A DNA stretch of 64,000 nucleotides from a candidate division FCPU426 bacterium (GCA_963847625.1 CAWKAR010000025.1:64001-128000), one strand, 5' to 3'; shown: positions 1 through 64,000, counted from the first letter of the stretch. Made by a program: numbers and translations. The notes: generated by a model from the sequence alone, not told the origin.

Positions 1-513
1 GGAAACCCGCTCCATGAAAACCCCCGTAGCCATTTCCTCGTATTCCTTTGGGTTCTTCAACTCGTTCTTGGCGGAACTCAGGAAGGAATGCACGGCGTAG
101 GGGTGGATTTGTTTCTCGTCCCATTTTAAGTCCCAGAGGCATTCCTTGATGAGCGCCTTCTGGTCCGAGTCGTCGTAGATGGTGAACCCGGGCTTGTACC
201 CCAGCTTGTCCGCGTGGAGCTTCAGGATCTGCAGGCAAAGGCGGTGGAAGGTCCCGATGAAAAGCTCCCAGACCTTCTGGTTCCCCACCATGCCGGCCAC
301 CCGGTCCCTCATTTCCTGGGCCGCCTTGTTGGTGAAGGTGACCGCCAGGATCCTAAAAGGCGAAACCCTCAGTTCGTCCATCAGCCTAATGACGCGGTAG
401 GTGACGACGCGGGTCTTTCCGGAGCCGGCGCCTGCCAGGATGAGGGCGGGACCGGCGTTATGGCTGACCGCCTCCTGCTGTTCCTCGTTGAGTTCCTTGA
501 AATACCGCTTCAA
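1..513 (-). CDS. pcrA: UvrD/PcrA superfamily 1 DNA helicase, N-terminal part (runs off the window)
   Basis: Manual translation from TTG at 513: MKRYFKELNEEQQEAV...LILAGAGSGKTRVVTYR...ILAVTFTNKAAQEMRDR...IGTFHRLC...GFTIYDDSDQ, which are the UvrD/PcrA motifs. Absent from the ORF track because no stop lies in the window. Confidence 0.92.
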   Translation of the reverse strand, partial: MKRYFKELNEEQQEAVSHNAGPALILAGAGSGKTRVVTYRVIRLMDELRVSPFRILAVTFTNKAAQEMRDRVAGMVGNQKVWELFIGTFHRLCLQILKLHADKLGYKPGFTIYDDSDQKALIKECLWDLKWDEKQIHPYAVHSFLSSAKNELKNPKEYEEMATGVFMERVS

Positions 514-657
514 AACGGATCCTTTATGAATGCTTCGATGATAGGCCCAGCGGGGATTCCACCCGCAAGGAGGCAAGGTACCACAATTCACTGTCGTGAA
601 AGAAACTAAGAAAAAGGAAATATCATCGTTAAGTAAGGCGAATAAAATTCCGGAAAT

Positions 658-691
658 AAAAAAATCCCACGGGGAATGGCGCCGCGGGATT
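658..691 (-). terminator. Rho-independent terminator downstream of the PilZ gene
   Basis: Stem aatcccacgg/ccgcgggatt followed by a T run on the minus strand. Confidence 0.65.
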
Positions 692-721
692 TGGATTTTC
701 GGATAAAACCGGGGGAGATTG

Positions 722-1084
722 CTATTCTTTCGTTTTATTTTCGACCAAGGCCCGAATGGCCTTGCGGACTTCTTCCTCCAAAACCATGAATTGGAGTCCG
801 CACAAACCCTTGGCCGTCCAGACTAGTTTGCTGTAAACATCCAGGCTCTTTTCTTTGAAACTGAGGGTGAGCTTGACGATGGTAGAAGGTTCGTGGATGG
901 TACCCAACTCTAGTCGGATCCCGCCTTCACTGATATTCAAGGCTTGGATGGTTTGAGGGTTATCGCTGACTTCATAGACATTCCCGGATTTGGACTCAAC
1001 AACATTATGAGCCGTGATTTTCTCGTGAAACTTCACCCTGGGATGTTTTCGTCTTTCCGATTGGCTGGGGTTCAAATTAACCAA
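722..1084 (-). CDS. PilZ domain protein (c-di-GMP receptor)
   Basis: ERRKHPR (RxxxR) and NISEGG (D/NxSxxG) motifs; GGGAG RBS upstream of the TTG. Confidence 0.85.
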   Translation of the reverse strand: MVNLNPSQSERRKHPRVKFHEKITAHNVVESKSGNVYEVSDNPQTIQALNISEGGIRLELGTIHEPSTIVKLTLSFKEKSLDVYSKLVWTAKGLCGLQFMVLEEEVRKAIRALVENKTKE

Positions 1085-1223
1085 GACAAACTCCCTTTAA
1101 ATAAAGCTTAGTTAAACGGTAAAACAGAGTTGAGGATACTGTCAAGTAAAACATCAAAACGTTTTTAAAAACGCAAAATATTGAATTAATTTGACGAGTC
1201 GTTTATTCAAATGTGTCGGAAGA

Positions 1224-3383
1224 TTATTTTTTAAAAATTTCCAGGTAGGCCGCCTGGGGAACCCAAGAAAAAATGAGATTTTTCCCGTTCCAATGGTAGG
1301 GGACCCTCGTTTTCAAGGGCATGCCACTGTTATCCAGAGCCCGGATTTTCAACCGGCTGTCCTGATTGAACCGATAAAGGACGAACTTGGCTTGGAGGGG
1401 TTCCATCAAAACGGGCTCATGCCCCAAGTTGAGGACTTTGGTCTTCGCTTTGTTATAAACCATCCCGGTATTTTCCACCCGGGTCATCCCGGATAAAAGG
1501 ATATGGTCCGATAAGGAAACCCCCTTGGGTGTCAGGGAAATCATGCAGAGGGAGAGATAAGAGTTTGGGGTTTCCAGCGCCCAACTGGCGTTATTGAATT
1601 TACGGTGGCCCAGGAACCCGACCAGGGCCTGGTATCTGGGCGACTCCACCTTCACCACACCCACGTTTCCCTGCCAGGTAATCTGGCCCGTATCCGAAAT
1701 GAAGGTTTTCAACTGGGGTTGGATCTTGGCTTTCAGTCCGCCGGCAGGATCCGTTGCAAGTTTAGAAACATCGGCGTTAACACCGGTGCGGTGGGCCAGA
1801 GCCTTTAAAACCGATGAAAGGTCCGTCACGGGCATGGTCTTGGAATCGGTCAGAACATAGACTTTTCCTTCCTTCAAATCGCCCCGCAAAAAGGCCAATG
1901 ACGCCAGGGACCACTGGGTCCAAAGTTGGGGCTTCGTGATGGGATTCCAATCTGCGGCCATGTTCCCGGAGGAAGCATCCGCCACATCCCCTCCCGCGCA
2001 GGCGTTCCACCCCTGGAAAATGGAATAAGCGGAATGGATCAGGGACGAGCCGGAGAGATATTCATTGGGCCAAGAAAAATTCCAAAGGGCTCCATAGGGT
2101 TTTCCAAACTGTCTTTGACGGACCAACTCAAGGATTTGACTTACCTCGGGTTTCGTCACCATCGGGGAATTATCCATCCGGATCGCCGATCCCTCCGAAG
2201 TGGATATTGACTTACTCATTCCTTTTCCAATAACCATCAAACTCTCGGGAACCAGGGCCGGATCGGAAATTGGATTTCCGTTAGCGGGTGAGGGTTCAGC
2301 TGCAACCGGTGACACTCGGTGTAACGTGAGATATATTCCTTTTGATTTAAATATGCCTAATAAGGTATTTAAGGCACTACTTTCAATCGGGGTGGGAGTG
2401 GCAGGCCAATCCAAGATCACCCAATTACAGCCGGCTGCCGCCAGCCGAATAGCCAATCCGGAAAGTTGAGCCTCGTTCAGCGAACTCCAGGAGGATGCCA
2501 ATCCTACTCCCCAAAACCTCGCCGGAGTGCCATCGGCGAAAACCAGTTCCCCGCCTTGCGCTTGAACGGCTCCATGCTTTCCAGCCGGGGCGTCCAAGAG
2601 GAAACTCATGTCGAGGGCGGAACCGGCGGGAAGTTCCGTGGCGGGAGACAAAGCGATCCAGCCATCCGTATCGGTTTGAAAGGTTTTTTCGGGTTTCGGC
2701 GAATCCGGGGATACTGGGGCGATCTCATCCGAAGCCGTGATAGCCAACAGAATCGGCACCGGCATCCTCGAAAGGGACTTGAATAGGATGGATTGGATGG
2801 GGACATCCGGCCGAGGGTTCATCCAGGGGAAAAGATTCACGCCCATTTCGGCATTTCGGTACTTGTGCCACCATGCCAGGAAGCTTTTGGGGGTGTCGTC
2901 GGCTCCCCAAAAATTCGTCAATTCCATTCCCACCCTCATCGGTATAGTCACGGACAGGCCATCCTGGTAAAGAATGTCATACTCCGCCGCCACCACATCC
3001 GAAGCCGTCCCGCCCCACCGGCAAGTTTGGAGGAAAAACAGTTCTTTGGCCTTGAGGTTGCCAGCCGGGAGGAGGACTCCCTCGGGAAAGGATGGTTTTT
3101 TCCGTCCCTTCAGTACCACGAAGGAACGGCCATTGTTCTTGGCGGGGTCGAGGATTTCAAAGGGGATGCCCCGGAAGGTTTGGGGACCCGCCGGCAAGTC
3201 CTTCAAGGCGTTCTTTTCAGCGGTGGTCGGAAAGCCCGGGACAGCCTCGTCAAAGGATTCGTCCGGTCCCATGTTGGCGTTTTTGGAGAGGTCCAAAAAA
3301 CGAAAACCGGCTTCCAGGGGCCCTGCCGCCGCCCAGGACCAAAACAAAGCCAGCAAGACTTTGAATAACGGCGCTCGGGTCAT
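1224..3383 (-). CDS. Secreted glycoside-hydrolase-like (clan GH-A/GH5-like) protein, probably with a degenerate catalytic domain
   Basis: Signal peptide; N-terminal beta-sandwich (LDLSKNANMG...GIPFEI); LLDAPAGKHG...FADGTPARFWGV and SDTGQITW motifs typical of large secreted GH5-like proteins. Confidence 0.55.
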   Translation of the reverse strand: MTRAPLFKVLLALFWSWAAAGPLEAGFRFLDLSKNANMGPDESFDEAVPGFPTTAEKNALKDLPAGPQTFRGIPFEILDPAKNNGRSFVVLKGRKKPSFPEGVLLPAGNLKAKELFFLQTCRWGGTASDVVAAEYDILYQDGLSVTIPMRVGMELTNFWGADDTPKSFLAWWHKYRNAEMGVNLFPWMNPRPDVPIQSILFKSLSRMPVPILLAITASDEIAPVSPDSPKPEKTFQTDTDGWIALSPATELPAGSALDMSFLLDAPAGKHGAVQAQGGELVFADGTPARFWGVGLASSWSSLNEAQLSGLAIRLAAAGCNWVILDWPATPTPIESSALNTLLGIFKSKGIYLTLHRVSPVAAEPSPANGNPISDPALVPESLMVIGKGMSKSISTSEGSAIRMDNSPMVTKPEVSQILELVRQRQFGKPYGALWNFSWPNEYLSGSSLIHSAYSIFQGWNACAGGDVADASSGNMAADWNPITKPQLWTQWSLASLAFLRGDLKEGKVYVLTDSKTMPVTDLSSVLKALAHRTGVNADVSKLATDPAGGLKAKIQPQLKTFISDTGQITWQGNVGVVKVESPRYQALVGFLGHRKFNNASWALETPNSYLSLCMISLTPKGVSLSDHILLSGMTRVENTGMVYNKAKTKVLNLGHEPVLMEPLQAKFVLYRFNQDSRLKIRALDNSGMPLKTRVPYHWNGKNLIFSWVPQAAYLEIFKK

Positions 3384-3387
3384 AGGG

Positions 3388-4110
3388 CTAGAATTGTTTT
3401 TTAAAACGGTAGAATTCGGTCACGACCTTTACGGCTTCTTTGGGCGTTTCCACCAAGTGGAAAATTTCAAGGTCTTCCGGGTTAATGAATTTTTTCTTCT
3501 GCAGAACGACATCCTTGATCCACTGGATGGCGCCCCCCCAAAATTCCCGGCCCACCAGGATGATCGGGAAGGGGTCGATTTTATGGGTCTGGACCAGCGT
3601 CAGGGTCTCGAAGAGCTCGTCCATGGTTCCGAACCCGCCGGGCAACACCACCACCGCCGAGGTGTAGCGCAGGAACATGACCTTACGGATAAAGAAATAA
3701 TGGAAGTTGATGGGCAGGTTGACGTAGGGATTGGCTTTCTGCTCGAAGGGCAATTCGATGTTGCACCCCACCGATTTGCCCCCCGCCTCAAGGGCGCCAC
3801 GGTTGGCGGCTTCCATGATTCCCGGCCCCCCCCCGGTGATGACGGTGAAACCCTTCTTGGAAAGCCCGCCGGAGATTTCCCGGGCGAGTTCGTACTCCCG
3901 GGATCCCCGCGTGGCCCGGGCCGAGCCGAATACCGTGATGGCGGGCCGGACTCCCCGCAGGTTCTCGAATCCCTCGAAAAATTCCGACATGATCCTGAAC
4001 ATCCGCCAAGCGTCCTGCTCCTTGAATTCGTTGGCAATTTGAGGATTCTCCCCTGCGGGGTAAATTCTTTGGATAACCTTAGGGGGTTTTTTTGCGATCT
4101 TCTTCGGCAT
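3388..4110 (-). CDS. LOG family (TIGR00730-type) nucleotide monophosphate nucleosidase
   Basis: VFGSAR, ITGGGPGIMEAANRG, YFFIRK and PGGFGTMDE motifs. Confidence 0.92.
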   Translation of the reverse strand: MPKKIAKKPPKVIQRIYPAGENPQIANEFKEQDAWRMFRIMSEFFEGFENLRGVRPAITVFGSARATRGSREYELAREISGGLSKKGFTVITGGGPGIMEAANRGALEAGGKSVGCNIELPFEQKANPYVNLPINFHYFFIRKVMFLRYTSAVVVLPGGFGTMDELFETLTLVQTHKIDPFPIILVGREFWGGAIQWIKDVVLQKKKFINPEDLEIFHLVETPKEAVKVVTEFYRFKKQF

Positions 4111-4132
4111 GGTTCAACCTCCCAATATGGAC

Positions 4133-4570
4133 TTAATGGATTACGGCTTCCGGCCGGTCCATGCAGGCGTCCTGGATTCTTCCGGCATGGTCGGTGATCA
4201 TCTTAGGCAGGCTTCTTACGTTGAAATAGCGTATCTCGCTGGTCTCTTCGCTGGGGATGATTTTACCCCCCGTCACCCTGCAAAGAAATGAGATCCGAAC
4301 CGTGTGCCATTCAAGGCCTTGATGGATATGGAGCGAATTCCGGGTATCGGAGTAGACCCCCACGAGTCTCACCACTTCAGCTTCTAAACCGGTCTCCTCC
4401 CGCAGTTCCCTCAAGCAGGCCTCAGACAAGGTTTCCCCAAGGTCCACATGCCCACCTGGGATACACCAAAGCCCATTATCCGTTCTTTTGGCCAAAAGCA
4501 CTTCGTTTTTCTCGTTGAACACCAGGGCGTTCACCGCGATTTTGGGCGTGGTGAGGGATTGATGGGCCAT
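4133..4570 (-). CDS. NUDIX hydrolase
   Basis: Nudix box GGHVDLGETLSEACLRELREETG. Confidence 0.92.
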   Translation of the reverse strand: MAHQSLTTPKIAVNALVFNEKNEVLLAKRTDNGLWCIPGGHVDLGETLSEACLRELREETGLEAEVVRLVGVYSDTRNSLHIHQGLEWHTVRISFLCRVTGGKIIPSEETSEIRYFNVRSLPKMITDHAGRIQDACMDRPEAVIH

Positions 4571-4628
4571 CCGCGGCTCCGGATTTCGGGGTTATTGAGC
4601 ACCAACCGTTGATAAAGGTCCTTAAAAT

Positions 4629-4659
4629 AAAAAATCCCGCGTCTTATCAGACGCGGGAT
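4629..4659 (-). terminator. Rho-independent terminator after rplM-rpsI
   Basis: Perfect 10-bp stem atcccgcgtc/gacgcgggat followed by a T run on the minus strand. Confidence 0.8.
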
Positions 4660-4745
4660 AGTAAGTCAGTTCGATTCGGCCCCGATGGATAACCTCCGGC
4701 AAAGGGACCTGCTCCCGGCCGGCGGACAAGCCGGCCCAGGGAAAA

Positions 4746-5141
4746 TCAACGTTTCGAGAACTGGAAGCGTTTACGGGCCTTTTTCCGGCCGTACTTTTTC
4801 CGCTCCACCATGCGCGAGTCCCGGGTCAGGAAACCGGCCGCCTTCAGGGGATGACGCATCTCGGGATCCACTTTCACCAGGGCCCTGGCGATGCTGTGCC
4901 TGAGCGCCTCGGCCTGGCCGGTGACGCCCCCGCCATGGATATTAGCGGTGATATCGTATTTGTTCAACGCCGACACGACTTCCAACGGGGCCTTGGCTAT
5001 TACAATTTTCATTTCAGGAAAAAATTTCTCCAAAGGCTTCCCGTTCACCACAAACTGCCCTTTTCCCGGCCGGAGAATCACTCTCGAAACGGAAGTTTTC
5101 CGGCGGCCGGTGGCGGCGAATTGTTCTTTCGTTCCGGGCAT
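4746..5141 (-). CDS. rpsI: 30S ribosomal protein S9
   Basis: [18 protein letters not shown] and [27 protein letters not shown] motifs. Confidence 0.99.
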
Positions 5142-5599
5142 TATTCCCCTCCCCGTTTGGCGTTATAAACCAGCTCCAAGGGTTGGGGCCGCTGGGCGGC
5201 ATGTTTATGGGTTTCCCCTTTATAGATATTCACTCGGCTGAACATCTTTTCCCCCTGGGATGTCTTGGGAAGCATTCCGCGGATGGCATACTCCAATATG
5301 CGCTCAGGTTTTGAGTGGCGGAGGAATTTATATGGTTCGGTGGAAAGCCCCCCCGGACGTCCGGAGGTGCGGTGATGGGCCTTGGTTTCCCACTTTTTAC
5401 CGGTTAACACAATTTTTTCGGCGTTGATGATGACCACATGATCCCCGTTTTCCACGTGGGGAGTGAAAGTGGGCTTGTGCTTGCCCCTCAGGATGGCTGC
5501 GACCTGGGATGTCAAACGGCCCAGGACTTGGTCCTTGGCGTCCACAAGCCACCACTTGCGTTGGATGTCCTTGGTTGTCGGCAAATAAGTCTTTTGCAT
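5141..5599 (-). CDS. rplM: 50S ribosomal protein L13 (start ATG 5599; TTG 5611 is an alternative)
   Basis: WWLVDA...LGRL...[17 protein letters not shown]...IRGMLPK; adjacent to rpsI. Confidence 0.98.
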
Positions 5600-5665
5600 G
5601 AATAGGGCCAAATCCTTTTATAAGCGCCCCTATCAAAATAGGGGCTTTTCTCAACAAGGGGTTGA

Positions 5666-5693
5666 ATTATAAGGTTTTTCAAAGACGTGTCAA
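5666..5693 (-). promoter_or_regulatory. Consensus sigma70 promoter of rplM-rpsI
   Basis: TTGACA (5693-5688), 16-nt spacer, TATAAT (5671-5666) on the minus strand. Confidence 0.85.
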
Positions 5694-5747
5694 GAACTCT
5701 AAAAGTCAGGAAATGCCAGGTGTTATTCCATTTTGCCTAAAGGATTT

Positions 5748-7007
5748 TTAGGCCATCCGAAGTTTTAAATTCCCATGGATCATCGCGAAAGATACGGTTC
5801 CCCTGTAATTAATTACTTTATTGAGCATATCCAATCCCTCCTTTGATTTCCCCGGCACGGGGATACCGATAAGGTCCGCAAAAAAACCTGGCCTGATTTG
5901 CCCCAATTGCAGGCCCCAACCGAGGGCCCGGGCCGGTTTGACCGTAGCCATGGACAGGATCTCCTGGGCGGAAACACTCGGGTGCTCCTCCTGAAACAAC
6001 CTCATCTCCCTGAACAAGGAAAGGGATTGGTTGCTGGCTAGGCTGTCGGTTCCCAAGCAAACGGGGATATGGTGCCGCCTCATCTGCTTATAACGAAAAG
6101 GCGGATGCCTGAAAAAAAGGTGGCTTCCAGGGCAATAAACCACTGACACCCGGTTCTTGGATAGAAGCTTTAAATCCTTGTCATCCACCACGTTCAAGTG
6201 CACCCCCAAATCCAATTTAGGCAACCAGCCTAAAACATTCAAATATCGGACCGGCGTGGTCCCGCAGGGTATTTCCCATCCGGGGTTTAAAAATCGAACT
6301 CTCTCGGCAATAGGGCCTTTCCCACTTTTGAAATAAGCCGCCTCTTCCCGGCTTTCGGATAAATGGAGGGTGGTCGGAATATTCCCATGTTGATTCAAGT
6401 AACGACCGGTCCATTGGAACAATTCCTTGGAAACGGTAAAAGGGGTATGGGGACTCAAACCCCAACGAAAGTTTGAAAGGGTTTGGATCGTTGGGTGGCA
6501 TTCCCGCAGGCGCTCAAGGAATTGTCGCCAATATTTCCAGGGGGAGGATAAACCTAAATCCATTAGTTCCAAAAAGACGAAGGAACGAAGACCCGATTCC
6601 TGTAACAGGCTCCAGCTTTCCCCGCTTGTTGAAATATCGCAGAGGGTGGTAGTGCCGTAAGCCAAACTTTCCCGAATACCCTTTTCCACAGATTTCCGGA
6701 ACTCAATGGAGGAAGTTTCCTCGGCCTTGGCCCCCATTCTCCTGAGCCAATCCCGAAACCTGCCACGATAAGGGACCTTCCCCTTAAAAAGGGTGTAATC
6801 CAAGTGGCAATGTGCGTTTATTAATCCGGGTAAAAGGATGGTGTCGCCCAGGTCGAGCAGGCGGACCGACCGGAGGGAAAAAAGTTGCTTGCGTTTTCCC
6901 ACTTGAAGAATACGGTGGCCCTGGATTAACACGAACCCATCTTCGATGGGCTGTGGGCGGTCCAGGGTAAGAATATACTTGGCGAAGAGGATCAAGCGCT
7001 GGTTCAC
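5748..7007 (-). CDS. Metal-dependent amidohydrolase/deaminase (candidate aminodeoxyfutalosine deaminase)
   Basis: PGLINAHCHLD, HLSES and GTDSLASN amidohydrolase motifs; substrate inferred only. Confidence 0.8.
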   Translation of the reverse strand: MNQRLILFAKYILTLDRPQPIEDGFVLIQGHRILQVGKRKQLFSLRSVRLLDLGDTILLPGLINAHCHLDYTLFKGKVPYRGRFRDWLRRMGAKAEETSSIEFRKSVEKGIRESLAYGTTTLCDISTSGESWSLLQESGLRSFVFLELMDLGLSSPWKYWRQFLERLRECHPTIQTLSNFRWGLSPHTPFTVSKELFQWTGRYLNQHGNIPTTLHLSESREEAAYFKSGKGPIAERVRFLNPGWEIPCGTTPVRYLNVLGWLPKLDLGVHLNVVDDKDLKLLSKNRVSVVYCPGSHLFFRHPPFRYKQMRRHHIPVCLGTDSLASNQSLSLFREMRLFQEEHPSVSAQEILSMATVKPARALGWGLQLGQIRPGFFADLIGIPVPGKSKEGLDMLNKVINYRGTVSFAMIHGNLKLRMA

Positions 7008-7162
7008 GTCTCTAGATTAGCAGGCCCCCCCTTAATACAAAAGAACCGCTTTAATGAGCTTTGAAACCCGTTCGTTTGGATAAAAATATACCTGGCAGGT
7101 TTGGCTGCCCCTGGAACAAGTTTGCCCCCCCAGACAGCACCGAATAAAGTACAATTCCGCAC

Positions 7163-8467
7163 ATGCTTGATAACTCATTTTCAAGGAAACTCTTCCACTT
7201 AACCAGCGTCTTGACTACCTGGTTTCCCCGCGGCGGAGCCTGGTTATTCGACCACACGTTCATCCCCCTGATCGGCAATAAACCTCTGGTCCGATTTATC
7301 TTTAATCGAAACCTACAAACCGTCCGGAAGGTCAAGGATTTCAAAAAAATCCTGGTTGTATCCGACATCCATATCGGCGATGCCATCCTGGCATCCGGGG
7401 GTGTGTCGGCATTCAGGAACTTTTTTCCTAACGCCCAAATCGACTACGTGGTTAAAAAATCCGTGGCCTGCTTTTTCGAGGGCCACCCTGACATGACTAA
7501 CCTCTATCCCATTTTCACCGGCGGTCAATACCCCAATGAGACTGACCTGGAATCAGTCCGGAAACTCACTTCGGAAAACCGGTACGACATCTGTATGAAC
7601 TGCTGTCCGTTCCTCTCGGACAAGCATATTTTCCCAAAAGGACAAAAGGTGCTGAATATGATAACGGCCGCCCCGGACATCCTTCGGAATCTGCGGGGCC
7701 ATACCGGTTCCTGCCATTTCATGTACCAGTCCTATGGCCTCCCTTTTGGAGTGCTTTCTAAAATTTCGGAAATCAAAAACCCTGATTCTTACAAGGGTGC
7801 CGCGATCATGCTTTCGAACGAAGCCGCTACGGAGGCCAAGTCTTTTCTGGAAGAAAACAAAGTCCCCCGGAATTCTCCCCTTTTCTTCCTCAACCCGGAC
7901 GCGGCCTCTCCTTATAACCGGATCCCCTTTGAAAACCAGGTGGAACTTTTGAAGGGATTATTAGCGATGAAGGGGCATGTGATACTGGGGTCTGGTTTCA
8001 CGGCGAGAGAAATTGAAAAACAGTTGCTGGAAAGACTTGGGGATGTCGAGAAAACCGGGGTGACGGTTGTTCCCACTTCCATGTCATTGGATGGTTATGC
8101 GGCCTTGATCGACTCGGCGGACTTGTTCATTTCAGCCGACACAGGTCCCCTGCACATCGCCGCGGCCAGGAAAAAATCCCGTTCGGGGAATATGCAGTTT
8201 CGAAACCGTACCTTTGTGGTCGCGGTTTTCGGCGCCACCAACGCACGGATGTCGGGGTATGACTCCACCAACCCCCTGTACCCGGCCGCCAACCAGGACG
8301 CGCCATCCCGGACCTACGTATCGGAAAGTCCATGCCGTAACATCACCTGCATGAATAAAATGGCAAAAACTTGTGAAAAGGTGAGGTGTTTTGAGCCGCT
8401 GGACACGGGGAAAATCCTAGAAGATATCCATCATTACTTGGGACGTCATGAAACCAGCAATAAATAA
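7163..8467 (+). CDS. Glycosyltransferase family 9 (heptosyltransferase-like)
   Basis: KILVVSDIHIGDAIL, ISADTGPLHIAAA and VAVFGAT motifs. Confidence 0.88.
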   Translation: MLDNSFSRKLFHLTSVLTTWFPRGGAWLFDHTFIPLIGNKPLVRFIFNRNLQTVRKVKDFKKILVVSDIHIGDAILASGGVSAFRNFFPNAQIDYVVKKSVACFFEGHPDMTNLYPIFTGGQYPNETDLESVRKLTSENRYDICMNCCPFLSDKHIFPKGQKVLNMITAAPDILRNLRGHTGSCHFMYQSYGLPFGVLSKISEIKNPDSYKGAAIMLSNEAATEAKSFLEENKVPRNSPLFFLNPDAASPYNRIPFENQVELLKGLLAMKGHVILGSGFTAREIEKQLLERLGDVEKTGVTVVPTSMSLDGYAALIDSADLFISADTGPLHIAAARKKSRSGNMQFRNRTFVVAVFGATNARMSGYDSTNPLYPAANQDAPSRTYVSESPCRNITCMNKMAKTCEKVRCFEPLDTGKILEDIHHYLGRHETSNK

Positions 8468-8503
8468 AATTTTAGTGACTCATATCGCACCGGATAAGTT
8501 CAA

Positions 8504-9403
8504 TCATCTCGTCACGTATTTCTCCATCTTCTCGAACTTGTCAAACGGCTTTCGATCCATGGAAATACGTCCCCGGTTCTTCAAAACCTTCAATTCCTCA
8601 TGGGTGGGTTGGACAAGATAAGTCGAGGGCGTGAAGTAATCGAAGGTAATGCCTTTCTTTTTCATCTTACGAATGTTGGATTCCATGAGCTTCAGGGAAA
8701 CCGGCCTCATGGAGGCAATCCGGTAGGTCCAACCCATGCCGAAACAGGGCATGTCCACCCTGGCGGTCAAGATATATGGAAAAACGGAATGAAAGGTTTT
8801 ATAAATCGTGGCGAAAGATTCTGGAAAAAGATAGTAATTGTCCGTGTGGATCCCGATGAGCCCTTTAGGCTTCAACCTGCTTTTACAAAGCCTGTAAAAC
8901 TCCCGGGTATAGAGCCTTTTGGAGGGCCCATGGGGTTCGGTTAAGTCGATAATTAAAACATCAAATGTTTCTGAATTGTTTTCCAACCTTTTCCGGGCGT
9001 CTCCATATAAAATTTCCACGCGCGGGTCCCTCAGGCATTTTCGGATCTCCGGGTAATTTTTCCGGCAGAAATCAACTACCCCCTTGTCGATCTCTAACAT
9101 CAGGATTCGTTTCAAGCTCTTGAACTTGACGGCTTCCTCAATGGCAAAGCAATCCCCGCCCCCCACGATACAGATACTTTTGGGATTCCGGTGGGCTAAG
9201 AGGGGGGCCGAGACTAAATATTGGTGATACCGATTCTCGTCTCCCTGGCTGACTTGGATTTTCCCATCCAAAAAAAGAAGGGTCCCATAGGTCTGGTTCC
9301 TGTAAATTTCCATGGTTTGGAAGGGGGTCTTTCCCCGATAAAGGGACTTGCCCTTGTAAACATGTCCAAAGGTGTTGGTGGCCCACTCGGTCTTAACTGG
9401 CAT
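8504..9403 (-). CDS. speE: Polyamine aminopropyltransferase (spermidine synthase)
   Basis: KTPFQ, LFLDGKIQ...DENRYHQ, IVGGGD, LEID and FDVLIIDLTEP motifs. Confidence 0.9.
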   Translation of the reverse strand: MPVKTEWATNTFGHVYKGKSLYRGKTPFQTMEIYRNQTYGTLLFLDGKIQVSQGDENRYHQYLVSAPLLAHRNPKSICIVGGGDCFAIEEAVKFKSLKRILMLEIDKGVVDFCRKNYPEIRKCLRDPRVEILYGDARKRLENNSETFDVLIIDLTEPHGPSKRLYTREFYRLCKSRLKPKGLIGIHTDNYYLFPESFATIYKTFHSVFPYILTARVDMPCFGMGWTYRIASMRPVSLKLMESNIRKMKKKGITFDYFTPSTYLVQPTHEELKVLKNRGRISMDRKPFDKFEKMEKYVTR

Positions 9404-9653
9404 CCATCTCTCCTTGAAAAGAATGAGGAATTATAGAATCCTGCCGTTTAAATCCCATTATAAATTTAGAAAAAGGCGGAAACAGGGGGTAAAAGGGGAA
9501 AAATAACACACTTTTGGGAAGAAGAACCCTTGTCCTACAACTTTCATAAGTGTGGCCGGTCGCCAATGCCGCTGAGGCCGCCGTCAGAAGAGCGGGTCAT
9601 GAATGATGCGGCACTCACGAAACATGCTTCTATTTAATTCGGGCAAAAGTGGT

Positions 9654-10708
9654 GCCGAATTCACGGAGTAAGTGCAACACTTCGCCGGAAGACTTCCGCC
9701 GGAGTTTTAAAGCCCAAACATTTCCTGGGCCTGTTATTGAGCCATCTTTCTATGGTCCTGAATTCTTTGAAGGACACTTTAGCAAGATCAGTCTTTTTAG
9801 GCAAATGGCGGCGGACAAGACCGATAGTATTTTCCACCGTACCTTTTTCCCAACTGTGGAAAGGGGCGCAGAAAAAGGATTTTGTACCAAGCACGTGGTT
9901 GGTTTCCAAGTGGTTGGTGTTTTCGGTTCCGTTGTCATAGGTCAGACTCAGGCGGGCGTCTTGAGGGAAGCGGCATAAAGCGCGGTTGAGGCTATGACTC
10001 ATTTGGCGAGCGGTCTTTCGTTTGAGCTTTCCCAACTTGGAAAAACGGCTTTGACGCTCGACGAGAGCCCGCATAGCAACTTTACTCTGACGAGAGACCA
10101 TGGTGTCGGTTTCCCAATGGCCGAATTGCTTGCGTTGATTGGCGATCTCGGAGCGCTTATCGATGGAAACACGGCCTGGGATATGGTTTTTGGCGTGCTT
10201 ACGGCTATGGCCAAATGAGAATCGTCGCCGGTGGTGTCGAACTAGGCAAGGAATCAGCTCAGTGGCTTCAGCATAAACCCACTGATAGATAGCTTCAGGA
10301 CCAATGGTTTGCTTAGGCCGTAGGTGACCTAATCGACCTGAAATGAGTTCTGGAGACCAGCCTCGTTTCAATTGACGACGGACGTAGGCACGAATTCGTT
10401 TTGTTTTCAGGCGTAAACGGCGTGCTCGTTGTTGGTTGCGGTCAACATACCGTTGATGGGCTCGATGAGAAAGATAATAACCAGAACGGATAGGGGGAGC
10501 ATTGCGCTTGAGTTCCCTGGAGAGGGTGGAAGGAGACCTCTTCAAGGCGCGTGAAATTGCTCGAAGGCTAAGACCCTTTCCTTTCAAGACGGATAAATGA
10601 TCTCTTTCTTCAACGCTTAAATGCTTGTATTTCTTTTTCATAGCCGCATATCCTATTCATGCGGCCTTCTTCAGACACTAAGTGTTGCACTTACTTATGG
10701 AACTCGGG
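9654..10708 (-). mobile_element. IS30-family insertion sequence, copy 1 (1055 bp)
   Basis: Imperfect terminal IRs cccgagttccataagtaagtgcaacact / gccgaattcacggagtaagtgcaacact; 3-bp target duplication GGT (9651-9653 and 10709-10711); ends defined by alignment with copy 2. Confidence 0.93.
9661..10641 (-). CDS. IS30-family transposase
   Basis: YKHLSVEER HTH, STLSRELKRN, WSPELI, GHWETDT, YDNGTE, WEKGTVEN and LNNRPRK motifs. Confidence 0.96.
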   Translation of the reverse strand: MKKKYKHLSVEERDHLSVLKGKGLSLRAISRALKRSPSTLSRELKRNAPPIRSGYYLSHRAHQRYVDRNQQRARRLRLKTKRIRAYVRRQLKRGWSPELISGRLGHLRPKQTIGPEAIYQWVYAEATELIPCLVRHHRRRFSFGHSRKHAKNHIPGRVSIDKRSEIANQRKQFGHWETDTMVSRQSKVAMRALVERQSRFSKLGKLKRKTARQMSHSLNRALCRFPQDARLSLTYDNGTENTNHLETNHVLGTKSFFCAPFHSWEKGTVENTIGLVRRHLPKKTDLAKVSFKEFRTIERWLNNRPRKCLGFKTPAEVFRRSVALTP

Positions 10709-10712
10709 GGTT

Positions 10713-11837
10713 TTATTTGTTTGTTGTTCTTAAAACAATATTTTTCTTGTCGTCTTGGCAGCGGTAGATTTTCGTTTCTAATTCCTTGACGCAGTCCGTC
10801 CAATCCCACTTTCTTGCCAGCAAAACGGCCTGGCGTGTGGATTTTTTGGCCCTCAAAGCCTTAAGAACGGCCCCCGCGAAGTGGGCCGGGTCGGGCGGGG
10901 AAAGAAAAATCTTTTTTTTGAACTGGTGAATTTCTCCCACTTGGGTGGCCACCACCTTACAGCCGCTGGCCATGGATTCACGAAGCTTCATCGAGGCCCG
11001 GTATTTATTAACCGGAAGGTCGCTGTAATAAACGAGGGAGGCGCCGGAAATATTTAAGCAGGCGGCCACTTGCCGGGGGGAAAGGTAACCCGTGAAGTGG
11101 ACTGCATGGGCGACTCCCAATTCCATCGCGAGGCGCTTGAAGCGGCCCTCATCGGGTCCGCCGCCCGCCACCAGCAGTTTGGCCGCGGGGATGGCCTTAA
11201 GGATGATTTGGAAAGACCGCAAGACCGGCTCCAGGTCGCAGGCCACATTCAAATGAGCCGTGAAAACCAAAAGGGGACGGGCTTTTCTATCGTTGTAAAG
11301 CTCAGCGGCTATGCCGGGCAGGTGCTCCTTTATCGGAGGGCGCGGCGAAAACAGGTCGGTGTCCACTCCTTGGGGAAGCTGGACTAGATTTTCCCCGGGG
11401 ACTTTAAAAACTTGCGCGATGGCTTCCAACAAGTTGGGATTGTGGTAAGTGACAATGTCCGCCCATTTGGGCCAGGCGATTTGCAGACATTTATGGAAAG
11501 TCTTGAACCAGCCGTGGCTGTAATCGTAGTCCAAGTCATCCACGTCAATGACGGCCTTCGCGCCTTTAAGCCTTTGCACCCAAAGAGCCGGAACAACAGT
11601 GGGATAAGGTTTGATGGCCATCGCCACGTCGGCTTTGATGAAAAGCGACTTGTAAAGGTAATAGGGCGCCGAAAGAACCATGTCGAACCAAAACGGAAGG
11701 CTGGGGATGGGTTTCACGAACCGGGCTTCATGGCCCCTTTTCTGAAACGCCTCGGCGATATAGCGCGCGCGCAAGGCACACCCTGTTCCGCCGCCTTTTG
11801 TGGAGAAGACGAGGAATTTGAGCGGTTTTTTCGGCAA
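10713..11837 (-). CDS. Glycosyltransferase family 4
   Basis: GT-B features: GVDTDLF, LLVAGGGP, VHFTGY, MKLRESMASG. Confidence 0.88.
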   Translation of the reverse strand: MPKKPLKFLVFSTKGGGTGCALRARYIAEAFQKRGHEARFVKPIPSLPFWFDMVLSAPYYLYKSLFIKADVAMAIKPYPTVVPALWVQRLKGAKAVIDVDDLDYDYSHGWFKTFHKCLQIAWPKWADIVTYHNPNLLEAIAQVFKVPGENLVQLPQGVDTDLFSPRPPIKEHLPGIAAELYNDRKARPLLVFTAHLNVACDLEPVLRSFQIILKAIPAAKLLVAGGGPDEGRFKRLAMELGVAHAVHFTGYLSPRQVAACLNISGASLVYYSDLPVNKYRASMKLRESMASGCKVVATQVGEIHQFKKKIFLSPPDPAHFAGAVLKALRAKKSTRQAVLLARKWDWTDCVKELETKIYRCQDDKKNIVLRTTNK

Positions 11838-11935
11838 GATTAACGCCTCCCACCGTGCGTGAAATGGAATTTCTCGTTAAGGCTTTTCATAGGCAGTCAT
11901 TCAAAAATCCCAGGTAAACTTTAATCCCGAAAATA

Positions 11936-13411
11936 TTATCTAACGTCCTGGCCGGTGAGAATGGCGGCGCCCCGCTTGGCGATTTCCCAGCAGCCCTTGA
12001 TGTTCCACATGGGGTCGGTGAGGCGGATTTTGGAGAGCAAGTACTTGGGGCGGAACAATATTTCCCGGTAGGCCTCCCGGCGCATCCGGATCAGGTCCTG
12101 GGTCGTCAGGGCTTCGGTGCGGATAACCGGAACGGGGGCCAGGGGTGAGTACTGGGACCAGTCTTTGTGGTTCAGGTAGCCGTTCTTCTCATACCAGGGG
12201 TACATCTCGGTGTTGGGGAAAGGCGTGGAAAAGCAGAACTGGGTATAGAAGGGGTCGATTTCCTTGATGAAGTCGATGGTTTCGCGCCATGTTTCCTTTG
12301 TCTCGCCGGGCAACCCCACGATGGTCATGCCGTAAAAAAGAATATCGGCTTCCTTGCAGGACAGGGCGCATTTCCGGATGTCGTCCTTGGATACGCCCTT
12401 GTTGATGTTCTCCAATATTTTCTCCGAGCCGCTCTCGATGCCCACCGCCAGCTCGCGGCAGCCCGAATCGCGCATTTTCTTCAAAGAAGGGACATCGGTC
12501 AGGTTGGCGCGGGTACAGCAGACCCACTCCATGTTCACTTCGTCCTTGATCAATTGGTCGGCCAGGTCGGCGGTACGGGCCGAATTGAGCGCCAGGAGAT
12601 CGTCGAAGAAAAGGACGTTCTTGGCCCCGAAAGAATCCCTCAGCCACTTGAGCTCAGCGGCCACGTGCTGGTGGGGACGGGGGCGGTATTTCTCCATGGC
12701 GTAAGCGCAGAAAGAACAGCCGAAAGGACAGCCCCGGGAGGTTTGAATCATGACGAAATGGTCCTGAAAGACACCCGTGTGATAGGGTTCGATGGAGGGC
12801 AGCAGGTCATAAGCCGGAAATGGGGCGACACTCACATCCATCAAGGAATCGGGGGGTGTTTTTTGAAGGCCTTCTTTTTCGGTGAAGTAAGCCAGGCCTT
12901 TAATTCCGGAAAACCAGCCGGTGGATTTCGGGGGCAGGGTGCCTTCAGGTGAAAGATGCGATTCCAGTTCCTTGGCTAGGTTCGGCAGGATGGCGTCCAA
13001 CTCGCCCATCAAATAGAGATCCACTTCGGGACGGCGCGCGGTTTCCTCCAACAGAAAGCCCACCTCGGAAATGATTTTGTTTCGAATCACCGTGACGCAG
13101 GAAGGGTTGGTGGCTTTGGCCAGTTGGAGGACCTTGAGATCTTCTTCCTGGCAGTCGAAGGCCATGCGAGCCACCACCAAATGGGGCTCCCAGGAGCTTA
13201 AAACACGGCCGATATGTTCCAATCTCAGGTCAAACCCGTTGGCGTCAATGACCTTCACGTCGAAGCCGGCCTGGCGCAGGGAAGCGGCTCCCTGGAGGAT
13301 GGATAAGGGGGGATAGACCGAACCCACGTCCCGGTGCTCGTAGCGTTCCTCCCGGACGACCGGAAGGTCCTTCACGCGGGGCGGATTGACTAATAAAACT
13401 CTCAGCTTCAT
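11936..13411 (-). CDS. B12-binding (class B) radical SAM protein
   Basis: VLLVNPP...YPPLS cobalamin-binding start; TSRGCPFGCSFC; GIESGS; TPFPNT. Confidence 0.92.
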   Translation of the reverse strand: MKLRVLLVNPPRVKDLPVVREERYEHRDVGSVYPPLSILQGAASLRQAGFDVKVIDANGFDLRLEHIGRVLSSWEPHLVVARMAFDCQEEDLKVLQLAKATNPSCVTVIRNKIISEVGFLLEETARRPEVDLYLMGELDAILPNLAKELESHLSPEGTLPPKSTGWFSGIKGLAYFTEKEGLQKTPPDSLMDVSVAPFPAYDLLPSIEPYHTGVFQDHFVMIQTSRGCPFGCSFCAYAMEKYRPRPHQHVAAELKWLRDSFGAKNVLFFDDLLALNSARTADLADQLIKDEVNMEWVCCTRANLTDVPSLKKMRDSGCRELAVGIESGSEKILENINKGVSKDDIRKCALSCKEADILFYGMTIVGLPGETKETWRETIDFIKEIDPFYTQFCFSTPFPNTEMYPWYEKNGYLNHKDWSQYSPLAPVPVIRTEALTTQDLIRMRREAYREILFRPKYLLSKIRLTDPMWNIKGCWEIAKRGAAILTGQDVR

Positions 13412-13637
13412 GGCTCTTTATTCTCCCGTTGATTAAAGATCTCCCGAATGGTGAAACGTCAAGATACGCCCGGCAGGTCGAATTCTCAAGCCCCGGGAAA
13501 GCCCAAATGAAGCTCAAAAGGCACGTCCAAGATTACAACCTTAACCAAGATGGATGTTTGATTAGGGGTTTTCTCCAGGAAATCCAGGTGTATTTGTCCG
13601 GAACCTGAAAAACGCGGAACCACCATCTGATGGACCC

Positions 13638-14873
13638 TTAGAATAAATAAAGATCCATGGAAAGTTTCAAGTCAATGCCGGTGTAATCAATGGAGGCGTA
13701 ATCGCTGATGCCGCCCCCGATGTATTGGGTGCTCTGGATTCCCACGGTTCCGTTAGGCTGGATGGCCAGGGCCGCGGTGCTGGGGCCGGCACTCAAACCG
13801 CTGACGGTTCCCTGGACTTTGGGGATATTGGCGTAACGGAAACTGCCGGATAACTCCAAGCCGACCGACTTCGTGAAAAACCATTCGTTTCCAATTCCCA
13901 CCTCGGCCCCGATGTTCCCGCCGCTTAAATTTCCGTAAATCGGCTGGGTGGAAGCTTGCTGGTAGTAGCTCACCATGCTCAAGTAATAGCCCAACCCTCC
14001 CATGACAAAAAAACGGTTTTTCCCAACGGGGAAATAACGGTAGTAATTCAGGCTGGCCGAATAGGTATCCGGATTGATGGATTGCAGGACGCCCGAGGAG
14101 GAGGAAACCAAGTTCACCGAGTAACCCTGGCCCCCCAGGTAGGAGAGGCCCACTGAAACGGCGTCTTTAGGGTCCAGGCTGTAGCCTGTCTCAAGCCCCA
14201 TCTCGATGCCGGCGTTCCTCGCCAGGACGTAGCCTTCTTCCCCGTTCTGGGCGAGGTTCTTGTTCCAAGCCACCACCCCCGCCCCCAGGTCCCCGGTTCC
14301 CGTAAAACCGTAGGTGGAATCCAGCTTGAACCAGAGGGGGTTCCGGCCCTCGTTTTTCCGGGGGTAGTAATTTACGGGTTGATCGAATGCCGGGGTCTTG
14401 ACCGACATGCCGGAAACTTGGGCTAAAACCTCGGAAGGAATGTCGACTGGCGGAGCTATTTTTGAAATATACTTCGGTTTTTCTTCGTCAACCGGCTGGA
14501 GGGGATAATCGAATGCGCCTGTGGTCAGGTCCCGGCAGTCCTTGATCAGGGTGGAATTGTTAGGATGGATTCTCAGGCATTCCTGGTAGGCGGCCAAGGC
14601 CGCGTTTTTTTGCCGGAGCTGGAAATAGCAGTTTCCGATCATTTGATAGCATTGCCAAAAGTCCATGTCCTCGTCGACGGCATTGCAAAAATACCGGATG
14701 GCTTTCTCGTAATAGCCTTGCTGGTATAAACGGTAGCCGGTCTTGTAATCGGACAAACCTGGTTTAGCCATCACCGAGGAGAGGGGCAATAGGGCCATCA
14801 CCCCCGCCAATCCAAATGAAAACAAAATTCTTCGATTCATCAGGAATCCAATCATACCTGCTTCGGGATTCAT
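13638..14873 (-). CDS. Exported TPR protein with a C-terminal outer-membrane beta-barrel
   Basis: Signal peptide; TPR helices (YEKAIRYF, AALAAYQECLRIHPNN); amphipathic strands ending LKLSMDLYLF (terminal Phe). Start may be slightly downstream. Confidence 0.65.
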   Translation of the reverse strand: MNPEAGMIGFLMNRRILFSFGLAGVMALLPLSSVMAKPGLSDYKTGYRLYQQGYYEKAIRYFCNAVDEDMDFWQCYQMIGNCYFQLRQKNAALAAYQECLRIHPNNSTLIKDCRDLTTGAFDYPLQPVDEEKPKYISKIAPPVDIPSEVLAQVSGMSVKTPAFDQPVNYYPRKNEGRNPLWFKLDSTYGFTGTGDLGAGVVAWNKNLAQNGEEGYVLARNAGIEMGLETGYSLDPKDAVSVGLSYLGGQGYSVNLVSSSSGVLQSINPDTYSASLNYYRYFPVGKNRFFVMGGLGYYLSMVSYYQQASTQPIYGNLSGGNIGAEVGIGNEWFFTKSVGLELSGSFRYANIPKVQGTVSGLSAGPSTAALAIQPNGTVGIQSTQYIGGGISDYASIDYTGIDLKLSMDLYLF

Positions 14874-14974
14874 GCTTTAAATGTACCCACTTTATAGACG
14901 GCAAAAACGAAAAATATTCCAAAAAAAATGAAAATGAATGTATCTCAAGCCGGTTTAACTTTAAAACCCTTAAT

Positions 14975-15379
14975 CTACCTCGGCTTTCCAGGTAGTGTTT
15001 TCCGCCCATATTCGGCGGTAATGGTGGAATGCATGCCTCCCCGGGTGTTGAATTCACCGGCGACCCTGCACCATTTGGGCTTGGCCGCGGCCGTAAAATC
15101 CCGAAGCATTCGGTTGACCGCGTTTTCATAAAAAATTCCGACATTGCGATAGGCCAGGATGTATCCCTTGAGGGATTTCAGTTCCAAAACCGATTTGACG
15201 GGCTCATATTCCAAAATTAGGGTCCCAAAATCCGGAAGTCCCGTCTTGGGGCAGACCGCCGTATATTCGGGGATCTCAATCCGGATGGTGTAACCCTTGA
15301 ATTGATTGGGAAAGGTCTCCAGGGCGGGTAATTTCACCGACAATCCGGATTTTGCGTGCCGCTCGTTGTATTGGTTCAT
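14975..15379 (-). CDS. queF: NADPH-dependent 7-cyano-7-deazaguanine reductase (preQ1 synthase, type I)
   Basis: EYTAVCPKTGLPDFG, ELKSLK and RGGM motifs. Confidence 0.95.
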   Translation of the reverse strand: MNQYNERHAKSGLSVKLPALETFPNQFKGYTIRIEIPEYTAVCPKTGLPDFGTLILEYEPVKSVLELKSLKGYILAYRNVGIFYENAVNRMLRDFTAAAKPKWCRVAGEFNTRGGMHSTITAEYGRKTLPGKPR

Positions 15380-15440
15380 AAACACTCCAAAATCTTAATG
15401 GAACAAGATTTTTTAAATCACATCTTTCCAAAATAATCTC

Positions 15441-15537
15441 TAGCCACGGATGCATGGGATAAATGGGATTTAATAAACACAAATATTTAAAGCCTTTTTC
15501 TTTGCTTATCTGAATGCATCCCCTGAATCCGTGGCTA
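15441..15537. repeat. Intergenic palindromic (REP/MITE-like) element
   Basis: Arms tagccacggatgcatgggat ... atcccctgaatccgtggcta around an AT-rich spacer. Confidence 0.6.
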
Positions 15538-15563
15538 ATCCTTGTTTTTCCTTTACGATTTTT

Positions 15564-16640
15564 TCAATTAACCAGATTATAAACCGTGTCCCGTTGGTGG
15601 GGCTCAAATCCCATTTCCCGGATCAGCCTCCTCATCTCGTTCAATTCCATCGTATATCGGGTCCCGGTGGAGGACACGACATTTTCCTCCAGCATAATGC
15701 TTCCCAGGTCGTTGGCCCCGTATTTTAAACCCAATTGCCCTATTTTCTTTCCCGGGGTCAGCCAGGAAGCCTGGACGTTCGGCAGGCAATGGTTCAGGAT
15801 GATCCGTGAGATTGCCAGGGTTTTCAGGTAATCCATCCCGCTTGCGCTTTTCAGCCCCAAACTTTCGTTTCCGGGCTGGTACAACCAGGGGATGAAGCCA
15901 AGGAAACCACCCGTCTCTTCCTGCAGTTCGCGGACGCGGAAAACATGCTCGATCCGGTCCTCCACGGTTTCCACGTGCCCGAACATCATGGTGGCGGTGG
16001 ATCTCATTCCCAGCGAATGCACCTCGCGCATGACATCCAGCCATTCTTCGGTGGAAGCCTTCAAGGGGGCGATTTCCCGCCTCACACGGTCCACGAGAAT
16101 CTCGGCCCCTCCCCCCGGCATGGAATCCATCCCGGCCTTTTTGAATTCCATCAGGATTTCCCTGACCGGCATTCCAAAGAGTCCTGAGAAATGCACTAAT
16201 TCGGGAGGTGAAAAAGCATGCAAGGTGATATTCGGATGGGCATTTTTCACCTTCGAAAGCATATCCAAGTACCAATCCAGCTTCAGTTCCGGATTGTGCC
16301 CCCCCTGTAACAAAATCTGGGTGGCGCCCAATGCCTTGGCTTCAGCCACTTTGTGGATGATCTGTTCCGCCTGGTTAACATACCCTTCTTTCTGGTCCCC
16401 CGGCTCGCGGTAAAAAGCGCAGAACTTGCAGTAGGTCACGCAAACGTTAGTGTAATTAATATTGCGGTCGATCAGGTAGGTAGCGATCTTGTCGCCCTTA
16501 GAACGGGTCTTAAGGACATCAGCCATGGTCCCCAGGTTGTTCAAATTGGAACCCTGGTAAAGTTCCAATGCTTCCCCTCTGTCGACGATATGACCGTCCA
16601 TTACTTTTTCCTGTAGGTTTTCCATGGTTGCGGACGGCAT
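15564..16640 (-). CDS. mqnC: Cyclic dehypoxanthinyl futalosine synthase
   Basis: IDRNINYTNVCVTYCKFCAFYR, ILLQGG, PGGGAEIL and GANDLGSIMLEENVV motifs; start ATG 16640, not the track's 16823. Confidence 0.93.
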   Translation of the reverse strand: MPSATMENLQEKVMDGHIVDRGEALELYQGSNLNNLGTMADVLKTRSKGDKIATYLIDRNINYTNVCVTYCKFCAFYREPGDQKEGYVNQAEQIIHKVAEAKALGATQILLQGGHNPELKLDWYLDMLSKVKNAHPNITLHAFSPPELVHFSGLFGMPVREILMEFKKAGMDSMPGGGAEILVDRVRREIAPLKASTEEWLDVMREVHSLGMRSTATMMFGHVETVEDRIEHVFRVRELQEETGGFLGFIPWLYQPGNESLGLKSASGMDYLKTLAISRIILNHCLPNVQASWLTPGKKIGQLGLKYGANDLGSIMLEENVVSSTGTRYTMELNEMRRLIREMGFEPHQRDTVYNLVN

Positions 16641-16660
16641 ATTTCTTCTTTTCCCAGTTG

Positions 16661-17554
16661 TTAATGAATGAGTTTCTCTTCTTTTAAAAGCCGTTGGAAT
16701 TCCAACTGGCCCTCCACTTCCTCGGGGCCGTAATGGTAACGGACAAATTTTTCCAGGTACTCTTTCGCCATGGTCCGGTGGAAAACCCAAAGCCCCTTGT
16801 AATGATTCGCGATTTCCTCGCAATGCTTGAGTCCCTCATTCTTGGCGGCCAAAAGGTCGGCCTCGATCTCGCGGGCGATGGGTTCGGAACGGGCCATCCA
16901 AACCGCGTGGATGAAGGGTTTTTGGGTCCTCAAATACCATTCCTCGCCCAAGTCCGTCACGGTCATTCCGGTTGGGGCGGATAACAGCGCCATATCCCCG
17001 AACTGGAGCACAGCCTCCCAGGGCTTGGTTTGGTTGGGGTGGAAAGTCTCCGCCTGGACGGCAACCACTTCCAAATCCTTCACCCCAAACCATTTCTTCA
17101 GGATCAACCGGGACATCAAAACCGAAGTTTGGGAACGGTCATCCACAAAAAGGCGCTGGATAGCCTGGAGGGGCCGGTGGGAAAGAATCCGGATGCTTTT
17201 AATCACCCCATGGCTGCCAATGGCGGCTATGGGAACAATATTGAGCAAGGGATTAAGAAAATAAGCCGCAATGGGGGCGATGGCCACATCCACCTTTCCC
17301 TCCGAGAGCAGCCGACCCATCTGGTTCGGGGTGGATTGGACCAATTGGTGGTGAGTTCCCAAGCCCCAAATCAATGGCTGGATATTAAGAAAAGAAAAAA
17401 ACCCGATTCGCATGGGTTTGGCGGTAAAAACCAAGGGTGCGCTCGGAGCAAGAGGGGTTTCAGGAACGGGAACCGGCGCGGGTTTTTGAGGAACATCTGT
17501 CGCCGGAGTCCCCGAAGTGGTTGATTTGGATTCGCTCATTTTTTCCTCATTCAA
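16661..17554 (-). CDS. mqnA: Chorismate dehydratase
   Basis: FLNIQPL, SQTSV, GDMAL and DLGEEW...PFIHAVW motifs; lies between mqnE and mqnC. Confidence 0.88.
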   Translation of the reverse strand: MNEEKMSESKSTTSGTPATDVPQKPAPVPVPETPLAPSAPLVFTAKPMRIGFFSFLNIQPLIWGLGTHHQLVQSTPNQMGRLLSEGKVDVAIAPIAAYFLNPLLNIVPIAAIGSHGVIKSIRILSHRPLQAIQRLFVDDRSQTSVLMSRLILKKWFGVKDLEVVAVQAETFHPNQTKPWEAVLQFGDMALLSAPTGMTVTDLGEEWYLRTQKPFIHAVWMARSEPIAREIEADLLAAKNEGLKHCEEIANHYKGLWVFHRTMAKEYLEKFVRYHYGPEEVEGQLEFQRLLKEEKLIH

Positions 17555-17565
17555 ACATAAATAGA

Positions 17566-18687
17566 TTAAACACTCACCGGGGTTTTTCCTTTGGCGCCAT
17601 GGATTTCATGGTACAAGGTGTCCCTTTCCACCGGAACACACCTGGCTTCCCGAATCAACTTCTGAAGGTCCTGGACCGTCATGGCCTGTGGCGTGTCGCT
17701 TCCGGCCATCCGGTAGATATTTTCCTCGATGACCGTCCCGTCAATGTCGTCCACTCCGAACGATAGGGAAAGCTGGGCCAGTTTTGCGCCCAGGGTCACC
17801 CAATAGGCCTTGATGTGGTCGAAATTATCCAGGTAGGCCCTCGCCACCGCGAGGGTTTTCAGGTCCTCGATGCCGGAGGGTCGGGCGTATTGATCCATGG
17901 AGGTGTGGTCGGGATGGAATGCCAGGGGGATAAAGGTCTGGAAGCCCCCGGTCTCATCCTGCAATTCCCTCAGGCGCCTCATATGGTCCACCCGGTGTTC
18001 ATATTTCTCAATATAGCCGTAAAGCATGGTGGCGTTGGTCCTCAACCCCAGTCCGTGGGCGGAGCGGTGGACATCCAGCCATTGTTTGGCGTCGGCTTTG
18101 CCCGGGCAGATTTGCTCCCGGATCTCGGGATGGAAAATTTCCGCCCCGCCTCCCGGCATGGAATCTAGCCCCGCTTCCTTCAGCCTCGACAGGACCTCCC
18201 GGACGGGTAGGTTGAACTTGTCGGCGAAATAATGGATTTCCACGGCCGTGAAGCATTTCAAATGGACGGTCGGGACTGTCTTTTTCAGCAACTGGAGCAG
18301 GGTCTCGTACCAATCCAGTTCGTACTTGGGATGGAGCCCCCCCACGATATGCAGTTCGGTGATGTGTTCCTTCTCAAAGGCTTCCAGCGCTTTTTGCGCC
18401 ATCTGCTGGTGGGTGAAACTGAATTCGCCCTCTTCCCCCTCGAACCGGGAAAAGGCGCAGAACCTGCAGGACGTGTCGCAGACGTTGGAATAGTCGATAT
18501 GCCGGTTGATGTTGTAATAGGTGCGGTTGCCGTTCTTCCTTTCCCGGACCAGGTTGGCCAGGGCCCCCAGGACGAAAAGGTCGTTGGTCTCGAACAGGCG
18601 GAGGGCGTCCTCGTCCGAAAGGCGGTTTCCCGCCTGAACTTTCTCGAACAGGTCCTTAATGGGTGAGACTGATAGTTGGCGTTTCAA
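17566..18687 (-). CDS. mqnE: Aminofutalosine synthase
   Basis: NRHIDYSNVCDTSCRFCAF, ELHIVGGLHP, FIPLAFHP and HIKAYWV motifs; probable TTG start overlapping the ubiA stop. Confidence 0.93.
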   Translation of the reverse strand: MKRQLSVSPIKDLFEKVQAGNRLSDEDALRLFETNDLFVLGALANLVRERKNGNRTYYNINRHIDYSNVCDTSCRFCAFSRFEGEEGEFSFTHQQMAQKALEAFEKEHITELHIVGGLHPKYELDWYETLLQLLKKTVPTVHLKCFTAVEIHYFADKFNLPVREVLSRLKEAGLDSMPGGGAEIFHPEIREQICPGKADAKQWLDVHRSAHGLGLRTNATMLYGYIEKYEHRVDHMRRLRELQDETGGFQTFIPLAFHPDHTSMDQYARPSGIEDLKTLAVARAYLDNFDHIKAYWVTLGAKLAQLSLSFGVDDIDGTVIEENIYRMAGSDTPQAMTVQDLQKLIREARCVPVERDTLYHEIHGAKGKTPVSV

Positions 18688-19568
18688 AACCAAATGGCGG
18701 CTCCCACAACCAGGAAATATAGGATTGAAATCCAACCGTTTAGTTTCATCATGGAAGGCGAAAGATAAAAGATGGTTTTTCCCCTATTGGTCTCAAGGCG
18801 GTATGCGTGGCGGTGTTGGTAAAAAAGGATAGCCCCGATGAGGGCCACCCCCAGGTAATAAATCATAGGAAAACCCGCCTGGGCCCCGAAGCCAGCCAAA
18901 AATCCTAACATAAGGGTATGGAAGAATCGAGAGGCCTTTAGGCTGTTGGCCAGGCCCCAACGGGTAATCCAGGAATGAAGGCCCTCCGCCCGGTCAAACG
19001 CCTCGTCCTGGGTGGAGTAAAGGATGTCGAACCCCGCCAGGAAACAAATCACCGCCGCCAACAGCCAAAAGGGGTCCCACTCCAGTTTTCCTGTCGCCGC
19101 GATCCAGGCCCCGACCGGAGCCACCCCCAGGGCCAGTCCTAGGAACAAGTGGGAGGTCCAGGTGAACCGCTTGGTGTGGGTGTAGAAAAAGAGGATGACC
19201 AGGACCAGGGGGGAAAGCTTGAACGCCAGGGGGTTCAAGGGGATGCAGGAAAGCACGAAACCGAAACTCGTGGCCCAAACCAGGATCTTGACCTGCCAGG
19301 GCTTGATGCGCCCCGCCGGGATGTCCCGGTCTTTCGTCCGGGGGTTCTTAGCGTCGATATTCGCGTCGATCAAGCGGTTGTAGGCCATGGCCGTCGTGCG
19401 GGCCAGGACCATGCAAACAATTACCCAGAAAAGGACGTGCAAGGAGGGTTTCCCATGGGTCGCCGTCAAGAGGCTCGCGAGGGCGAACGGCAGCGCGAAT
19501 ACCGAGTGGGGTAGGACGACCAGGTTGCTGATGGTCTTCAATCCCCTGAAAATTTTTAACTCGGGCAT
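18684..19568 (-). CDS. ubiA: UbiA-like polyprenyltransferase (MqnP role)
   Basis: HSVFALPFA, ARTTAMAYNRLIDANIDAKNPRT and FDILYSTQD motifs. Confidence 0.93.
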   Translation of the reverse strand: MPELKIFRGLKTISNLVVLPHSVFALPFALASLLTATHGKPSLHVLFWVIVCMVLARTTAMAYNRLIDANIDAKNPRTKDRDIPAGRIKPWQVKILVWATSFGFVLSCIPLNPLAFKLSPLVLVILFFYTHTKRFTWTSHLFLGLALGVAPVGAWIAATGKLEWDPFWLLAAVICFLAGFDILYSTQDEAFDRAEGLHSWITRWGLANSLKASRFFHTLMLGFLAGFGAQAGFPMIYYLGVALIGAILFYQHRHAYRLETNRGKTIFYLSPSMMKLNGWISILYFLVVGAAIWF

Positions 19569-19650
19569 ATAACACCTTGCACCATTTGAGAATTTAAACC
19601 AGGTTGGCTGTTAAAGTGAATTTATAAATCCAGCGGACAAAAACCAAGAA

Positions 19651-20550
19651 TTAAAGTTTCTTGAATAAAAACCAGTGGTTTTTCCGGCTCCAATAAGTGG
19701 TATAAGCTTTTCCCTTAATCAATCTCTCATCCAATGTTCCAAAATATCGCGAATCCAAGCTATTATCACGGTTGTCCCTAAGCATGTAGTAATTTCCTGG
19801 ACCAACTGTAACCGGGCCAAAATTGTCCCTCTGGGTGTTAAGAGAATCGCCCCTTGGAATAATGAGTGGATCGACATGTTTCACATAAGGCTCGGTTTGT
19901 TTTTGCCCATTAATATAAAGGAACTTATTTTTCATTTCCAAAACATCCCCTGGTGTGCCTAAGCAACGCTTCATATAAATCTTACTTTGATCCGGGGGAT
20001 AAAGAAAAATCACAATATCTCCTTTTTTCGGTTTGTGAATCTGAAAAAACCTTGGGGTTTTATTGAAAAATGAGTGCCCATAGAAAAATTGGTTAGAAAT
20101 AAGAAAATCCCCTGGCATCAAAGTATCTTCCATGGAACCAGAAGGCATACTATATGGGCAAATAAAAAAACTCATGCCTATTCGGATAGGGAAAATGCTT
20201 AAAAAGGTTATGCCTATAAAACTAAGAAAAATGAAACAAGTATCTTTGAAACTTTGATTCAATCTTTTTTTTACAACGAACCATCCAACCGCAATGGGCA
20301 AAATAATACCAACGAACTGAAACCAAAATTCGTTTTTCCATCCAAGCCCAACGAGTAAAGAAGCTACCAATACTGCCGGTAACAATACGGCTAACTGTGA
20401 CAGCATGATAAATAATCCGGTTTTATAATATTCCATAAAAGAGAAACCAAGTTTTTTGCTAAAAGTCCGAAAGATGTATGCAAAAAGGGCAGGTGGAATT
20501 GTATAAACAAGCAAAAGTATGATTAAAAAATATCCAATTAATAAACCCAT
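19651..20550 (-). CDS. lepB: Signal peptidase I with an extended multi-TM N-terminus (GDN motif reads RDN)
   Basis: PSGSMEDTL (catalytic Ser), YMKRCLG (catalytic Lys), DNRDNSLDSRY. Confidence 0.88.
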   Translation of the reverse strand: MGLLIGYFLIILLLVYTIPPALFAYIFRTFSKKLGFSFMEYYKTGLFIMLSQLAVLLPAVLVASLLVGLGWKNEFWFQFVGIILPIAVGWFVVKKRLNQSFKDTCFIFLSFIGITFLSIFPIRIGMSFFICPYSMPSGSMEDTLMPGDFLISNQFFYGHSFFNKTPRFFQIHKPKKGDIVIFLYPPDQSKIYMKRCLGTPGDVLEMKNKFLYINGQKQTEPYVKHVDPLIIPRGDSLNTQRDNFGPVTVGPGNYYMLRDNRDNSLDSRYFGTLDERLIKGKAYTTYWSRKNHWFLFKKL

Positions 20551-20589
20551 TATTTAAATCCTCAAATTGGGTAGGTAAATCTTCTAGTT

Positions 20590-21309
20590 TTAACGCAAAG
20601 CAAACTCGGGCATTTGATCCCAAGTCCGGCCCTCTAATAACCGCCCATTCTTCTTTTTCCAAACACCGCCCCATTGCTTAAAGAAAAAAGGGACTTTGTC
20701 TTTTTTGCACTGCTTGCGAATATCAATGACCCATTCTTTTTCCATGGGCCGCGCCCCCGGGCCCGATTCACCCCCTACGATGGCCCAGTGAATGCCTTTC
20801 AGCTTCAAATTGGGGATAGGGCCCAATAAAGGTTCCAATGATAGGAATTTGATTTTGGCTTTTGATTTTCTTAATGAATCAATGCGGTAGGTAAATTTAT
20901 CGGATTCCACGCTAACACCCATCCAAATATTGGGCGTCCATTTCAGGTTCGGACTTAGTTTTTCCAGTCGGTCGGCCCTCTTCGTTAATACCTGGAATTG
21001 ATGCCAATGGGCTTGATTCATCACCTCGAAAATCTGCTTAACGAATTTCAACGGGATATCTTGGTGAAAAAGGTCGGACATTGAATTGACGAAGATGGTT
21101 CTCGGTTCTTTCCATGCGAGCGGTAATTTCAAGCGTTCGGGCCAGATTTTAAGGTCAAAACCCTGCTCATAGGGATGGTTCGGGGTTCCCCGCCATCTTT
21201 CCGCGAACCGTTCCGCGTAGCAATTCGCGCATCCGGCGCTCACCTTGTGGCACCCGGTTACCGGATTCCAGGTTGAATCGGTCCATTCGATTGTGGAGTT
21301 CTCAGCCAT
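20590..21309 (-). CDS. DUF5131 / phage Gp37Gp68 family three-Cys-motif protein
   Basis: STIEWTDSTWNPVTGCHKVSAGCANCYA, FVNSMSDLFH, IVGGESG and FFFKQWGG motifs. Confidence 0.93.
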   Translation of the reverse strand: MAENSTIEWTDSTWNPVTGCHKVSAGCANCYAERFAERWRGTPNHPYEQGFDLKIWPERLKLPLAWKEPRTIFVNSMSDLFHQDIPLKFVKQIFEVMNQAHWHQFQVLTKRADRLEKLSPNLKWTPNIWMGVSVESDKFTYRIDSLRKSKAKIKFLSLEPLLGPIPNLKLKGIHWAIVGGESGPGARPMEKEWVIDIRKQCKKDKVPFFFKQWGGVWKKKNGRLLEGRTWDQMPEFALR

Positions 21310-22135
21310 TAACCTTTTCCTTTATCTCTGTACTTATTAAATATTTCCTCAACAATTTTAGCCCCAACTGGTTTATGTGAGGCAAAAAACAAATAATAAA
21401 CTGTTGCTCCTTTAGAATTCCTCATTGGTAATGGTTCAGGGCATAAGAGAAACCTCCAACTTCTTTTAATCTTTTCCTGAACGCCTCAACAATAGCATCA
21501 TTAGCATCAGGCACTTTTTTCATCCAACCAAACAAGGTGCTTTGAGTTTCATATACTGCTTTTTTCCAAGAATCATTGCCCCAAAAAGCATCCATTCTTG
21601 CGGCTTGTGAAGGTTCTACCATTTCTGGATTTTTCCAAAGAACATTTTGATTCATATCCATTACTGGGAAATTAAGAAAGATCTCGATACTCTTCATTTG
21701 TCCAGCTTTATGAATCACATCCCATTTTAAATGAAGACCATAGGGGTCAAGTAGGCATAAGCCACGACGATAATCTTCGAAACGGATTTTAGGGAAAATT
21801 TCATTTAATAAAATTTCATTACAATTACCTTCAAATACTGAAACGTTAGTATTTTCTCGGGTTAATAGTTTCAGCAATTTGAATTTATCTTTATTTATGT
21901 CGATAAGATAAAGCTTTTTAAAAGGGGGTTCTATATTCAAGGCATTTAAAGGACTACCAGGTATAAACTTTCCGCTTTCTCTTGAGAGATGGACCCCTGC
22001 ACCCGCAAAAGCATCTAGATAGGCATGTTCTAGGTTTTTTTGGGAAGTTAATATCTTCGAATATGCCGCAGCGTAATCTTTAACAATATCGAGTTTGATT
22101 TCGGACCAATAATTAATCGTGTCAAAATTAAGCAT
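21309..22135 (-). pseudogene. tcmP: Three-Cys-motif partner protein TcmP (SAM-binding fold), frameshifted near 21440
   Basis: WSEIKL, YLDAFAGAG, GSPLNAL and LLDPYG motifs. The C-terminus PEPLPMRNSKGATVYYLFFASH...KGKG* continues in another frame to a TAA overlapping the DUF5131 ATG. Confidence 0.85.
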
Positions 22136-23190
22136 CCCGAGTTCCATAAGTAAGTGCAACACTTAGTGTCTGAAGAAGGCCGCATGAATAGGATATGCGG
22201 CTATGAAAAAGAAATACAAGCATTTAAGCGTTGAAGAAAGAGATCATTTATCCGTCTTGAAAGGAAAGGGTCTTAGCCTTCGAGCAATTTCACGCGCCTT
22301 GAAGAGGTCTCCTTCCACCCTCTCCAGGGAACTCAAGCGCAATGCTCCCCCTATCCGTTCTGGTTATTATCTTTCTCATCGAGCCCATCAACGGTATGTT
22401 GACCGCAACCAACAACGAGCACGCCGTTTACGCCTGAAAACAAAACGAATTCGTGCCTACGTCCGTCGTCAATTGAAACGAGGCTGGTCTCCAGAACTCA
22501 TTTCAGGTCGATTAGGTCACCTACGGCCTAAGCAAACCATTGGTCCTGAAGCTATCTATCAGTGGGTTTATGCTGAAGCCACTGAGCTGATTCCTTGCCT
22601 AGTTCGACACCACCGGCGACGATTCTCATTTGGCCATAGCCGTAAGCACGCCAAAAACCATATCCCAGGCCGTGTTTCCATCGATAAGCGCTCCGAGATC
22701 GCCAATCAACGCAAGCAATTCGGCCATTGGGAAACCGACACCATGGTCTCTCGTCAGAGTAAAGTGGCTATGCGGGCTCTCGTCGAGCGTCAAAGCCGTT
22801 TTTCCAAGTTGGGAAAGCTCAAACGAAAGACCGCTCGCCAAATGAGTCATAGCCTCAACCGCGCTTTATGCCGCTTCCCTCAAGACGCCCGCCTGAGTCT
22901 GACCTATGACAACGGAACCGAAAACACCAACCACTTGGAAACCAACCACGTGCTTGGTACAAAATCCTTTTTCTGCGCCCCTTTCCACAGTTGGGAAAAA
23001 GGTACGGTGGAAAATACTATCGGTCTTGTCCGCCGCCATTTGCCTAAAAAGACTGATCTTGCTAAAGTGTCCTTCAAAGAATTCAGGACCATAGAAAGAT
23101 GGCTCAATAACAGGCCCAGGAAATGTTTGGGCTTTAAAACTCCGGCGGAAGTCTTCCGGCGAAGTGTTGCACTTACTCCGTGAATTCGGC
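22136..23190 (+). mobile_element. IS30-family insertion sequence, copy 2 (1055 bp)
   Basis: Inverted near-identical copy of 9654-10708; one synonymous difference seen (10078/22766); flanks CAT and TAT are not a perfect duplication. Confidence 0.93.
22203..23183 (+). CDS. IS30-family transposase
   Basis: Protein identical to 9661..10641. Confidence 0.96.
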   Translation: MKKKYKHLSVEERDHLSVLKGKGLSLRAISRALKRSPSTLSRELKRNAPPIRSGYYLSHRAHQRYVDRNQQRARRLRLKTKRIRAYVRRQLKRGWSPELISGRLGHLRPKQTIGPEAIYQWVYAEATELIPCLVRHHRRRFSFGHSRKHAKNHIPGRVSIDKRSEIANQRKQFGHWETDTMVSRQSKVAMRALVERQSRFSKLGKLKRKTARQMSHSLNRALCRFPQDARLSLTYDNGTENTNHLETNHVLGTKSFFCAPFHSWEKGTVENTIGLVRRHLPKKTDLAKVSFKEFRTIERWLNNRPRKCLGFKTPAEVFRRSVALTP

Positions 23191-23216
23191 TATAAGAAAA
23201 AAGCTTAGAAACATTT

Positions 23217-23603
23217 TCAATTTTTTACCTCTTCTGGATTCTGTTTCGGGTTTTCCAATGATTTTTTAGATGGGCTTGCATCAGAATTAATAATAGAAAT
23301 AGGAGGTAATTTTCCCTTACTTTGAGCCGCTACTGCCAAAATATTCAACAATCTTTTATTATCACTATTTTGTAATTTATTTTCTCCCTTTGTTCGATCA
23401 TCTTCACATTTTTCCACAATAGCTATTGAGGTATTTATGAAGATTGCAACGGCAAAAAATACCCACCCAATTAGAGCAACACTTCCAAAAATATTTTTCC
23501 AAATAGTTTTTAACCTGTACTTTTGTCTGTTTTCAATTTTACCTGCCACAAAACTAAGAAATGGGGAAAGGAAAGATTTTATTATTACAATAAAATATCC
23601 CAT
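23217..23603 (-). CDS. Hypothetical membrane protein
   Basis: 128-aa ORF with a hydrophobic segment and a GGAG RBS; no family recognised. Confidence 0.5.
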   Translation of the reverse strand: MGYFIVIIKSFLSPFLSFVAGKIENRQKYRLKTIWKNIFGSVALIGWVFFAVAIFINTSIAIVEKCEDDRTKGENKLQNSDNKRLLNILAVAAQSKGKLPPISIINSDASPSKKSLENPKQNPEEVKN

Positions 23604-23747
23604 GTGAAAAACTCCAATGTGAATTTAAACCTTTCTCTGGTTTCTGTAACTATAAGCTTTATTTTGAACATAAATTACTAAATTTGATACTGGCCCACAC
23701 TGGTTAAAAGATAGAACTTTCTAAGTTTTATTTTAGACACCGCAAAA

Positions 23748-23910
23748 TTAACCAATTATATTTTCCATTTTAATTTCCTTGGCAACAATATCAACATGAT
23801 CACCTTCTATAAACTCTTTTTCTGAACAACATTTTTTAAACTTTCATGTGTGGGCATTCTTCCGAATCAATATTTTTACCGCAAATGTTACATTCCACAC
23901 GATCTATTAT
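23748..23910 (-). pseudogene. 3' remnant of a Cys-rich (zinc-finger-like) protein gene truncated by IS3
   Basis: Translates IIDRVECNICGKNIDSEECPHMK, then in a second frame KCCSEKEFIEGDHVDIV; begins exactly at the IS3 end. Confidence 0.45.
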
Positions 23911-23943
23911 TGACCTTCCCCCAATGTTTGATCCAAATTTAAG

Positions 23944-24774
23944 TTAGTTAAGGCCCAACTTTTCGGCCTTTGCTTCCATTGGGGTTTTTCCCCCCAAACT
24001 GCTGTGCGGTCTCTGCCAGTTATACACCTGCCTCCACCAATCCACGACTACCTGGGCCTCCGCTTTTGAAAGAAAAATTTCTTGGTTCAGGCACTCATCC
24101 CTAAACTTTCCGTTGAAACTTTCGATGAATCCATTCTGCCATGGACTCCCTGGTTCGATATATAGCACCTCTACGCCCTTCTCCTCAAGCCAGTTCCTCA
24201 GTTCTTTCGCCACGAACTCTGGCCCGTTGTCCACCCGCAGGCACTTTGGTGTCCCGTACTCCGTCATCAACTCGTCCAGCGTCTCCAGCACGTCCCGGCT
24301 TCTCATTCGCTTCTCCGCCCGGATCTCCAAGCATTCCCTAAATCCTTCATCCAACACCGTCAAAAACTTCACCTTTCCCCCGAACCATGTCAGGTCATGC
24401 ACGAAGTCCATCGTCCACACCTCGTTGGAACCCAAAGCCGGGTGGGGCCTTCTCCATTCCGTCGGAACCCTCTTCTTCCTGGGTCTCCTGCGCGGTAATT
24501 GAAGCCCTGCTACCTGGTAGAGCCTCTCCACCCGCTTGTGATTCACATCAAGGCCTCTGCGTTCCAACATCCACAACATCCGAGGGCTTCCGAAACGTCG
24601 GTTTCTTTGCGCTAACTTAACCATTTCCTGCAGGATCACCTGGTTCAACGGATCTTCTGGCTGGGCCTCATATCGAAAACTCGATCGATTTACCCCAAGA
24701 ACATCACAGGCTCGTCTTTCCGGTACTTCCTGAGCCTTCAGGGCTTCCACCATGCCTTTTTGCTCCTCGATCAA
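23944..24774 (-). CDS. IS3-family transposase OrfB (DDE integrase core)
   Basis: WTMDFVHD, VDNGPEF and PGSPWQNGFIESFNGKFRDECLN motifs. Confidence 0.95.
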   Translation of the reverse strand: MIEEQKGMVEALKAQEVPERRACDVLGVNRSSFRYEAQPEDPLNQVILQEMVKLAQRNRRFGSPRMLWMLERRGLDVNHKRVERLYQVAGLQLPRRRPRKKRVPTEWRRPHPALGSNEVWTMDFVHDLTWFGGKVKFLTVLDEGFRECLEIRAEKRMRSRDVLETLDELMTEYGTPKCLRVDNGPEFVAKELRNWLEEKGVEVLYIEPGSPWQNGFIESFNGKFRDECLNQEIFLSKAEAQVVVDWWRQVYNWQRPHSSLGGKTPMEAKAEKLGLN

Positions 24775-25040
24775 TACCCCTTTTTTTTTATGTGCTCTTG
24801 GAGAACCTGAATAGCCAGGGCCTGATCACCCGCTAACTGCTTGAGTTTCCGGTTTTCTTCTTCCAGCTGTTTGATGCGGTGGACTTCGGAAACTCCAAGG
24901 CTTCCGTACATGCGTTTCCAGCGGTAGTAAGTCTGCTCGGAAATGCCATGCTTTCGGAGAACTTCCTCAACGGCGGGAGCTTTCTCCGCCTCGCGGAGAA
25001 TAGCCACTATCTGCTCAGATAAAAACCGTTTCTTTGCCAT
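24771..25040 (-). CDS. IS3-family transposase OrfA; -1 frameshift site A9G4 at 24777-24789
   Basis: KKRFLSEQIVAILRE...HGISEQTYYRWK; A_AAA_AAG slippery site places OrfB in the -1 frame. Confidence 0.93.
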   Translation of the reverse strand: MAKKRFLSEQIVAILREAEKAPAVEEVLRKHGISEQTYYRWKRMYGSLGVSEVHRIKQLEEENRKLKQLAGDQALAIQVLQEHIKKKGY

Positions 25041-25106
25041 CTTTCCCCTCCCGATCTATAATCCAAAACTAACATATTTTTGGATCAGTTTTCGGGGGAA
25101 AGGTCA

Positions 25107-26144
25107 ACCTTAAACTCCCAAGGCCATAGAACGCGCAAAGGAAGAAAATGGGAAACCAACGCCATCCATTATATTTTGAGAAATGAAACTTATACTGGGG
25201 TTTTGATCTTTAATAGGGCTCATAAAAATTCAGTAAAACCCATAGAACGTCCTGAAAGCGAAACAATCCGCATTGAAAATGCCCACCCCGCCATTATTGA
25301 CAGAAAAACTTTTCTTTCTGCCCAGTTTTTCATAAAGCTAAGAAGTCCTAAGGTTGTTCACCCGCGAACTATCCATAGCGACTATATTCTAAGCAGTTTC
25401 CTTTTATGTGGAGAATGCGGTTCTCATATGGTTGGAACTACCGCCAAGGGTTCTAAATTTTTTTATTATTCCTGCCGGAATCACTTAAGAAGGGGTTCTC
25501 ATGGATGTGGGCAAAAATCTATCAACAAGGCCAAACTTGAAGAAATGGTTTTCACGCAACTTAGAAACCGCATTTTGACTGAAGAAAATATCTCAGAGTT
25601 AGTCAAACTGATTAATAAAGACCTTTCAGCTTATAAACGCGATTATTCAAATCTTTTGAAAGAAAATGATTCCCGAATTTTAAAAGCCAGGGAAAGCCTT
25701 CAAAAACTTTACTACGCCCTTGAAACTGGAAAGCTTGACCTTGATGACCTTGCCCCAAGAATCAAAGAATTGCGTTCTCAAATTTCCCAATTAGAGCAGG
25801 AAAAAACCAAGATCGAATCAGAGGCAAATGAGCCAACCTTGGAAATAAACGCCTCGGAAATCGGCCCTTACGTTGAAGATTTGCGGGGACTATTGGAGAA
25901 AGGCACCATTACAAAGCGGAAAGGTTTCTTAAAGTCTTTTATAAAGCAAATTGAATATAGCCACCAAAAAGGCGGCTCTATTGAATACACCATTCCTCTT
26001 GTGAAAAAACCTAATAACGAATTATCAAATATTGAAGTTCTGCCTATTAACCAAAATGGCGGGGTTGACGGGGCTAGAACACGCTTTCTCGCACCTGACA
26101 AACAAAATTTTCAGATGAACCAACTTCTTATTCCTGGGTTCTGA
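25107..26144 (+). pseudogene. Large serine recombinase, 5'-truncated (recombinase, zinc-ribbon and coiled-coil parts only)
   Basis: LNSQG...W...ILRNETYTG, HPAIID, LLCGECGSHM and YYSC motifs. The catalytic resolvase domain is absent, and the track start at 25080 lies inside the IS3 IR. Confidence 0.88.
26057..26080 (-). other. tRNA 3'-end-like att remnant (T-arm, acceptor strand, CCA)
   Basis: Minus strand reads GTTCTAGCCCCGTCAACCCCGCCA. Confidence 0.6.
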
Positions 26145-26152
26145 CTTGGTTT

Positions 26153-26205
26153 TTCTCTTCCGCACGCCAACGTTTGGAAACTTCCGCCTCGATGCCGGCA
26201 TGGTC
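26153..26205 (-). repeat. Direct repeat of the ubiX 3' end (copy A)
   Basis: 51/53 identical to 39112-39164; encodes DHAGIEAEVSKRWRAEE and continues KNQVRTQE to a stop at 26128. Confidence 0.92.
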
Positions 26206-26262
26206 ATTAACCAGGAAATGCCATTACACAGACCTCATAGGTGATCGGTACGTGGTGAATCA

Positions 26263-27651
26263 TTAGATGTTCCCAAGATCGATATCCACCCACGAGGGCG
26301 TCGGGGTGACCGTCGGCTGGGGCGAAGAAGCCTTTTGGGTTTCGGGGGATCCCCTCAAAAAGACCGCGAAATAACCCGCTTCCCCATTCGAGAAAGCCTC
26401 GGCGGGATAATTGGTCTGGATTCCGCTGTTCACCGCCTTGGAAATCCACGCAAGCGACGACCGGATGGCGTCGAGCCGGTAAAAGTTGGGGATCAAGTCG
26501 AAGGACCGCTTCACATAATCCTTGTAGGACTTAAATTGGTAAGGCCCGGCGGGATCCGCGAAGGAGGCCGCAATGGGGGCATGGATATCCAGTAGCATCA
26601 TATTCTTGATCCCCATTTCCCGGCTGAGGGCCGCCAGAACGGAGGGGGGCGTATACAGGGTCCAAATCACCCCAAAGCGGTGGTGTTTGTCGGTGAATAG
26701 GTAGGACCGGGCCACGTCGTCATAAAAGGAACAAAAAGCATTGGGATACTCGTCCGGGCCCGGCTTGCCGTTTTCCACCACCATGAAGCGGTTTTGAACG
26801 AAGGTTTTTATTTTTTTCTTATCCGGCAATTTTCGGTAGGTGCCCAGGGCCATGTGTCCGTCCTGGTACAAGGTGAAGGTGGCCATCTCGGGCTGGGGCG
26901 GAAGGAAGGTCCGGGAATCAAAACGGAACCCGGCATAACGCATTTGTTTTTCCGGCACGCCCCAATTGACCACGTTGTCGACGCGGTCGAAGATGCCGTT
27001 GAGGATGCCCAGGAGCCCGGTGGAGTCCTGGATCAAGGCGTAATCGGTTTTCCCCCCATTCCTTTCCTCCCGGGTCGCCATAGGAAGCCATTCCCCCATG
27101 TGGGTCCGGTCCCCGCCCTTGAACTGGATTTTCCCGGGGTAATAAAGGCACCGGGCCTGCGCCTGGTCGAAGGAAAGGTAAAAAACCATGGCCCTCTCCC
27201 GCATCAGGCCCCCATTGTCCAAAAGAAGCTTTTTTCCCCTGGGACCCAAGCCCTTAAAGCCCTTGACCCTCGCGAGAAACCGCTTGAAATACTTTTTGCC
27301 CCCCGCGTGATACTTGACCCGAAACCCGGCGTAAACGGCGGTCGCGGCGGGGCTGTTGGCCTTGAAATCCACGGCGCATGGGGCCGCGAGCGGGAACCCT
27401 CTCTTGTTCGCCCGGGCCTGCCGTGCCCAATCCACGTGAAGGATGAAGGGCCGCTCCCTCCTGGTCAAACGCCTGGGATGGGGAATGCGGATTTTGGAAA
27501 GTCCCTCGTAAAGCCACTCCCCGGCTTTCTTGTAAAAATAGCCCCGGAATTCCGAAACTTCTTTCGCGCTTGCTTTCCCGGCAAGGAATTGGATGAGGCA
27601 AAACACCAGTGTCAAAAGGGCAAAGATGAAAATGATTTTATTTTTTTTCAT
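26263..27651 (-). CDS. Exported protein with a phosphodiester glycosidase (NAGPA)-like C-terminal domain
   Basis: Signal peptide MKKNKIIFIFALL; ATFTLYQDG...QNRFMVVENG...ARS...MMLLDIH pattern resembles NAGPA-family proteins. Confidence 0.5.
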   Translation of the reverse strand: MKKNKIIFIFALLTLVFCLIQFLAGKASAKEVSEFRGYFYKKAGEWLYEGLSKIRIPHPRRLTRRERPFILHVDWARQARANKRGFPLAAPCAVDFKANSPAATAVYAGFRVKYHAGGKKYFKRFLARVKGFKGLGPRGKKLLLDNGGLMRERAMVFYLSFDQAQARCLYYPGKIQFKGGDRTHMGEWLPMATREERNGGKTDYALIQDSTGLLGILNGIFDRVDNVVNWGVPEKQMRYAGFRFDSRTFLPPQPEMATFTLYQDGHMALGTYRKLPDKKKIKTFVQNRFMVVENGKPGPDEYPNAFCSFYDDVARSYLFTDKHHRFGVIWTLYTPPSVLAALSREMGIKNMMLLDIHAPIAASFADPAGPYQFKSYKDYVKRSFDLIPNFYRLDAIRSSLAWISKAVNSGIQTNYPAEAFSNGEAGYFAVFLRGSPETQKASSPQPTVTPTPSWVDIDLGNI

Positions 27652-30007
27652 TCTCGATTTTCTTGTCGTAAACAAGGATATTCACTTTGTCCGCGCGGCC
27701 CTGGGAATCCAGCACCGATACTTCCCATTTCCCCTGTTCCGGGCTCCAGAAGAAAAGCTTATCCGGCTTTCCTTGCGCGATGAGCCGGCCATTCACGAAC
27801 CAGTAAACCTGGTCCACGTCGGGGCCGGCCTGGACCGATAACGTCATCCGCTGGCTTTCCAGGGGTATCCCCTGCTGGATCTCGTATTTCCCCTCGGATT
27901 TGGGCGATTGGATATGGGGCGTGAAGCGGGAGAAGAAATAAGCGCAATCCGGATTATGCCGGGGGATGGCCTCGAATTTTTTCCCGTGGCTCCTGAGATA
28001 CCGCGTCACGTCCGGTGGCCAGATCTCGAAAATTTTGGAGTAGTATTCCTCTGGCTTGCCCGTCATGCAATAACGGCAAACTTCCTTTCCGTCTTTTTTC
28101 CTGATCCAAACCCTTCGGTGGACCTGGCAGGGATGGTTGTCGCTGACGGCCGGGATGAACATATCCTCGATCACGTCCTTGCAATCGTCTCCGGCCGGCT
28201 GGCCCGAGAGGGCGCATATTTTGCGGAATTGGACTCCCGGCGGCCTCTGGAACCAGGAGTCATTGGAGCGGGTCAAGGCGTTGAAGAGATTGATGACCAC
28301 CGGGGCCGCGGCGTCGTGGCCGATCAAGGCGGGAGACCCCTGGTTATCCGTGTTGCCGAGCCAGACCCCGATGGTGTAATCCGGGTTATAGCCGACGCAC
28401 CAGGCGTCCCGGTGGCCGAAGGAGGTGCCGGTTTTAAAGGCCACCTTTCCGCGGGTGGGTGAAAATTCCCAGGAAGCGGGAATATCCGTTCTTTCCACCT
28501 TGGCCAGCATTTCGGAAATCATGTAGCTGGATTCCCGGGAAAGCACTTCCTTTCCCTTCTCCGGGCCTTGGGTTTCATCCTCAAAAAATCTCAGGCTTCT
28601 CATCTTCCCGCCGTTGGCCAGGGCCGCGTAAATCCGGACCATTTCCTCCACCGTCATGGGATAGGCCCCTAAAACCACCGACAGACCCGGTTCCAACTGG
28701 CCCCTTTCCCGCCCGATACAGCCGGCTTCCTTGATCCAAAATTCCAGGCCGTCGTTTCCTATGGATTCCAGGCTTGATTCCAACCCCACCGCGGGAATGT
28801 TCAAGGAGCGGGCCAAGGCGTCTTCCGCCGGAATGAGCCCCCCGTACTTCCCCTCGTAATTGGCCGGTTTAAAGCCGCCGTAATCGCGCGGGATATCGAA
28901 AAGCGTGGTCTTGGGTGTGATCAACCCGTGGTCCATCGCCAAGCCATACAGGAAAGGTTTCAAGGCCGATCCCGGGGAGCGGGGAATGTTGGCGCCGTTT
29001 ACCTGCCCACCCCTGGGGTCGTGGAAATCCGGGCTTCCCACGTAAGCCACCACTTTCATCGTGTGGTTGTCCACCATGATGACCGCGCCGTTATGGACCC
29101 CCTGGTTTCTGATGGGCGCTATGGCGCCTTCCAGCATTTTCAAGGCCAATCCCTGTAAATTGGGTTGGAGGGCCAGCTGGACCACTCCCGGGGCATGGCT
29201 GGATAGATGGGCCGCTCGAGCCACCAAATGGGGAGCCGGATTGGGATTCAAGTACCGGCCTTTGGGCAGGATGGAATGGAAAGCTTCCTCCGCCTCGATT
29301 TGGGGTGGCTTCACGATGGGAAGGATTTGCCCAAGGACCTTGTCCCTTCCCTCCCTCGCCTTTTCGGGGAACCGGTCGGGACGCCGCGCCGCGGGCGACC
29401 GGGGAAGGCTGATCAAAAGCGCGGTTTCACCCCAGGAAAGGAGCTTGGCCGGCTTGCCGAAATAAAGAAGCGACGCCGCACCCACCCCCTCGATGTTGCC
29501 CCCCATGGGAACGCTGTTCAGGTAGAACTCGAGGATCTGTTTCTTGGAATAGCGGGCCTCCAACTGCATGGCCCGGAAAGTCTCGATTCCCTTGGCCCAG
29601 AAGGTCCGGGGCCTGCGGTCCATCAGCTTGGCCACCTGCATGGTAATGGTGGAAGCCCCCGAGAGGATTTTATGGCGGGTCAAATTCAGGACGAGGGCCC
29701 GGACCAATGCCGCCGGATTCACCCCGTAATGCCAGTAAAACCACCGGTCCTCGTAGGCCATAAAACCCCGGATGACCTGGGGTGAAATTTCATCCAGTTT
29801 CAAGGGAAGGCGGTACTTGCCACTTTTGGAAAGGGTGAGCCGCAATAGGCTTCCGTCGGAGGCCAGGTAGGCCGTGGAATAGTCGCCGTGAAGTTTCTTA
29901 ACCGGAAGGGGCACAAGACGGAGAAGGACGTAAAACCCGGCCAGGCACAACAAAAAACGGAGGATGAACCGTTTGTGATTGCTAAAGGGCCATTTCATAG
30001 TTTGCAT
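27638..30007 (-). CDS. pbpC: Penicillin-binding protein 1C
   Basis: EDRWFYWHYGVN and GASTITMQVA (GT51); GSALKPF, SLN and KTGTSFGHRDAW (transpeptidase); C-terminal VYWFVNG domain; downstream of A2M. Confidence 0.93.
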   Translation of the reverse strand: MQTMKWPFSNHKRFILRFLLCLAGFYVLLRLVPLPVKKLHGDYSTAYLASDGSLLRLTLSKSGKYRLPLKLDEISPQVIRGFMAYEDRWFYWHYGVNPAALVRALVLNLTRHKILSGASTITMQVAKLMDRRPRTFWAKGIETFRAMQLEARYSKKQILEFYLNSVPMGGNIEGVGAASLLYFGKPAKLLSWGETALLISLPRSPAARRPDRFPEKAREGRDKVLGQILPIVKPPQIEAEEAFHSILPKGRYLNPNPAPHLVARAAHLSSHAPGVVQLALQPNLQGLALKMLEGAIAPIRNQGVHNGAVIMVDNHTMKVVAYVGSPDFHDPRGGQVNGANIPRSPGSALKPFLYGLAMDHGLITPKTTLFDIPRDYGGFKPANYEGKYGGLIPAEDALARSLNIPAVGLESSLESIGNDGLEFWIKEAGCIGRERGQLEPGLSVVLGAYPMTVEEMVRIYAALANGGKMRSLRFFEDETQGPEKGKEVLSRESSYMISEMLAKVERTDIPASWEFSPTRGKVAFKTGTSFGHRDAWCVGYNPDYTIGVWLGNTDNQGSPALIGHDAAAPVVINLFNALTRSNDSWFQRPPGVQFRKICALSGQPAGDDCKDVIEDMFIPAVSDNHPCQVHRRVWIRKKDGKEVCRYCMTGKPEEYYSKIFEIWPPDVTRYLRSHGKKFEAIPRHNPDCAYFFSRFTPHIQSPKSEGKYEIQQGIPLESQRMTLSVQAGPDVDQVYWFVNGRLIAQGKPDKLFFWSPEQGKWEVSVLDSQGRADKVNILVYDKKIENEKK

Positions 30008-30253
30008 TACAGCGTTTTTTTATGGGACAGGCTATCCTTTTTTCCCAATAGTTGTTAAATGAGCAATCCGCATATTACAGGGACAAGGAAATAACGTGCT
30101 TTGCCGCATTGACCTAACAGTTGAGATTCGCAAAGCTTTAAACAATATTTAGTGGACAAAGTAAAGTGCTCGAAATAAATCGTCTTTAAGCTTTGATGAT
30201 TCTTCTAATACGCCTACCCGTCTCGGACAAGTCCAAAATTCAATTCCCTCAAT

Positions 30254-30816
30254 TTAGTTCTCTTTTATCACAACAATAGTCCCTATCTTGCAATAAGTTT
30301 TAATTTCATCTATTTCTTCGTTTGTGACGGCAATACATCCCTTTGTCCAATCAATAAAATGATGCAAGAAACCTAACCATCCGAGACCCTTCTTGAGTCC
30401 ATGAATGCCTACAATGCCGCCTAATTTTGTATCACTCGGTGGAATTTTATGACTCTGTTGGGCTTTTATAATATTTCCAAATTCATTTTGATGAATAACT
30501 CCATCGTGAAAACCTTTCAGGGCATCCGCTTCATTGGGATAACTGAGATAAATAAAAAAATGAAAATCGCTGGTATTGTTCATCGCAACAACTCTATACA
30601 CCCCAACAGGCGTTTTATTGTCACCGGCAACTTGTTTGGCACCAGCGCCTCCTTTGCCAATCGAACACTTGTATTGTTTAAAAATTTGGCCGCCTTTTTT
30701 ACTTTAAGGGCATGTTCCGATTTAATGATTTCTAAAGAAAAATCCTTGGCGTAAATCAATCCATCAACTGAGTGTAAGAAAATTGAAAAGAAGAAAATAA
30801 ATTTAAGATATTTCAT
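30254..30816 (-). pseudogene. L,D-transpeptidase (YkuD family), frameshifted at T6 30695-30700
   Basis: Adding one base gives signal peptide...KQVAGDNKTPVGVYRV...LSYPN...GIHG...WTKGCIAV. Confidence 0.85.
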
Positions 30817-30853
30817 GGATGGTATTTTCAAGTTGGTATTTTTAGGGGCGCTT

Positions 30854-33800
30854 TTAATATTTCGCGGGAGCAATATTAAGCGTTTGGCCCTCGTTGGATC
30901 GCCCGAAGATTTCAGGGTCGTACATGGCTTCGGCCTCCAAACCAGGCACCTGGAACGATCCGGGCGTGACCGCCCGGACGCTGTAGGAGAAGGTCTGGTC
31001 CCCGTCCACGTCCTTCGAGAAGAGAAGAACCCGGTCATCCCTGAAATCCTGGAAGACCGGCGAGAAGCTGCATTCCGGCTCGAACGAAAGGTTGCCCCGC
31101 GAGGAAAGGCGCGGATTGTCCACCTCGAACCCGGCCGGCAGGAGATCCACCACCACCAGGTTGTCCAGCGGCTTGGTGCACTTCACGCGCAAGGTCACCA
31201 CCACCAATTGGCCCTGGGAAATCGACCCCAGGTTGATGGTATTCCCGTTCTCATCCCTGTACTCGCGGCTGACGGTCAGGCCATTCGCGACCGATTCCTT
31301 TTCCGATTTCAGCTTGGTGCCCTCGGCCATGAGATGGTAATAAAGGTCGCGGTCGCCGGTATTCTTCAGGTCAACGTCCTTGCCCGAAATCTTCTCGTCC
31401 TTCACCACCGCCGTCTCCCCGCTCAATTCGGCGGGGGCTTCCCCCTTCACGGACCATTGGGCGCTCAAGGGATAGTTCTGGGTGGTGGCCCGGACCGCCT
31501 TCCCAACAGCCATGAAACAGAGGGCGTCCTCCTGGGTCGTGCCGTACCAGCCGTGCCCGAATTCCTTCAGCTTCTTGCCGAACTCGATGATGAGCTTGGG
31601 GATCTCCGGGTTCTTGGGGTCCGCCTCGGTCATGGCCAAAAGGTAAAGGGCCATTTCCCGGTTGGGGGAGAACCAATCCCCGTTCATCAACCGGGCCAGG
31701 CTGGTGGGAAGGTAATGCGCGGGAAGAAGGGATAGGGCGGTCGTGCGATCGCCCAGCGCGGAATAGGCCCGGGACAGGTAACAGCGCTCGCTCAACCGGC
31801 GCGCCTTCGGGTCCTGCATCTGGTCCTTCATGGCGGCCATCGACTCGGGATCGGGCCGGTCGGCCAGGACTTTCAGGTAAAGCACGTAGGCGCTGTCCCC
31901 GATCTCGACGTTTTGCTTTCGGCGGTCCAGCCTCCCACCCCCTTGCCGGTGACCTTGATGGCCCCAAGCCGGTTCATGATCCTATCCAGGACATTCTCGT
32001 TGACCTGGTAGCCCTGCTTTTTCGCCGTGAGCAGGAATTCGGAGACGTAATTGGACAAGTATTCCCCGCCGCCCTCCTCCTGGCCTGGCCAGAGCGCGAA
32101 GTCCCCGTCGGACAACTGCATCTTGCCCAGGTCGTCAATGGCGTCCTGCACGTACATTTCCACCGCGTTGGCCCTTCCGCTGAAACGCCCCGTCAAAAGG
32201 CCCATATCCTTGAAGAAAAGAAGAGGGAAAGCCTGTGAGGTCCTCTGCTCGGCACAGCCATAGGGGTAATGGATGAGGTAATCCATGCTCCCCAGGAACG
32301 TCAACAAGGGGCTGGAAGAAACCGTCATGCGGACCTTTTGTCCTTGCCGGATGAAGCCGCCGGGAACCGACAGGACCTGGGTCCCGCCCGCCCCCAACTG
32401 GCCGAAGCTGATTTGCGTCGTCAAGGGATTGCCGGGCCTCACCGCCAGCTCGGTTTCCACGTCGAAATCGTTTCCATCCTCATCCGTGGCGGTCACCTTG
32501 AAATGCGCCACGCCAGCGTCCATTTGGGCCTTGGCGTGGAACAGGATCTGTTTTTGCCCCTCCTCGCCCAGGCTGATATCCTGTTTTTTCTCGCCGTCGA
32601 CCGCGACGGGACCGCTGGCGGAGAGGCTGACCTTGATGCTCTGGGGTTTCTTCGTGTTGTTATAGACCAGGACCGGCATGTCAATGTGGTCCCCGGGCGC
32701 GAGAAACCGGGGAAAGGACGGCTCCACCACCACCGGATCCGCCACCTTCACGTGGAAGGCGGAAGCCCCGAATTTATTCGCCTGCACTCCCAGGGCCATG
32801 ACCCTTACTTCCCCGTGGAACTTGTCCGTCGGGAAGTGGTAGCTGACCTTCCCCTCCTTGTCCGCCGTCAGGATGCCGGAGAAGAGGGCGAAGGATTTCA
32901 CCCGTTTGGCTTCGATGGGGTTCAAATGGCGGAATTGGAAGGATTCACCCTCGTCCCCGCCCACCGCGTCCTTGCGGTCCAGGTCGGGAAGGATGTCCTC
33001 GAACAAGCTCAAGGTGGAGGTCGTGAGGCCCCGCTTGCGGTAGAAATACTTGAAGGGGTCGGGCGTGGTGAAAGCGATGATCTGGAGGATTCCCTCGTCC
33101 ACCGCGGCCAGGACCACGCTGGCCCCCGGCGTGCCGGTGGACAGGTTCACGTCGATGCCGTCCTTGGACTTTACGGACTCGGGCGCTTCCCACTTGAAGT
33201 CGATCTCATGGCTGGTGGTGTCCATCGCCAGGGTCGCGATCCCGAAGGAAGCCATCGGCATGGTCCTTAATTCCTCATTGGGCTTGCGCACCAGGAGCCC
33301 CACCACGTAGGCGTTGGGCATGTAGGCGGTCTCGACCGGGGGAAGGCTCAGCACGTTGAGCCCCGCCGCAACCGGCACCGTCGAGGTGTAAAAAACCCTC
33401 TCCCGTTCGATGGAAAGGATCAGCCTTCCGGCGAAGGGCGCGCGCACTTCCAGCTTGGGGATCTCGCCGGACTGGTATTGGGTCTTGTCGAGGTTGAGGG
33501 ACAGCTTGTCCGGCTCGCCCAGGTCGGCGGATTCCTGCTGGTTCTCCTCTTTTTCCTCGGGTCCGGACACCGCCACCATGACGGAACTGCGCATGGACTC
33601 CTCGTTGCCCAGGTAGATGGTGTATTCCCCCGGCTTATCCGGCGTGAAGGTGTAGGAACCCTTTCCGTCCACGTTGACTTCTTTGCCGTCCACCACCTGC
33701 TCGTAATAGGCCGACTCGTAGCCGCGTCCGGACCATCCGCTCCGCCTGAAAATGGAATACCAGACTTTGCGCTTGACGAGAAGGATGGCTTTTTCCACCT

Positions 33801-36800
33801 TGGTCGGGTCGCCGTCCGGGGTGATGGCCACGTACTTGATGTGGACTTCCTTATTGGGGGCCGATTCCTTACCTTCCTCGCACTTGAGGCCCAGGTAATA
33901 GGGATAGCGGTGGACCCGGATGGCGGCGTTGGCGCCGACGGGCCTCCCCCCGGTGTCCAACACCTCGGCATAGACCTCAGCCTGGAGCATGGAAGGAGGA
34001 AGCATGGAGATGGGCACGGGTAATTGCACGTCAAAATTGCCCGCCGCGTCCGTCGACCCGTCCGGGACCTTCAAACTTTCGCCCGTGAACTGCCGGGTGG
34101 GGTCGGAAAAATGGTAGCTTTTCCATTTCTTGTCCGTGAATTCAATCGGGCTCAATTGGACGGCGGTTCGCACCTTCAGGCTCACGCCCGGCGCCCCGAA
34201 GAGCTGGCGCACCGCGACCCGGAAGGAGAGTTGCTCCCCGGGATTGGCGGTTTTCTTGGCGGGACGCACCTCGACCTTGATCTTGTTGGGGATGAATTCC
34301 TCCACCTTAATGGAGGTGGACGCCAGGTGGACCCCGTTCTCCAGTCCCAGCTCGACGTTCAGCATGCCGGTGGTGATGTCCTCCTTAATGGGAAAATTGA
34401 AGGTCGCCATGCCGTAGTCATGGAGTTTGGCGGTGAGTTTGGCCACCTGGTTCCCGTTTTCATCCTTGATGACGAGGTTCACGGGAAGGTCCTCGGGGAT
34501 ATCCAGGTCCGCCCGCCTCACGACCGCCGTGAAATTGGCCTTGTCCCCGGGGCGGTAAAGGCCCCGGTCCGAGGTCAGGAACGCGTCCCATCCGGTGGAT
34601 TGGAAAGGATCCCCGCTCACGTCGAAGCGCGATTGGTTCAAGGCCGGCTGGTCCAGGCGGAGGTAGGACCAATCGTCCCCCAATTGGGCCACGACGACAT
34701 AGGCGTTGAAATGGTAGGGGTTGTTCTTCCAGTCCTTGAACCAGACCCGTCCCTCGGGATCCGTTTCCTTTTCCTGGATGACCTGGTTAGTGTCGGAAAT
34801 CAGCTGTAATTTCACCCCAACCGCCGGGGTCAGCCTGGAGATGGAAAGCACCTGCACCAAAAGGTCGTCGCCCGAGTACTTCAGCATCATGCCCAGGTCG
34901 GTGCAAAGGAAGGAACGGGAGTCCCGTCCGCCGCCGTTGGCTCCGTTCAGGGAAACCACGAATAGCCCCTTATAAGGCTGGCTGTGCCATTGGCTGAAAT
35001 CCAGGTCCGTTTCCGTTTCCTGGTTGATCTGCCCTTCGTTCACCTTCACGTTTCCGCCCCAGACATGGGCGCCCAACCCCGCGGTCGAGCCAGAATCGGA
35101 CTGGTAGTTATTCTCGCTGGGTTCGTCCCCTTCACCCTCATCCTCGTCCTCTTCCTGTTGCCGCTGGAAATAAGCGCGGCGCTGGGGCCGGCGGTAAGAG
35201 TGCCGGTAGTAGTAGTTGGGGTAACTGCGCCAGTTCTTCAGGAAATCGACGATGTTGTTGCGGAACACTTTTTCGACGCCGACGGAATAATTGTCCAGGT
35301 TCATGGTTTTAACCGAGACAATCTTTTTTCCCTCCAGAGGGATCAACCGCCCGTTATCGCCGAAACGCACGTAGGGCTCGATATCTTCCAGACGGATATC
35401 CTGGTCGCTGGCATGCTCCAGGATTTCCCCGGAAATGGCGCGCAGGCCCTCCTTCACGTGGATTTTGTAGTTGATGTTGGGTTGGAAATCCGCTTTCAAG
35501 ACGGCGTAGCAATATTCCGTATCCACCTTGAAGGGAATCGCCGGTTCGATGGACACGTTGTTGCGCACTTGGGAGGAAGAAGCCGGAAGCGTGAACAGGA
35601 TGGAGATCAGCGTGTTTCCCGGAACATGGTGGAGCTTGATCCCCTCCACCAGCATCTTGGGCTTGGCGGGAAGGGTGATGGTGCTTTGGTACTTGTCGGC
35701 CAGGGGCTTCCCGCAATCCACGCAGGACAAGCCCGCCGCCACGGTTACCGTCAGGGTCTGGGGTTCGGTTTCACGCACCAGCCCCCCCGCCTTGAAGAAA
35801 AACCGCGTGGGAAGGGTTCCCTGTTCCAGCTCGTAGTTCAGGGAGCTTCCCGCCCGGGATACGGAAAGGCTCTGTTTGAGCAGGTTCATGTCCACCGGAT
35901 AGTTGAACTCGATCTCGCCCACCAGCTCTTTTTCCGTTCCCTTGATGAGGTCGTAGGTATAGAAAAGCCGGCTGGAAACCACCTTCATGGCTTCGGTCGA
36001 AAAAGTGGTATTGGAGCTTTTTTCCAGGAAAAATTGTTTCGAGGAAAGCTTACCCGAGACGTTCAAGTGCACCTGGTAAGTGGTGGCGGGTTTCAGGGGA
36101 GCCGCGGGGGTGAAAACCAGGGTCGTGGAATCCTCCAGGCGGCTGGTTCCGGGCAGGGGGGGTGTAATCTCGAACGCGGAGTCCAAGGCGCTGATGACTT
36201 GGACGTCCCCGGAGAATTTGGCCCGGATGACCGTATTGGCCGAGGTCACCATTCCCCGGGGGGTAAAACTGATGATATGGGTGGTGAAAGTATTATAGAT
36301 CAAAAGATAAATCAGCCAGGCCGCGGCCAGGCACGCCAATATTAGGGCGGCCTTCCGGGCCAGGGGTTTCTTGGATAACTTCAATACGCTTTCCCCGCCT
36401 TTGGCTCCTTTTTGCTTGAGGAATCGGGCCGCCTTCTGGAAAAAAGGGCTTTGCCGCAGAATTTTCCATTTGGAACGCCAATCCAGGTCCGGCAATCCGT
36501 CCTTCTTGGCGATTTTTTCCGAAATTCCATAAGACTCGTAAAGACGGGTCAGATAGATAATCAATACTTGCAGGGACCAAGCCGGGTTTCTTTTGAGGAG
36601 GGCGAAAGGGATGGGGAGAAGGGCGTAGAGCCAGATCCAAGCCCGGAGGTTGCGGTGCTTCGTTTCCCGCATCCTTTCCCAAAACACCAGGAACAGCCCG
36701 GAAAGGATGAGGTGCAGCGCCAGCATCCAATTGTTTCTCTCGAAAAAATAGGGGGAATAAAAAGGGTTCATGAGGAACGTCAACCCGCCTACGGTGTAAA

Positions 36801-37836
36801 AAGCGAGAGCGCGGATGAAGGTTTGGGGTAATTTCAGGATTTGGGATCGGACCTGGGCGGTTAAAACCGTCAGGACGAGGATAACCATCGGGATGATCAG
36901 GGAACCGGTCTGGTTTTGAATGTAAATAAATCCCAAGAGCGAACCCAGGCTCAGGAAAACTTCCTTCGCGTGGGGTTTCAGCCAGGGATTCCAGCCCCAG
37001 AGCAAACCCAAAACCAGGATTTGGAAGGGCCAGCCGAAATTACCATGGAAGAAGTAATAATATGGAAGCATCGGGACAACGGCGAAAAGCGATAGATAAA
37101 GCCGCCCCCGGGTGGCATTCGCTTCCTTCAACTTTTCCCACAAAAGAAAAACCAGGGCCGAGAGCAGGAAATGGTGGATCAGGACGACCGGACCCCACCC
37201 TTTAATGACCTGTTGAACCCCGCGGACCGTTTCAAAGATGGGAAGTTCCGGCCAGTAGCGGTAGATCCAGTCCGTGAAATAAAACAGGACAAAGGCTTTT
37301 AGGATTTCGGGGTCCCGGCGGAATAAGAACCGGCGCAGCAGGGGGGAGACGCCCCAGAAAATGATGGAAATCCAGTAAACGGGGGGAAGCCCCATGAGGC
37401 AAACCGCGAAGGCGGCCGCCGTGAATACCGGCGGAAGAATATTGGAGTGGAATTTTTCGAGCGCCCGGATTTTTTTCAAATCATCCCGGACCATCTCCCA
37501 TCCCAAAAGAATCGTGGAATACACCACCAGGGCCAGCGCCGTGATCCAGACAATCTTCAGGTGGGAGCTGCTCGTCGGGACCTTATCGAAAAATTTCGGG
37601 GTCAGAAAGGAAAAGATCATCATGAGGGAAAAACCCTCAACCGCCCGGAAAGGATACTTCAGGTAAATCTTGCGCAGGAGGCCGACCGCCATGAACAACG
37701 GCAGGAACAGCCACAAATTTTTATTTTGGATCAGGAGGACGGCATTGGGGTGGTTCATCCAATTGGGAATGATTGCGACAAGGGCGATTAGAACGGTGAT
37801 TCCAAACCAGGCGTTTAATATTTTCCTGGGAATCAT
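30854..37836 (-). CDS. Bacterial alpha-2-macroglobulin with a polytopic N-terminal domain; single frameshift at C5 31938-31942
   Basis: DRGLYRPGD, VEEFIP, AAVDEGIL, PRFLAPGD and thioester YPYGCAEQ. The C-terminal ORF has DLLPAGFE, RDDRV and AEAMYDP; one extra G joins the two ORFs. Confidence 0.92.
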
Positions 37837-37880
37837 AAAGCACCTCGCGGAACGGACAAACCGGCTTATATAATAAAGAG

Positions 37881-39017
37881 ATGAAACAAAAATTGATTTT
37901 CTGCAACCTTGTCATTCTTCTTGTCCTGGCCTCTCGGGTAGGTCACGGCCAGGAAAAAAACGCGTTCCTTTCGGTTCGTATCCTTGAAAGACTAAAACTG
38001 CAGGAATTGGAGGTTCAGTCCCCCGCGAATCATGGCGTTTGGAACCGAATCAAATTAGCACCGGGCCAAATGTCCGTCAACGACAAAGCACAAAAAGAGG
38101 CCTCCTGGGGCTCTCCGGATTCAACCGTTAAAATAAGGGCTTTAAATTTAAGGCGAATTTATCCTGGGATGATCGTCATCACAACGCAGGCCGGGGAAAA
38201 GGGTCCGGAACTGCTCATTTTAAACCAGGTCTTCCTGGGGGATTACACGGCTTGTGTCACGGCCTTTGAATCCGGTTATGACCCTTCCCAGCCGGAATAC
38301 TTGAAGGCGCTGGCGGCCATCATCCGCGCTTACGCCTCCTCACACCGCAAACGTCACGACTCCTATGATCTCTGCGACCTCTCCCATTGCCAAGTTTACC
38401 AAGGGCTCCCAAGCCATTTCAGTTTTTGGAAGCAAATGGCGGACGCAGGCACGTCATTCAGGTTTCCTTCATCAATAGATCCGAAATCCATTTATTTCCA
38501 CCGCTGTTGCGGAGGTGTTTTGGAGTCAGCGGACCAACTCTGGGGGGGAGCGCCTTCCGCCAGCCGGACGGGTCCAGATGAGTGGGATGGCAAAACCCTC
38601 TGCCAGGACGATCCTCTATTCCAGTGGACTTCCTCGACGGAGGTAAAAAACGTCGAGTCCGTCCTGAGAACCATGGCCCGTCTCCCTTCAGCGGCTGTCT
38701 TGAGAACATTCAGGGTCGATAAAAAAACAACTCATGGGCGGAACAAGGTATTGTCGGCGCGATTCCAAATGCCGGAAGGGGGAACCAGGGAAATCCGCGA
38801 AAATGCCATCCATTTCGAATCCGAATTCGGGAAACACTATGGCTGGCGCGTCTTTCCTAGTGATTTGTTCGGGATCAAACGGGAAGATGATATTTTCAAA
38901 TTTACCGGTCGGGGTCTTGGCCACGGTGTAGGGCTTTGCCAGTCCGGCGCCTTGAAACTGGCCCAATTGGGGTGGACCTGGGAAAAAATTCTTAACTTCT
39001 ATTTTCCTTCAAGGTGA
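37881..39017 (+). CDS. SpoIID/LytB domain protein (lytic-transglycosylase-like)
   Basis: EYLKALAAIIRAYA, YDLCDLSHCQVY, FHRCCGG, GRGLGHGVGLCQ and ILNFYFP motifs. Confidence 0.88.
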   Translation: MKQKLIFCNLVILLVLASRVGHGQEKNAFLSVRILERLKLQELEVQSPANHGVWNRIKLAPGQMSVNDKAQKEASWGSPDSTVKIRALNLRRIYPGMIVITTQAGEKGPELLILNQVFLGDYTACVTAFESGYDPSQPEYLKALAAIIRAYASSHRKRHDSYDLCDLSHCQVYQGLPSHFSFWKQMADAGTSFRFPSSIDPKSIYFHRCCGGVLESADQLWGGAPSASRTGPDEWDGKTLCQDDPLFQWTSSTEVKNVESVLRTMARLPSAAVLRTFRVDKKTTHGRNKVLSARFQMPEGGTREIRENAIHFESEFGKHYGWRVFPSDLFGIKREDDIFKFTGRGLGHGVGLCQSGALKLAQLGWTWEKILNFYFPSR

Positions 39018-39080
39018 CAACCATTCATGGCCGTCTTGAGGATCATAAATTTCCAGTTATGCACTTGGCCAAGCATATAT

Positions 39081-39661
39081 TCAGTCATTATTAGCCATTC
39101 TAATTTTTTTCTTCTCTTCCGCACGCCAGCGTTTGGAAACTTCCGCCTCGATGCCGACATGGTCGTAAACCCGGGCGATGACCGTATCCACAAGATCCTC
39201 AATGGTCTTGGGATTGCCGTAAAAGCTGGGAGTCGCCGGGATGACATGGGCGCCAGCCAGGGTGAGAAGTTCCATATTCTTGATTTGAATCAGGGATAGG
39301 GGTGTCTCCCGGGGAACCAATATCAGCTTACGGCGTTCTTTCAAGAACACCTCCCCAGAGCGGGTGATCAGGTTATCGGTAATGCCATGGGCCAGCTTCC
39401 CCAGGGTGGCGGTGGAGCAAGGAATGACCACCATGGCCTCAAATTTGTTGGAACCGCTGGCCGAGGGGGCTGTCAGGTCGTTTTCGCCCCATTCCCTCAC
39501 GTGGGGGGGAGGTTCAGCCCACCCTCATGGGACGCCACGATGCGGGCGGCGGAGGATACCACCGCGTGCACTTCCCAATCGTCATAGGGAAGGTGTTGGA
39601 AAAACCTTCTGGCATAGAGGGTCCCTGATGCGCCCGTCACCGCTACTAGGATCTTCTTCAT
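39081..39661 (-). pseudogene. ubiX: Flavin prenyltransferase UbiX, frameshifted at G7 39503-39509
   Basis: MKKILVAVTGASG in one frame; SASGS, PCS, LKERRKLILVPRETP and PSFY in another; G8 would restore the ORF. Confidence 0.9.
39112..39164 (-). repeat. Direct repeat within the ubiX 3' end (copy B)
   Basis: 51/53 identical to 26153-26205. Confidence 0.92.
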
Positions 39662-39909
39662 GAACAAACCAGTCCCAATTTAGTTTTGTTTGGCCGTCAT
39701 TGTGCCAATCATCCAAAAAAATTATGGTAAGTATCCCTTTACAACAAGTAATAGCAAAAAGACATGGAACCGCCGATCAAACCCGATGGACGCCGATAAG
39801 TTTGAGAAAGCCTTAAACTATAGCCGTTATCGGCACGTGCGGAGCACGTCGGTCGTTATCTGCGGTAAATAAATTTCTTTACGTGTCGTGAAGGTATAGT
39901 CACCTTTTT

Positions 39910-40641
39910 TTATTTTCGGATTCCCATAATACTGACCGCGACTCCCATGGTCTTGCTATCGCTCACGACATCCTTGAACCCGCATTTTTCAACGAGTTTC
40001 CGGAATTCATCCGCCGTAGTGAAATTCTTGGCGGATTTCTGTAGATAATCGTAGGCAGTCTTGTCCTTGGAAACAACCCCTCCGCGAATGGGCAGAATCT
40101 TTCCGACATAAAATGCATAGGCCAATTTGGTCCAAAATCCGGTGGGCTTGAAAAACTCCAGAATCACGGCCCTTCCCCCGGTTTTCAACACCCTGGCGAT
40201 TTCCTTCAATCCCGCCTCCGCGGAATCCAGGTTACGCACCCCGAAACCGCAAACCACGGCGTCAAATGCCATGTCCTGGAATGGCAGTTTTAACGCGTCC
40301 GCCTCCAAAAGGTTGAAACCTTCTTTTGAGCCAATCTTCCCCTTGGCTAATTGAAGCATGGGTTTGGCAAAGTCCGCCAAGATGACTTGGGCCTTCGGAA
40401 CTTGTTCCTTAACCGCGAGGGCGAAATCCCCCGTTCCCGCGCAAAGGTCCAAAACCTTGTTCGGAACGAATCCCCCTTTTAAAAGCTGTTTCACCGATTC
40501 CTTCCGCCACTGGATGTCCTTGTTGAAAGACAATTGGTGGTTTGCCTGGTCATAAGTGCCCGCGATGCGGGAAAACATATCCTGGATAGTCGCGCTCATT
40601 TTAAAACCTTTCAAATCTGGAATTTCAATTTGTAAACCCAT
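39910..40641 (-). CDS. ubiE: Demethylmenaquinone methyltransferase UbiE/MenG
   Basis: MFSRIAGTYDQAN, VLDLCAGTGD, DALKLPF and FGVRN motifs. Confidence 0.92.
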   Translation of the reverse strand: MGLQIEIPDLKGFKMSATIQDMFSRIAGTYDQANHQLSFNKDIQWRKESVKQLLKGGFVPNKVLDLCAGTGDFALAVKEQVPKAQVILADFAKPMLQLAKGKIGSKEGFNLLEADALKLPFQDMAFDAVVCGFGVRNLDSAEAGLKEIARVLKTGGRAVILEFFKPTGFWTKLAYAFYVGKILPIRGGVVSKDKTAYDYLQKSAKNFTTADEFRKLVEKCGFKDVVSDSKTMGVAVSIMGIRK

Positions 40642-40673
40642 CCCCCCTGGGATGGTTCCCTCACTAAAACCCG

Positions 40674-42125
40674 CTATTTAATAAGACCCATCTTTTTAAG
40701 TATCGGCCTGACACGTTCTTCCACTTGAGGATCCATCTTTAACTCATCAGGCCATTCCCGGTGGAACCCCTCCTCTTTCCACTTCCGCGTGGCGTCAATC
40801 CCGATCTTTCCTCCCCAACCCCATTGGGGAGAGGTATGGTCCAGTACGTCCAAAGGCCCTTCCGTGATCAGCACATCCCTCTTGGCGTCCATGCAATTCC
40901 CCACCCTCCATAAAACCTGGCTGTAATTGTGGACATCCGTATCCTCATCCACTACCACCACCGCTTTATTGAGCATCATCTGCCCCAAACCCCAGAGGGC
41001 GAACATGACTTTCCGGGCATGCTGGGGATATTGCTTCTTGATGGAGACAATCGCCAGATTGTGGAATAGACCTTCAAAAGGCAGGTCCATATCCACCACT
41101 TCCGGCAATAACTTTTGGAGGATGGGCAAAAATAGCCTTTCGGTGGCCTTTCCAAAAAAAGCGTCTTCCATTGGAGGTTTTCCAACAATGGTAGCGGGAT
41201 AAATGGGATTTTTTCGGCGGGTGATGCAAGTGACGTGAAAGACGGGATAGTCATCGGCCAAGCTGTAATAGCCCGTATGATCCCCGAAAGGCCCTTCCGC
41301 CTGTCTTTCCCCCGGTTCAACATAACCTTCCAAAACAAAATCAGCGTCCGCGTTCACCATCAAATCGACGGTTTTGCACTGAACCAATTCGATTGGTTTT
41401 TTCCGGAGAAACCCGGCAAACAAAAGCTCGTCCACCCCATCCGGCAAGGGCGCGGTGGCGGCGTAGGTCAAAGCGGGGTCCCCTCCCAAGGCAACAACGG
41501 CTTCCAAACGTTTGCCCAATTTTTCCGCAGTTCGGTAATGGGCGGCTCCATGATGGTGAACCTGCCAATGCATTCCGGTTGTTTTCCCGTCATAAACCTG
41601 CATTCGATACATGCCGATATTGCGGATACCCGATTCCGGGTCCTGGGTAAAAACCAATGGCAGGGTGATAAACCGGCCGCCGTCCTGGGGCCAGCACTTC
41701 AAAACCGGCAGGGTGTTAAGATCCGGATTTTTCTCCACCACCTCCTGGCAGGCACCACCGGAGACTTCTTTTGGCGGATAGTTGCCAATTTCCACCAATT
41801 TGGGAAGAAGTTTGACCTTATCGGCGAAACCCTTCGGAGGCTTCATTTCCATCAAGTCCTTGATGGCCCGGGCGTGCTCCTCTAGGTCCTCCACCCCCAG
41901 GCTCAGGCTCATGCGGCGGTAGGACCCAAAGGCGTTGATCAATACCGGGAAAGGGCTTCCCTTGGCTTTTTCAAATAATAGGGCCTTTCCCCCTTGGGGG
42001 GACTTGGACATTTTGTCGGCGATGGTGGTGATTTCCAGGATTGGGTCCACTTCTTCCTTCACCCGGACCAACTCACCCTTTTTCTCAAGGATCGCGATGA
42101 AGTCACTTAAGGAGGAATAAGGCAT
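40674..42125 (-). CDS. ubiD: UbiD-family menaquinone biosynthesis decarboxylase
   Basis: DGGRFIT, NIGMYRMQ, EGPFGDHTGYY and KIGIDAT motifs. Confidence 0.95.
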   Translation of the reverse strand: MPYSSLSDFIAILEKKGELVRVKEEVDPILEITTIADKMSKSPQGGKALLFEKAKGSPFPVLINAFGSYRRMSLSLGVEDLEEHARAIKDLMEMKPPKGFADKVKLLPKLVEIGNYPPKEVSGGACQEVVEKNPDLNTLPVLKCWPQDGGRFITLPLVFTQDPESGIRNIGMYRMQVYDGKTTGMHWQVHHHGAAHYRTAEKLGKRLEAVVALGGDPALTYAATAPLPDGVDELLFAGFLRKKPIELVQCKTVDLMVNADADFVLEGYVEPGERQAEGPFGDHTGYYSLADDYPVFHVTCITRRKNPIYPATIVGKPPMEDAFFGKATERLFLPILQKLLPEVVDMDLPFEGLFHNLAIVSIKKQYPQHARKVMFALWGLGQMMLNKAVVVVDEDTDVHNYSQVLWRVGNCMDAKRDVLITEGPLDVLDHTSPQWGWGGKIGIDATRKWKEEGFHREWPDELKMDPQVEERVRPILKKMGLIK

Positions 42126-42483
42126 GTTGAACCCTTCATGATAGTAAGAGTTTTATTTGCGTAAGTCTTTTCGGTTCGATGTTTGAGCCTGTGCTTAATC
42201 CAATTTTTGGTTTTTACCGTTTTAAAAGCCCAATAGAGCTGGGGGAATCAGCAGGTTAAAAACGAATGACTCAACAATCTCGTTTGAATTTGAACTCAAG
42301 GGGTGGCATTTTACGCCAGTTCGGGCAGGGCCTCAATATCCACTTTTCCATACTTATACCCAAGTACCTGCCCAGTATGGATTTCGTCAATATCCAGGTG
42401 GTTAAAGAACGGTGAAATGAGAAATCCAGGTAATGGCGGGCTTGGCTTGGCGCACCAAGAAAACATTTTTTTATACTGGAATC

Positions 42484-43728
42484 TTATCGCACGAGCAGGA
42501 CTCTTTTTATTTTAGTGCCGAAGGGTTCCACGAGGTCAATGAGGTAAACCCCGCTGGCACAGGGGTCGCCATACTTGTTGGTCCCATCCCATTGGTACGA
42601 CTGGCTGATGGGAGCTTCGAGTTCTTCGGAAGCGAGCGTTTTAATGTGTTCGCCGGCCGAATTATAAATCCGCAAGTCGTAACTCCCTGGATACTGGGTA
42701 TATTCCACGAAAATGGAAACCGGATCCGAGGGATTGAAGGTGTTTTTGGACACGTAAAAGACGTCGGCGACGACAGGCGTAAGGGTGATGGTGGGAGTGG
42801 CGGTGGGCGTGGGAGTAATCGTAGGGGTGTTCGTGATCGTAAAGGTATTGGTGATCGTGGGGGTATTGGTAAGGGTGGGGGTGGGCGTGGGGGTGGGCGT
42901 CGGGGAGACCGTCGGAGTCATGGTCGGGGTTAAGGTAAAGGTCAACGTATTGGTGGGCGTGGGGGTGACCGTCGGGGTGTCCGTCGGAGGAAAGGTCGGG
43001 GTGACGGTCGGCGTATTGGTGGGGGTCCCTAACGCGGAACAAGAGTTTACGGTATAATTTTTGTATTCATTTTGGTTTGGCGAATTTAAATAGCCGCTCC
43101 TGATTCCAACGGCCCCGGTCGTAAAGGTGGAGTCCGTAACGTTAAATATCAGCTGGTTGCCGTTGCCGTTATTGAAGTTCAAGTAGCACATAAAATTAGT
43201 CCCGCAGCAAACGACTGTCATATGGACCCAGGTTCCGACGGTATAGGTTGGTGTTGACGCGGTGCTTATATAAGACCAACCGCTTGACGAGTGTTTCTCA
43301 AACTGCCACTGCCCATAGTTGATTTGAAACGAATAGAAATCCGCCCCGGTTTGGCCCTTGAAAATGATGCCGAAAATCCCGCCAACTTGCGCGGACATGA
43401 CATCGCACTGGATGGTGTAGTCGGTCAACGCGGGGTTGAAATTCGCGGGGGTCACCAAGAATTGTTCGGCACAGTAGGTGGGATTGGCCGTATTGAGCAA
43501 AATCCCGCCCGAGGCGCTGAAGTAATTCGTGTAATTCGGGTCCGGAGTCCCCGGGTCGCCGTAATAAAAATTGTAATTGGAGAGGCTGGCATTCGAGGAA
43601 TAGTTATCCTGGAAAAGAACCCCCCCGAGGCTTGGGCAACAACCCTGGCCATAAGCCAAACCGGAGGATCCCGCGAAAATAAGGGCGAATAAAACAGGAA
43701 AAGAGAGATGTTTACAGATAGTTTTCAT
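42484..43728 (-). CDS. Secreted protein: concanavalin/DUF1080-like domain, Pro/Thr linker, FlgD-Ig/T9SS-CTD-like tail
   Basis: Signal peptide; TPT repeats; tail SKNTFNP...LRIYNSAGEHIKTL...WDGTN...SGVYLI. Confidence 0.75.
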   Translation of the reverse strand: MKTICKHLSFPVLFALIFAGSSGLAYGQGCCPSLGGVLFQDNYSSNASLSNYNFYYGDPGTPDPNYTNYFSASGGILLNTANPTYCAEQFLVTPANFNPALTDYTIQCDVMSAQVGGIFGIIFKGQTGADFYSFQINYGQWQFEKHSSSGWSYISTASTPTYTVGTWVHMTVVCCGTNFMCYLNFNNGNGNQLIFNVTDSTFTTGAVGIRSGYLNSPNQNEYKNYTVNSCSALGTPTNTPTVTPTFPPTDTPTVTPTPTNTLTFTLTPTMTPTVSPTPTPTPTPTLTNTPTITNTFTITNTPTITPTPTATPTITLTPVVADVFYVSKNTFNPSDPVSIFVEYTQYPGSYDLRIYNSAGEHIKTLASEELEAPISQSYQWDGTNKYGDPCASGVYLIDLVEPFGTKIKRVLLVR

Positions 43729-44046
43729 TGTTTTTCTTTATCAACCTCATCCATATATATTAATTTAGCCAGATTACCGCCAGACCATTATCAATAATTA
43801 TATCGCCCTTTCACTGGACACTGGGCTGGATTTTGCGAAACCAGCGTGAGCCATCAGTCAACCACTAATTGTTATCAGCTGATTTATTTTTGCGGGAATG
43901 GCTTGAGAAAGGGGATTCCGGCCGGCGAGGAGGATATGGATGGGGTATAGGCTACCCAGCCTGGTCCGGACACCAGTTTTTAATTCCCTTCCCCGGAAAC
44001 CATCACAACCAAATTCCCCTCGTATCTTGAAATCTGCTTTCAGTCA

Positions 44047-47000
44047 TCATTTTAAAACCAATAGCTTGAAGATTTTTCGCTCAAAGTTAATGTCAACCAC
44101 GACGTAATAAAGTCCGTTGGCCAGCGGCATCCCCCAGAAGTCCTTCAGTTCGACAGGCAATTGATAAATCCCGGGTGGCAACTGGGAAAATGAATTTTCA
44201 TTCACTTTGCGGAAAACCGTGGTAAAAATTTTCAGGCTCACTTGGTTGACCAGATCATTTAACGCGAATTGCAGGGTCACAGGTTCCGGACCCCTGGCGG
44301 GGTCGGGATAGAGAATGGTTTTCACTATTGGGGTGGCCGTGACCGTGGGTGAGTAGGTGGAGGTCGATGTCGGCGTAAAACTCGCGGTGAATGTCGCGGA
44401 AGGCGTCATCGAATTTGTCGGCGAAGAAGTAATGGTATAGGTGCTTGTCGGAGTGCTGGAATAAGTGGCCGTTGGGGTTTCGGTGACAGTGGGGGTCGGG
44501 GTCGGGGTATCCGTGGGTAAGGGTGTTGTGGTTGAGATCGGGGCGTCTATTATTTGGGTTTTAGTGGAAGTGGGTGTTCCGGTCGAAGTGAAAGTGGGAG
44601 TGGAGGTCGCGGTTGGCATGCCGATAGTGGTGTTGGTGGGTGTGGGGGTAACGGTGGGGCTGAGGGTGGATGTGGGTGTCGGTGTGGGAGTGTTAGTGAT
44701 GACATCGATGCATGTGTATACGTGATAGTTTCGGATATGCGCCATGTTGGGGTCCAATAAAAACTCGGTCCGGAACCCCACACCGCCTGAAGTGTACGGC
44801 GGCGAAGCCGTCGTGTCGGTCAAGCTGTAAACCAATTGATCGCCGTTTCCATCGTACAGGTTCACATAGCAATAAAAGGTCGAGCCGGCAACCACCACCT
44901 TCAGGTGGACCCAATTGCCCGGCGTGTAAACCGGCGCGGCAAGCCCCGTGCCGAAGCCGGCGGGCGGCAGGTAGGTAAAGGCGCTTCCCCCCGCCCCGGT
45001 ATCCTTCTGGATCTGCCAATGCGGGTTTGCCCCGTTCTCCGAGTTTCCATTCCATTGAAAGATATAGCCTGTCACGTTGGCCTGTTCCAGGAATTCCAAG
45101 CCAAAAAGGCCGTAATTGTCCGTCCGATGGTCCAGTTTGAAATCCGCTTCCACCGTGTAATTGCTGTAAGCCCAGCTAAACTGCGCGGCATTCAATTGGA
45201 CGTAGGAATGAAGCGTAGCGCCGGCGGAAGAGGATTGCTGCAATTCGCCGCCATTGACCGCGTAATTCAGGGAGGCCGCGGTCATGGAGACGGCGCTGCC
45301 CAAAGTGTAAAAAGTGTAATTCGAAAGGCTGGCGCTGCTGGGGAAAGTGTCAAGGAACTCCACTAGTTGCTGGTTTGAGCCGCAAACAATCGCGGGTGTA
45401 TTCGTGGGGGTCAGGTAAATTCCAGTCGGCGTTATGGTTGGGGTGCAGGTGCTGGTGGGGGTGGAAGTCGGCGTGGGGGGAACGCAGGAAATACTCAATG
45501 AGACATTGTCGAAAGTGGCGCTGGCCAGGGAATGAACGCCGGCGCTGGACACGGCGAATCCCACCGGGGGGTTGGCGCCGATGGTGGTGAGGGTGACCGC
45601 TCCCACCTGGGTCCAGGTCGACCCGTTGACGGATTCATAACCCGTATAGATGTTTCCCGAGCGCTGGAGTTGGAACCAAACCGGGGCCGGCGGATTGGGC
45701 CCGCCGAACGACGTCGTGTTGCCGCCCTGGGTGGAGCGGTAGGCGAAAACCGCCTGGGCCCCGTTATAAGCCATGCCCAGGTAAACGTAAGGGGAGTCAT
45801 CCGCGGAATTGTCCCGGAACATGAGTCCGGCCTGGTTGTTCGAACTACCGTTTTGGATACCGGTCAAACGCGCCGTCAAGGTGCTGTACCCGCAGGAAGG
45901 CTGGCTCACGAACTGGAAGGAATCCTGCTCGATACCGCTTAAATTCATGCCGATGCCGAACCCCGCCCCGTTTACCGTGAAGGTTCCGCCGGAATAACTG
46001 CTGCTTCCCAAAAGACGCATGTACTTCAATTCCAAGGGTGTGGCCGTAGTTTGCATGAGCCAGCCGATGTCCTGGTCCACCCATGGGGAAGGCAGGGTGG
46101 AATTTACGTAGATGCTGATGGGGCAGGAAAACTGGGCCGTTCCCAGCTTGTTGATGGCGTGGGCGGTAATGAAATGGCTGCCCGACGGGACTAGGGGCCA
46201 GTTGATGTCATAGGGGGAGGAGGTGGAGGTTCCAAGGAATTGGCTGTCCACGAAAAAATCCACTTGGGCTATGCCGGCCGTGGAAGCCGCCGAGGCAGTC
46301 AACGCGAGGGTGAGGGGGCCGGTCATGACCGATCCATCCGGGGGGCTGGTCAGGCTCACCGTGGGCACGTCCAGTCCCGAAGCCGGCGGAACGGAAGCGG
46401 CCATAGGAGGCGCGGTTTGGTTGATGGTGCGGGCGTTGTCCTCGGTGTTGGCCACTCCCGTGGCCACGCCCAGGTAAGTCTCAAGGGGGGTGGAGAAATA
46501 GGGGGTATAAACCCCGGGCGCATAGGCCATGATGGTTCGGTATTGGACGCCTTGGGAGGTATAGCGGTTGCCCGCAGAGTAGGAATAAACACCCGGTCCG
46601 CCGTTTGCGAAATCGTGGCCGCACCCAAGGTTGTGTCCCATTTCGTGGATCATCGCCTCGGCGAAAATCACGTGTTCCATGCTGTAATGGCCCGGCAAAA
46701 AACCAAGGCCCATGACCGGGTCCGATCCCGCCACCAGCATGTTCACCATGACCGCCCCATAAGAACTTTGTATGGCCTGGATAGCGGAAATGGTTCCGTT
46801 CCCCATGTTGGGCAGGTCGGTGAACATGCTTCCCTGTTCGGTGTAATTGACCTGGCCGGAGTAAACCAACTGCATCTGCGCGTTGATGCCGCTGTTGAAG
46901 TAGACCATGTTGTTGTAGAAAACGACCGTATCGATGAGGGATTCCATGGCTTGAGCGCTGCCCATGACACCCAACGCCGCGGGGGTGTAAACCACGGCCA

Positions 47001-47616
47001 GGTTCAACACGGTCGGGTTCAGGGCGTAATGACAGCCGGCTGGATAGTTGAGGGGTATAAGCCAGGGCATGCCTTCCTGGGGGAAGCCGGCCGCTAACCG
47101 GGAGTCTGAAAGCCCCGGATGGGAACCGTCCAGGCCGCACTGGAGGCCTTTTTCCTCGTCCACCTCCATGATCCGGTGAAGTCCGTTTCCCGCGGGGAGG
47201 ATTTTAAAAGTCCCCTTCCCCGGGATGAAAAAGATGCCGGTCATGATTCCATCGGCGTGGGTGACCACGCCCATGCTACCCGTCACCTCCTTGAATTGGC
47301 CGGTATAAACCGTCCTGCCATGGGGCCTTTTCTCGGCGTGCCCCAAGACAAGGGTGTAATCGGCATCGTCAAAAAGATTCATGTGAAGTTGTGGCTGGGC
47401 GCCCGGATGGAAACGCTCCGGATGGATTGATTCCAGGAATTCCTTGTGGAATTTCACGAACCGGTCGCGTTTAACGAAGGATTCCGCCCGGTAGGTGGCG
47501 GGCCGGGGGGCTTCTTCAAAGACTTTCGGGCCATCGGCGGCTTGTGCGAGGAACCTGGATAGGAAAAAACTTCCGGCCAACACCGCGACGGATAGGATTC
47601 GTTGGATATATTTCAT
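44047..47616 (-). CDS. Secreted multidomain reprolysin-like (M12B) zinc metalloprotease with Ig-like, beta-sandwich, Pro/Thr and CTD-like domains
   Basis: HEMGHNLGCGH zinc motif with RTIMAY Met-turn; PTVSLTSP Ig domain; tail LYPDP...KIFTTVFRKV...LANGLYYV; start ATG 47616 precedes a signal peptide. Confidence 0.85.
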   Translation of the reverse strand: MKYIQRILSVAVLAGSFFLSRFLAQAADGPKVFEEAPRPATYRAESFVKRDRFVKFHKEFLESIHPERFHPGAQPQLHMNLFDDADYTLVLGHAEKRPHGRTVYTGQFKEVTGSMGVVTHADGIMTGIFFIPGKGTFKILPAGNGLHRIMEVDEEKGLQCGLDGSHPGLSDSRLAAGFPQEGMPWLIPLNYPAGCHYALNPTVLNLAVVYTPAALGVMGSAQAMESLIDTVVFYNNMVYFNSGINAQMQLVYSGQVNYTEQGSMFTDLPNMGNGTISAIQAIQSSYGAVMVNMLVAGSDPVMGLGFLPGHYSMEHVIFAEAMIHEMGHNLGCGHDFANGGPGVYSYSAGNRYTSQGVQYRTIMAYAPGVYTPYFSTPLETYLGVATGVANTEDNARTINQTAPPMAASVPPASGLDVPTVSLTSPPDGSVMTGPLTLALTASAASTAGIAQVDFFVDSQFLGTSTSSPYDINWPLVPSGSHFITAHAINKLGTAQFSCPISIYVNSTLPSPWVDQDIGWLMQTTATPLELKYMRLLGSSSYSGGTFTVNGAGFGIGMNLSGIEQDSFQFVSQPSCGYSTLTARLTGIQNGSSNNQAGLMFRDNSADDSPYVYLGMAYNGAQAVFAYRSTQGGNTTSFGGPNPPAPVWFQLQRSGNIYTGYESVNGSTWTQVGAVTLTTIGANPPVGFAVSSAGVHSLASATFDNVSLSISCVPPTPTSTPTSTCTPTITPTGIYLTPTNTPAIVCGSNQQLVEFLDTFPSSASLSNYTFYTLGSAVSMTAASLNYAVNGGELQQSSSAGATLHSYVQLNAAQFSWAYSNYTVEADFKLDHRTDNYGLFGLEFLEQANVTGYIFQWNGNSENGANPHWQIQKDTGAGGSAFTYLPPAGFGTGLAAPVYTPGNWVHLKVVVAGSTFYCYVNLYDGNGDQLVYSLTDTTASPPYTSGGVGFRTEFLLDPNMAHIRNYHVYTCIDVITNTPTPTPTSTLSPTVTPTPTNTTIGMPTATSTPTFTSTGTPTSTKTQIIDAPISTTTPLPTDTPTPTPTVTETPTATYSSTPTSTYTITSSPTNSMTPSATFTASFTPTSTSTYSPTVTATPIVKTILYPDPARGPEPVTLQFALNDLVNQVSLKIFTTVFRKVNENSFSQLPPGIYQLPVELKDFWGMPLANGLYYVVVDINFERKIFKLLVLK

Positions 47617-47941
47617 CGACTCACCAATCGATCGGATGAAAAATTGAAACCTCTGAAAAACTAAAATAAAGCGGCAAACAGAGGTTTCGACCCCAAAGAT
47701 TTCCGCAGGAAATTGTGGGGTTACCTTCAATGGTTGCTGAAAAAGTTGGCGATAAGCCGACTTTTTCAGAGGTTACAAATTAATAATTTCCGAGCCGCTT
47801 TTCAAAATGACTCATAATATAGTGTCTAGCTGATAAACGTCAGATCATCGCTAACCGTTAAAAACGTCACATCATTGATGACTGCCTCTTTAGAAGGAGT
47901 AAAAATTATACTCATGAACATCTCTTGAAAGGGAGGTATTC

Positions 47942-49112
47942 ATGAAGGAGGAAGCGCAAAAAGAACGCATTTTAGCTGTGGAAAAGTACCAAAAGGGTGA
48001 AAGTCCCACCGCCATCTGTAGAGCCTTGGGGCATTCCAAATTTTGGCTCTACAAATGGCTGAAGCGTTATAAGACCAAAAAAAAAGGCTTGGTACGTCGA
48101 GGGATCGAAAGCCCGGCAACGCTATCCGGATCGCACGAAGGAGGAAATTGAAAAGGCCGTTCAGATGGTTCGTCTCCAACTCTACAACCAGGGGGTGTTT
48201 TGCGGAACGCAAGCCATACTGGGTGAGTTGGCGGACCTGGGGATTCAATCGCTTCCATCGCCCAGTACTGTGGACCGAATCCTGAGGCGCAATCAACTGA
48301 CCCATCGAAGGACGGGGCGGTATTTTGCCAAAGGAACGCCCTATCCAAAGCTTTCAGGACATGCTGTGAATGAGGTGCAGCAAGCGGACTGGGTGGGAGC
48401 GAATTACCTTTTGGGAGGACCTCGGTTTTACAGTTTGAACGCAGTGGACCTGGCCACGGGACGTTGTGGAATCCAACCGTCGTTGGGAAGGGATGGGCAG
48501 AGCGTTTTTAACGCATTCTGGGCCATTTGGAGGCGTTTGGGAATCCCCCAGAACCTCCAGGTGGATAACGCCGAGGAGTTTTATGGAAGTCCGAAGTATC
48601 CGAGGGGAATGGGGCCTTTAATCCGGCTTTGCCTGCATCAGGGCATTGAATTGTGGTTCATTCCACCGGCAGAGCCCTGGCGCAACGGAGTGGTGGAAAA
48701 GTTCAACGACCACTACGAACAAAAATTCCTGGGGAAAGTGAACCTGAGACCGGGAAAGGCTCTGTGGACGAAATCTCTCGGGTTCGAGAACAAACACAAC
48801 AGCCGGTACCGCTACAGCAAGCTCAAGGGCAGGACGCCTTTACAGGCCCTGGAAGGATTGGGGGAGAAGCCGAGATTTCCTTACGAAACCCAACCACCCC
48901 AACATCCGTTGTCCAAACCGACGAGTGGGAAATACCACTTGGTTCGGCTGATACGGAGCAACCACCGGTTGAACATGTTCGGAGAGATGTTCGAAGTGCC
49001 TAAAAGTCTAACCCATGAGTATGTAGTGGGGACAGTAGATGTTCGAAGGCAGAAACTAGAACTGTTCCATGATGGCTTGAAGGCGGAGGAGTACGATTAC
49101 AAACTGCGGTAG
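47942..49112 (+). pseudogene. IS481-like transposase, split by a +1 frameshift at A9 48077-48085
   Basis: HTH (WLYKWLKRY) followed by a DDE core (QADW, QVDNA, NGVVEKFN); A8 would give a single ORF. Confidence 0.85.
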
Positions 49113-49123
49113 AAAGAGGTTGT

Positions 49124-49150
49124 CCCAGGAGGGCTAAGAGCCCTCCTGGG
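49124..49150. terminator. Hairpin downstream of the IS481 transposase
   Basis: Perfect 12-bp stem cccaggagggct/agccctcctggg; no clear T tail. Confidence 0.45.
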
Positions 49151-49563
49151 GAGTTATCGATGATGTGACGTATCATTAAGTCATCGATGATCTGACGTTT
49201 ATCATCTAGCCATTAGGCTATATTCCACCAGCAGGTCGCTAAATATTAGCTTTTAACCGGATTTTCCCAAATGACCTTGCCCCACTAGTCGCCAGCTAAT
49301 TTGTCGCCTCATTATAATGCCGCTCCCCTTCTTTTTCACTCCAGGTTATGCCAAACGATTCCTTATTCTCGAAGGAAATTTCCATCTGGATAATCCGGAT
49401 TAAGGAAACCAGCAAATCCCATGAAACTAAAAAAGAGGATGAGGGCGCCGGCCCAGCCGGCCAGATTTTTGCCGCAAGTTTCCGGCTAAAGGCTCCTCCC
49501 ATAGGACTTCCAAGGTCATCAGTACACCGAAAGCCCCTAAATAATAAAGGGCCAAATCTGTTC

Positions 49564-50352
49564 TCACTCTTCTTTCTTCCTTCCCCATTTTTTTACTTTC
49601 GGAAAAACCTTCGGATAAAAAACTTTCACCAGGAATAATCCATTGGATGGCAAAGTAGGTCCCGCCTTTTTCCGGTCCTTGGAATGGAGGATAGGTTTCA
49701 TGTCCCCGGGCTTGAATTTGCCAAGGCCCACGTAAAGGAGGGTGCCGCTGAGGATTCTAACCATCTGGTGAAGGAAGGATTCGCCGAGGTATTCAATAAA
49801 AATATTGTTTCCTCTTTTTTTAACCGTGACCCTGATCAGGTTTCTTTTGGGGTTGGCCCTCTTCCCCAAGGTACCCCTAAAAGCCGTAAAATCATGCCTC
49901 CCCTGCAATTCCTTGCCCGCTTTCGCCATGGCCGGCACATCCAAACCATGACGAACATGATGGTAGGTGTGCCGGTCAAAAACGGTGTAATCCCTCGTAT
50001 TTCGGATGACATAACGGTAAAGTCTGGCCTTCGCGTGATAGGTGGCGTGAAAGGTTGCCGGTACTTCCTTGGCGGATACGATCCGGATGTCGTGTGGTAA
50101 TAGTTGATTTAATACCTTGTGAATCCGATGGGTCGGCAAGGAAGAAAAGGTGTGAAAATTGGCGGTTTGGCCTAGGGAGTGGACTCCCGAGTCGGTTCTT
50201 CCCGCCACAAGAAGGTCCACTGGATGCCCGCAAATCTTCCGCAAGCGGTCCTCTAGTGTGCACTGGATGGTGGGGGCTTGGGCTTGCTTCTGCCATCCGG
50301 AATAGGCGGTCCCGTCATACTCCACCGTCAATCGGATGTTCCTCATCCTCAC
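49564..50352 (-). CDS. truA: tRNA pseudouridine(38-40) synthase
   Basis: YDGTAYSGWQ, AGRTDSGVH, HDFTAF and FLHQMVR motifs. Confidence 0.96.
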   Translation of the reverse strand: MRMRNIRLTVEYDGTAYSGWQKQAQAPTIQCTLEDRLRKICGHPVDLLVAGRTDSGVHSLGQTANFHTFSSLPTHRIHKVLNQLLPHDIRIVSAKEVPATFHATYHAKARLYRYVIRNTRDYTVFDRHTYHHVRHGLDVPAMAKAGKELQGRHDFTAFRGTLGKRANPKRNLIRVTVKKRGNNIFIEYLGESFLHQMVRILSGTLLYVGLGKFKPGDMKPILHSKDRKKAGPTLPSNGLFLVKVFYPKVFPKVKKWGRKKEE

Positions 50353-52592
50353 GGTTTTCGGCCAGGCTCCCCAAAGGTTGCGGTTTGGCTTAGCAACTGC
50401 AGGCCATCCTGGGCTTCCTTTTGCTGGGGGTTCATGGCCAAGGATGCGCGGTAGGCTTGTTCAGAGTCGTTATAATCCCCAATCATGCGGTAACAATCGC
50501 CCATGCGCGCGAAAGCATAGGGGTTTCTGGGGTCTTTTTTAATGGAGTCCTGGTAGCTATTGATCGCAGCCTGCCAATTATTTATGTTGTAATAAGTTTC
50601 ACCCAGCATCAAGTATATTCGCGACAAGGTCTGGGGCTGTCGGTAATTTAACGCGTTGTTGAAACACCAAAGGGCTAAGTCAGGCATTTTGTTCATCAAG
50701 GAGAAATAACCCGTAAAGTCGTAACCGATGCCATAGGAATCCTTCATGACATCGGTGTATTCGTCCCAGTAACCCCTATCCGGGGCGGTCATGTTTCTCA
50801 AACGGTAGGTGGACCACGTCTTGTTCAATCGATCCGTGGAAAAAGCGTAATTCAAATCCTTTGTTTTCACAATCCGCCATAGAAAACCCTCCGGCACGGA
50901 GGGATTCTTTTCCCGCATCCAGGGCGCGGTGTAGATATTCGTGAAATAAAAGGATCTATCTTCGGCATGTTGATCGATGATGTCCTGGACCACCGTTTCG
51001 GGACGAATGTCATCATGTTGGTAAATATCTCGCCTCAAGGCCACCTTTAGGAAAGGCCACCGTTGGAACAGAGGATCCCTGTACCAATCATAGGGAATCA
51101 ACTGCATGGTAAAAGAAGCCACTTCCGTGCGTTTATGCTCTACGAATTGCAGATACCAGAGGGGAAGAATGTCAATGTCGCCATTACAAAGGATAACACC
51201 GGACCGATTGACGGATTTGAGCATATTCACACCCTCGTCATAGGAGCTGATGTAACGGCTTTGGTCGTTGAGGGGATAATTAAGCTCCAAAGGCACCAAG
51301 GCAAAACCAAGGCATAAGGCGGATAAAAAAAGAGGCGTGAGCCGGTAGGGCCATTCCCGGGTGACCCACTCAAAGATCGCCGCAAATCCCGCCGAAGCTA
51401 GGATGGACTCCATTAGGAAAACCGTGGTGAAAAAGTTATCCAGCGTCCATTGATAACCTTCCAACGGCTTACAGTACTTCCAAACAGCCAACAAAATGCA
51501 AAGACCCATAGCCAGGAAGCTAGCCATGCTTGTCCGTTGGCGTTTAAACAGCCATATGACTCCCATAATTAACAATATTGCGACCAGGTAGGTGAAAATG
51601 GCTCCAAACTGGTCCTGGGCATGAAAAAAAAACCGCTTGACGTTACGGATAAATGAATCCAAAGGGTGGGTCACGTCCCCGATGTTTTCATAACCTTTTC
51701 GAAGAAACGTTCCCCAAAGCCGGTCAAAATTATTTGGGTTCCACCAATTAACTATCGGATTTTGGATGGCGCGGAGTGGGAGATATATATAAACAGACAC
51801 AGGCAAAAAGGTGAAGCAAACGGCGCGAATTAAGTTAACGGTGCCCAGGGCAGATAAAATACTGACGGCATTTTCCGTAAAGTCGAACAACCGTAGCCGC
51901 AGGATGGAAGTAATGATTTTTGAAATGGGCACTCGGCGCTGTGCGGCAAGAAAAAGGATAAGATAACCTGGAAAAAGCACAAGCTGGTCATGATAATGGT
52001 TTGCCAAGCTCAGTCCGAAGACAAAGGACATGATAAGAAAGGATTTAATGAACCAACCGTTTTGCCTCATTTTGAACAATAAGAAAATCACGCTAACTGA
52101 GAGAAAGGTACTGAGAGTATAAATACCCCCTTTCGCTCCGCAGGCCTGAAACCATTGTTGATAAGAGAAAGCGAAGATAAAAGCGCCAAACAAAGAGGGG
52201 ATTTCCCAAATCCAGGGGCCCGGTTTATTCCCGTTTATAACCCCATCACCTTGTTCCACGGGACAGAAAATTTCCTTAAACATCATTTTCAGTATCCCGT
52301 AGGTCACAACTACTGATAACGTTCCCGTAATCACGGAAGCGAATGTCACCCGAAGCATCGGCTTTCCCAAGGGGAGAAGACAGTTGACCCTTCCCCAGAG
52401 AGCGTGTAAGGGATACCCGGGAGAATGGCTGATGGTCAACAGGTCGCAAACCATGATGGTTTCACCCGAATCGTTGATATTGAATGTTCCGCAATGGGTG
52501 CGTAAGTAAAAAAAGAAAATTGTAAAAAATAAACCCAAAGGAATGTACATCGTCACGCCCTTCCAAGAATCCTTTAAAACTGCATATCGCAA
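50349..52592 (-). CDS. DUF2723 (TMEM260-like GT-C) membrane glycosyltransferase with C-terminal TPRs; start uncertain
   Basis: DSGE, HSPGYPL, YIYLPLRA and GDIDILPLWYLQ motifs; many TM segments; TPR tail. Confidence 0.82.
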   Translation of the reverse strand: MRYAVLKDSWKGVTMYIPLGLFFTIFFFYLRTHCGTFNINDSGETIMVCDLLTISHSPGYPLHALWGRVNCLLPLGKPMLRVTFASVITGTLSVVVTYGILKMMFKEIFCPVEQGDGVINGNKPGPWIWEIPSLFGAFIFAFSYQQWFQACGAKGGIYTLSTFLSVSVIFLLFKMRQNGWFIKSFLIMSFVFGLSLANHYHDQLVLFPGYLILFLAAQRRVPISKIITSILRLRLFDFTENAVSILSALGTVNLIRAVCFTFLPVSVYIYLPLRAIQNPIVNWWNPNNFDRLWGTFLRKGYENIGDVTHPLDSFIRNVKRFFFHAQDQFGAIFTYLVAILLIMGVIWLFKRQRTSMASFLAMGLCILLAVWKYCKPLEGYQWTLDNFFTTVFLMESILASAGFAAIFEWVTREWPYRLTPLFLSALCLGFALVPLELNYPLNDQSRYISSYDEGVNMLKSVNRSGVILCNGDIDILPLWYLQFVEHKRTEVASFTMQLIPYDWYRDPLFQRWPFLKVALRRDIYQHDDIRPETVVQDIIDQHAEDRSFYFTNIYTAPWMREKNPSVPEGFLWRIVKTKDLNYAFSTDRLNKTWSTYRLRNMTAPDRGYWDEYTDVMKDSYGIGYDFTGYFSLMNKMPDLALWCFNNALNYRQPQTLSRIYLMLGETYYNINNWQAAINSYQDSIKKDPRNPYAFARMGDCYRMIGDYNDSEQAYRASLAMNPQQKEAQDGLQLLSQTATFGEPGRKP

Positions 52593-52686
52593 GCGTTTTT
52601 TTATCTAAATATTTTTCTTTGGTTCAAACATCTTTAATGTTATCAACTTTTATTAAATTCATAATATTATTCGGGGGAAGATTTTA

Positions 52687-53766
52687 TTAAATAAATCCTT
52701 TTTGGGTTAAATACTCCGCCACCAATAGGCCACCTTTGGCCGCGCCCATTTTAGTGTTATGTGAAACCAGCACGTATTTAAACCCATTCGACAAGGCGTT
52801 GTCGGCCCGAACTCTCCCGACTGTTGTCAACATTCCACCTTCCCGGTCCCGGTCAAGCCTCGGCTGGGGCCGGAATGGGTCCTCGGTCACGTCAATCAGG
52901 CGTTGAGGGCATGAAGGGAACTTAAGCGCAATAAAAGCTTTGCCAAAATCACGCATAACCGATTTCACCTCATCTAAAGCAGCCTTTTTTTTAAGAGAAA
53001 CATAAACAGCTTCGGTATGGGCTTCCAACACGGGAACCCGAGTGCAGGTCGCAGAAACCGGGAAAGACGCAGGAGAAATTTTACCACCCTTAAACGTTCC
53101 TAGGATTTTCTGGGTTTCTTTTTCAACTTTTTCTTCCTCTTTGGGAATATAAGGAACGACATTATCAAGGATATCCAAACTAATGACCCCTGGTGACCTT
53201 CCCGCCCCAGAGCAGGCTTGCATGGATGTCATGAGCACCTGAAGGACTTCAAACGCGTCATGAAGAGGCTTTAACGTCATAGCCAATCCTGTTGTGGTAC
53301 AGTTGGGCACGGGCGTGATAAAGCCCTTCCAGTTGCGGTTCTTTTTTTGTATGGGGATAAGCTTGTCATGGTCTAAATTAACGCCCGGGATAAAGATCGG
53401 AACATCGTTCTCATAGCGGAAAGCCGAAGCCGTTGAAACGACCGGTGTGGTTTTTGCGTAACGGGGTTCAAGTTCCTTGGCCGCATCCGATTCCACAGCA
53501 GCGAAAATTAAATCCACTTTGGAAGCGTCGATTTTCGAGGCATCTTCAACTTTAATTCCTGCAAATTCCGGATCGAGGGGTTCCTGGCAGTACCAACGAA
53601 AAGCTCCTGACACGTCGGTAATCGCTTCCTTAAATAGCTTTCCGGCTGAACGTTCTGAAGCGGCCAAAGCCGCCACTTGGAAGAAGGGGTGCCCGGAAAG
53701 AGAAGCTAAAAATTGTTGGCCCGCCACGCCGGTTGCGCCGACGACGGCGACTTTTTTCTTTTTCAT
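52687..53766 (-). CDS. asd: Aspartate-semialdehyde dehydrogenase (archaeal/fungal-like type)
   Basis: GATGVAGQ, AASERSAGK, PNCTT, SGAG, CTRVPV, RPQPRLDR and HNTKMGAA motifs. Confidence 0.95.
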   Translation of the reverse strand: MKKKKVAVVGATGVAGQQFLASLSGHPFFQVAALAASERSAGKLFKEAITDVSGAFRWYCQEPLDPEFAGIKVEDASKIDASKVDLIFAAVESDAAKELEPRYAKTTPVVSTASAFRYENDVPIFIPGVNLDHDKLIPIQKKNRNWKGFITPVPNCTTTGLAMTLKPLHDAFEVLQVLMTSMQACSGAGRSPGVISLDILDNVVPYIPKEEEKVEKETQKILGTFKGGKISPASFPVSATCTRVPVLEAHTEAVYVSLKKKAALDEVKSVMRDFGKAFIALKFPSCPQRLIDVTEDPFRPQPRLDRDREGGMLTTVGRVRADNALSNGFKYVLVSHNTKMGAAKGGLLVAEYLTQKGFI

Positions 53767-54075
53767 CTAAAAACCTCGTTGAAATATGTGATATCCGGAA
53801 CTGGGGAAGGAAAGAATATCATATTTGCATGTAGTTTCAATGCCCGAAGGCCTGTTTGTCAGAGAACGTCCTTCTCCCCTTTTCGCAAATGATTTAATAA
53901 TTCAAAAAGGGGCAAAACCGGACAACTGATCAAGGAATAACTTGGTTTTCAGACCATGTCTTTTTGACGGATTTCCCCGAAACGATGGGTCGCTTCTAAA
54001 AAGAATTACACTAGACCGGTCATAGGGTTACTTTCAAAAATTGCGCAAAAACCTGATTTTCTCCACATACGACTA

Positions 54076-54831
54076 TTATGGTATTTTGGTCTTACTGCTT
54101 GCTTCATATCGCTTTTTGCCGACATTCAAATCAATAAAGCAAAGGTAAACGCCTGGAGGCAAAAACCGCCCCTCCTCATCCTTCCCATCCCATGAAAATT
54201 CATGGGGACCGGCGGTCAAGTATTCCAGTTTTTCTTTCTTATTAAACTCATAAATCCGAATGATCCTAAAACCAGAGGTGTAAATTTTCAGGAATACCTT
54301 CTCCACGGGGGTGTTTGCCGCCCAGGAAAATTTCACCAATCCATCACTATCAGGTTTGGGTGAAATTAAGAATTTAAATATACCGGGTGTGGATGTTGCC
54401 GTTGGAGTCGCCGTGGAAGTTCTTGTGGCTGTAACGGTGACAGTGTGCGTAACGGTTGGAGTTGGGGTTGGCGTTACGGATGGGGAGAGGGTACCCGTGG
54501 GAGTATAAGTGAAAGTGATGGTAGGCGTAGGGGTCGATGAAGGAGTCGGCGTTATGGACGGGGAGAGTGTGCCTGTGGGAGTCGGCGAAATAGTGACCGT
54601 AGGCGTGAAAGAAGGTGAAGGGGTTGGCGTGAATGTGGGGGATAAAATCTCAATGGGCGTGGGGGTTAAAACCTGGCCATGGGAAATACCCAAAGTGGCT
54701 ATAAGAAGACTGAGTGTTAAAATTCCATGTTTCAAATTGGCATTGATAGCTTCCGGAAAACCGCACATTTTATTGATTTTTTTAAATAATCCTCGGAAGA
54801 TCGGGAAATAGGTCAACCAACACCTCATCAA
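54076..54831 (-). CDS. Small secreted Pro/Thr-rich protein with a FlgD-Ig/CTD-like tail (start probably downstream of 54831)
   Basis: Hydrophobic signal, TPT repeats, tail LKIYTSGFRIIR...WDGKDEEG...PGVYL. Confidence 0.7.
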   Translation of the reverse strand: MMRCWLTYFPIFRGLFKKINKMCGFPEAINANLKHGILTLSLLIATLGISHGQVLTPTPIEILSPTFTPTPSPSFTPTVTISPTPTGTLSPSITPTPSSTPTPTITFTYTPTGTLSPSVTPTPTPTVTHTVTVTATRTSTATPTATSTPGIFKFLISPKPDSDGLVKFSWAANTPVEKVFLKIYTSGFRIIRIYEFNKKEKLEYLTAGPHEFSWDGKDEEGRFLPPGVYLCFIDLNVGKKRYEASSKTKIP

Positions 54832-54835
54832 CCCA

Positions 54836-55912
54836 TTATTTTATTTCTTTTATGATCAAGTTGCCCATTTCAGCGCAAGAGGATATTTTTTCTCCTTTTT
54901 TCGCCAAATCGGCCGTGCGAAATCCCTGATTCAGGACTTTTTCGACCGCATTTTCAACTGCGGTTGATTCTTTCAAAAGATGAAAACTATATTTTAGCAT
55001 CATCGCGATAGACAAAATCATGGCCAACGGGTTGGCCTTCCCCGTTCCGGCGATATTAGGAGCCGATCCATGGGAAGGTTCGTAGAGCCCCACTTTCCCG
55101 CCCAGGGAAGCTGAGGGAAGCATGCCTAGTGAACCGGTGAGCATGGAGGCTTCGTCTGATAGGATATCCCCGAACAAATTGGTGGTGACTAAAACATCAA
55201 ACTGCTTGGGATTGAGTATCAACTGCATGGCCGCGTTATCCACCAATTGGTGCTCAAAAAAGATGTCAGGGTATTTTTTCGAGGTCTCTTCGGCCGCATC
55301 GTGCCAAAGTCGTGAAGACTCTAAAACATTAAACTTGTCCACACTAGTGACTTTCCTGCGCCGTAATTTTGCTAATTCAAAGGCCAGACTGGCGATTCTT
55401 TCCACTTCGCGGGTATGATATATTTCAGTATTGACCCCGTACCTTTCCTGACCTTCCCCAAAGATGCCCCGGGGTTCCCCAAAGTAAATGCCGGAGATAA
55501 GTTCCCGGACAATCAACATATCTACTCCGTCGATGATTTCCGGCTTCAGTGTGGAGGCTTCCTTTAATGCGGCAAAGAGTTTCACTGGACGCAGGTTGGC
55601 GTAAAGATCAAGACCCTTGCGAAGGCCCAGTATCCCTGCCTCGGGCCGTTTCTTATTTTCCAACTTATCCCACTTGGGTCCGCCCATGGGGGCCTTGATC
55701 ACCGCTTGGCCCGCTTGACAAGCCTTGAGGGTATGATCCGGAAGAGGCGTATCAAATTTGTCGATGGCCGCCCCGCCGGCGTCCTGGTTTTCAAATTCGA
55801 ATTTATGCCCAAAAACTTCACCCACCCGACCCAGCACTTTCATGGATTCCAGGCAGATTTCAGGACCGATCCCGTCTCCGGCTAGAACGACTATATGAAA
55901 GTTCAATGCCAA
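54836..55912 (-). CDS. leuB: 3-isopropylmalate dehydrogenase
   Basis: GDGIGPE, ANLRP, NLFGDILSD and EPSHGSAP motifs. Confidence 0.97.
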   Translation of the reverse strand: MALNFHIVVLAGDGIGPEICLESMKVLGRVGEVFGHKFEFENQDAGGAAIDKFDTPLPDHTLKACQAGQAVIKAPMGGPKWDKLENKKRPEAGILGLRKGLDLYANLRPVKLFAALKEASTLKPEIIDGVDMLIVRELISGIYFGEPRGIFGEGQERYGVNTEIYHTREVERIASLAFELAKLRRRKVTSVDKFNVLESSRLWHDAAEETSKKYPDIFFEHQLVDNAAMQLILNPKQFDVLVTTNLFGDILSDEASMLTGSLGMLPSASLGGKVGLYEPSHGSAPNIAGTGKANPLAMILSIAMMLKYSFHLLKESTAVENAVEKVLNQGFRTADLAKKGEKISSCAEMGNLIIKEIK

Positions 55913-55944
55913 ATCCTTTTTTTCGGGCGAAGGCCGTCTGAGGG

Positions 55945-57522
55945 TTAAATGCCTTTCATGGCCGCAAATGCGGCTTTTGCGCTTTTCTTTTTATGTTTTA
56001 AGAAAAGTTTGTTGACGCCGCTTAGGTAAGCCTTGGCCGAAGCTTCTATGACGTCGGTGGAAACACCCCGGCCGTGGACTTCATCGCCGTCAACAGAAAT
56101 ACTTACCGTTACTTCCCCCTGGGCATCCCTCCCCTGGGTCAGGGCTTTCAAGGCATAATTCTGGAGCTTTCCCTTAAAACCAGTGGCCCGATCAATGGCG
56201 TTGAAAACCGCGTCCACCGGGCCGTCACCTGTGGCCGCCTCCTGCACTTCCTTGTCACCCTTTTTGATCTTCAAGGTGGCCGTGGGCAGGGTAGAAGTTC
56301 CAGCGGACGTGTGCAAATAGGTCAACTGATAAAGCTCGGCGGAGGAGTAAATCTTCTCCTCGATCAAAGCCTCGATGTCTTCGTCATAGATATCTTTTTT
56401 CTTATCGGCTAATTCCTTGAACTTGGAAAAAAGAGTCTCCACGATTTCTTCCGCGAGGTTGTAGCCCAAGCCTTCCAACCGGCTTTTAAAAGCATGACGG
56501 CCCGAATGTTTACCCAAAACCAGACGACTGGAAGGTATACCAATGGATTGGGGCGTCATGATCTCATAGGTTTGGCCATATTTGAGAATGCCGTCCTGAT
56601 GGATGCCGCTTTCATGGGCGAATGCGTTGCTTCCTACGACGGCCTTGTTGGGCTGGATTAAAAATCCAGTTAAGGTCGAAACCAGCCGGCTGGTCTTGTA
56701 AATTTCCTGGGTATTAATATTCGTATAGAAGGGGTACTTGTCCGAACGGGTTTTGAGGATCATGACGATCTCTTCCAGGCTCGCGTTACCCGCCCGCTCG
56801 CCGATGCCGTTGATCGTGCACTCAACCTGCCTCACTCCGTTTTGGATGCCCGCGATGGAATTGGCGACCGCAAGCCCCAGGTCGTTATGGCAGTGGACCG
56901 AAATGATGGCTTTTTCAATGTTGGGAACCTTGTTGCGTAAATAGGCTATGGTTTTGCCGAACTCTTCAGGAATGGAGTAACCCACTGTATCCGGGATATT
57001 GACCGTCCGGGCACCATGCTTAATGGCCATTTCGATCATCTTGCACAGATAATCCAAATCCGAACGGGAAGCGTCCATAGCGGAAAATTCCACATCTTCC
57101 ACGTATCGGCGGGCCAATTTGACCGAGTCAATGGCCGTTTGAAGGATCTCCTCCCGGGACTTGCGGAAGAGATACTTGAGGTGGATGTCGGAAGAGGAAA
57201 TGAAAGTGTGGATGCGGGGCCGTTTGGCGGATTTGACTGCCTTGGCGCTGGCTTCAATGTCTTTCTTGATGGCGCGCGCCAAGCCGGCTACGACCGTTTT
57301 CTTGAGAGTCTTGGCGATTTTTTCAACCGCCTCGAAATCTCCGGGGGAAGCAGCGGGAAAACCCGCCTCAATGATGTCGATACCCAGCTTTTCCAGCTGG
57401 ATCGCGATCTTGATTTTTTCCTCGGTGTTGAGGCTGGCCCCGGGGGCCTGTTCCCCATCCCTAAGGGTGGTGTCAAAAATAAAAATTCTTTCTTGTTTTG
57501 GCGAACCGCGTTTAGGTTTCAT
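55945..57522 (-). CDS. leuA: 2-isopropylmalate synthase
   Basis: [31 protein letters not shown] and GDGPVDA motifs. Confidence 0.97.
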
Positions 57523-57536
57523 TTATTTCTCCTAAT

Positions 57537-58436
57537 TTATATCCGGTCGATGTTGGACAAATTTTGAGTGTGAATAGATTTTGTTTTCTTTATTTTTTCA
57601 ACGCTCTTTTTTGTAAGTGCTTGGACAATCCCCCACAAGAGATAAATCGTCAAAAATACGAATGCGGTCGGTTCAAATGCGTAAAAAAGCAAGAAAATGA
57701 GCATCACCATCATCATCAGGGTCAACGGTTTTATGGTTTCCCTCCTCAGTTTTTTCAAGCCGGGATATCGGATTGTTGAAACCATAACAAGCGCCACTAC
57801 GACTGTCAGTATTGGGATAAAACGGAGTTCAATACTGCTTAGATTTTCCTCGTACAAGTTCATGACCTTATTCAAGAAAATACCTTTCCCATACCAGCCG
57901 CCCCAACGGGACAGGAGGACATAACTAGTAAGCAATCCCGCAGCCGCGGGACTCGGCAAGCCCATGAAATGAGTCTTTTCCTCAACTTGCGACTGGACGT
58001 TGAAACGGGCCAACCTGATGGCGGCGCAAACCACGTACAAGACCATAATAAAAATTCCCCAGGGTATGTACCTAAGGACGGATAAATATATCAAAAGAGC
58101 CGGGGCCACTCCAAAACTGATCAAGTCGGATAAGCTGTCGAATTCCACCCCGAATTTCGAGGTGGTTCCCGTGACGCGAGCTACGAAACCATCCATAAAG
58201 TCGACAAAGGCGGCGGCGATGATGAGTCGGGCGGGCCAGACAAAGGGTATGATCTTTGTTTCTGCCGCCAAGGACAAGTTTAAGGAATCATCGATGGCAA
58301 AGCGGATGGCCAGGATCCCTAATACCATATTGATGGCCGTAAAAAAATTCGGAAGCAAGTAAATGGACTTCCGCAGCCGCGAGTTGGCCGCCCGGCCCGA
58401 CTCATATTCGCTTGATTTTATTCTCAGTGCGCTCAT
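57537..58436 (-). CDS. pssA: CDP-diacylglycerol--serine O-phosphatidyltransferase
   Basis: DFMDGFVAR...FGVEFDSLSD, RLARFN and FMGLPSP motifs. Confidence 0.93.
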   Translation of the reverse strand: MSALRIKSSEYESGRAANSRLRKSIYLLPNFFTAINMVLGILAIRFAIDDSLNLSLAAETKIIPFVWPARLIIAAAFVDFMDGFVARVTGTTSKFGVEFDSLSDLISFGVAPALLIYLSVLRYIPWGIFIMVLYVVCAAIRLARFNVQSQVEEKTHFMGLPSPAAAGLLTSYVLLSRWGGWYGKGIFLNKVMNLYEENLSSIELRFIPILTVVVALVMVSTIRYPGLKKLRRETIKPLTLMMMVMLIFLLFYAFEPTAFVFLTIYLLWGIVQALTKKSVEKIKKTKSIHTQNLSNIDRI

Positions 58437-59101
58437 TTCAATTCCCCTAACACCGTTAAACCGGCTTGTACCTTGTCTCCCAATTTAACAACGGGCTTAA
58501 AATCCATGGGAAGAAACAGATCCACCCGGGAACCAAGCAGGATTCTCCCGAAACGTTCCCCCCGTTTTAACCGCTTGCCATTCTCGGCATCGGTCTTTAC
58601 TCTCCGGCAAAGGAAACCTGCGATCTGTTTGAGGACAGCTCTCCTTTTTTTTCTTCCCGGGAGTTCCAATACCAAGTGAGCCTGTTCATTTTTTAAATCG
58701 GCCTTATCTTCATAAGCCGCCAGAAATTGACCCGGGTGGTAAACTTTTTTCACCACCCGGCTATCGAAAGGAGCCCGTTGGACGTGGTTGTTCAATGGGT
58801 TCATGAAAATGGCGATGTGGAATGCCCGCTTTTTGAGGTAAAGCCTTTCAAATTCTTCCCCAAAAACCACAATTTTTCCATCTGCCGGGCTTACAACCTC
58901 GTTCGGATCCAACAAGCTGTCAGGTATCCGTTCAAAATCCCTGAAAAAATTCAACATCAGGGCTATCGCCAACAAAATCACAACGCCTGTTAAGATTAGC
59001 CAAAACATCTGGTAATGCTTACCCACACCCACCAAGGCCATGCCAGCCAAAAAGGTCGGCACAACCATGCTCCAAGTTTCTTTAACAAATGGCAGCTTCA
59101 T
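58433..59101 (-). CDS. psd: Phosphatidylserine decarboxylase proenzyme
   Basis: FFRD, SPADGK, IFM and QIAG motifs; LGS autocleavage site. Confidence 0.92.
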   Translation of the reverse strand: MKLPFVKETWSMVVPTFLAGMALVGVGKHYQMFWLILTGVVILLAIALMLNFFRDFERIPDSLLDPNEVVSPADGKIVVFGEEFERLYLKKRAFHIAIFMNPLNNHVQRAPFDSRVVKKVYHPGQFLAAYEDKADLKNEQAHLVLELPGRKKRRAVLKQIAGFLCRRVKTDAENGKRLKRGERFGRILLGSRVDLFLPMDFKPVVKLGDKVQAGLTVLGELK

Positions 59102-60099
59102 TATTTCTCGGCTGGTTTGCTCCAGTTGAACATGCTCCTTACCTGGGCCCCAACTTTCTCTATCAAATGCTGGGAATCGTTCTTTAACAGAGCGTTATAA
59201 ACAGGCCGATTGGCCAGGTTTTCCAGTATGAACTCCCGTGCGAATGAACCGGACTGGATTTCCGCCAGGATTCGCTGCATTTCATGACGTGTACTATCGT
59301 TAATGATACGACGTCCCCGGGTAACATCACCGTATTTCGCCGTGGTTGAAATGGCATCCCTCATGCCACTAATGCCTTTTTCGTATATCAGGTCCACTAT
59401 AAGTTTCACCTCATGGAGACATTCAAAGTAGGCTGATTCGGGCTGATAACCAGCCGCCACGAGAGTCTCAAAACCGGATCGAATCAATTCTGTTAAACCC
59501 CCGCACAAAACCACTTGTTCCCCGAACAAATCGGTTTCAGTTTCTTCCTTGAAAGTTGTCTCCAAAATCCCTGCTCGGGTGGCGCCGATAGCCTTTCCAT
59601 AGGCCAAAGCCAACTTCAGGGCGTTCCCTGTGGCATTTTGAAATACAGCCACCAAGGCCGGAACTCCCTTACCATCTAAATAGGTCCGGCGAACCAAATG
59701 GCCGGGACTTTTTGGCGCAATCATGAATACGTCCACGTCAGAAGGCGGTACGATCTGGCCGAAATGGATGTTGAATCCATGAGAAAACATGAGGGCTTTT
59801 CCCGCTTTCATCGAAGGAAGAATATCGTTTCGGTAAAGGGCTCCCTGGAGGTCGTCTTGAATAAGAATTTGGATGATATCGGCTTTGGCCGCCGCTTCCT
59901 TGGCATTATAGACTGCTATTCCATCAGCTTTGGCCTGTTGTATAGTCTTTTCGAACTTTTCGGCGACAATAACCGAAATGCCGGAATCCTTCAGATTCAA
60001 AGCTTGATTTCGCCCTTGGTTACCGTAACCAATAATCGCGATTGTTTTACCCTTAAGAACGTTTAAATCGGCATCCTGTTCGTAATAAATTTTTGCCAT
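59101..60099 (-). CDS. ilvC: Ketol-acid reductoisomerase
   Basis: GYGNQG, APKSPGH and [14 protein letters not shown] motifs; start ATG 60099. Confidence 0.97.
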
Positions 60100-60198
60100 T
60101 TTCACTTCCTCCCTTTTTTGCTGACTAACCACCAATCGCACACCGTAACAAAATTTCAAAGATTTATTTTTCAGGCTACTTAAGATTGAAAACCAATT

Positions 60199-60741
60199 TT
60201 AAAGATTGGACTGTCCGGCTTTTCCGGCCTGCACTTTTACTGTTTTTTCTTCTTCCTCGTGAACTTTCTTTCCCCGGGAAATGGCAACCTCACCGGTACG
60301 AACCATTTCAATAATTCCATAATTTTTCAAAAGTTCGATCATCCCATTGATCTTACTTTCCTTGCCCGTGACCTCGATGATGAAGCTCTTGAGGGCCACG
60401 TCCACGATTTTAGCGTCGAAGCATTGGACGATTTCCATGACCTGGCTTCGCGAGTGGGGCTCTGCCTTGACCTTGATGAGGGTCAAGTCCCGTGCGATGA
60501 AATCGTCGCCAGTCAAGTCCACCACTTTAATAACGTCGACAAGCTTGTTCAACTGCTTTTCCACCTGATCAATGATCTGGTCGTCGCCCTTCGCGACGAT
60601 GGTCATTCGGGAGATGGCAGGGTTGTCGGTGATGCCCACCACCAGGCTGTCGATGTTGTAACCCCGAGCCGAGAAAAGATTTGAAACCCGGGAAAGCACC
60701 CCCGCATGATTATTCACTAAAACCGAAATAGTATGCCTCAT
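60199..60741 (-). CDS. ilvN: Acetolactate synthase small subunit
   Basis: MRHTISVLVNNHAGVLSRV...RGYNIDSL...KQLNKLVDV. Confidence 0.96.
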   Translation of the reverse strand: MRHTISVLVNNHAGVLSRVSNLFSARGYNIDSLVVGITDNPAISRMTIVAKGDDQIIDQVEKQLNKLVDVIKVVDLTGDDFIARDLTLIKVKAEPHSRSQVMEIVQCFDAKIVDVALKSFIIEVTGKESKINGMIELLKNYGIIEMVRTGEVAISRGKKVHEEEEKTVKVQAGKAGQSNL

Positions 60742-62516
60742 TTGCGGCCTCCTTTGCCTTTGGCTTTATCGGCGCCTTTGACGCGCGTCTTGGTTTCGGC
60801 CGTCAAGCGCTGTTGTTCGTCCTGTTTCGAAAACATCATATCCTTGACCGCCCCGCCGGCCGGAACCATGGGATAAACGTGCTCTTCCGCGTCCACGTGC
60901 ACATCCACGATGCAGGGCCCCTTGGTCTTGAACGCTTCCTCTAGCATCGAAGTCGTATCCTGGGGAGTCTCCGCGCGGTAGCCCTTGATGCCGTAGGATT
61001 CGGCCAGCTTGACGAAATCCGGCTGGGCCGGTATGGGCGTGCTCGCGTAGCGTTTGCCAAAAAAGAGGTCCTGCCACTGCTTCACGAAGCCCAGAAACTT
61101 GTTGTTGAAAATAACCACTTTGACGTTGAGATTGTACTGTTTGACGATCGCGAGTTCCTGCAGGTTCATCTGGAAGCTGCCATCGCCCGCCAAGTCCACG
61201 ACGGTTGCGTCCGGGAAGGCAAAAGAAGCCCCGATGGCCGCGGGAAAACCAAAACCCATGGTGCCCAGCCCCCCCGAGGTGATCAAACGCCGCGGCTTGG
61301 TGAATTTGTAATGTTGGGCTGACCACATCTGGTGCTGGCCCACTTCGGTGGCAACAATGGCATCGCCCTTGGTGAGGCGGTAAATCTCATCCACGACGAA
61401 CTGGGGTAGGATCGGGCCGTTCGGGTCCTGTTTGAACAACGCCAGCGGATGTTTCTTGTGCCAGGCATCCAATTCGTCGTACCACTCGTCGTAATCCTTG
61501 GTGCCAGCCATTTTGGTCAGGGCTGCGAGGATAGCGTTCATGTCGCCCAGGATATGGATGTCCACTTTCACGTTCTTGCCGATGGAGGTGGGGTCCACGT
61601 CGATGTGGATCTTCTTGGAGTGCGGAGAGAATTCTGAAATTTTTCCCGTCACCCGGTCATCAAATCGGCTACCGATGGCGATCAAGAGGTCGCAATGGGT
61701 CAAGGCCATATTGGCGCGGTAGGACCCGTGCATGCCCAACATATCGATAAACTGGCGGTTGTTGGCCGGGAAGGCCCCCAAGCCCATCAAGGTCAAGGTC
61801 ACGGGAATGTTGGTCTTCCGGGCGAACTGGTAGAGCGCGTCTGAGGCGTTCGCGTTGATGACGCCGCCACCCGCGTAGATGAGGGGTTTTTTGGCCTGCT
61901 GGATGAGCTCGGCCATCTTCCCGATCTGGCTAAAGTCGGGCTTGGGCACCAGTTTGGAAAGCGGAATAGACGTGTTCTTGGGGTACGGCACCTCGGCCGA
62001 AGCTGCCGAGATGTCCTTGGGAATATCCACTAGGACCGGCCCGGGGCGGCCCGTTCGCGCGATAAAAAAGGCGTCCCGTAGGATTTGGGGTAGTTCCATG
62101 ATGTTTTTCACTAGAAAGTTATGCTTGGTGCAGGAACGCGTGATTCCCACGATGTCGGCTTCCTGGAAGGCATCGGTTCCAATCAGAGTGGTCGGCACCT
62201 GGCCGGTAATAGCCACCAAAGGCACAGAATCCATGCAAGCATCTGCTAAACCTGTCACCAGGTTGGTGGCTCCGGGACCGGACGTGGCAATACAAACCCC
62301 CACCTTGCCCGTGGCCTTGGCATAACCTTCCGCCATGTGGATGGCCCCTTGTTCATGTCGGGTACCCACCAATTTGATTCGATCCGCGCAGTGATAAAGC
62401 GCGTCAAAAATCGGAAGAACCGCGCCCCCGGTTATTCCAAACATGATTTCCACGCCCTCGTCCATAAGCATGTCAGCAACCATTTGGGCTCCGGTTTTGA
62501 GTTTGATGTTAGACAT
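60738..62516 (-). CDS. ilvB: Acetolactate synthase large subunit
   Basis: RHEQGA, TSGPGATN, DAFQE, SGGLGTMG and GDGSFQMN motifs. Confidence 0.97.
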   Translation of the reverse strand: MSNIKLKTGAQMVADMLMDEGVEIMFGITGGAVLPIFDALYHCADRIKLVGTRHEQGAIHMAEGYAKATGKVGVCIATSGPGATNLVTGLADACMDSVPLVAITGQVPTTLIGTDAFQEADIVGITRSCTKHNFLVKNIMELPQILRDAFFIARTGRPGPVLVDIPKDISAASAEVPYPKNTSIPLSKLVPKPDFSQIGKMAELIQQAKKPLIYAGGGVINANASDALYQFARKTNIPVTLTLMGLGAFPANNRQFIDMLGMHGSYRANMALTHCDLLIAIGSRFDDRVTGKISEFSPHSKKIHIDVDPTSIGKNVKVDIHILGDMNAILAALTKMAGTKDYDEWYDELDAWHKKHPLALFKQDPNGPILPQFVVDEIYRLTKGDAIVATEVGQHQMWSAQHYKFTKPRRLITSGGLGTMGFGFPAAIGASFAFPDATVVDLAGDGSFQMNLQELAIVKQYNLNVKVVIFNNKFLGFVKQWQDLFFGKRYASTPIPAQPDFVKLAESYGIKGYRAETPQDTTSMLEEAFKTKGPCIVDVHVDAEEHVYPMVPAGGAVKDMMFSKQDEQQRLTAETKTRVKGADKAKGKGGRK

Positions 62517-62703
62517 GGTTTTCTCCCTAGAAGATCCCGCCCTTTGGGGTGAAAGACCCAGATTTTACAATAATTCCAAGCGTTTGTTCAGAAATACCGG
62601 CCATATTCGCAGTTAATTCCGCGGTTTAAGCCGCTTCTTGAATAAACCCTTTAATTTTCAGGTCGGGTATTCTGCTTTGGCGGGGTGACTTTGGCCTTAA
62701 AAC

Positions 62704-62743
62704 AAAAAAGCCGCGGTGGCCCCATTTGGCGGGACCCCGCGGC
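62704..62743 (-). terminator. Attenuator terminator of the ilv-leu operon
   Basis: Stem gccgcgg/ccgcggc plus T6, immediately after the leader peptide stop. Confidence 0.85.
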
Positions 62744-62756
62744 CTAGTAGCCGTCT

Positions 62757-62834
62757 TTAGGAGCGCACCGCCTCCGGACGCAATACAAGTACCAGTACCA
62801 AAAGAACTAAGTTAATTGCGTTTTCGAAGGCCAT
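62757..62834 (-). CDS. ilv-leu operon leader peptide MAFENAINLVLLVLVLVLRPEAVRS
   Basis: AAGGAG RBS; run of ten Leu/Val codons; upstream of the terminator and ilvB; absent from the ORF track. Confidence 0.88.
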   Translation of the reverse strand: MAFENAINLVLLVLVLVLRPEAVRS

Positions 62835-62869
62835 TTTTTCTCCTTAAAACAATCAGCTAAACTTATGGA

Positions 62870-62898
62870 AATATATCTTACCTATTTTTTCAAGTCAA
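62870..62898 (-). promoter_or_regulatory. sigma70 promoter of the ilv-leu leader
   Basis: TTGACT, 17-nt spacer, TATATT. Confidence 0.7.
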
Positions 62899-62920
62899 GG
62901 GGATTGAGGAAAAAATAATT

Positions 62921-63517
62921 TCATGGACTAAAACACTTCCATAAAAGCCATAGAAAAACAAAAAAGATACCCCAAACAATAAATGAATTTTTGAAATCAT
63001 CCCACCAAATGAGCCCCTTGTTTTCAGCAAAATACTTTCTAAAACGCCCAAAATAATAGATTGCGGGGGGCCCAAAAACCACGAATATTATTGAAGCTAT
63101 GATTATGGTTTTTTGCGTTTCCGGACTTTTTATAATCCGTAAAACAAGGAAAAACGAGATCAAAGCCATAGCCGATTGAATTATCCAAAAAACCACGTAT
63201 TTAAAAAGATGGGGTGGAATTTGGAAAATATAAATTTGCCATGATTTACTCATCGCGTTCATGGCATGGTGCTCTTTTGGTAGACGGGTACCACACCGGT
63301 AACAAAACTTGATCAATTTGCCTTTATGAAACCAGCTGTGATGATGAAGCGCTGTTGTATGTGGACAGGTTTTCACGATCCAAGACATGGAAATGGCAAA
63401 CCAAACACAAAGAGAGATCTGGATCACAAGACCAGCATTCAAGAACTGATAATCATAGTTGGAGGTAATCAGGCTTAATGCGAGGTTCAGGAACAAAAAC
63501 CAATACCAAGGCTCCAA
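62921..63517 (-). CDS. Hypothetical membrane protein with a Cys/His loop
   Basis: About five hydrophobic segments; CPHT...HHH...CYRCG loop. Confidence 0.6.
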   Translation of the reverse strand: MEPWYWFLFLNLALSLITSNYDYQFLNAGLVIQISLCVWFAISMSWIVKTCPHTTALHHHSWFHKGKLIKFCYRCGTRLPKEHHAMNAMSKSWQIYIFQIPPHLFKYVVFWIIQSAMALISFFLVLRIIKSPETQKTIIIASIIFVVFGPPAIYYFGRFRKYFAENKGLIWWDDFKNSFIVWGIFFVFLWLLWKCFSP

Positions 63518-63702
63518 TATTCCGATTAATCGTAAATCCTCCGTGGATTCCAGAAAATATCTTCAACCTTTTCCCAACGCCGTAAGTAATACCGGAACAA
63601 TCAAAAAGGAGGCCAAAACCATGAATTAAATTCCTTCCCAAAATTTAAAATATTATCCGGATCAATCCCCGGCTGAAAAGATAACGGCGGTTTTATTCTA
63701 TT

Positions 63703-63984
63703 TCAAACCATTAGTTTTTGGCGTATCCATAACGCAGCAAGAATCGAAAACCAAAGTATAAATACCACTCTTCCAATCGCTGAAAACCGTCCCATTTCTT
63801 TTCCCTCGGTTTTTTTTAAATAAAAACAAATGAGATAGTTGAAAAAACAAAGCGCCATCGCGCCGAAGGCTAATAAAAGCTTGTAATAAAAATAATATAA
63901 GGAACCAATCGCTAAAAGGGTTGAAAGGCCAAAATAAAAACCCATCCAACCCCAAAGCCAGGAAATTACAAGTTTATTTATCAA
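63703..63984 (-). CDS. Hypothetical small membrane protein
   Basis: 93-aa hydrophobic ORF; no family recognised. Confidence 0.4.
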   Translation of the reverse strand: MINKLVISWLWGWMGFYFGLSTLLAIGSLYYFYYKLLLAFGAMALCFFNYLICFYLKKTEGKEMGRFSAIGRVVFILWFSILAALWIRQKLMV

Positions 63985-64000
63985 TGCTGAATATTTATCA

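Follow-up and report, generated by a model that had tools for sequence, protein, structure and literature searches.

A thioester alpha-2-macroglobulin encoded with PBP1C and a SpoIID-type lytic transglycosylase: a likely variant macroglobulin operon in a candidate division FCPU426 bacterium

The closest described relatives of the locus considered here are two kinds of macroglobulin operon, type I (E. coli yfhM (ECAM)-pbpC; Salmonella Sa-A2M) and type II (E. coli yfaA-yfaT-yfaS-yfaQ-yfaP; P. aeruginosa magABCDEF). A joint defence-and-repair role for alpha-2-macroglobulin (A2M) and PBP1c is itself only a published hypothesis (available text of PMC5764988). For type II, the Mag proteins are described as forming a complex in which the A2M is anchored by MagB (excerpts of PMC3735191 and PMC5764988), and the C-terminus of YfaQ is SpoIID-like by structural prediction (accessible part of bioRxiv 2025.02.11.637708). 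SpoIID acts only after amidase action; the C. difficile enzyme, with catalytic E101 and zinc ligands H134, C140, H145, and C146, takes only peptide-free glycan as substrate, according to the accessible portion of PMC6221140.

The window analysed is a stretch of 64,000 nt from a candidate division FCPU426 bacterium. The original prediction had placed five genes (a divergent SpoIID, an A2M, YkuD, PBP1C, and a NAGPA-like gene) between direct repeats, and all are present (Table 1), the repeat being identical at 67 of 77 positions. The conserved unit is a trio: the thioester A2M, PBP1C, and the SpoIID-type lytic transglycosylase. It is likely a form, not described before, of the macroglobulin defence-and-repair operon known from bacteria; a literature search found no publication with an A2M, PBP1C, and SpoIID trio.

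Table 1. Features of the locus, in window coordinates.
Feature	Position	Strand	Evidence or remark
ubiA/mqnP-like prenyltransferase	18684-19568	-	far edge of the whole insertion
Separate low-GC accretion between block and ubiA	19569-26127		signal peptidase, DUF5131, tcmP, IS30, small ORF, IS3, recombinase remnant
Large serine recombinase remnant without catalytic N-terminus (no resolvase domain)	25101-26144	+	outside block; truncated by IS
Left repeat copy, orphan ubiX 3' end, stop codon included	26128-26215 (core 26139-26215)	-	
Exported NAGPA/DUF2233-fold protein (X470), 462 aa, passenger	26263-27651	-	structure match to 3ohg
PBP1C (pbpC), 789 aa, core gene	27638-30007	-	TIGR02073 659 bits, cut-off 494; Pfam
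YkuD/L,D-transpeptidase-family gene, passenger	~30254-30816	-	PF03734
Thioester A2M, type I-like, core gene	30854-37836	-	Pfam MG2, bMG3, bMG5, A2M_BRD, A2M, bMG10 over cut-off
CAEQ thioester motif (in YPYGCAEQ)	32245-32256	-	sequence
A2M N-terminal hydrophobic region, residues 1 to ~515, likely multi-pass	36292-37836	-	hydropathy
SpoIID/LytB-type lytic transglycosylase, 378 aa, core gene	37881-39017	+	PF08486, TIGR02669
Right repeat copy, coding 3' end of ubiX	39098-39174	-	within ubiX ~39081-39661

Among the accessory genes of the original prediction, a survey of neighbourhoods found the SpoIID-type gene conserved and the YkuD and NAGPA-fold genes not, an outcome that, by that prediction's own criterion, counts against two of its three accessory genes. 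Of 92 further genomes from the phylum, 21, in 9 families, have SpoIID next to pbpC or A2M; these genomes are kin, and the counts are therefore not independent. All three genes lie on one fetched locus, with SpoIID at most 500 bp from pbpC or A2M, in 16 genomes; in one of the 21 SpoIID is 6.3 kb away, and in four pbpC and SpoIID are adjacent with the A2M on another stretch or contig. There are exceptions at individual loci: G027 has a clade A2M with a hydrophobic N-terminus and pbpC, with no SpoIID in 20 kb; G012 has no pbpC in the 1.6 kb after A2M; G088 has SpoIID at a locus without A2M or pbpC; and G076 has SpoIID, but just one hydrophobic segment at the A2M N-terminus. In this genome's own family SpoIID is divergent and lies outside the operon.

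The A2M falls in the pbpC-side clade of the tree. SpoIID-linked A2Ms form one clade (22 rows, support 100; 19 labelled as linked), and the A2M of the congener G001 scores 305-312 bits against YfhM vs. 79-102 against a yfa-type A2M. The GCAEQ motif spans residues 1860-1864, with C1861 as the thioester cysteine, and a CxEQ motif is kept in every full-length clade A2M examined. The pbpC gene is 846 bp downstream here and 121 bp in G001.

The N-terminal region has 6 hydrophobic segments at a Kyte-Doolittle value of 1.7, or 8 at 1.4, and a basic stretch before the last hydrophobic helix (13 K/R vs. 1 D/E in residues 455-495). It contains one internal repeat (E 8e-10 in G001) and no Pfam match; there is no Cys in the first 45 residues and no lipobox, and the lipobox pattern present in YfhM occurs in none of 18 clade A2Ms. 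Between 3 and 8 hydrophobic segments are found in the first 600 residues of 17 of the 18 full-length clade A2Ms examined, and 0-1 in other pbpC-type A2Ms (n = 8). It is likely from these features that the N-terminus of the SpoIID-linked clade is multi-pass and anchors the protein in the membrane; "multi-pass" is a reading of hydropathy, since the structure model of the region was unusable (pLDDT 44) and the shorter N-termini found in other families are not clearly homologous to those of this family (best E 0.002). Because its A2M lacks a lipoprotein signal, the unit is a variant of the type I A2M-PBP1C operon.

The SpoIID-type gene is divergent from A2M across a 44-bp gap, and its product has, by eye, a signal-peptide-like N-terminus. 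It scores 39.3 bits against PF08486 (cut-off 23) and 95.1 against TIGR02669 (cut-off 83.3). In alignment to C. difficile SpoIID (5i1t/5txu), the catalytic Glu and the four Zn ligands match E130, H159, C165, H169, and C170, which are invariant in 21 of 21 aligned homologues. The catalytic Glu, the HxxxxxCxxxHC Zn site, and a GHGVG motif are shared with both C. difficile SpoIID and B. anthracis SpoIID (4rwr), but profile E-values to the two are only 1e-10 to 1e-11, and the score for the SpoIID equivalog is below cut-off (TIGR02870, 49 vs. 235 bits). Unlike sporulation SpoIID, it has no sporulation context, and there is no amidase gene in this locus. In a quick, unfinished tree the pbpC-linked SpoIIDs split into two groups, with 3 label changes. 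The product is best described as a SpoIID-type lytic transglycosylase, a predicted cutter of peptide-free glycan.

PBP1C has transglycosylase motifs at 86 and 117, SxxK at 347, SxN at 401, and KTG at 525, located by a motif scan, and a BiPBP_C tail.

On balance, the trio is probably a periplasmic protease trap coupled to cell-wall repair, accompanied by two passengers seen here only. The multi-pass N-terminus would fix the A2M in the inner membrane, leaving the body of the protein in the periplasm, and so stand in as anchor for the lipid of YfhM or for MagB. Cleavage of the bait region by an incoming protease would let the CAEQ thioester capture that protease, a mechanism demonstrated for type I A2Ms. 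Amidase or peptidase damage would leave peptide-free glycan strands, which the SpoIID-type enzyme would clear as anhydro-disaccharides, and PBP1C would then polymerise and cross-link new glycan in the gap.

A role without an attacker is conceivable, if somewhat unlikely: the trio could be a housekeeping wall-remodelling unit, in which the A2M is a large periplasmic scaffold, with its membrane region as anchor and perhaps as a means of regulation, that positions the SpoIID-type cutter and the PBP1C builder where the wall turns over locally. The genes for cutter and builder overlap by 4 bases in 10 loci, the Mag proteins offer a precedent for an anchored complex (PMC3735191, PMC5764988, in excerpt), and deleting yfaQ in E. 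coli widens the cells and places the mutant in a cluster with envelope mutants, with no attacker involved (bioRxiv 2025.02.11.637708, accessible part). This reading is harder to reconcile with the retention of CxEQ across the clade, and with the distribution of the trio, which is patchy (an A2M MG10 match in 36 of the 92 other genomes, or 37 of 93 with this one) and has different neighbours in G000, G001, G004, G022, G024, and G072, as in accessory defence loci.

Some genomic islands use the 3' end of a protein-coding gene as their integration site and restore that gene. The direct repeat here is not due to chance, since the next-best 77-mer in the 4.4-Mb genome reaches only 43 of 77. The left copy is likely the displaced original ubiX end: its tail agrees with the G001 ubiX at 21 of 32 positions, and that of the right copy at 15 of 32. 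Among 31 genomes, a single one showed a second ubiX end. ubiA, the usual downstream neighbour of ubiX, lies within ~1.5 kb of it in 23 of 27 family loci. The sequence at the end of the recombinase remnant resembles tRNA-Asp and not ubiX, and there is no integrase inside the repeat-bounded block. Because the repeat is a duplicated ubiX 3' end, the 13-kb block likely entered there as one event, with no integrase and with native-looking DNA. The insertion as one unit put forward in the original prediction is likely for the block in this genome, as a single event and not as an evolved five-gene system. In such a history the YkuD insert and the resident NAGPA-fold gene would have joined the trio in this genome's lineage, and the block would have recombined into the ubiX 3' end, bringing a replacement end. 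The result is like the islands mentioned above in its duplicated target 3' end and new stop codon, and unlike them in lacking a block integrase and in cargo with native GC and orthologue-level identity to a congener.

An origin other than integration is unlikely for the repeat: a duplication or rearrangement at ubiX could have left it as a scar, or the assembly could mix strains. The missing integrase would suit such an origin, as would the identity of the block genes to G001 (79-88%, vs. a median of 81% for 42 orthologue pairs), which marks the DNA as native; the copies, however, differ at 10 of 77 bases and each has its own stop codon, the pattern of a target-restoring element, and both are well inside one 184-kb contig.

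The CAEQ thioester, described as intact in the original prediction, is present as the GCAEQ motif, but the A2M is not one open frame in this assembly: it breaks near 31932 into 1987 + 343 aa, ~110 codons past the motif, at a one-base gap relative to G001. It is a single frame in G001 (2328 aa), G022, G024, G004, and G072. The YkuD gene is frameshifted between 30646 and 30694, and ubiX near 39510. Two-frame matches were found for 5 of 60 relative-protein queries, representing 3 distinct genes: A2M, ubiX, and a gene that we take to be glmS-like. The A2M and YkuD frameshifts are probably sequencing or assembly errors. That they are real, in a decaying island whose unit no longer works in this strain, seems distinctly improbable: two of the five block genes are broken and the neighbouring recombinase is truncated by an IS, but the housekeeping ubiX and glmS-like genes show the same kind of one-base break, and on either side of its break the A2M has no internal stop and keeps 89-94% identity to the G001 protein, which is intact.

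Two genes of the block have no part in the trio. The YkuD gene (PF03734, 32.2 vs. 23.4 bits) has an IHG...GCI motif, presumably the YkuD His and Cys motif; its nearest matches (63-66% identity) are named YafK-type, so that family membership need not imply cross-linking activity. It lies in an AT-rich insert (30045-30815, 37% GC), missing between A2M and pbpC in both relatives aligned, and has a GC3 of 0.32 vs. 0.73-0.82 for neighbouring genes. Across 93 phylum genomes there are 43 further YkuD matches, none at an A2M locus; there is a YkuD match near 2 of 80 metagenome SpoIID loci, one of these with a yfa-type A2M.

X470 has no Pfam or PDB sequence match. Its predicted model (pLDDT 76) matches 3ohg (Foldseek E 7.6e-9; Z 16.5, rmsd 4.0, 248 aligned; next unrelated row Z 2.4), and the Atlas lead is PF09992 at 0.90. 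The fold is that of the NAGPA/DUF2233 phosphodiester glycosidases, but identity is 10%, and DIH at 356-358, taken by eye as the corresponding place, replaces DGGGS, the invariant motif of that family in the accessible text of PMC13474241. DGGGS is likewise missing from those columns of 10 aligned homologues. The X470 start overlaps the pbpC end by 14 bases, which suggests co-transcription in this genome. Homologues occur in 14 other genomes; 7 of these also have an A2M match, in each case on a different contig. X470 is a resident gene of this genome's family and has a paralogue on contig C26. The YkuD and NAGPA-fold genes, an AT-rich insertion and a resident gene respectively, are both passengers, at no A2M locus in the 92 other phylum genomes.

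That all five genes are one selected envelope-defence kit moving as a unit, as the original prediction held, is very improbable: all lie inside the repeat, all have the look of exported or envelope proteins, four run in the same direction, the X470 start overlaps the pbpC end, and YkuD occurs near a related SpoIID in the two metagenome loci, but neither passenger is at an A2M locus in the 92 other phylum genomes, G001 has the trio without them (its X470 being on another contig), and the GC3 of the YkuD gene sets it apart from its neighbours. The ubiX origin of the repeat, the missing DGGGS, the hydrophobic A2M N-terminus, and the frame breaks had gone unnoticed in that prediction.

More tentatively than the trap-and-repair role, the trio may represent a phylum-wide third macroglobulin architecture, in which a thioester A2M includes, within the same protein, a repeated multi-pass membrane domain that belongs to no known family, and acts with a full PBP1C and a SpoIID-type enzyme as a complete trap-clear-rebuild machine. 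That domain might then tell the cell that the bait has been cut, and the type I (pbpC) operons would be connected to those of type II (yfa/mag) through this unit.

With type I the trio has in common the CxEQ within YPYGCxEQ (YPYGCLEQ in YfhM), a bait region with GGD, the MG domain set, and, in most relatives, pbpC directly downstream. It differs from YfhM in having no lipobox, a ~515-aa hydrophobic, internally repeated N-terminus, and a greater length (2328 vs. 1653 aa), and it adds a conserved third gene, of SpoIID type, that is missing in yfhM-pbpC.

With type II it shares the link of an A2M to a SpoIID-like domain and a membrane anchor for the A2M, fused here and supplied there by MagB. The block and trio loci lack a DUF1175, DUF2135, or DUF2138 gene, and YfaA, YfaT, and YfaP queries gave no match at trio loci; the trio A2M has a thioester, and there is a full bifunctional PBP1C in place of a transpeptidase-like half. 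DUF2300 (YfaQ/MagE) has no match among the block genes. YfaQ of E. coli is unmatched by the SpoIID profile at E 1e-4 and is a long branch that the tree did not place.

Thioester yfa/Mag-like operons (Leptospira, Myxococcota, and others) also have both a CxEQ A2M and a related SpoIID encoded on its own; in a quick tree the Leptospira SpoIIDs are sister to the SpoIID clade of this locus (SH-aLRT 95). They differ in having DUF1175, DUF2135-like, and transpeptidase-only genes and a 1500-aa A2M of another clade, and PBP1C was found at none of 80 metagenome loci and at none of 9 GTDB loci of this type. The proposed division of thioester A2Ms with pbpC from SpoIID with yfaS is therefore not clean, since SpoIID-bearing yfa/Mag-type operons have CxEQ A2Ms. 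Of the "hybrid" idea there remains that related SpoIIDs do occur in yfa/Mag-type A2M operons of other phyla, where, in the yfa-like operons, they occupy the YfaQ/MagE position.

The A2M, pbpC and SpoIID-type genes of the window (the trio; see table) recur together in related genomes. In the congener G001, SpoIID, an intact 2328-aa A2M and pbpC lie 83 kb from ubiX, without the L,D-transpeptidase-family (YkuD) gene or the exported protein X470. Next to the G001 SpoIID is a PGA_cap (CapA) gene (L001 18526-19698); in the window genome (G000), its homologue forms the N-terminal portion of an ORF of 802 aa that lies on a different contig (C60:156228-158636).

Features of the window in and around the 13-kb block
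Feature	Position	Strand	Remarks
Outer low-GC accretion	19569-26127		signal peptidase paralogue, DUF5131-tcmP pair, IS30, IS3, truncated serine recombinase
tRNA-Asp 3'-end-like fragment	26053-26084
Direct repeat, left copy	26139-26215		77 bp
X470	27651-26263	minus	exported 462-aa protein
pbpC	30007-27638	minus	PBP1C
YkuD gene	about 30816-30254	minus
A2M	37836-30854	minus
SpoIID-domain gene	37881-39017	plus	44 bp from A2M start
Direct repeat, right copy	39098-39174		77 bp
ubiX	39081-39661
Two large exported proteins	42484-47730		laminin G-like + FlgD-Ig; reprolysin + Ig
Transposases	9661-10641 and 48165-49112		second IS30 and IS481-like

In a set of 93 genomes of the phylum with a completeness of 80% or more, the window genome included, 37 have an A2M MG10 match; one locus was examined for each of the 36 others, plus G088 (that of G057 is centered on its SpoIID, and that of G029 has no visible A2M). 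In 16 genomes all three genes are on the locus, with SpoIID less than 500 bp from pbpC or A2M; in G089 they share a locus with SpoIID 6.3 kb away; and in G054, G055, G057, and G062 SpoIID adjoins pbpC, A2M being located on a different stretch or contig. The total is 21 of the 92 other phylum genomes, in nine families, a descriptive count since the genomes surveyed are kin. SpoIID is divergent in all five other loci of the window genome's family; other families have the order A2M-pbpC-SpoIID, and the pbpC and SpoIID genes of 10 loci share 4 bases. Ten A2M-pbpC loci have no SpoIID in the fetched stretch, some being cut by contig ends (G003, G008, G010, G019, G021, G027, and second loci of G036, G059, G062, and G065). 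The G007 locus ends within its A2M, and in G072 4.6 kb of other genes separates A2M from pbpC. G055 (C4, about 5000-43400; L093/L114/L115) has pbpC-SpoIID flanked by two different A2M genes, with a 12-kb metal-transport block between the trio-type A2M and pbpC.

When the window SpoIID protein is aligned with C. difficile SpoIID, the catalytic Glu and the Zn site of the latter correspond to E130 and H159/C165/H169/C170 of the former, residues that are invariant in 21 of 21 sequences; the C. difficile enzyme, according to the accessible text of PMC6221140, is active only following amidase action. A GTDB scan with the single SpoIID protein found nothing, and one with the SpoIID alignment found 35 related loci, 13 with an A2M within the flank: four of the trio type and nine of yfa-like arrangement, the latter having a CxEQ A2M together with DUF1175, DUF2135-like or transpeptidase-only genes. 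Among the best 80 of 563 metagenome SpoIID loci (38 of the 80 at least 10 kb long), 26 have an A2M, which is nearer the yfa type, two have a YkuD match, and none has a full PBP1C. The yfa/Mag-like operons (L055, L057, L060, L062, L066-L069, L075, and 26 of L150-L229; CxEQ motif checked in the nine GTDB loci only) apparently have two genes in place of YfaQ, one transpeptidase-only and one SpoIID; that of L068 additionally has VanW and AMMECR1.

In a quick 61-row tree, the window SpoIID belongs to a group of 17 rows (SH-aLRT 98) that has the yfa-type SpoIIDs of Leptospira as its sister (SH-aLRT 95); five other pbpC-linked SpoIIDs are placed elsewhere, and E. coli YfaQ is unplaceable. A hybrid origin is plausible. 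Complex prediction for PBP1C (36-635) with SpoIID (26-378) scored 0.00, uninformative either way.

The window A2M, whose thioester motif reads GCAEQ, groups with pbpC-type rather than yfa-type A2Ms. SpoIID-linked A2Ms fall into a single 22-row clade (FastTree support 100) of a 48-row tree, from which three duplicates and all sequences lacking CxEQ were omitted: 19 are SpoIID-linked (two presumably so, across contigs), G027 is unlinked, and G007 and G012 are unlabelled. The 18 full-length clade members examined all lack a lipobox, and 17 of them carry 3-8 hydrophobic segments within the N-terminal 600 aa, whereas eight other pbpC-type A2Ms, YfhM included, have 0-1 such segments. The phylum also contains another set of A2Ms, 1800-2000 aa long and branching on the yfa side, whose examined loci show neither pbpC nor SpoIID nor yfa genes (L081, L083, L084, L085, L087, L113, L114, L120).

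The hydrophobic N-terminal region of the window A2M is about 515 aa long, with 6-8 segments and a single internal repeat (E 8e-10 for the G001 protein), one copy of which is missing in G004. A basic stretch precedes the last hydrophobic helix and, by the positive-inside rule, predicts a periplasmic A2M body. Few relatives of the region were detected: nine strong matches (of 11) among 7991 candidates scored, eight with E<=0.001 (six at 1e-10) in a profile search of 1.84 billion representatives, and no usable match in the Atlas; its fold model (pLDDT 44) is unusable. The shorter N-termini of other families have no detectable homology to those of the window family beyond the last helix. The fused membrane region is described here as a new putative A2M anchor, with no relatives detected outside the lineage. 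One 1973-aa A2M (P0130; GCSEQ, hydrophobic N-terminus of about 200 aa) is on a contig outside the surveyed genomes, and the membrane-anchored type may reach beyond them.

We lean toward a reading of the trio as an inner-membrane-anchored thioester trap, a cutter of peptide-free glycan, and a PBP1C rebuilder. The A2M, anchored in the inner membrane, would trap proteases by its thioester; the SpoIID-type cutter, with a specificity for peptide-free glycan assigned by homology, would clear such glycan where the amidases or peptidases of an attacker had produced it; and PBP1C would rebuild. What is observed is gene content, motifs, linkage, and hydropathy; location, substrate, order of action, and defensive role are inferred. 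That the trio is instead a housekeeping scaffold has, in our view, a rather low probability.

The block containing all five genes lies between the two repeat copies, which are identical at 67 of 77 positions (the next-best place in the genome, 43 of 77). The repeat is the coding 3′ end of ubiX. Both copies carry a terminal stop codon of their own, and in the 32-base tail the left one matches the G001 ubiX at 21 positions and the right one at 15; the left copy is therefore likely, on weak evidence, the displaced original ubiX end. At 23 of 27 loci in the window genome's family, no more than about 1.5 kb separates ubiX from the ubiA gene that follows, the exceptions being the window genome, G001, and two loci cut by contig ends; a second ubiX end is present in one of 31 genomes. 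Gaps of about 0.5-1.2 kb occur between these genes in 11 relatives (L124, L126, L127, L129, L132, L134, L135, L139, L143-L145), and small insertions may recur preferentially at this site.

The 19.5 kb between ubiX and ubiA in the window comprise the block and the outer low-GC stretch, which is likely older, since G001 retains 84 bp of the DUF5131 end, and only these, behind its ubiX (L040 17760-17843). The truncated serine recombinase ends in sequence resembling a tRNA-Asp 3′ end, and for both reasons is unsupported as the agent of the ubiX duplication. Similar fragments at C16:11082, C28:5421, C28:5568, and C36:7806 of the window genome (tRNA-Asp reference position, C16:23559-23636) and in the window are likely att scars of tRNA-Asp-targeting elements. 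The two exported proteins beyond ubiX, with Pro/Thr-rich linkers, are encoded between menaquinone and leucine genes and are missing from the corresponding place in G001.

GC3 is native (0.57-0.82) in four of the five block genes, which share 79-88% identity with their G001 counterparts (median 81% over 42 orthologue pairs); a foreign origin is rejected for these four and accepted for the YkuD gene. As a whole, then, the block is lineage-native DNA and no foreign kit; it likely entered at ubiX once. No integrase is found within the block, and the repeat could be a rearrangement scar rather than a product of integration; we think this improbable, and it concerns history only.

All five genes, the CAEQ thioester, and the direct repeat of the original prediction are present, but A2M and the YkuD gene are not whole in the assembly: the frame changes near 31932 in the former, and breaks between 30646 and 30694 in the latter. 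Among 60 relatives' proteins (some duplicates) with a best match of at least 60% identity in the window genome, five match in two frames, in three distinct genes: A2M, ubiX, and one that we take to be glmS-like. The last two (glmS-like, C25:175820) each have a one-base frameshift relative to G001. The assembly carries indel errors, and because two of the three frame-broken genes are housekeeping genes, the A2M and YkuD breaks are likely one-base assembly errors; real decay of the unit seems quite improbable. Promoter and terminator scans were at shuffle level (8 vs. 6.9 and 16 vs. 22.9 shuffled), and no tRNA genes were found within the window.

YkuD matches occur in 39 of 93 phylum genomes, but in one of the 27 other members of the window genome's family, and none of the 43 other matches in the phylum is at an A2M locus. 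The window gene occupies a 37% GC insert missing in G001 and G022; its closest matches (63-66% identity) are named YafK-type. The X470 family occurs in 15 of 93 genomes; besides the window genome there are 14, seven of which carry an A2M match as well, in every case on a different contig. In the window, X470 may be co-transcribed with pbpC, since the end of pbpC and the start of X470 share 14 bases. Its model (pLDDT 76) has the NAGPA/DUF2233 fold but lacks the DGGGS motif, invariant in the NAGPA family according to the portion of PMC13474241 available; X470 is at best phosphodiester glycosidase-like by modeled fold, and is not classed as a NAGPA/DUF2233 member. Its exported family (also G000 C26:78598-79947 and L020-L028) has DIH in place of DGGGS and no Pfam match, and would be a divergent phosphodiester-glycosidase-like one. 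The proposed neighborhood survey thus upholds SpoIID as a conserved A2M-pbpC partner but finds neither YkuD nor NAGPA-fold genes at an A2M locus in any of the 92 other genomes, removing both from the system as a false lead and leaving a five-gene kit very improbable.

The reason for the tie between PBP1C and A2M has been open for two decades. The 2004 survey by Budd et al. is said to be the founding one of A2M operons. Our searches, which covered main texts and few subscription papers, found no description of the trio combination, though that survey, outside their scope, may mention SpoIID-linked loci; macroglobulin and SpoIID appeared together only in a proteomics listing, in the part of it available, and the accessible portion of bioRxiv 2025.01.14.632903 has nothing about A2M or SpoIID. 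PBP1c is without a known role in laboratory conditions, as far as the consulted part of PMC7554673 goes. With the natural addition of SpoIID, the vague "trap and repair" idea becomes a hypothesis of three steps, each with a catalytic mutant of its own (thioester Cys, SpoIID Glu130, PBP1C Ser347). Set beside the type I (E. coli yfhM-pbpC) and type II (E. coli yfa, P. aeruginosa mag) A2M operons, as presented in the available sections of PMC5764988 and PMC3735191, and YfaQ, as treated in those of bioRxiv 2025.02.11.637708, the locus is best described, from its sequence, as an A2M-PBP1C operon of type I that also has a fused putative membrane anchor and a SpoIID partner.

Follow-up and report, generated by a model that had tools for sequence, protein, structure and literature searches.

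A polytopic repeat module fused in frame to a type I-like A2M in one family of uncultured bacteria

Introduction

In published accounts, bacterial A2Ms are either lipoproteins or soluble proteins attached through a distinct partner protein with one helix (PMC5764988, PMC4498604). Type I members carry a signal peptide with a lipobox Cys (PMC3735191), and the type II A2M MagD of the P. aeruginosa mag operon is anchored and stabilised by MagB (PMC5764988, PMC3735191). Gene order is the basis of the proposal that A2Ms cooperate with PBP1C to defend and repair the cell (PMC5764988, PMC4498604). Two further systems are relevant to the locus described here: SpoIIM is the proposed anchor of SpoIID and SpoIIP (PMC6221140), and the multi-helix N-terminal part of TgpA, TgpA_N, holds a periplasmic transglutaminase domain (PMC3507681).

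We analysed a 64,000-nucleotide stretch of DNA (the window) from a candidate division FCPU426 bacterium (genome G000), in which an A2M gene opens with a long hydrophobic region. Our partial coverage of the literature turned up no description of an A2M whose N-terminus is polytopic, though domain-architecture surveys or supplements could contain one. The architecture is genuine and rare and, within that coverage, undescribed; it falls within a known protein class.

Results

One open frame encodes a hydrophobic module and a thioester A2M

The minus-strand frame running from 37836 to 31873 is open throughout and encodes 1987 aa. Its N-terminal aa 1–515 are hydrophobic and in frame with a thioester-type A2M. 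In a Pfam scan of the 1987-aa protein, the A2M body (31933..36294, minus strand) starts with Big_5 at aa 521 (521–594), followed by bMG3, MG2, bMG5, the bait region (1445–1586), the A2M domain and the start of the thioester domain. The thioester motif CAEQ (C1861; 32245..32256, minus strand) was located in the sequence and is kept in 5/5 full-length relatives. The C-terminal part, with the rest of the thioester domain and bMG10, lies in another frame (30854..31932, minus strand) that contains the RDDR and ExMY (here EAMY) motifs of the C-terminal MG domain. A2M_BRD, bMG3, bMG5, MG2, A2M and bMG10 all scored above the Pfam cut-off. A strong ribosome-binding-like sequence, read by eye, precedes the A2M start in the window and in relatives G001 and G022, and no stop lies between module and A2M in the window copy or in G001, G022, G024, G025 and G004. 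The in-frame fusion of module and A2M is real. The central claim of the initial annotation, an A2M fused to a polytopic domain of ~500 aa, was thus confirmed by a single open frame with 515 hydrophobic residues and then A2M domains, and the LLRK, LLRR and VRS repeat motifs that it quoted are present in the sequence.

Compared with type I A2Ms such as ECAM/YfhM of E. coli and SaA2M of Salmonella, the protein shares the CxEQ motif, the bait region, the MG domains, the RDDR and ExMY motifs and a downstream pbpC (PMC4498604, PMC3735191). It differs in lacking a lipobox (its first Cys is residue 146, inside the module, and it has no signal peptide with a lipobox Cys), and in having about 17 N-terminal helices in tandem repeats, a Big_5 domain and a divergent SpoIID-family gene. 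The likeness to MagD and MagB is that a protein, not a lipid, would tether an A2M to the inner membrane; MagD, however, lacks CxEQ and is encoded in an operon of six genes, and MagB, for which one helix is predicted, is a protein of its own (PMC5764988, PMC3735191), whereas here CAEQ is present and the cassette has three genes. The protein is a variant of the type I bacterial A2M rather than a canonical member, and we predict that it traps proteases as other A2Ms do, presumably in the covalent manner expected of type I.

The change of frame near 31932 falls in a G-rich stretch, 1450 codons past the module; it did not figure in the initial annotation. The A2M is continuous at the corresponding site in five relatives, and in G000 11/97 orthologues of G001 genes show a frame change or stop, with two-frame matches in 5. 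Among these five are proteins that we take, from their N-termini, to be EF-G and GlmS. Since the relatives are continuous and G000 is broken in so many orthologues, the window frameshift is probably an assembly error. The same indel-type breaks could be held to cast doubt on the fusion itself, but the junction is open and alignable in eight other genomes or contigs (7 genomes, 1 metagenome contig) and also open in two database proteins. Because relatives carry the open junction, the idea that the fusion is an assembly artefact is already refuted, and we assign it practically no probability.

Anatomy and predicted topology of the module

We read the module as about 17 helices: a four-helix unit A and two six-helix units, B and C, behind which come a linker and a lone anchor helix. 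Unit A (aa 1–120; 37477..37836, minus strand) is a degenerate partial repeat of four helices, while unit B (aa 128–284; 36985..37455, minus strand) comprises helices 5–10 and unit C (aa 288–436; 36529..36975, minus strand) helices 11–16. They are followed by a basic linker of 59 residues (aa 437–495; 36352..36528, minus strand), predicted to be cytoplasmic and amphipathic, with 17 K+R within aa 434–495. The anchor helix (aa 496–514; 36295..36351, minus strand) occupies the position that the only N-terminal helix has in the module-less A2M of relative G010, and linker and helix 17 together resemble the whole N-terminus of that protein. Candidates for an internal start before helix 17 exist in single genomes, and none is common to 7 homologues.

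The count of 17 was read by hand from alignments and from the helices of an all-helical structure model, whereas a plain Kyte-Doolittle hydropathy scan of the module gives 13 non-overlapping hydrophobic windows. The models are weak (pLDDT 62, pTM 0.45 and 0.36). The region that the initial annotation had delimited ends in 80 residues that are linker and anchor helix, not repeat. Over the hand-set topology, K+R number 41 on the predicted inner side and 8 on the outer (24 and 8 without the linker), and because of this distribution we infer that the N-terminus lies inside and the A2M body outside, in the periplasm, with an odd number of helices between them.

Units B and C are tandem repeats and unit number varies

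Units B and C gave a pairwise score of 83, which was reached by 0/1000 global and 0/1000 local shuffles, and their profiles matched in hhalign at 98.9% (E 3e-17, 114 columns). Unit A resembles unit C less closely (pairwise score 56, reached by 1 and 7 of 1000 shuffles; hhalign 82%, E 1e-5, 86 columns). Its pairwise comparison with unit B was not significant (764/1000 shuffles; profile 8%), and it reached 70% in hhalign against the joint B/C profile. The best of 16 control profiles scored 0.6% with unit A, 1.6% with B and 23% with C, the last being C's own reversal. These comparisons indicate that B and C are clear tandem repeats and that A is a partial, degenerate copy. The earlier proposal of three repeats therefore stands for the two full six-helix units, with the significant self-similarity that it called for (B vs C), and not for the first, which is only a four-helix partial unit. 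Because the number of helices per repeat is even, the repeats are parallel rather than inverted.

Relative G004 has one six-helix unit fewer, and its A2M is whole with CAEQ. Its single unit is B-like in front (12.4 vs 3.2 bits) and C-like behind (40.6 vs 26.8 bits). Duplication or deletion could account for the difference in unit number, and two trees favour neither.

The module is found in one A2M clade

The module occurs in 7/30 other genomes of the same family, which span seven genera counting that of G000, and in 0/30 genomes sampled from other families; a profile of the repeat finds the same 8/99 genomes of the phylum. Five relatives (G001, G022, G024, G025 and G004) carry a complete open fusion of 2132–2328 aa, and the partial loci, in two genomes and at one metagenome locus, are all cut by contig ends. 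An A2M of any kind is present in 13 genomes of the family. Eight of the 13 are close (54–94% identity in the core), and seven of these carry the module; the eighth, from G012, belongs to the most distant member of the clade and lacks an assembled N-terminus. The other five are distant (25–32%) and all lack the module: four have a single N-terminal hydrophobic segment, judged by eye, and one is cut.

A HMMER search of 1.84 billion cluster representatives returned 4 matches to the module, two of which run on into the A2M Ig domain; the other two are short pieces of 301 and 102 aa, on contigs of 1131 and 960 bases. Word-index searches for homologues among long proteins returned two proteins each (the query and one relative), and a metagenome scan returned 0 loci with a single-protein query and 1 locus with a closer alignment. 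No complete stand-alone module gene was found in the 99 phylum genomes or among the 1.84 billion representatives, and homologues are fused in 5/5 relatives with a complete gene. As found, the module is confined to one A2M clade in one family of uncultured bacteria.

The module is under purifying selection but drifts quickly

The dN/dS of the module is 0.16 against G001 and 0.23 against G022, compared with 0.08 and 0.12 for the A2M body. Identity to G024 and G025 is 29–43% for the module units versus 75–78% for the MG and bait-thioester regions of the A2M; controls from the same genomes reach 69–70% (MurJ), 78–82% (two SEDS proteins) and 66–69% (the membrane part of ComEC). By these values the module is under purifying selection, yet drifts much faster than membrane enzymes.

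Most of its invariant positions hold W, P, L, R or K, and only a few are polar (N28, H29, E234, Q272 and E387). An invariant W-x-N-H-P motif (aa 26–30) lies in the predicted first outer loop of unit A, and B and C both have an invariant W-E pair where their fourth helix ends on the predicted inner side. In some repeat copies Gln or Arg takes the place of the mid-membrane His. As judged from the alignments, the module lacks an invariant catalytic set, and the conservation pattern would fit a structural block better than an enzyme, a transporter or a metal site.

A three-gene cassette with a SpoIID paralogue and PBP1C

The conserved genomic unit consists of three genes: the A2M, a SpoIID-family gene that faces it head-to-head, and a PBP1C gene downstream of it. 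In the window, the SpoIID/LytB-family gene (37881..39017, plus strand) begins 44 bp from the A2M start and encodes a signal-peptide-like N-terminus, and PBP1C (27638..30007, minus strand) was identified by its Pfam domains Transgly, Transpeptidase and BiPBP_C. A low-GC YkuD (L,D-transpeptidase-like) gene in two frames (30254..30815, minus strand) intervenes between A2M and PBP1C in the window and is unmatched in the loci of five relatives; in G025, 4.6 kb of other DNA intervenes. The SpoIID paralogue keeps an invariant Glu and a Cys/His cluster reminiscent of, though not directly aligned with, the residues for catalysis and zinc binding in SpoIID from C. difficile (PMC6221140).

Of 30 other genomes searched, the close SpoIID paralogue (46–78% identical) was found in the 5 whose module gene is fully assembled and in no others (6/31 counting the window's own), always head-to-head; it stands beside the module in 7/7 loci with upstream DNA. 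PBP1C also flanks 4/5 of the distant module-less A2Ms, and it is the SpoIID paralogue, not PBP1C, that tracks the module. Because the genomes are kin, this association is linkage rather than independent co-occurrence. No kinase, cyclase or regulator is fused to the module or conserved adjoining it.

A 77-nt direct repeat marks both ends of the 13-kb block in which the window cassette sits, with copy one (39098..39174, plus strand) at the 3' end of a ubiX-like gene and copy two (26139..26215, plus strand; 87% identical) beside a recombinase-domain gene. Between G000 and G001, homology at the DNA level spans only the three cassette genes, and the neighbours of the cassette differ between these two genomes and in each other relative. 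The best reading is that the SpoIID-A2M-PBP1C cassette is mobile.

Search for relatives of the module

Pfam gave no family at E ≤ 0.1 for aa 1–522, NCBIfam and PHROGs gave no convincing match to the module, PDB sequences gave 0 matches at E ≤ 1, and Foldseek with the low-confidence module model gave none at E ≤ 0.001. SpoIIM, which is polytopic, was not among the Pfam families found for aa 1–522 or for 14 repeat members. The ESM Atlas returned a single cluster without a name, at 0.77, and nothing usable that bears a name, a result that speaks neither for novelty nor for absence. As far as these searches and the lack of a stand-alone gene go, the suggestion in the initial annotation of a novel membrane module holds.

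Several candidates were set aside. The best VIA-align hits (Z 8.6, rmsd 3.6, 116 aligned; Z 8.7, rmsd 3.6, 100 aligned) are generic helical bundles, a likeness of a single unit to rhodopsin (Z 6–7.8) falls within the range expected of a common arrangement for a model with pLDDT 62, and matches of the unit A profile to three G000 paralogues at ~10 bits look like generic hydrophobic matches.

One candidate for the origin of the repeat, compatible with the anchor role proposed below, is that the six-helix unit is remotely related to TgpA_N (DUF3488, PF11992) and was amplified and grafted onto an A2M. TgpA has a comparable layout, with several helices and then a large periplasmic domain (PMC3507681), and TgpA_N is the most frequent Pfam match of the repeat (4/14 members). 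In a set of 16 segments drawn from 5 proteins, 8 matched, the best at E 1.4e-4 (21.4 bits); in a further set of 14 segments the one match was unit B of G001, at E 0.0045. The matches share one register, covering profile positions of about 3–138 (to 177 with the anchor helix) and thereby six helices. None of 30 unrelated membrane control segments matched at E ≤ 1; these were 30 of 58 candidates, chosen by leaving aside segments that TgpA_N itself had picked out, apparent shadow frames, duplicates and some others. When 424 proteins were scored with the unit C profile, one TgpA came second, again in that register.

All of these scores, however, lie below the curated 30-bit cut-off, the window's own segments have no TgpA_N match, and the matching module members are kin rather than independent. 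hhalign against 1, 4 and 6 TgpA sequences (shallow profiles) gave at most 2%, and in the unit C ranking the rank-2 score was only 6 bits, with the remaining TgpA sequences mid-field. Apparently unrelated membrane proteins reach 19–32 bits with the TgpA_N model in genome scans, and control segments match other families, apparently spuriously, at E 0.002–0.004. The differences from TgpA (PA2873) extend to the architecture: the window module is repeated and its cargo is an A2M, with the transglutaminase core absent from the 1987-aa protein in the Pfam scan. We regard remote homology to TgpA_N as possible but somewhat doubtful. The membrane proteins that score up to 32 bits with this model look glycosyltransferase-like to us.

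Discussion

We propose, at about even odds, that the module has no catalytic role and serves as an anchor and docking platform, fixing a thioester A2M to the inner membrane with no need of a lipid. The A2M body would face the periplasm from an uncleaved anchor helix and trap incoming proteases, and repeats of the same orientation would form a rigid membrane block that retains and positions this large protein. The conserved outer loops of unit A could form a surface that gathers the wall-remodelling enzymes of the cassette, with the SpoIID-family lytic transglycosylase as the first partner and PBP1C as the repair synthase. The module would then act like MagB, the A2M anchor and stabiliser, or like SpoIIM, the organiser of SpoIID, but fused to the A2M. 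The comparison with SpoIIM, a membrane protein proposed to organise the lytic transglycosylase SpoIID, is an analogy only (PMC6221140): the module gave no match to it in the Pfam scans, stands outside any sporulation context and is fused to an A2M. The initial annotation had suggested a scaffold for PBP1C; a scaffold is still the best reading, but the module-specific gene is SpoIID, and PBP1C also accompanies module-less A2Ms.

Some observations weigh against an anchor and platform. The module-less A2M of G010 makes do with one helix, so that anchoring alone needs no 16 extra helices. Contact with partners is predicted rather than observed, and co-occurrence with SpoIID in one clade of kin may be plain cassette linkage. 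SpoIIM is reported to be dispensable in C. difficile (PMC6221140), and the poor structure models leave room for a pore or binding cavity. Another reading is a transporter, a channel or an intramembrane enzyme, for instance for recycling SpoIID products or as an intramembrane protease. The internal repeats, the few polar residues (H, Q, E, D) in or near the membrane and a neighbouring lytic enzyme that would release wall fragments are in keeping with this, but the repeats are parallel, with an even number of helices, the unit number varies, the His is not invariant, identity is far under that of the MurJ, SEDS and ComEC controls, and no such family was significant in our searches, all of which makes such an activity distinctly improbable. 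Alternatively, a separate small membrane-protein gene may have joined a single-helix A2M and been kept for folding or for a function unrelated to the A2M. The resemblance of linker and helix 17 to a complete signal-anchor N-terminus like that of G010 would suit such a passenger, as would the fast drift and the loss or gain of units. Yet no stand-alone copy was found in the 99 phylum genomes, the matches among cluster representatives either enter the A2M Ig domain or are fragments, and the fusion persists over 7 genera under purifying selection, and we consider this origin unlikely.

Damage sensing with signalling, as the initial annotation proposed, has no support. In such a reading, protease cleavage of the bait region, or the presence of wall fragments, would alter the membrane block, and the conserved W-E-K ends of its helices, together with the basic linker, would relay a signal to a cytoplasmic partner encoded elsewhere. 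A2Ms do change conformation greatly on cleavage (PMC4498604), and the W-E pair at the inner helix ends of B and C is invariant. But the module has no output domain: its longest predicted cytoplasmic stretch is 62 aa, at 27–73% identity. The G000-G001 homology covers only the three cassette genes, none a regulator, no regulator is fused or adjacent, Pfam scans matched no sensor family, and the module diverges faster than membrane enzymes. We therefore find a sensor improbable. A bolder idea, which we put forward as a rather unlikely possibility, is a polytopic inner-membrane 'macroglobulin receptor', a third class of A2M anchoring, in which the amplified six-helix repeat would organise SpoIID and PBP1C as a dedicated cut-and-repair machine under the trap, and bait cleavage would mechanically trigger recruitment or release of the enzymes, so that the wall is repaired at the spot where a foreign protease was caught.

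These findings concern one family of uncultured bacteria and a fast-evolving region, with function predicted from sequence. Within that frame, the module defines a membrane repeat that has no match in the libraries searched, and its module-less, two-unit and three-unit forms amount to a natural deletion series. With one small three-gene cassette, physical coupling of a protease trap and wall enzymes becomes testable. If the receptor idea is true, it would give physical form to the long-standing, untested hypothesis of A2M-PBP1C defence and repair.

Reading frame and body of the A2M gene

The A2M frame is shifted by one base at position 31932 of the window, within a G-rich stretch, and runs uninterrupted at the matching position in the relatives. 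Similar breaks occur in further genes of the same assembly, two that we take to be EF-G-like and GlmS-like and a ubiX-like gene (~39500). Since A2M is unbroken in the relatives and these other genes are broken alike, the breaks point to indel errors in the assembly. The A2M body also carries a low-complexity insertion (aa 870-920, window ~35070-35230), with an Arg/Tyr-rich part followed by an acidic part; it varies in length, is almost missing in the relative G022, and is possibly a second protease-sensitive loop.

As for the TgpA_N model, a weak candidate relative of the repeat unit in the N-terminal membrane module, a large membrane protein that looks unrelated to TgpA (locus L070 in genome G081) scores 32 bits, over the cut-off, showing that the model draws in hydrophobic proteins.

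The repeat-bounded block and its surroundings

The block is bounded by a 77-nt direct repeat from the ubiX-like 3' end, present in the window's genome in two copies only (26139-26215 and 39098-39174). In the relative G001, homology stops exactly at the repeat site and gives way to other genes and IS elements; the site may therefore be an insertion hotspot. Inside the block, a 470-aa protein with a signal-like N-terminus (26263-27675) matched no Pfam family, and its gene does not recur in the relatives' loci. Between A2M and PBP1C lies a low-GC (37-43%) YkuD L,D-transpeptidase-like gene (30254-30815), whose coding sequence passes from one frame to a second at an A-run; the loci of the five relatives yielded no counterpart.

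Two secreted proteins with Thr-Pro repeats are encoded at 42484-47730, one with lectin-like and FlgD Ig domains and the other with an M12B-like metallopeptidase domain, which places a native protease gene near the protease trap.

Neighbour types recur at unrelated A2M loci of the family (L013, L039, L042 and L047): by-eye labels place a transporter-like membrane gene near the last three and a glycosyltransferase-like gene near L013 and L047. This recurrence suggests that A2M cassettes replace one another within a shared insertion region.
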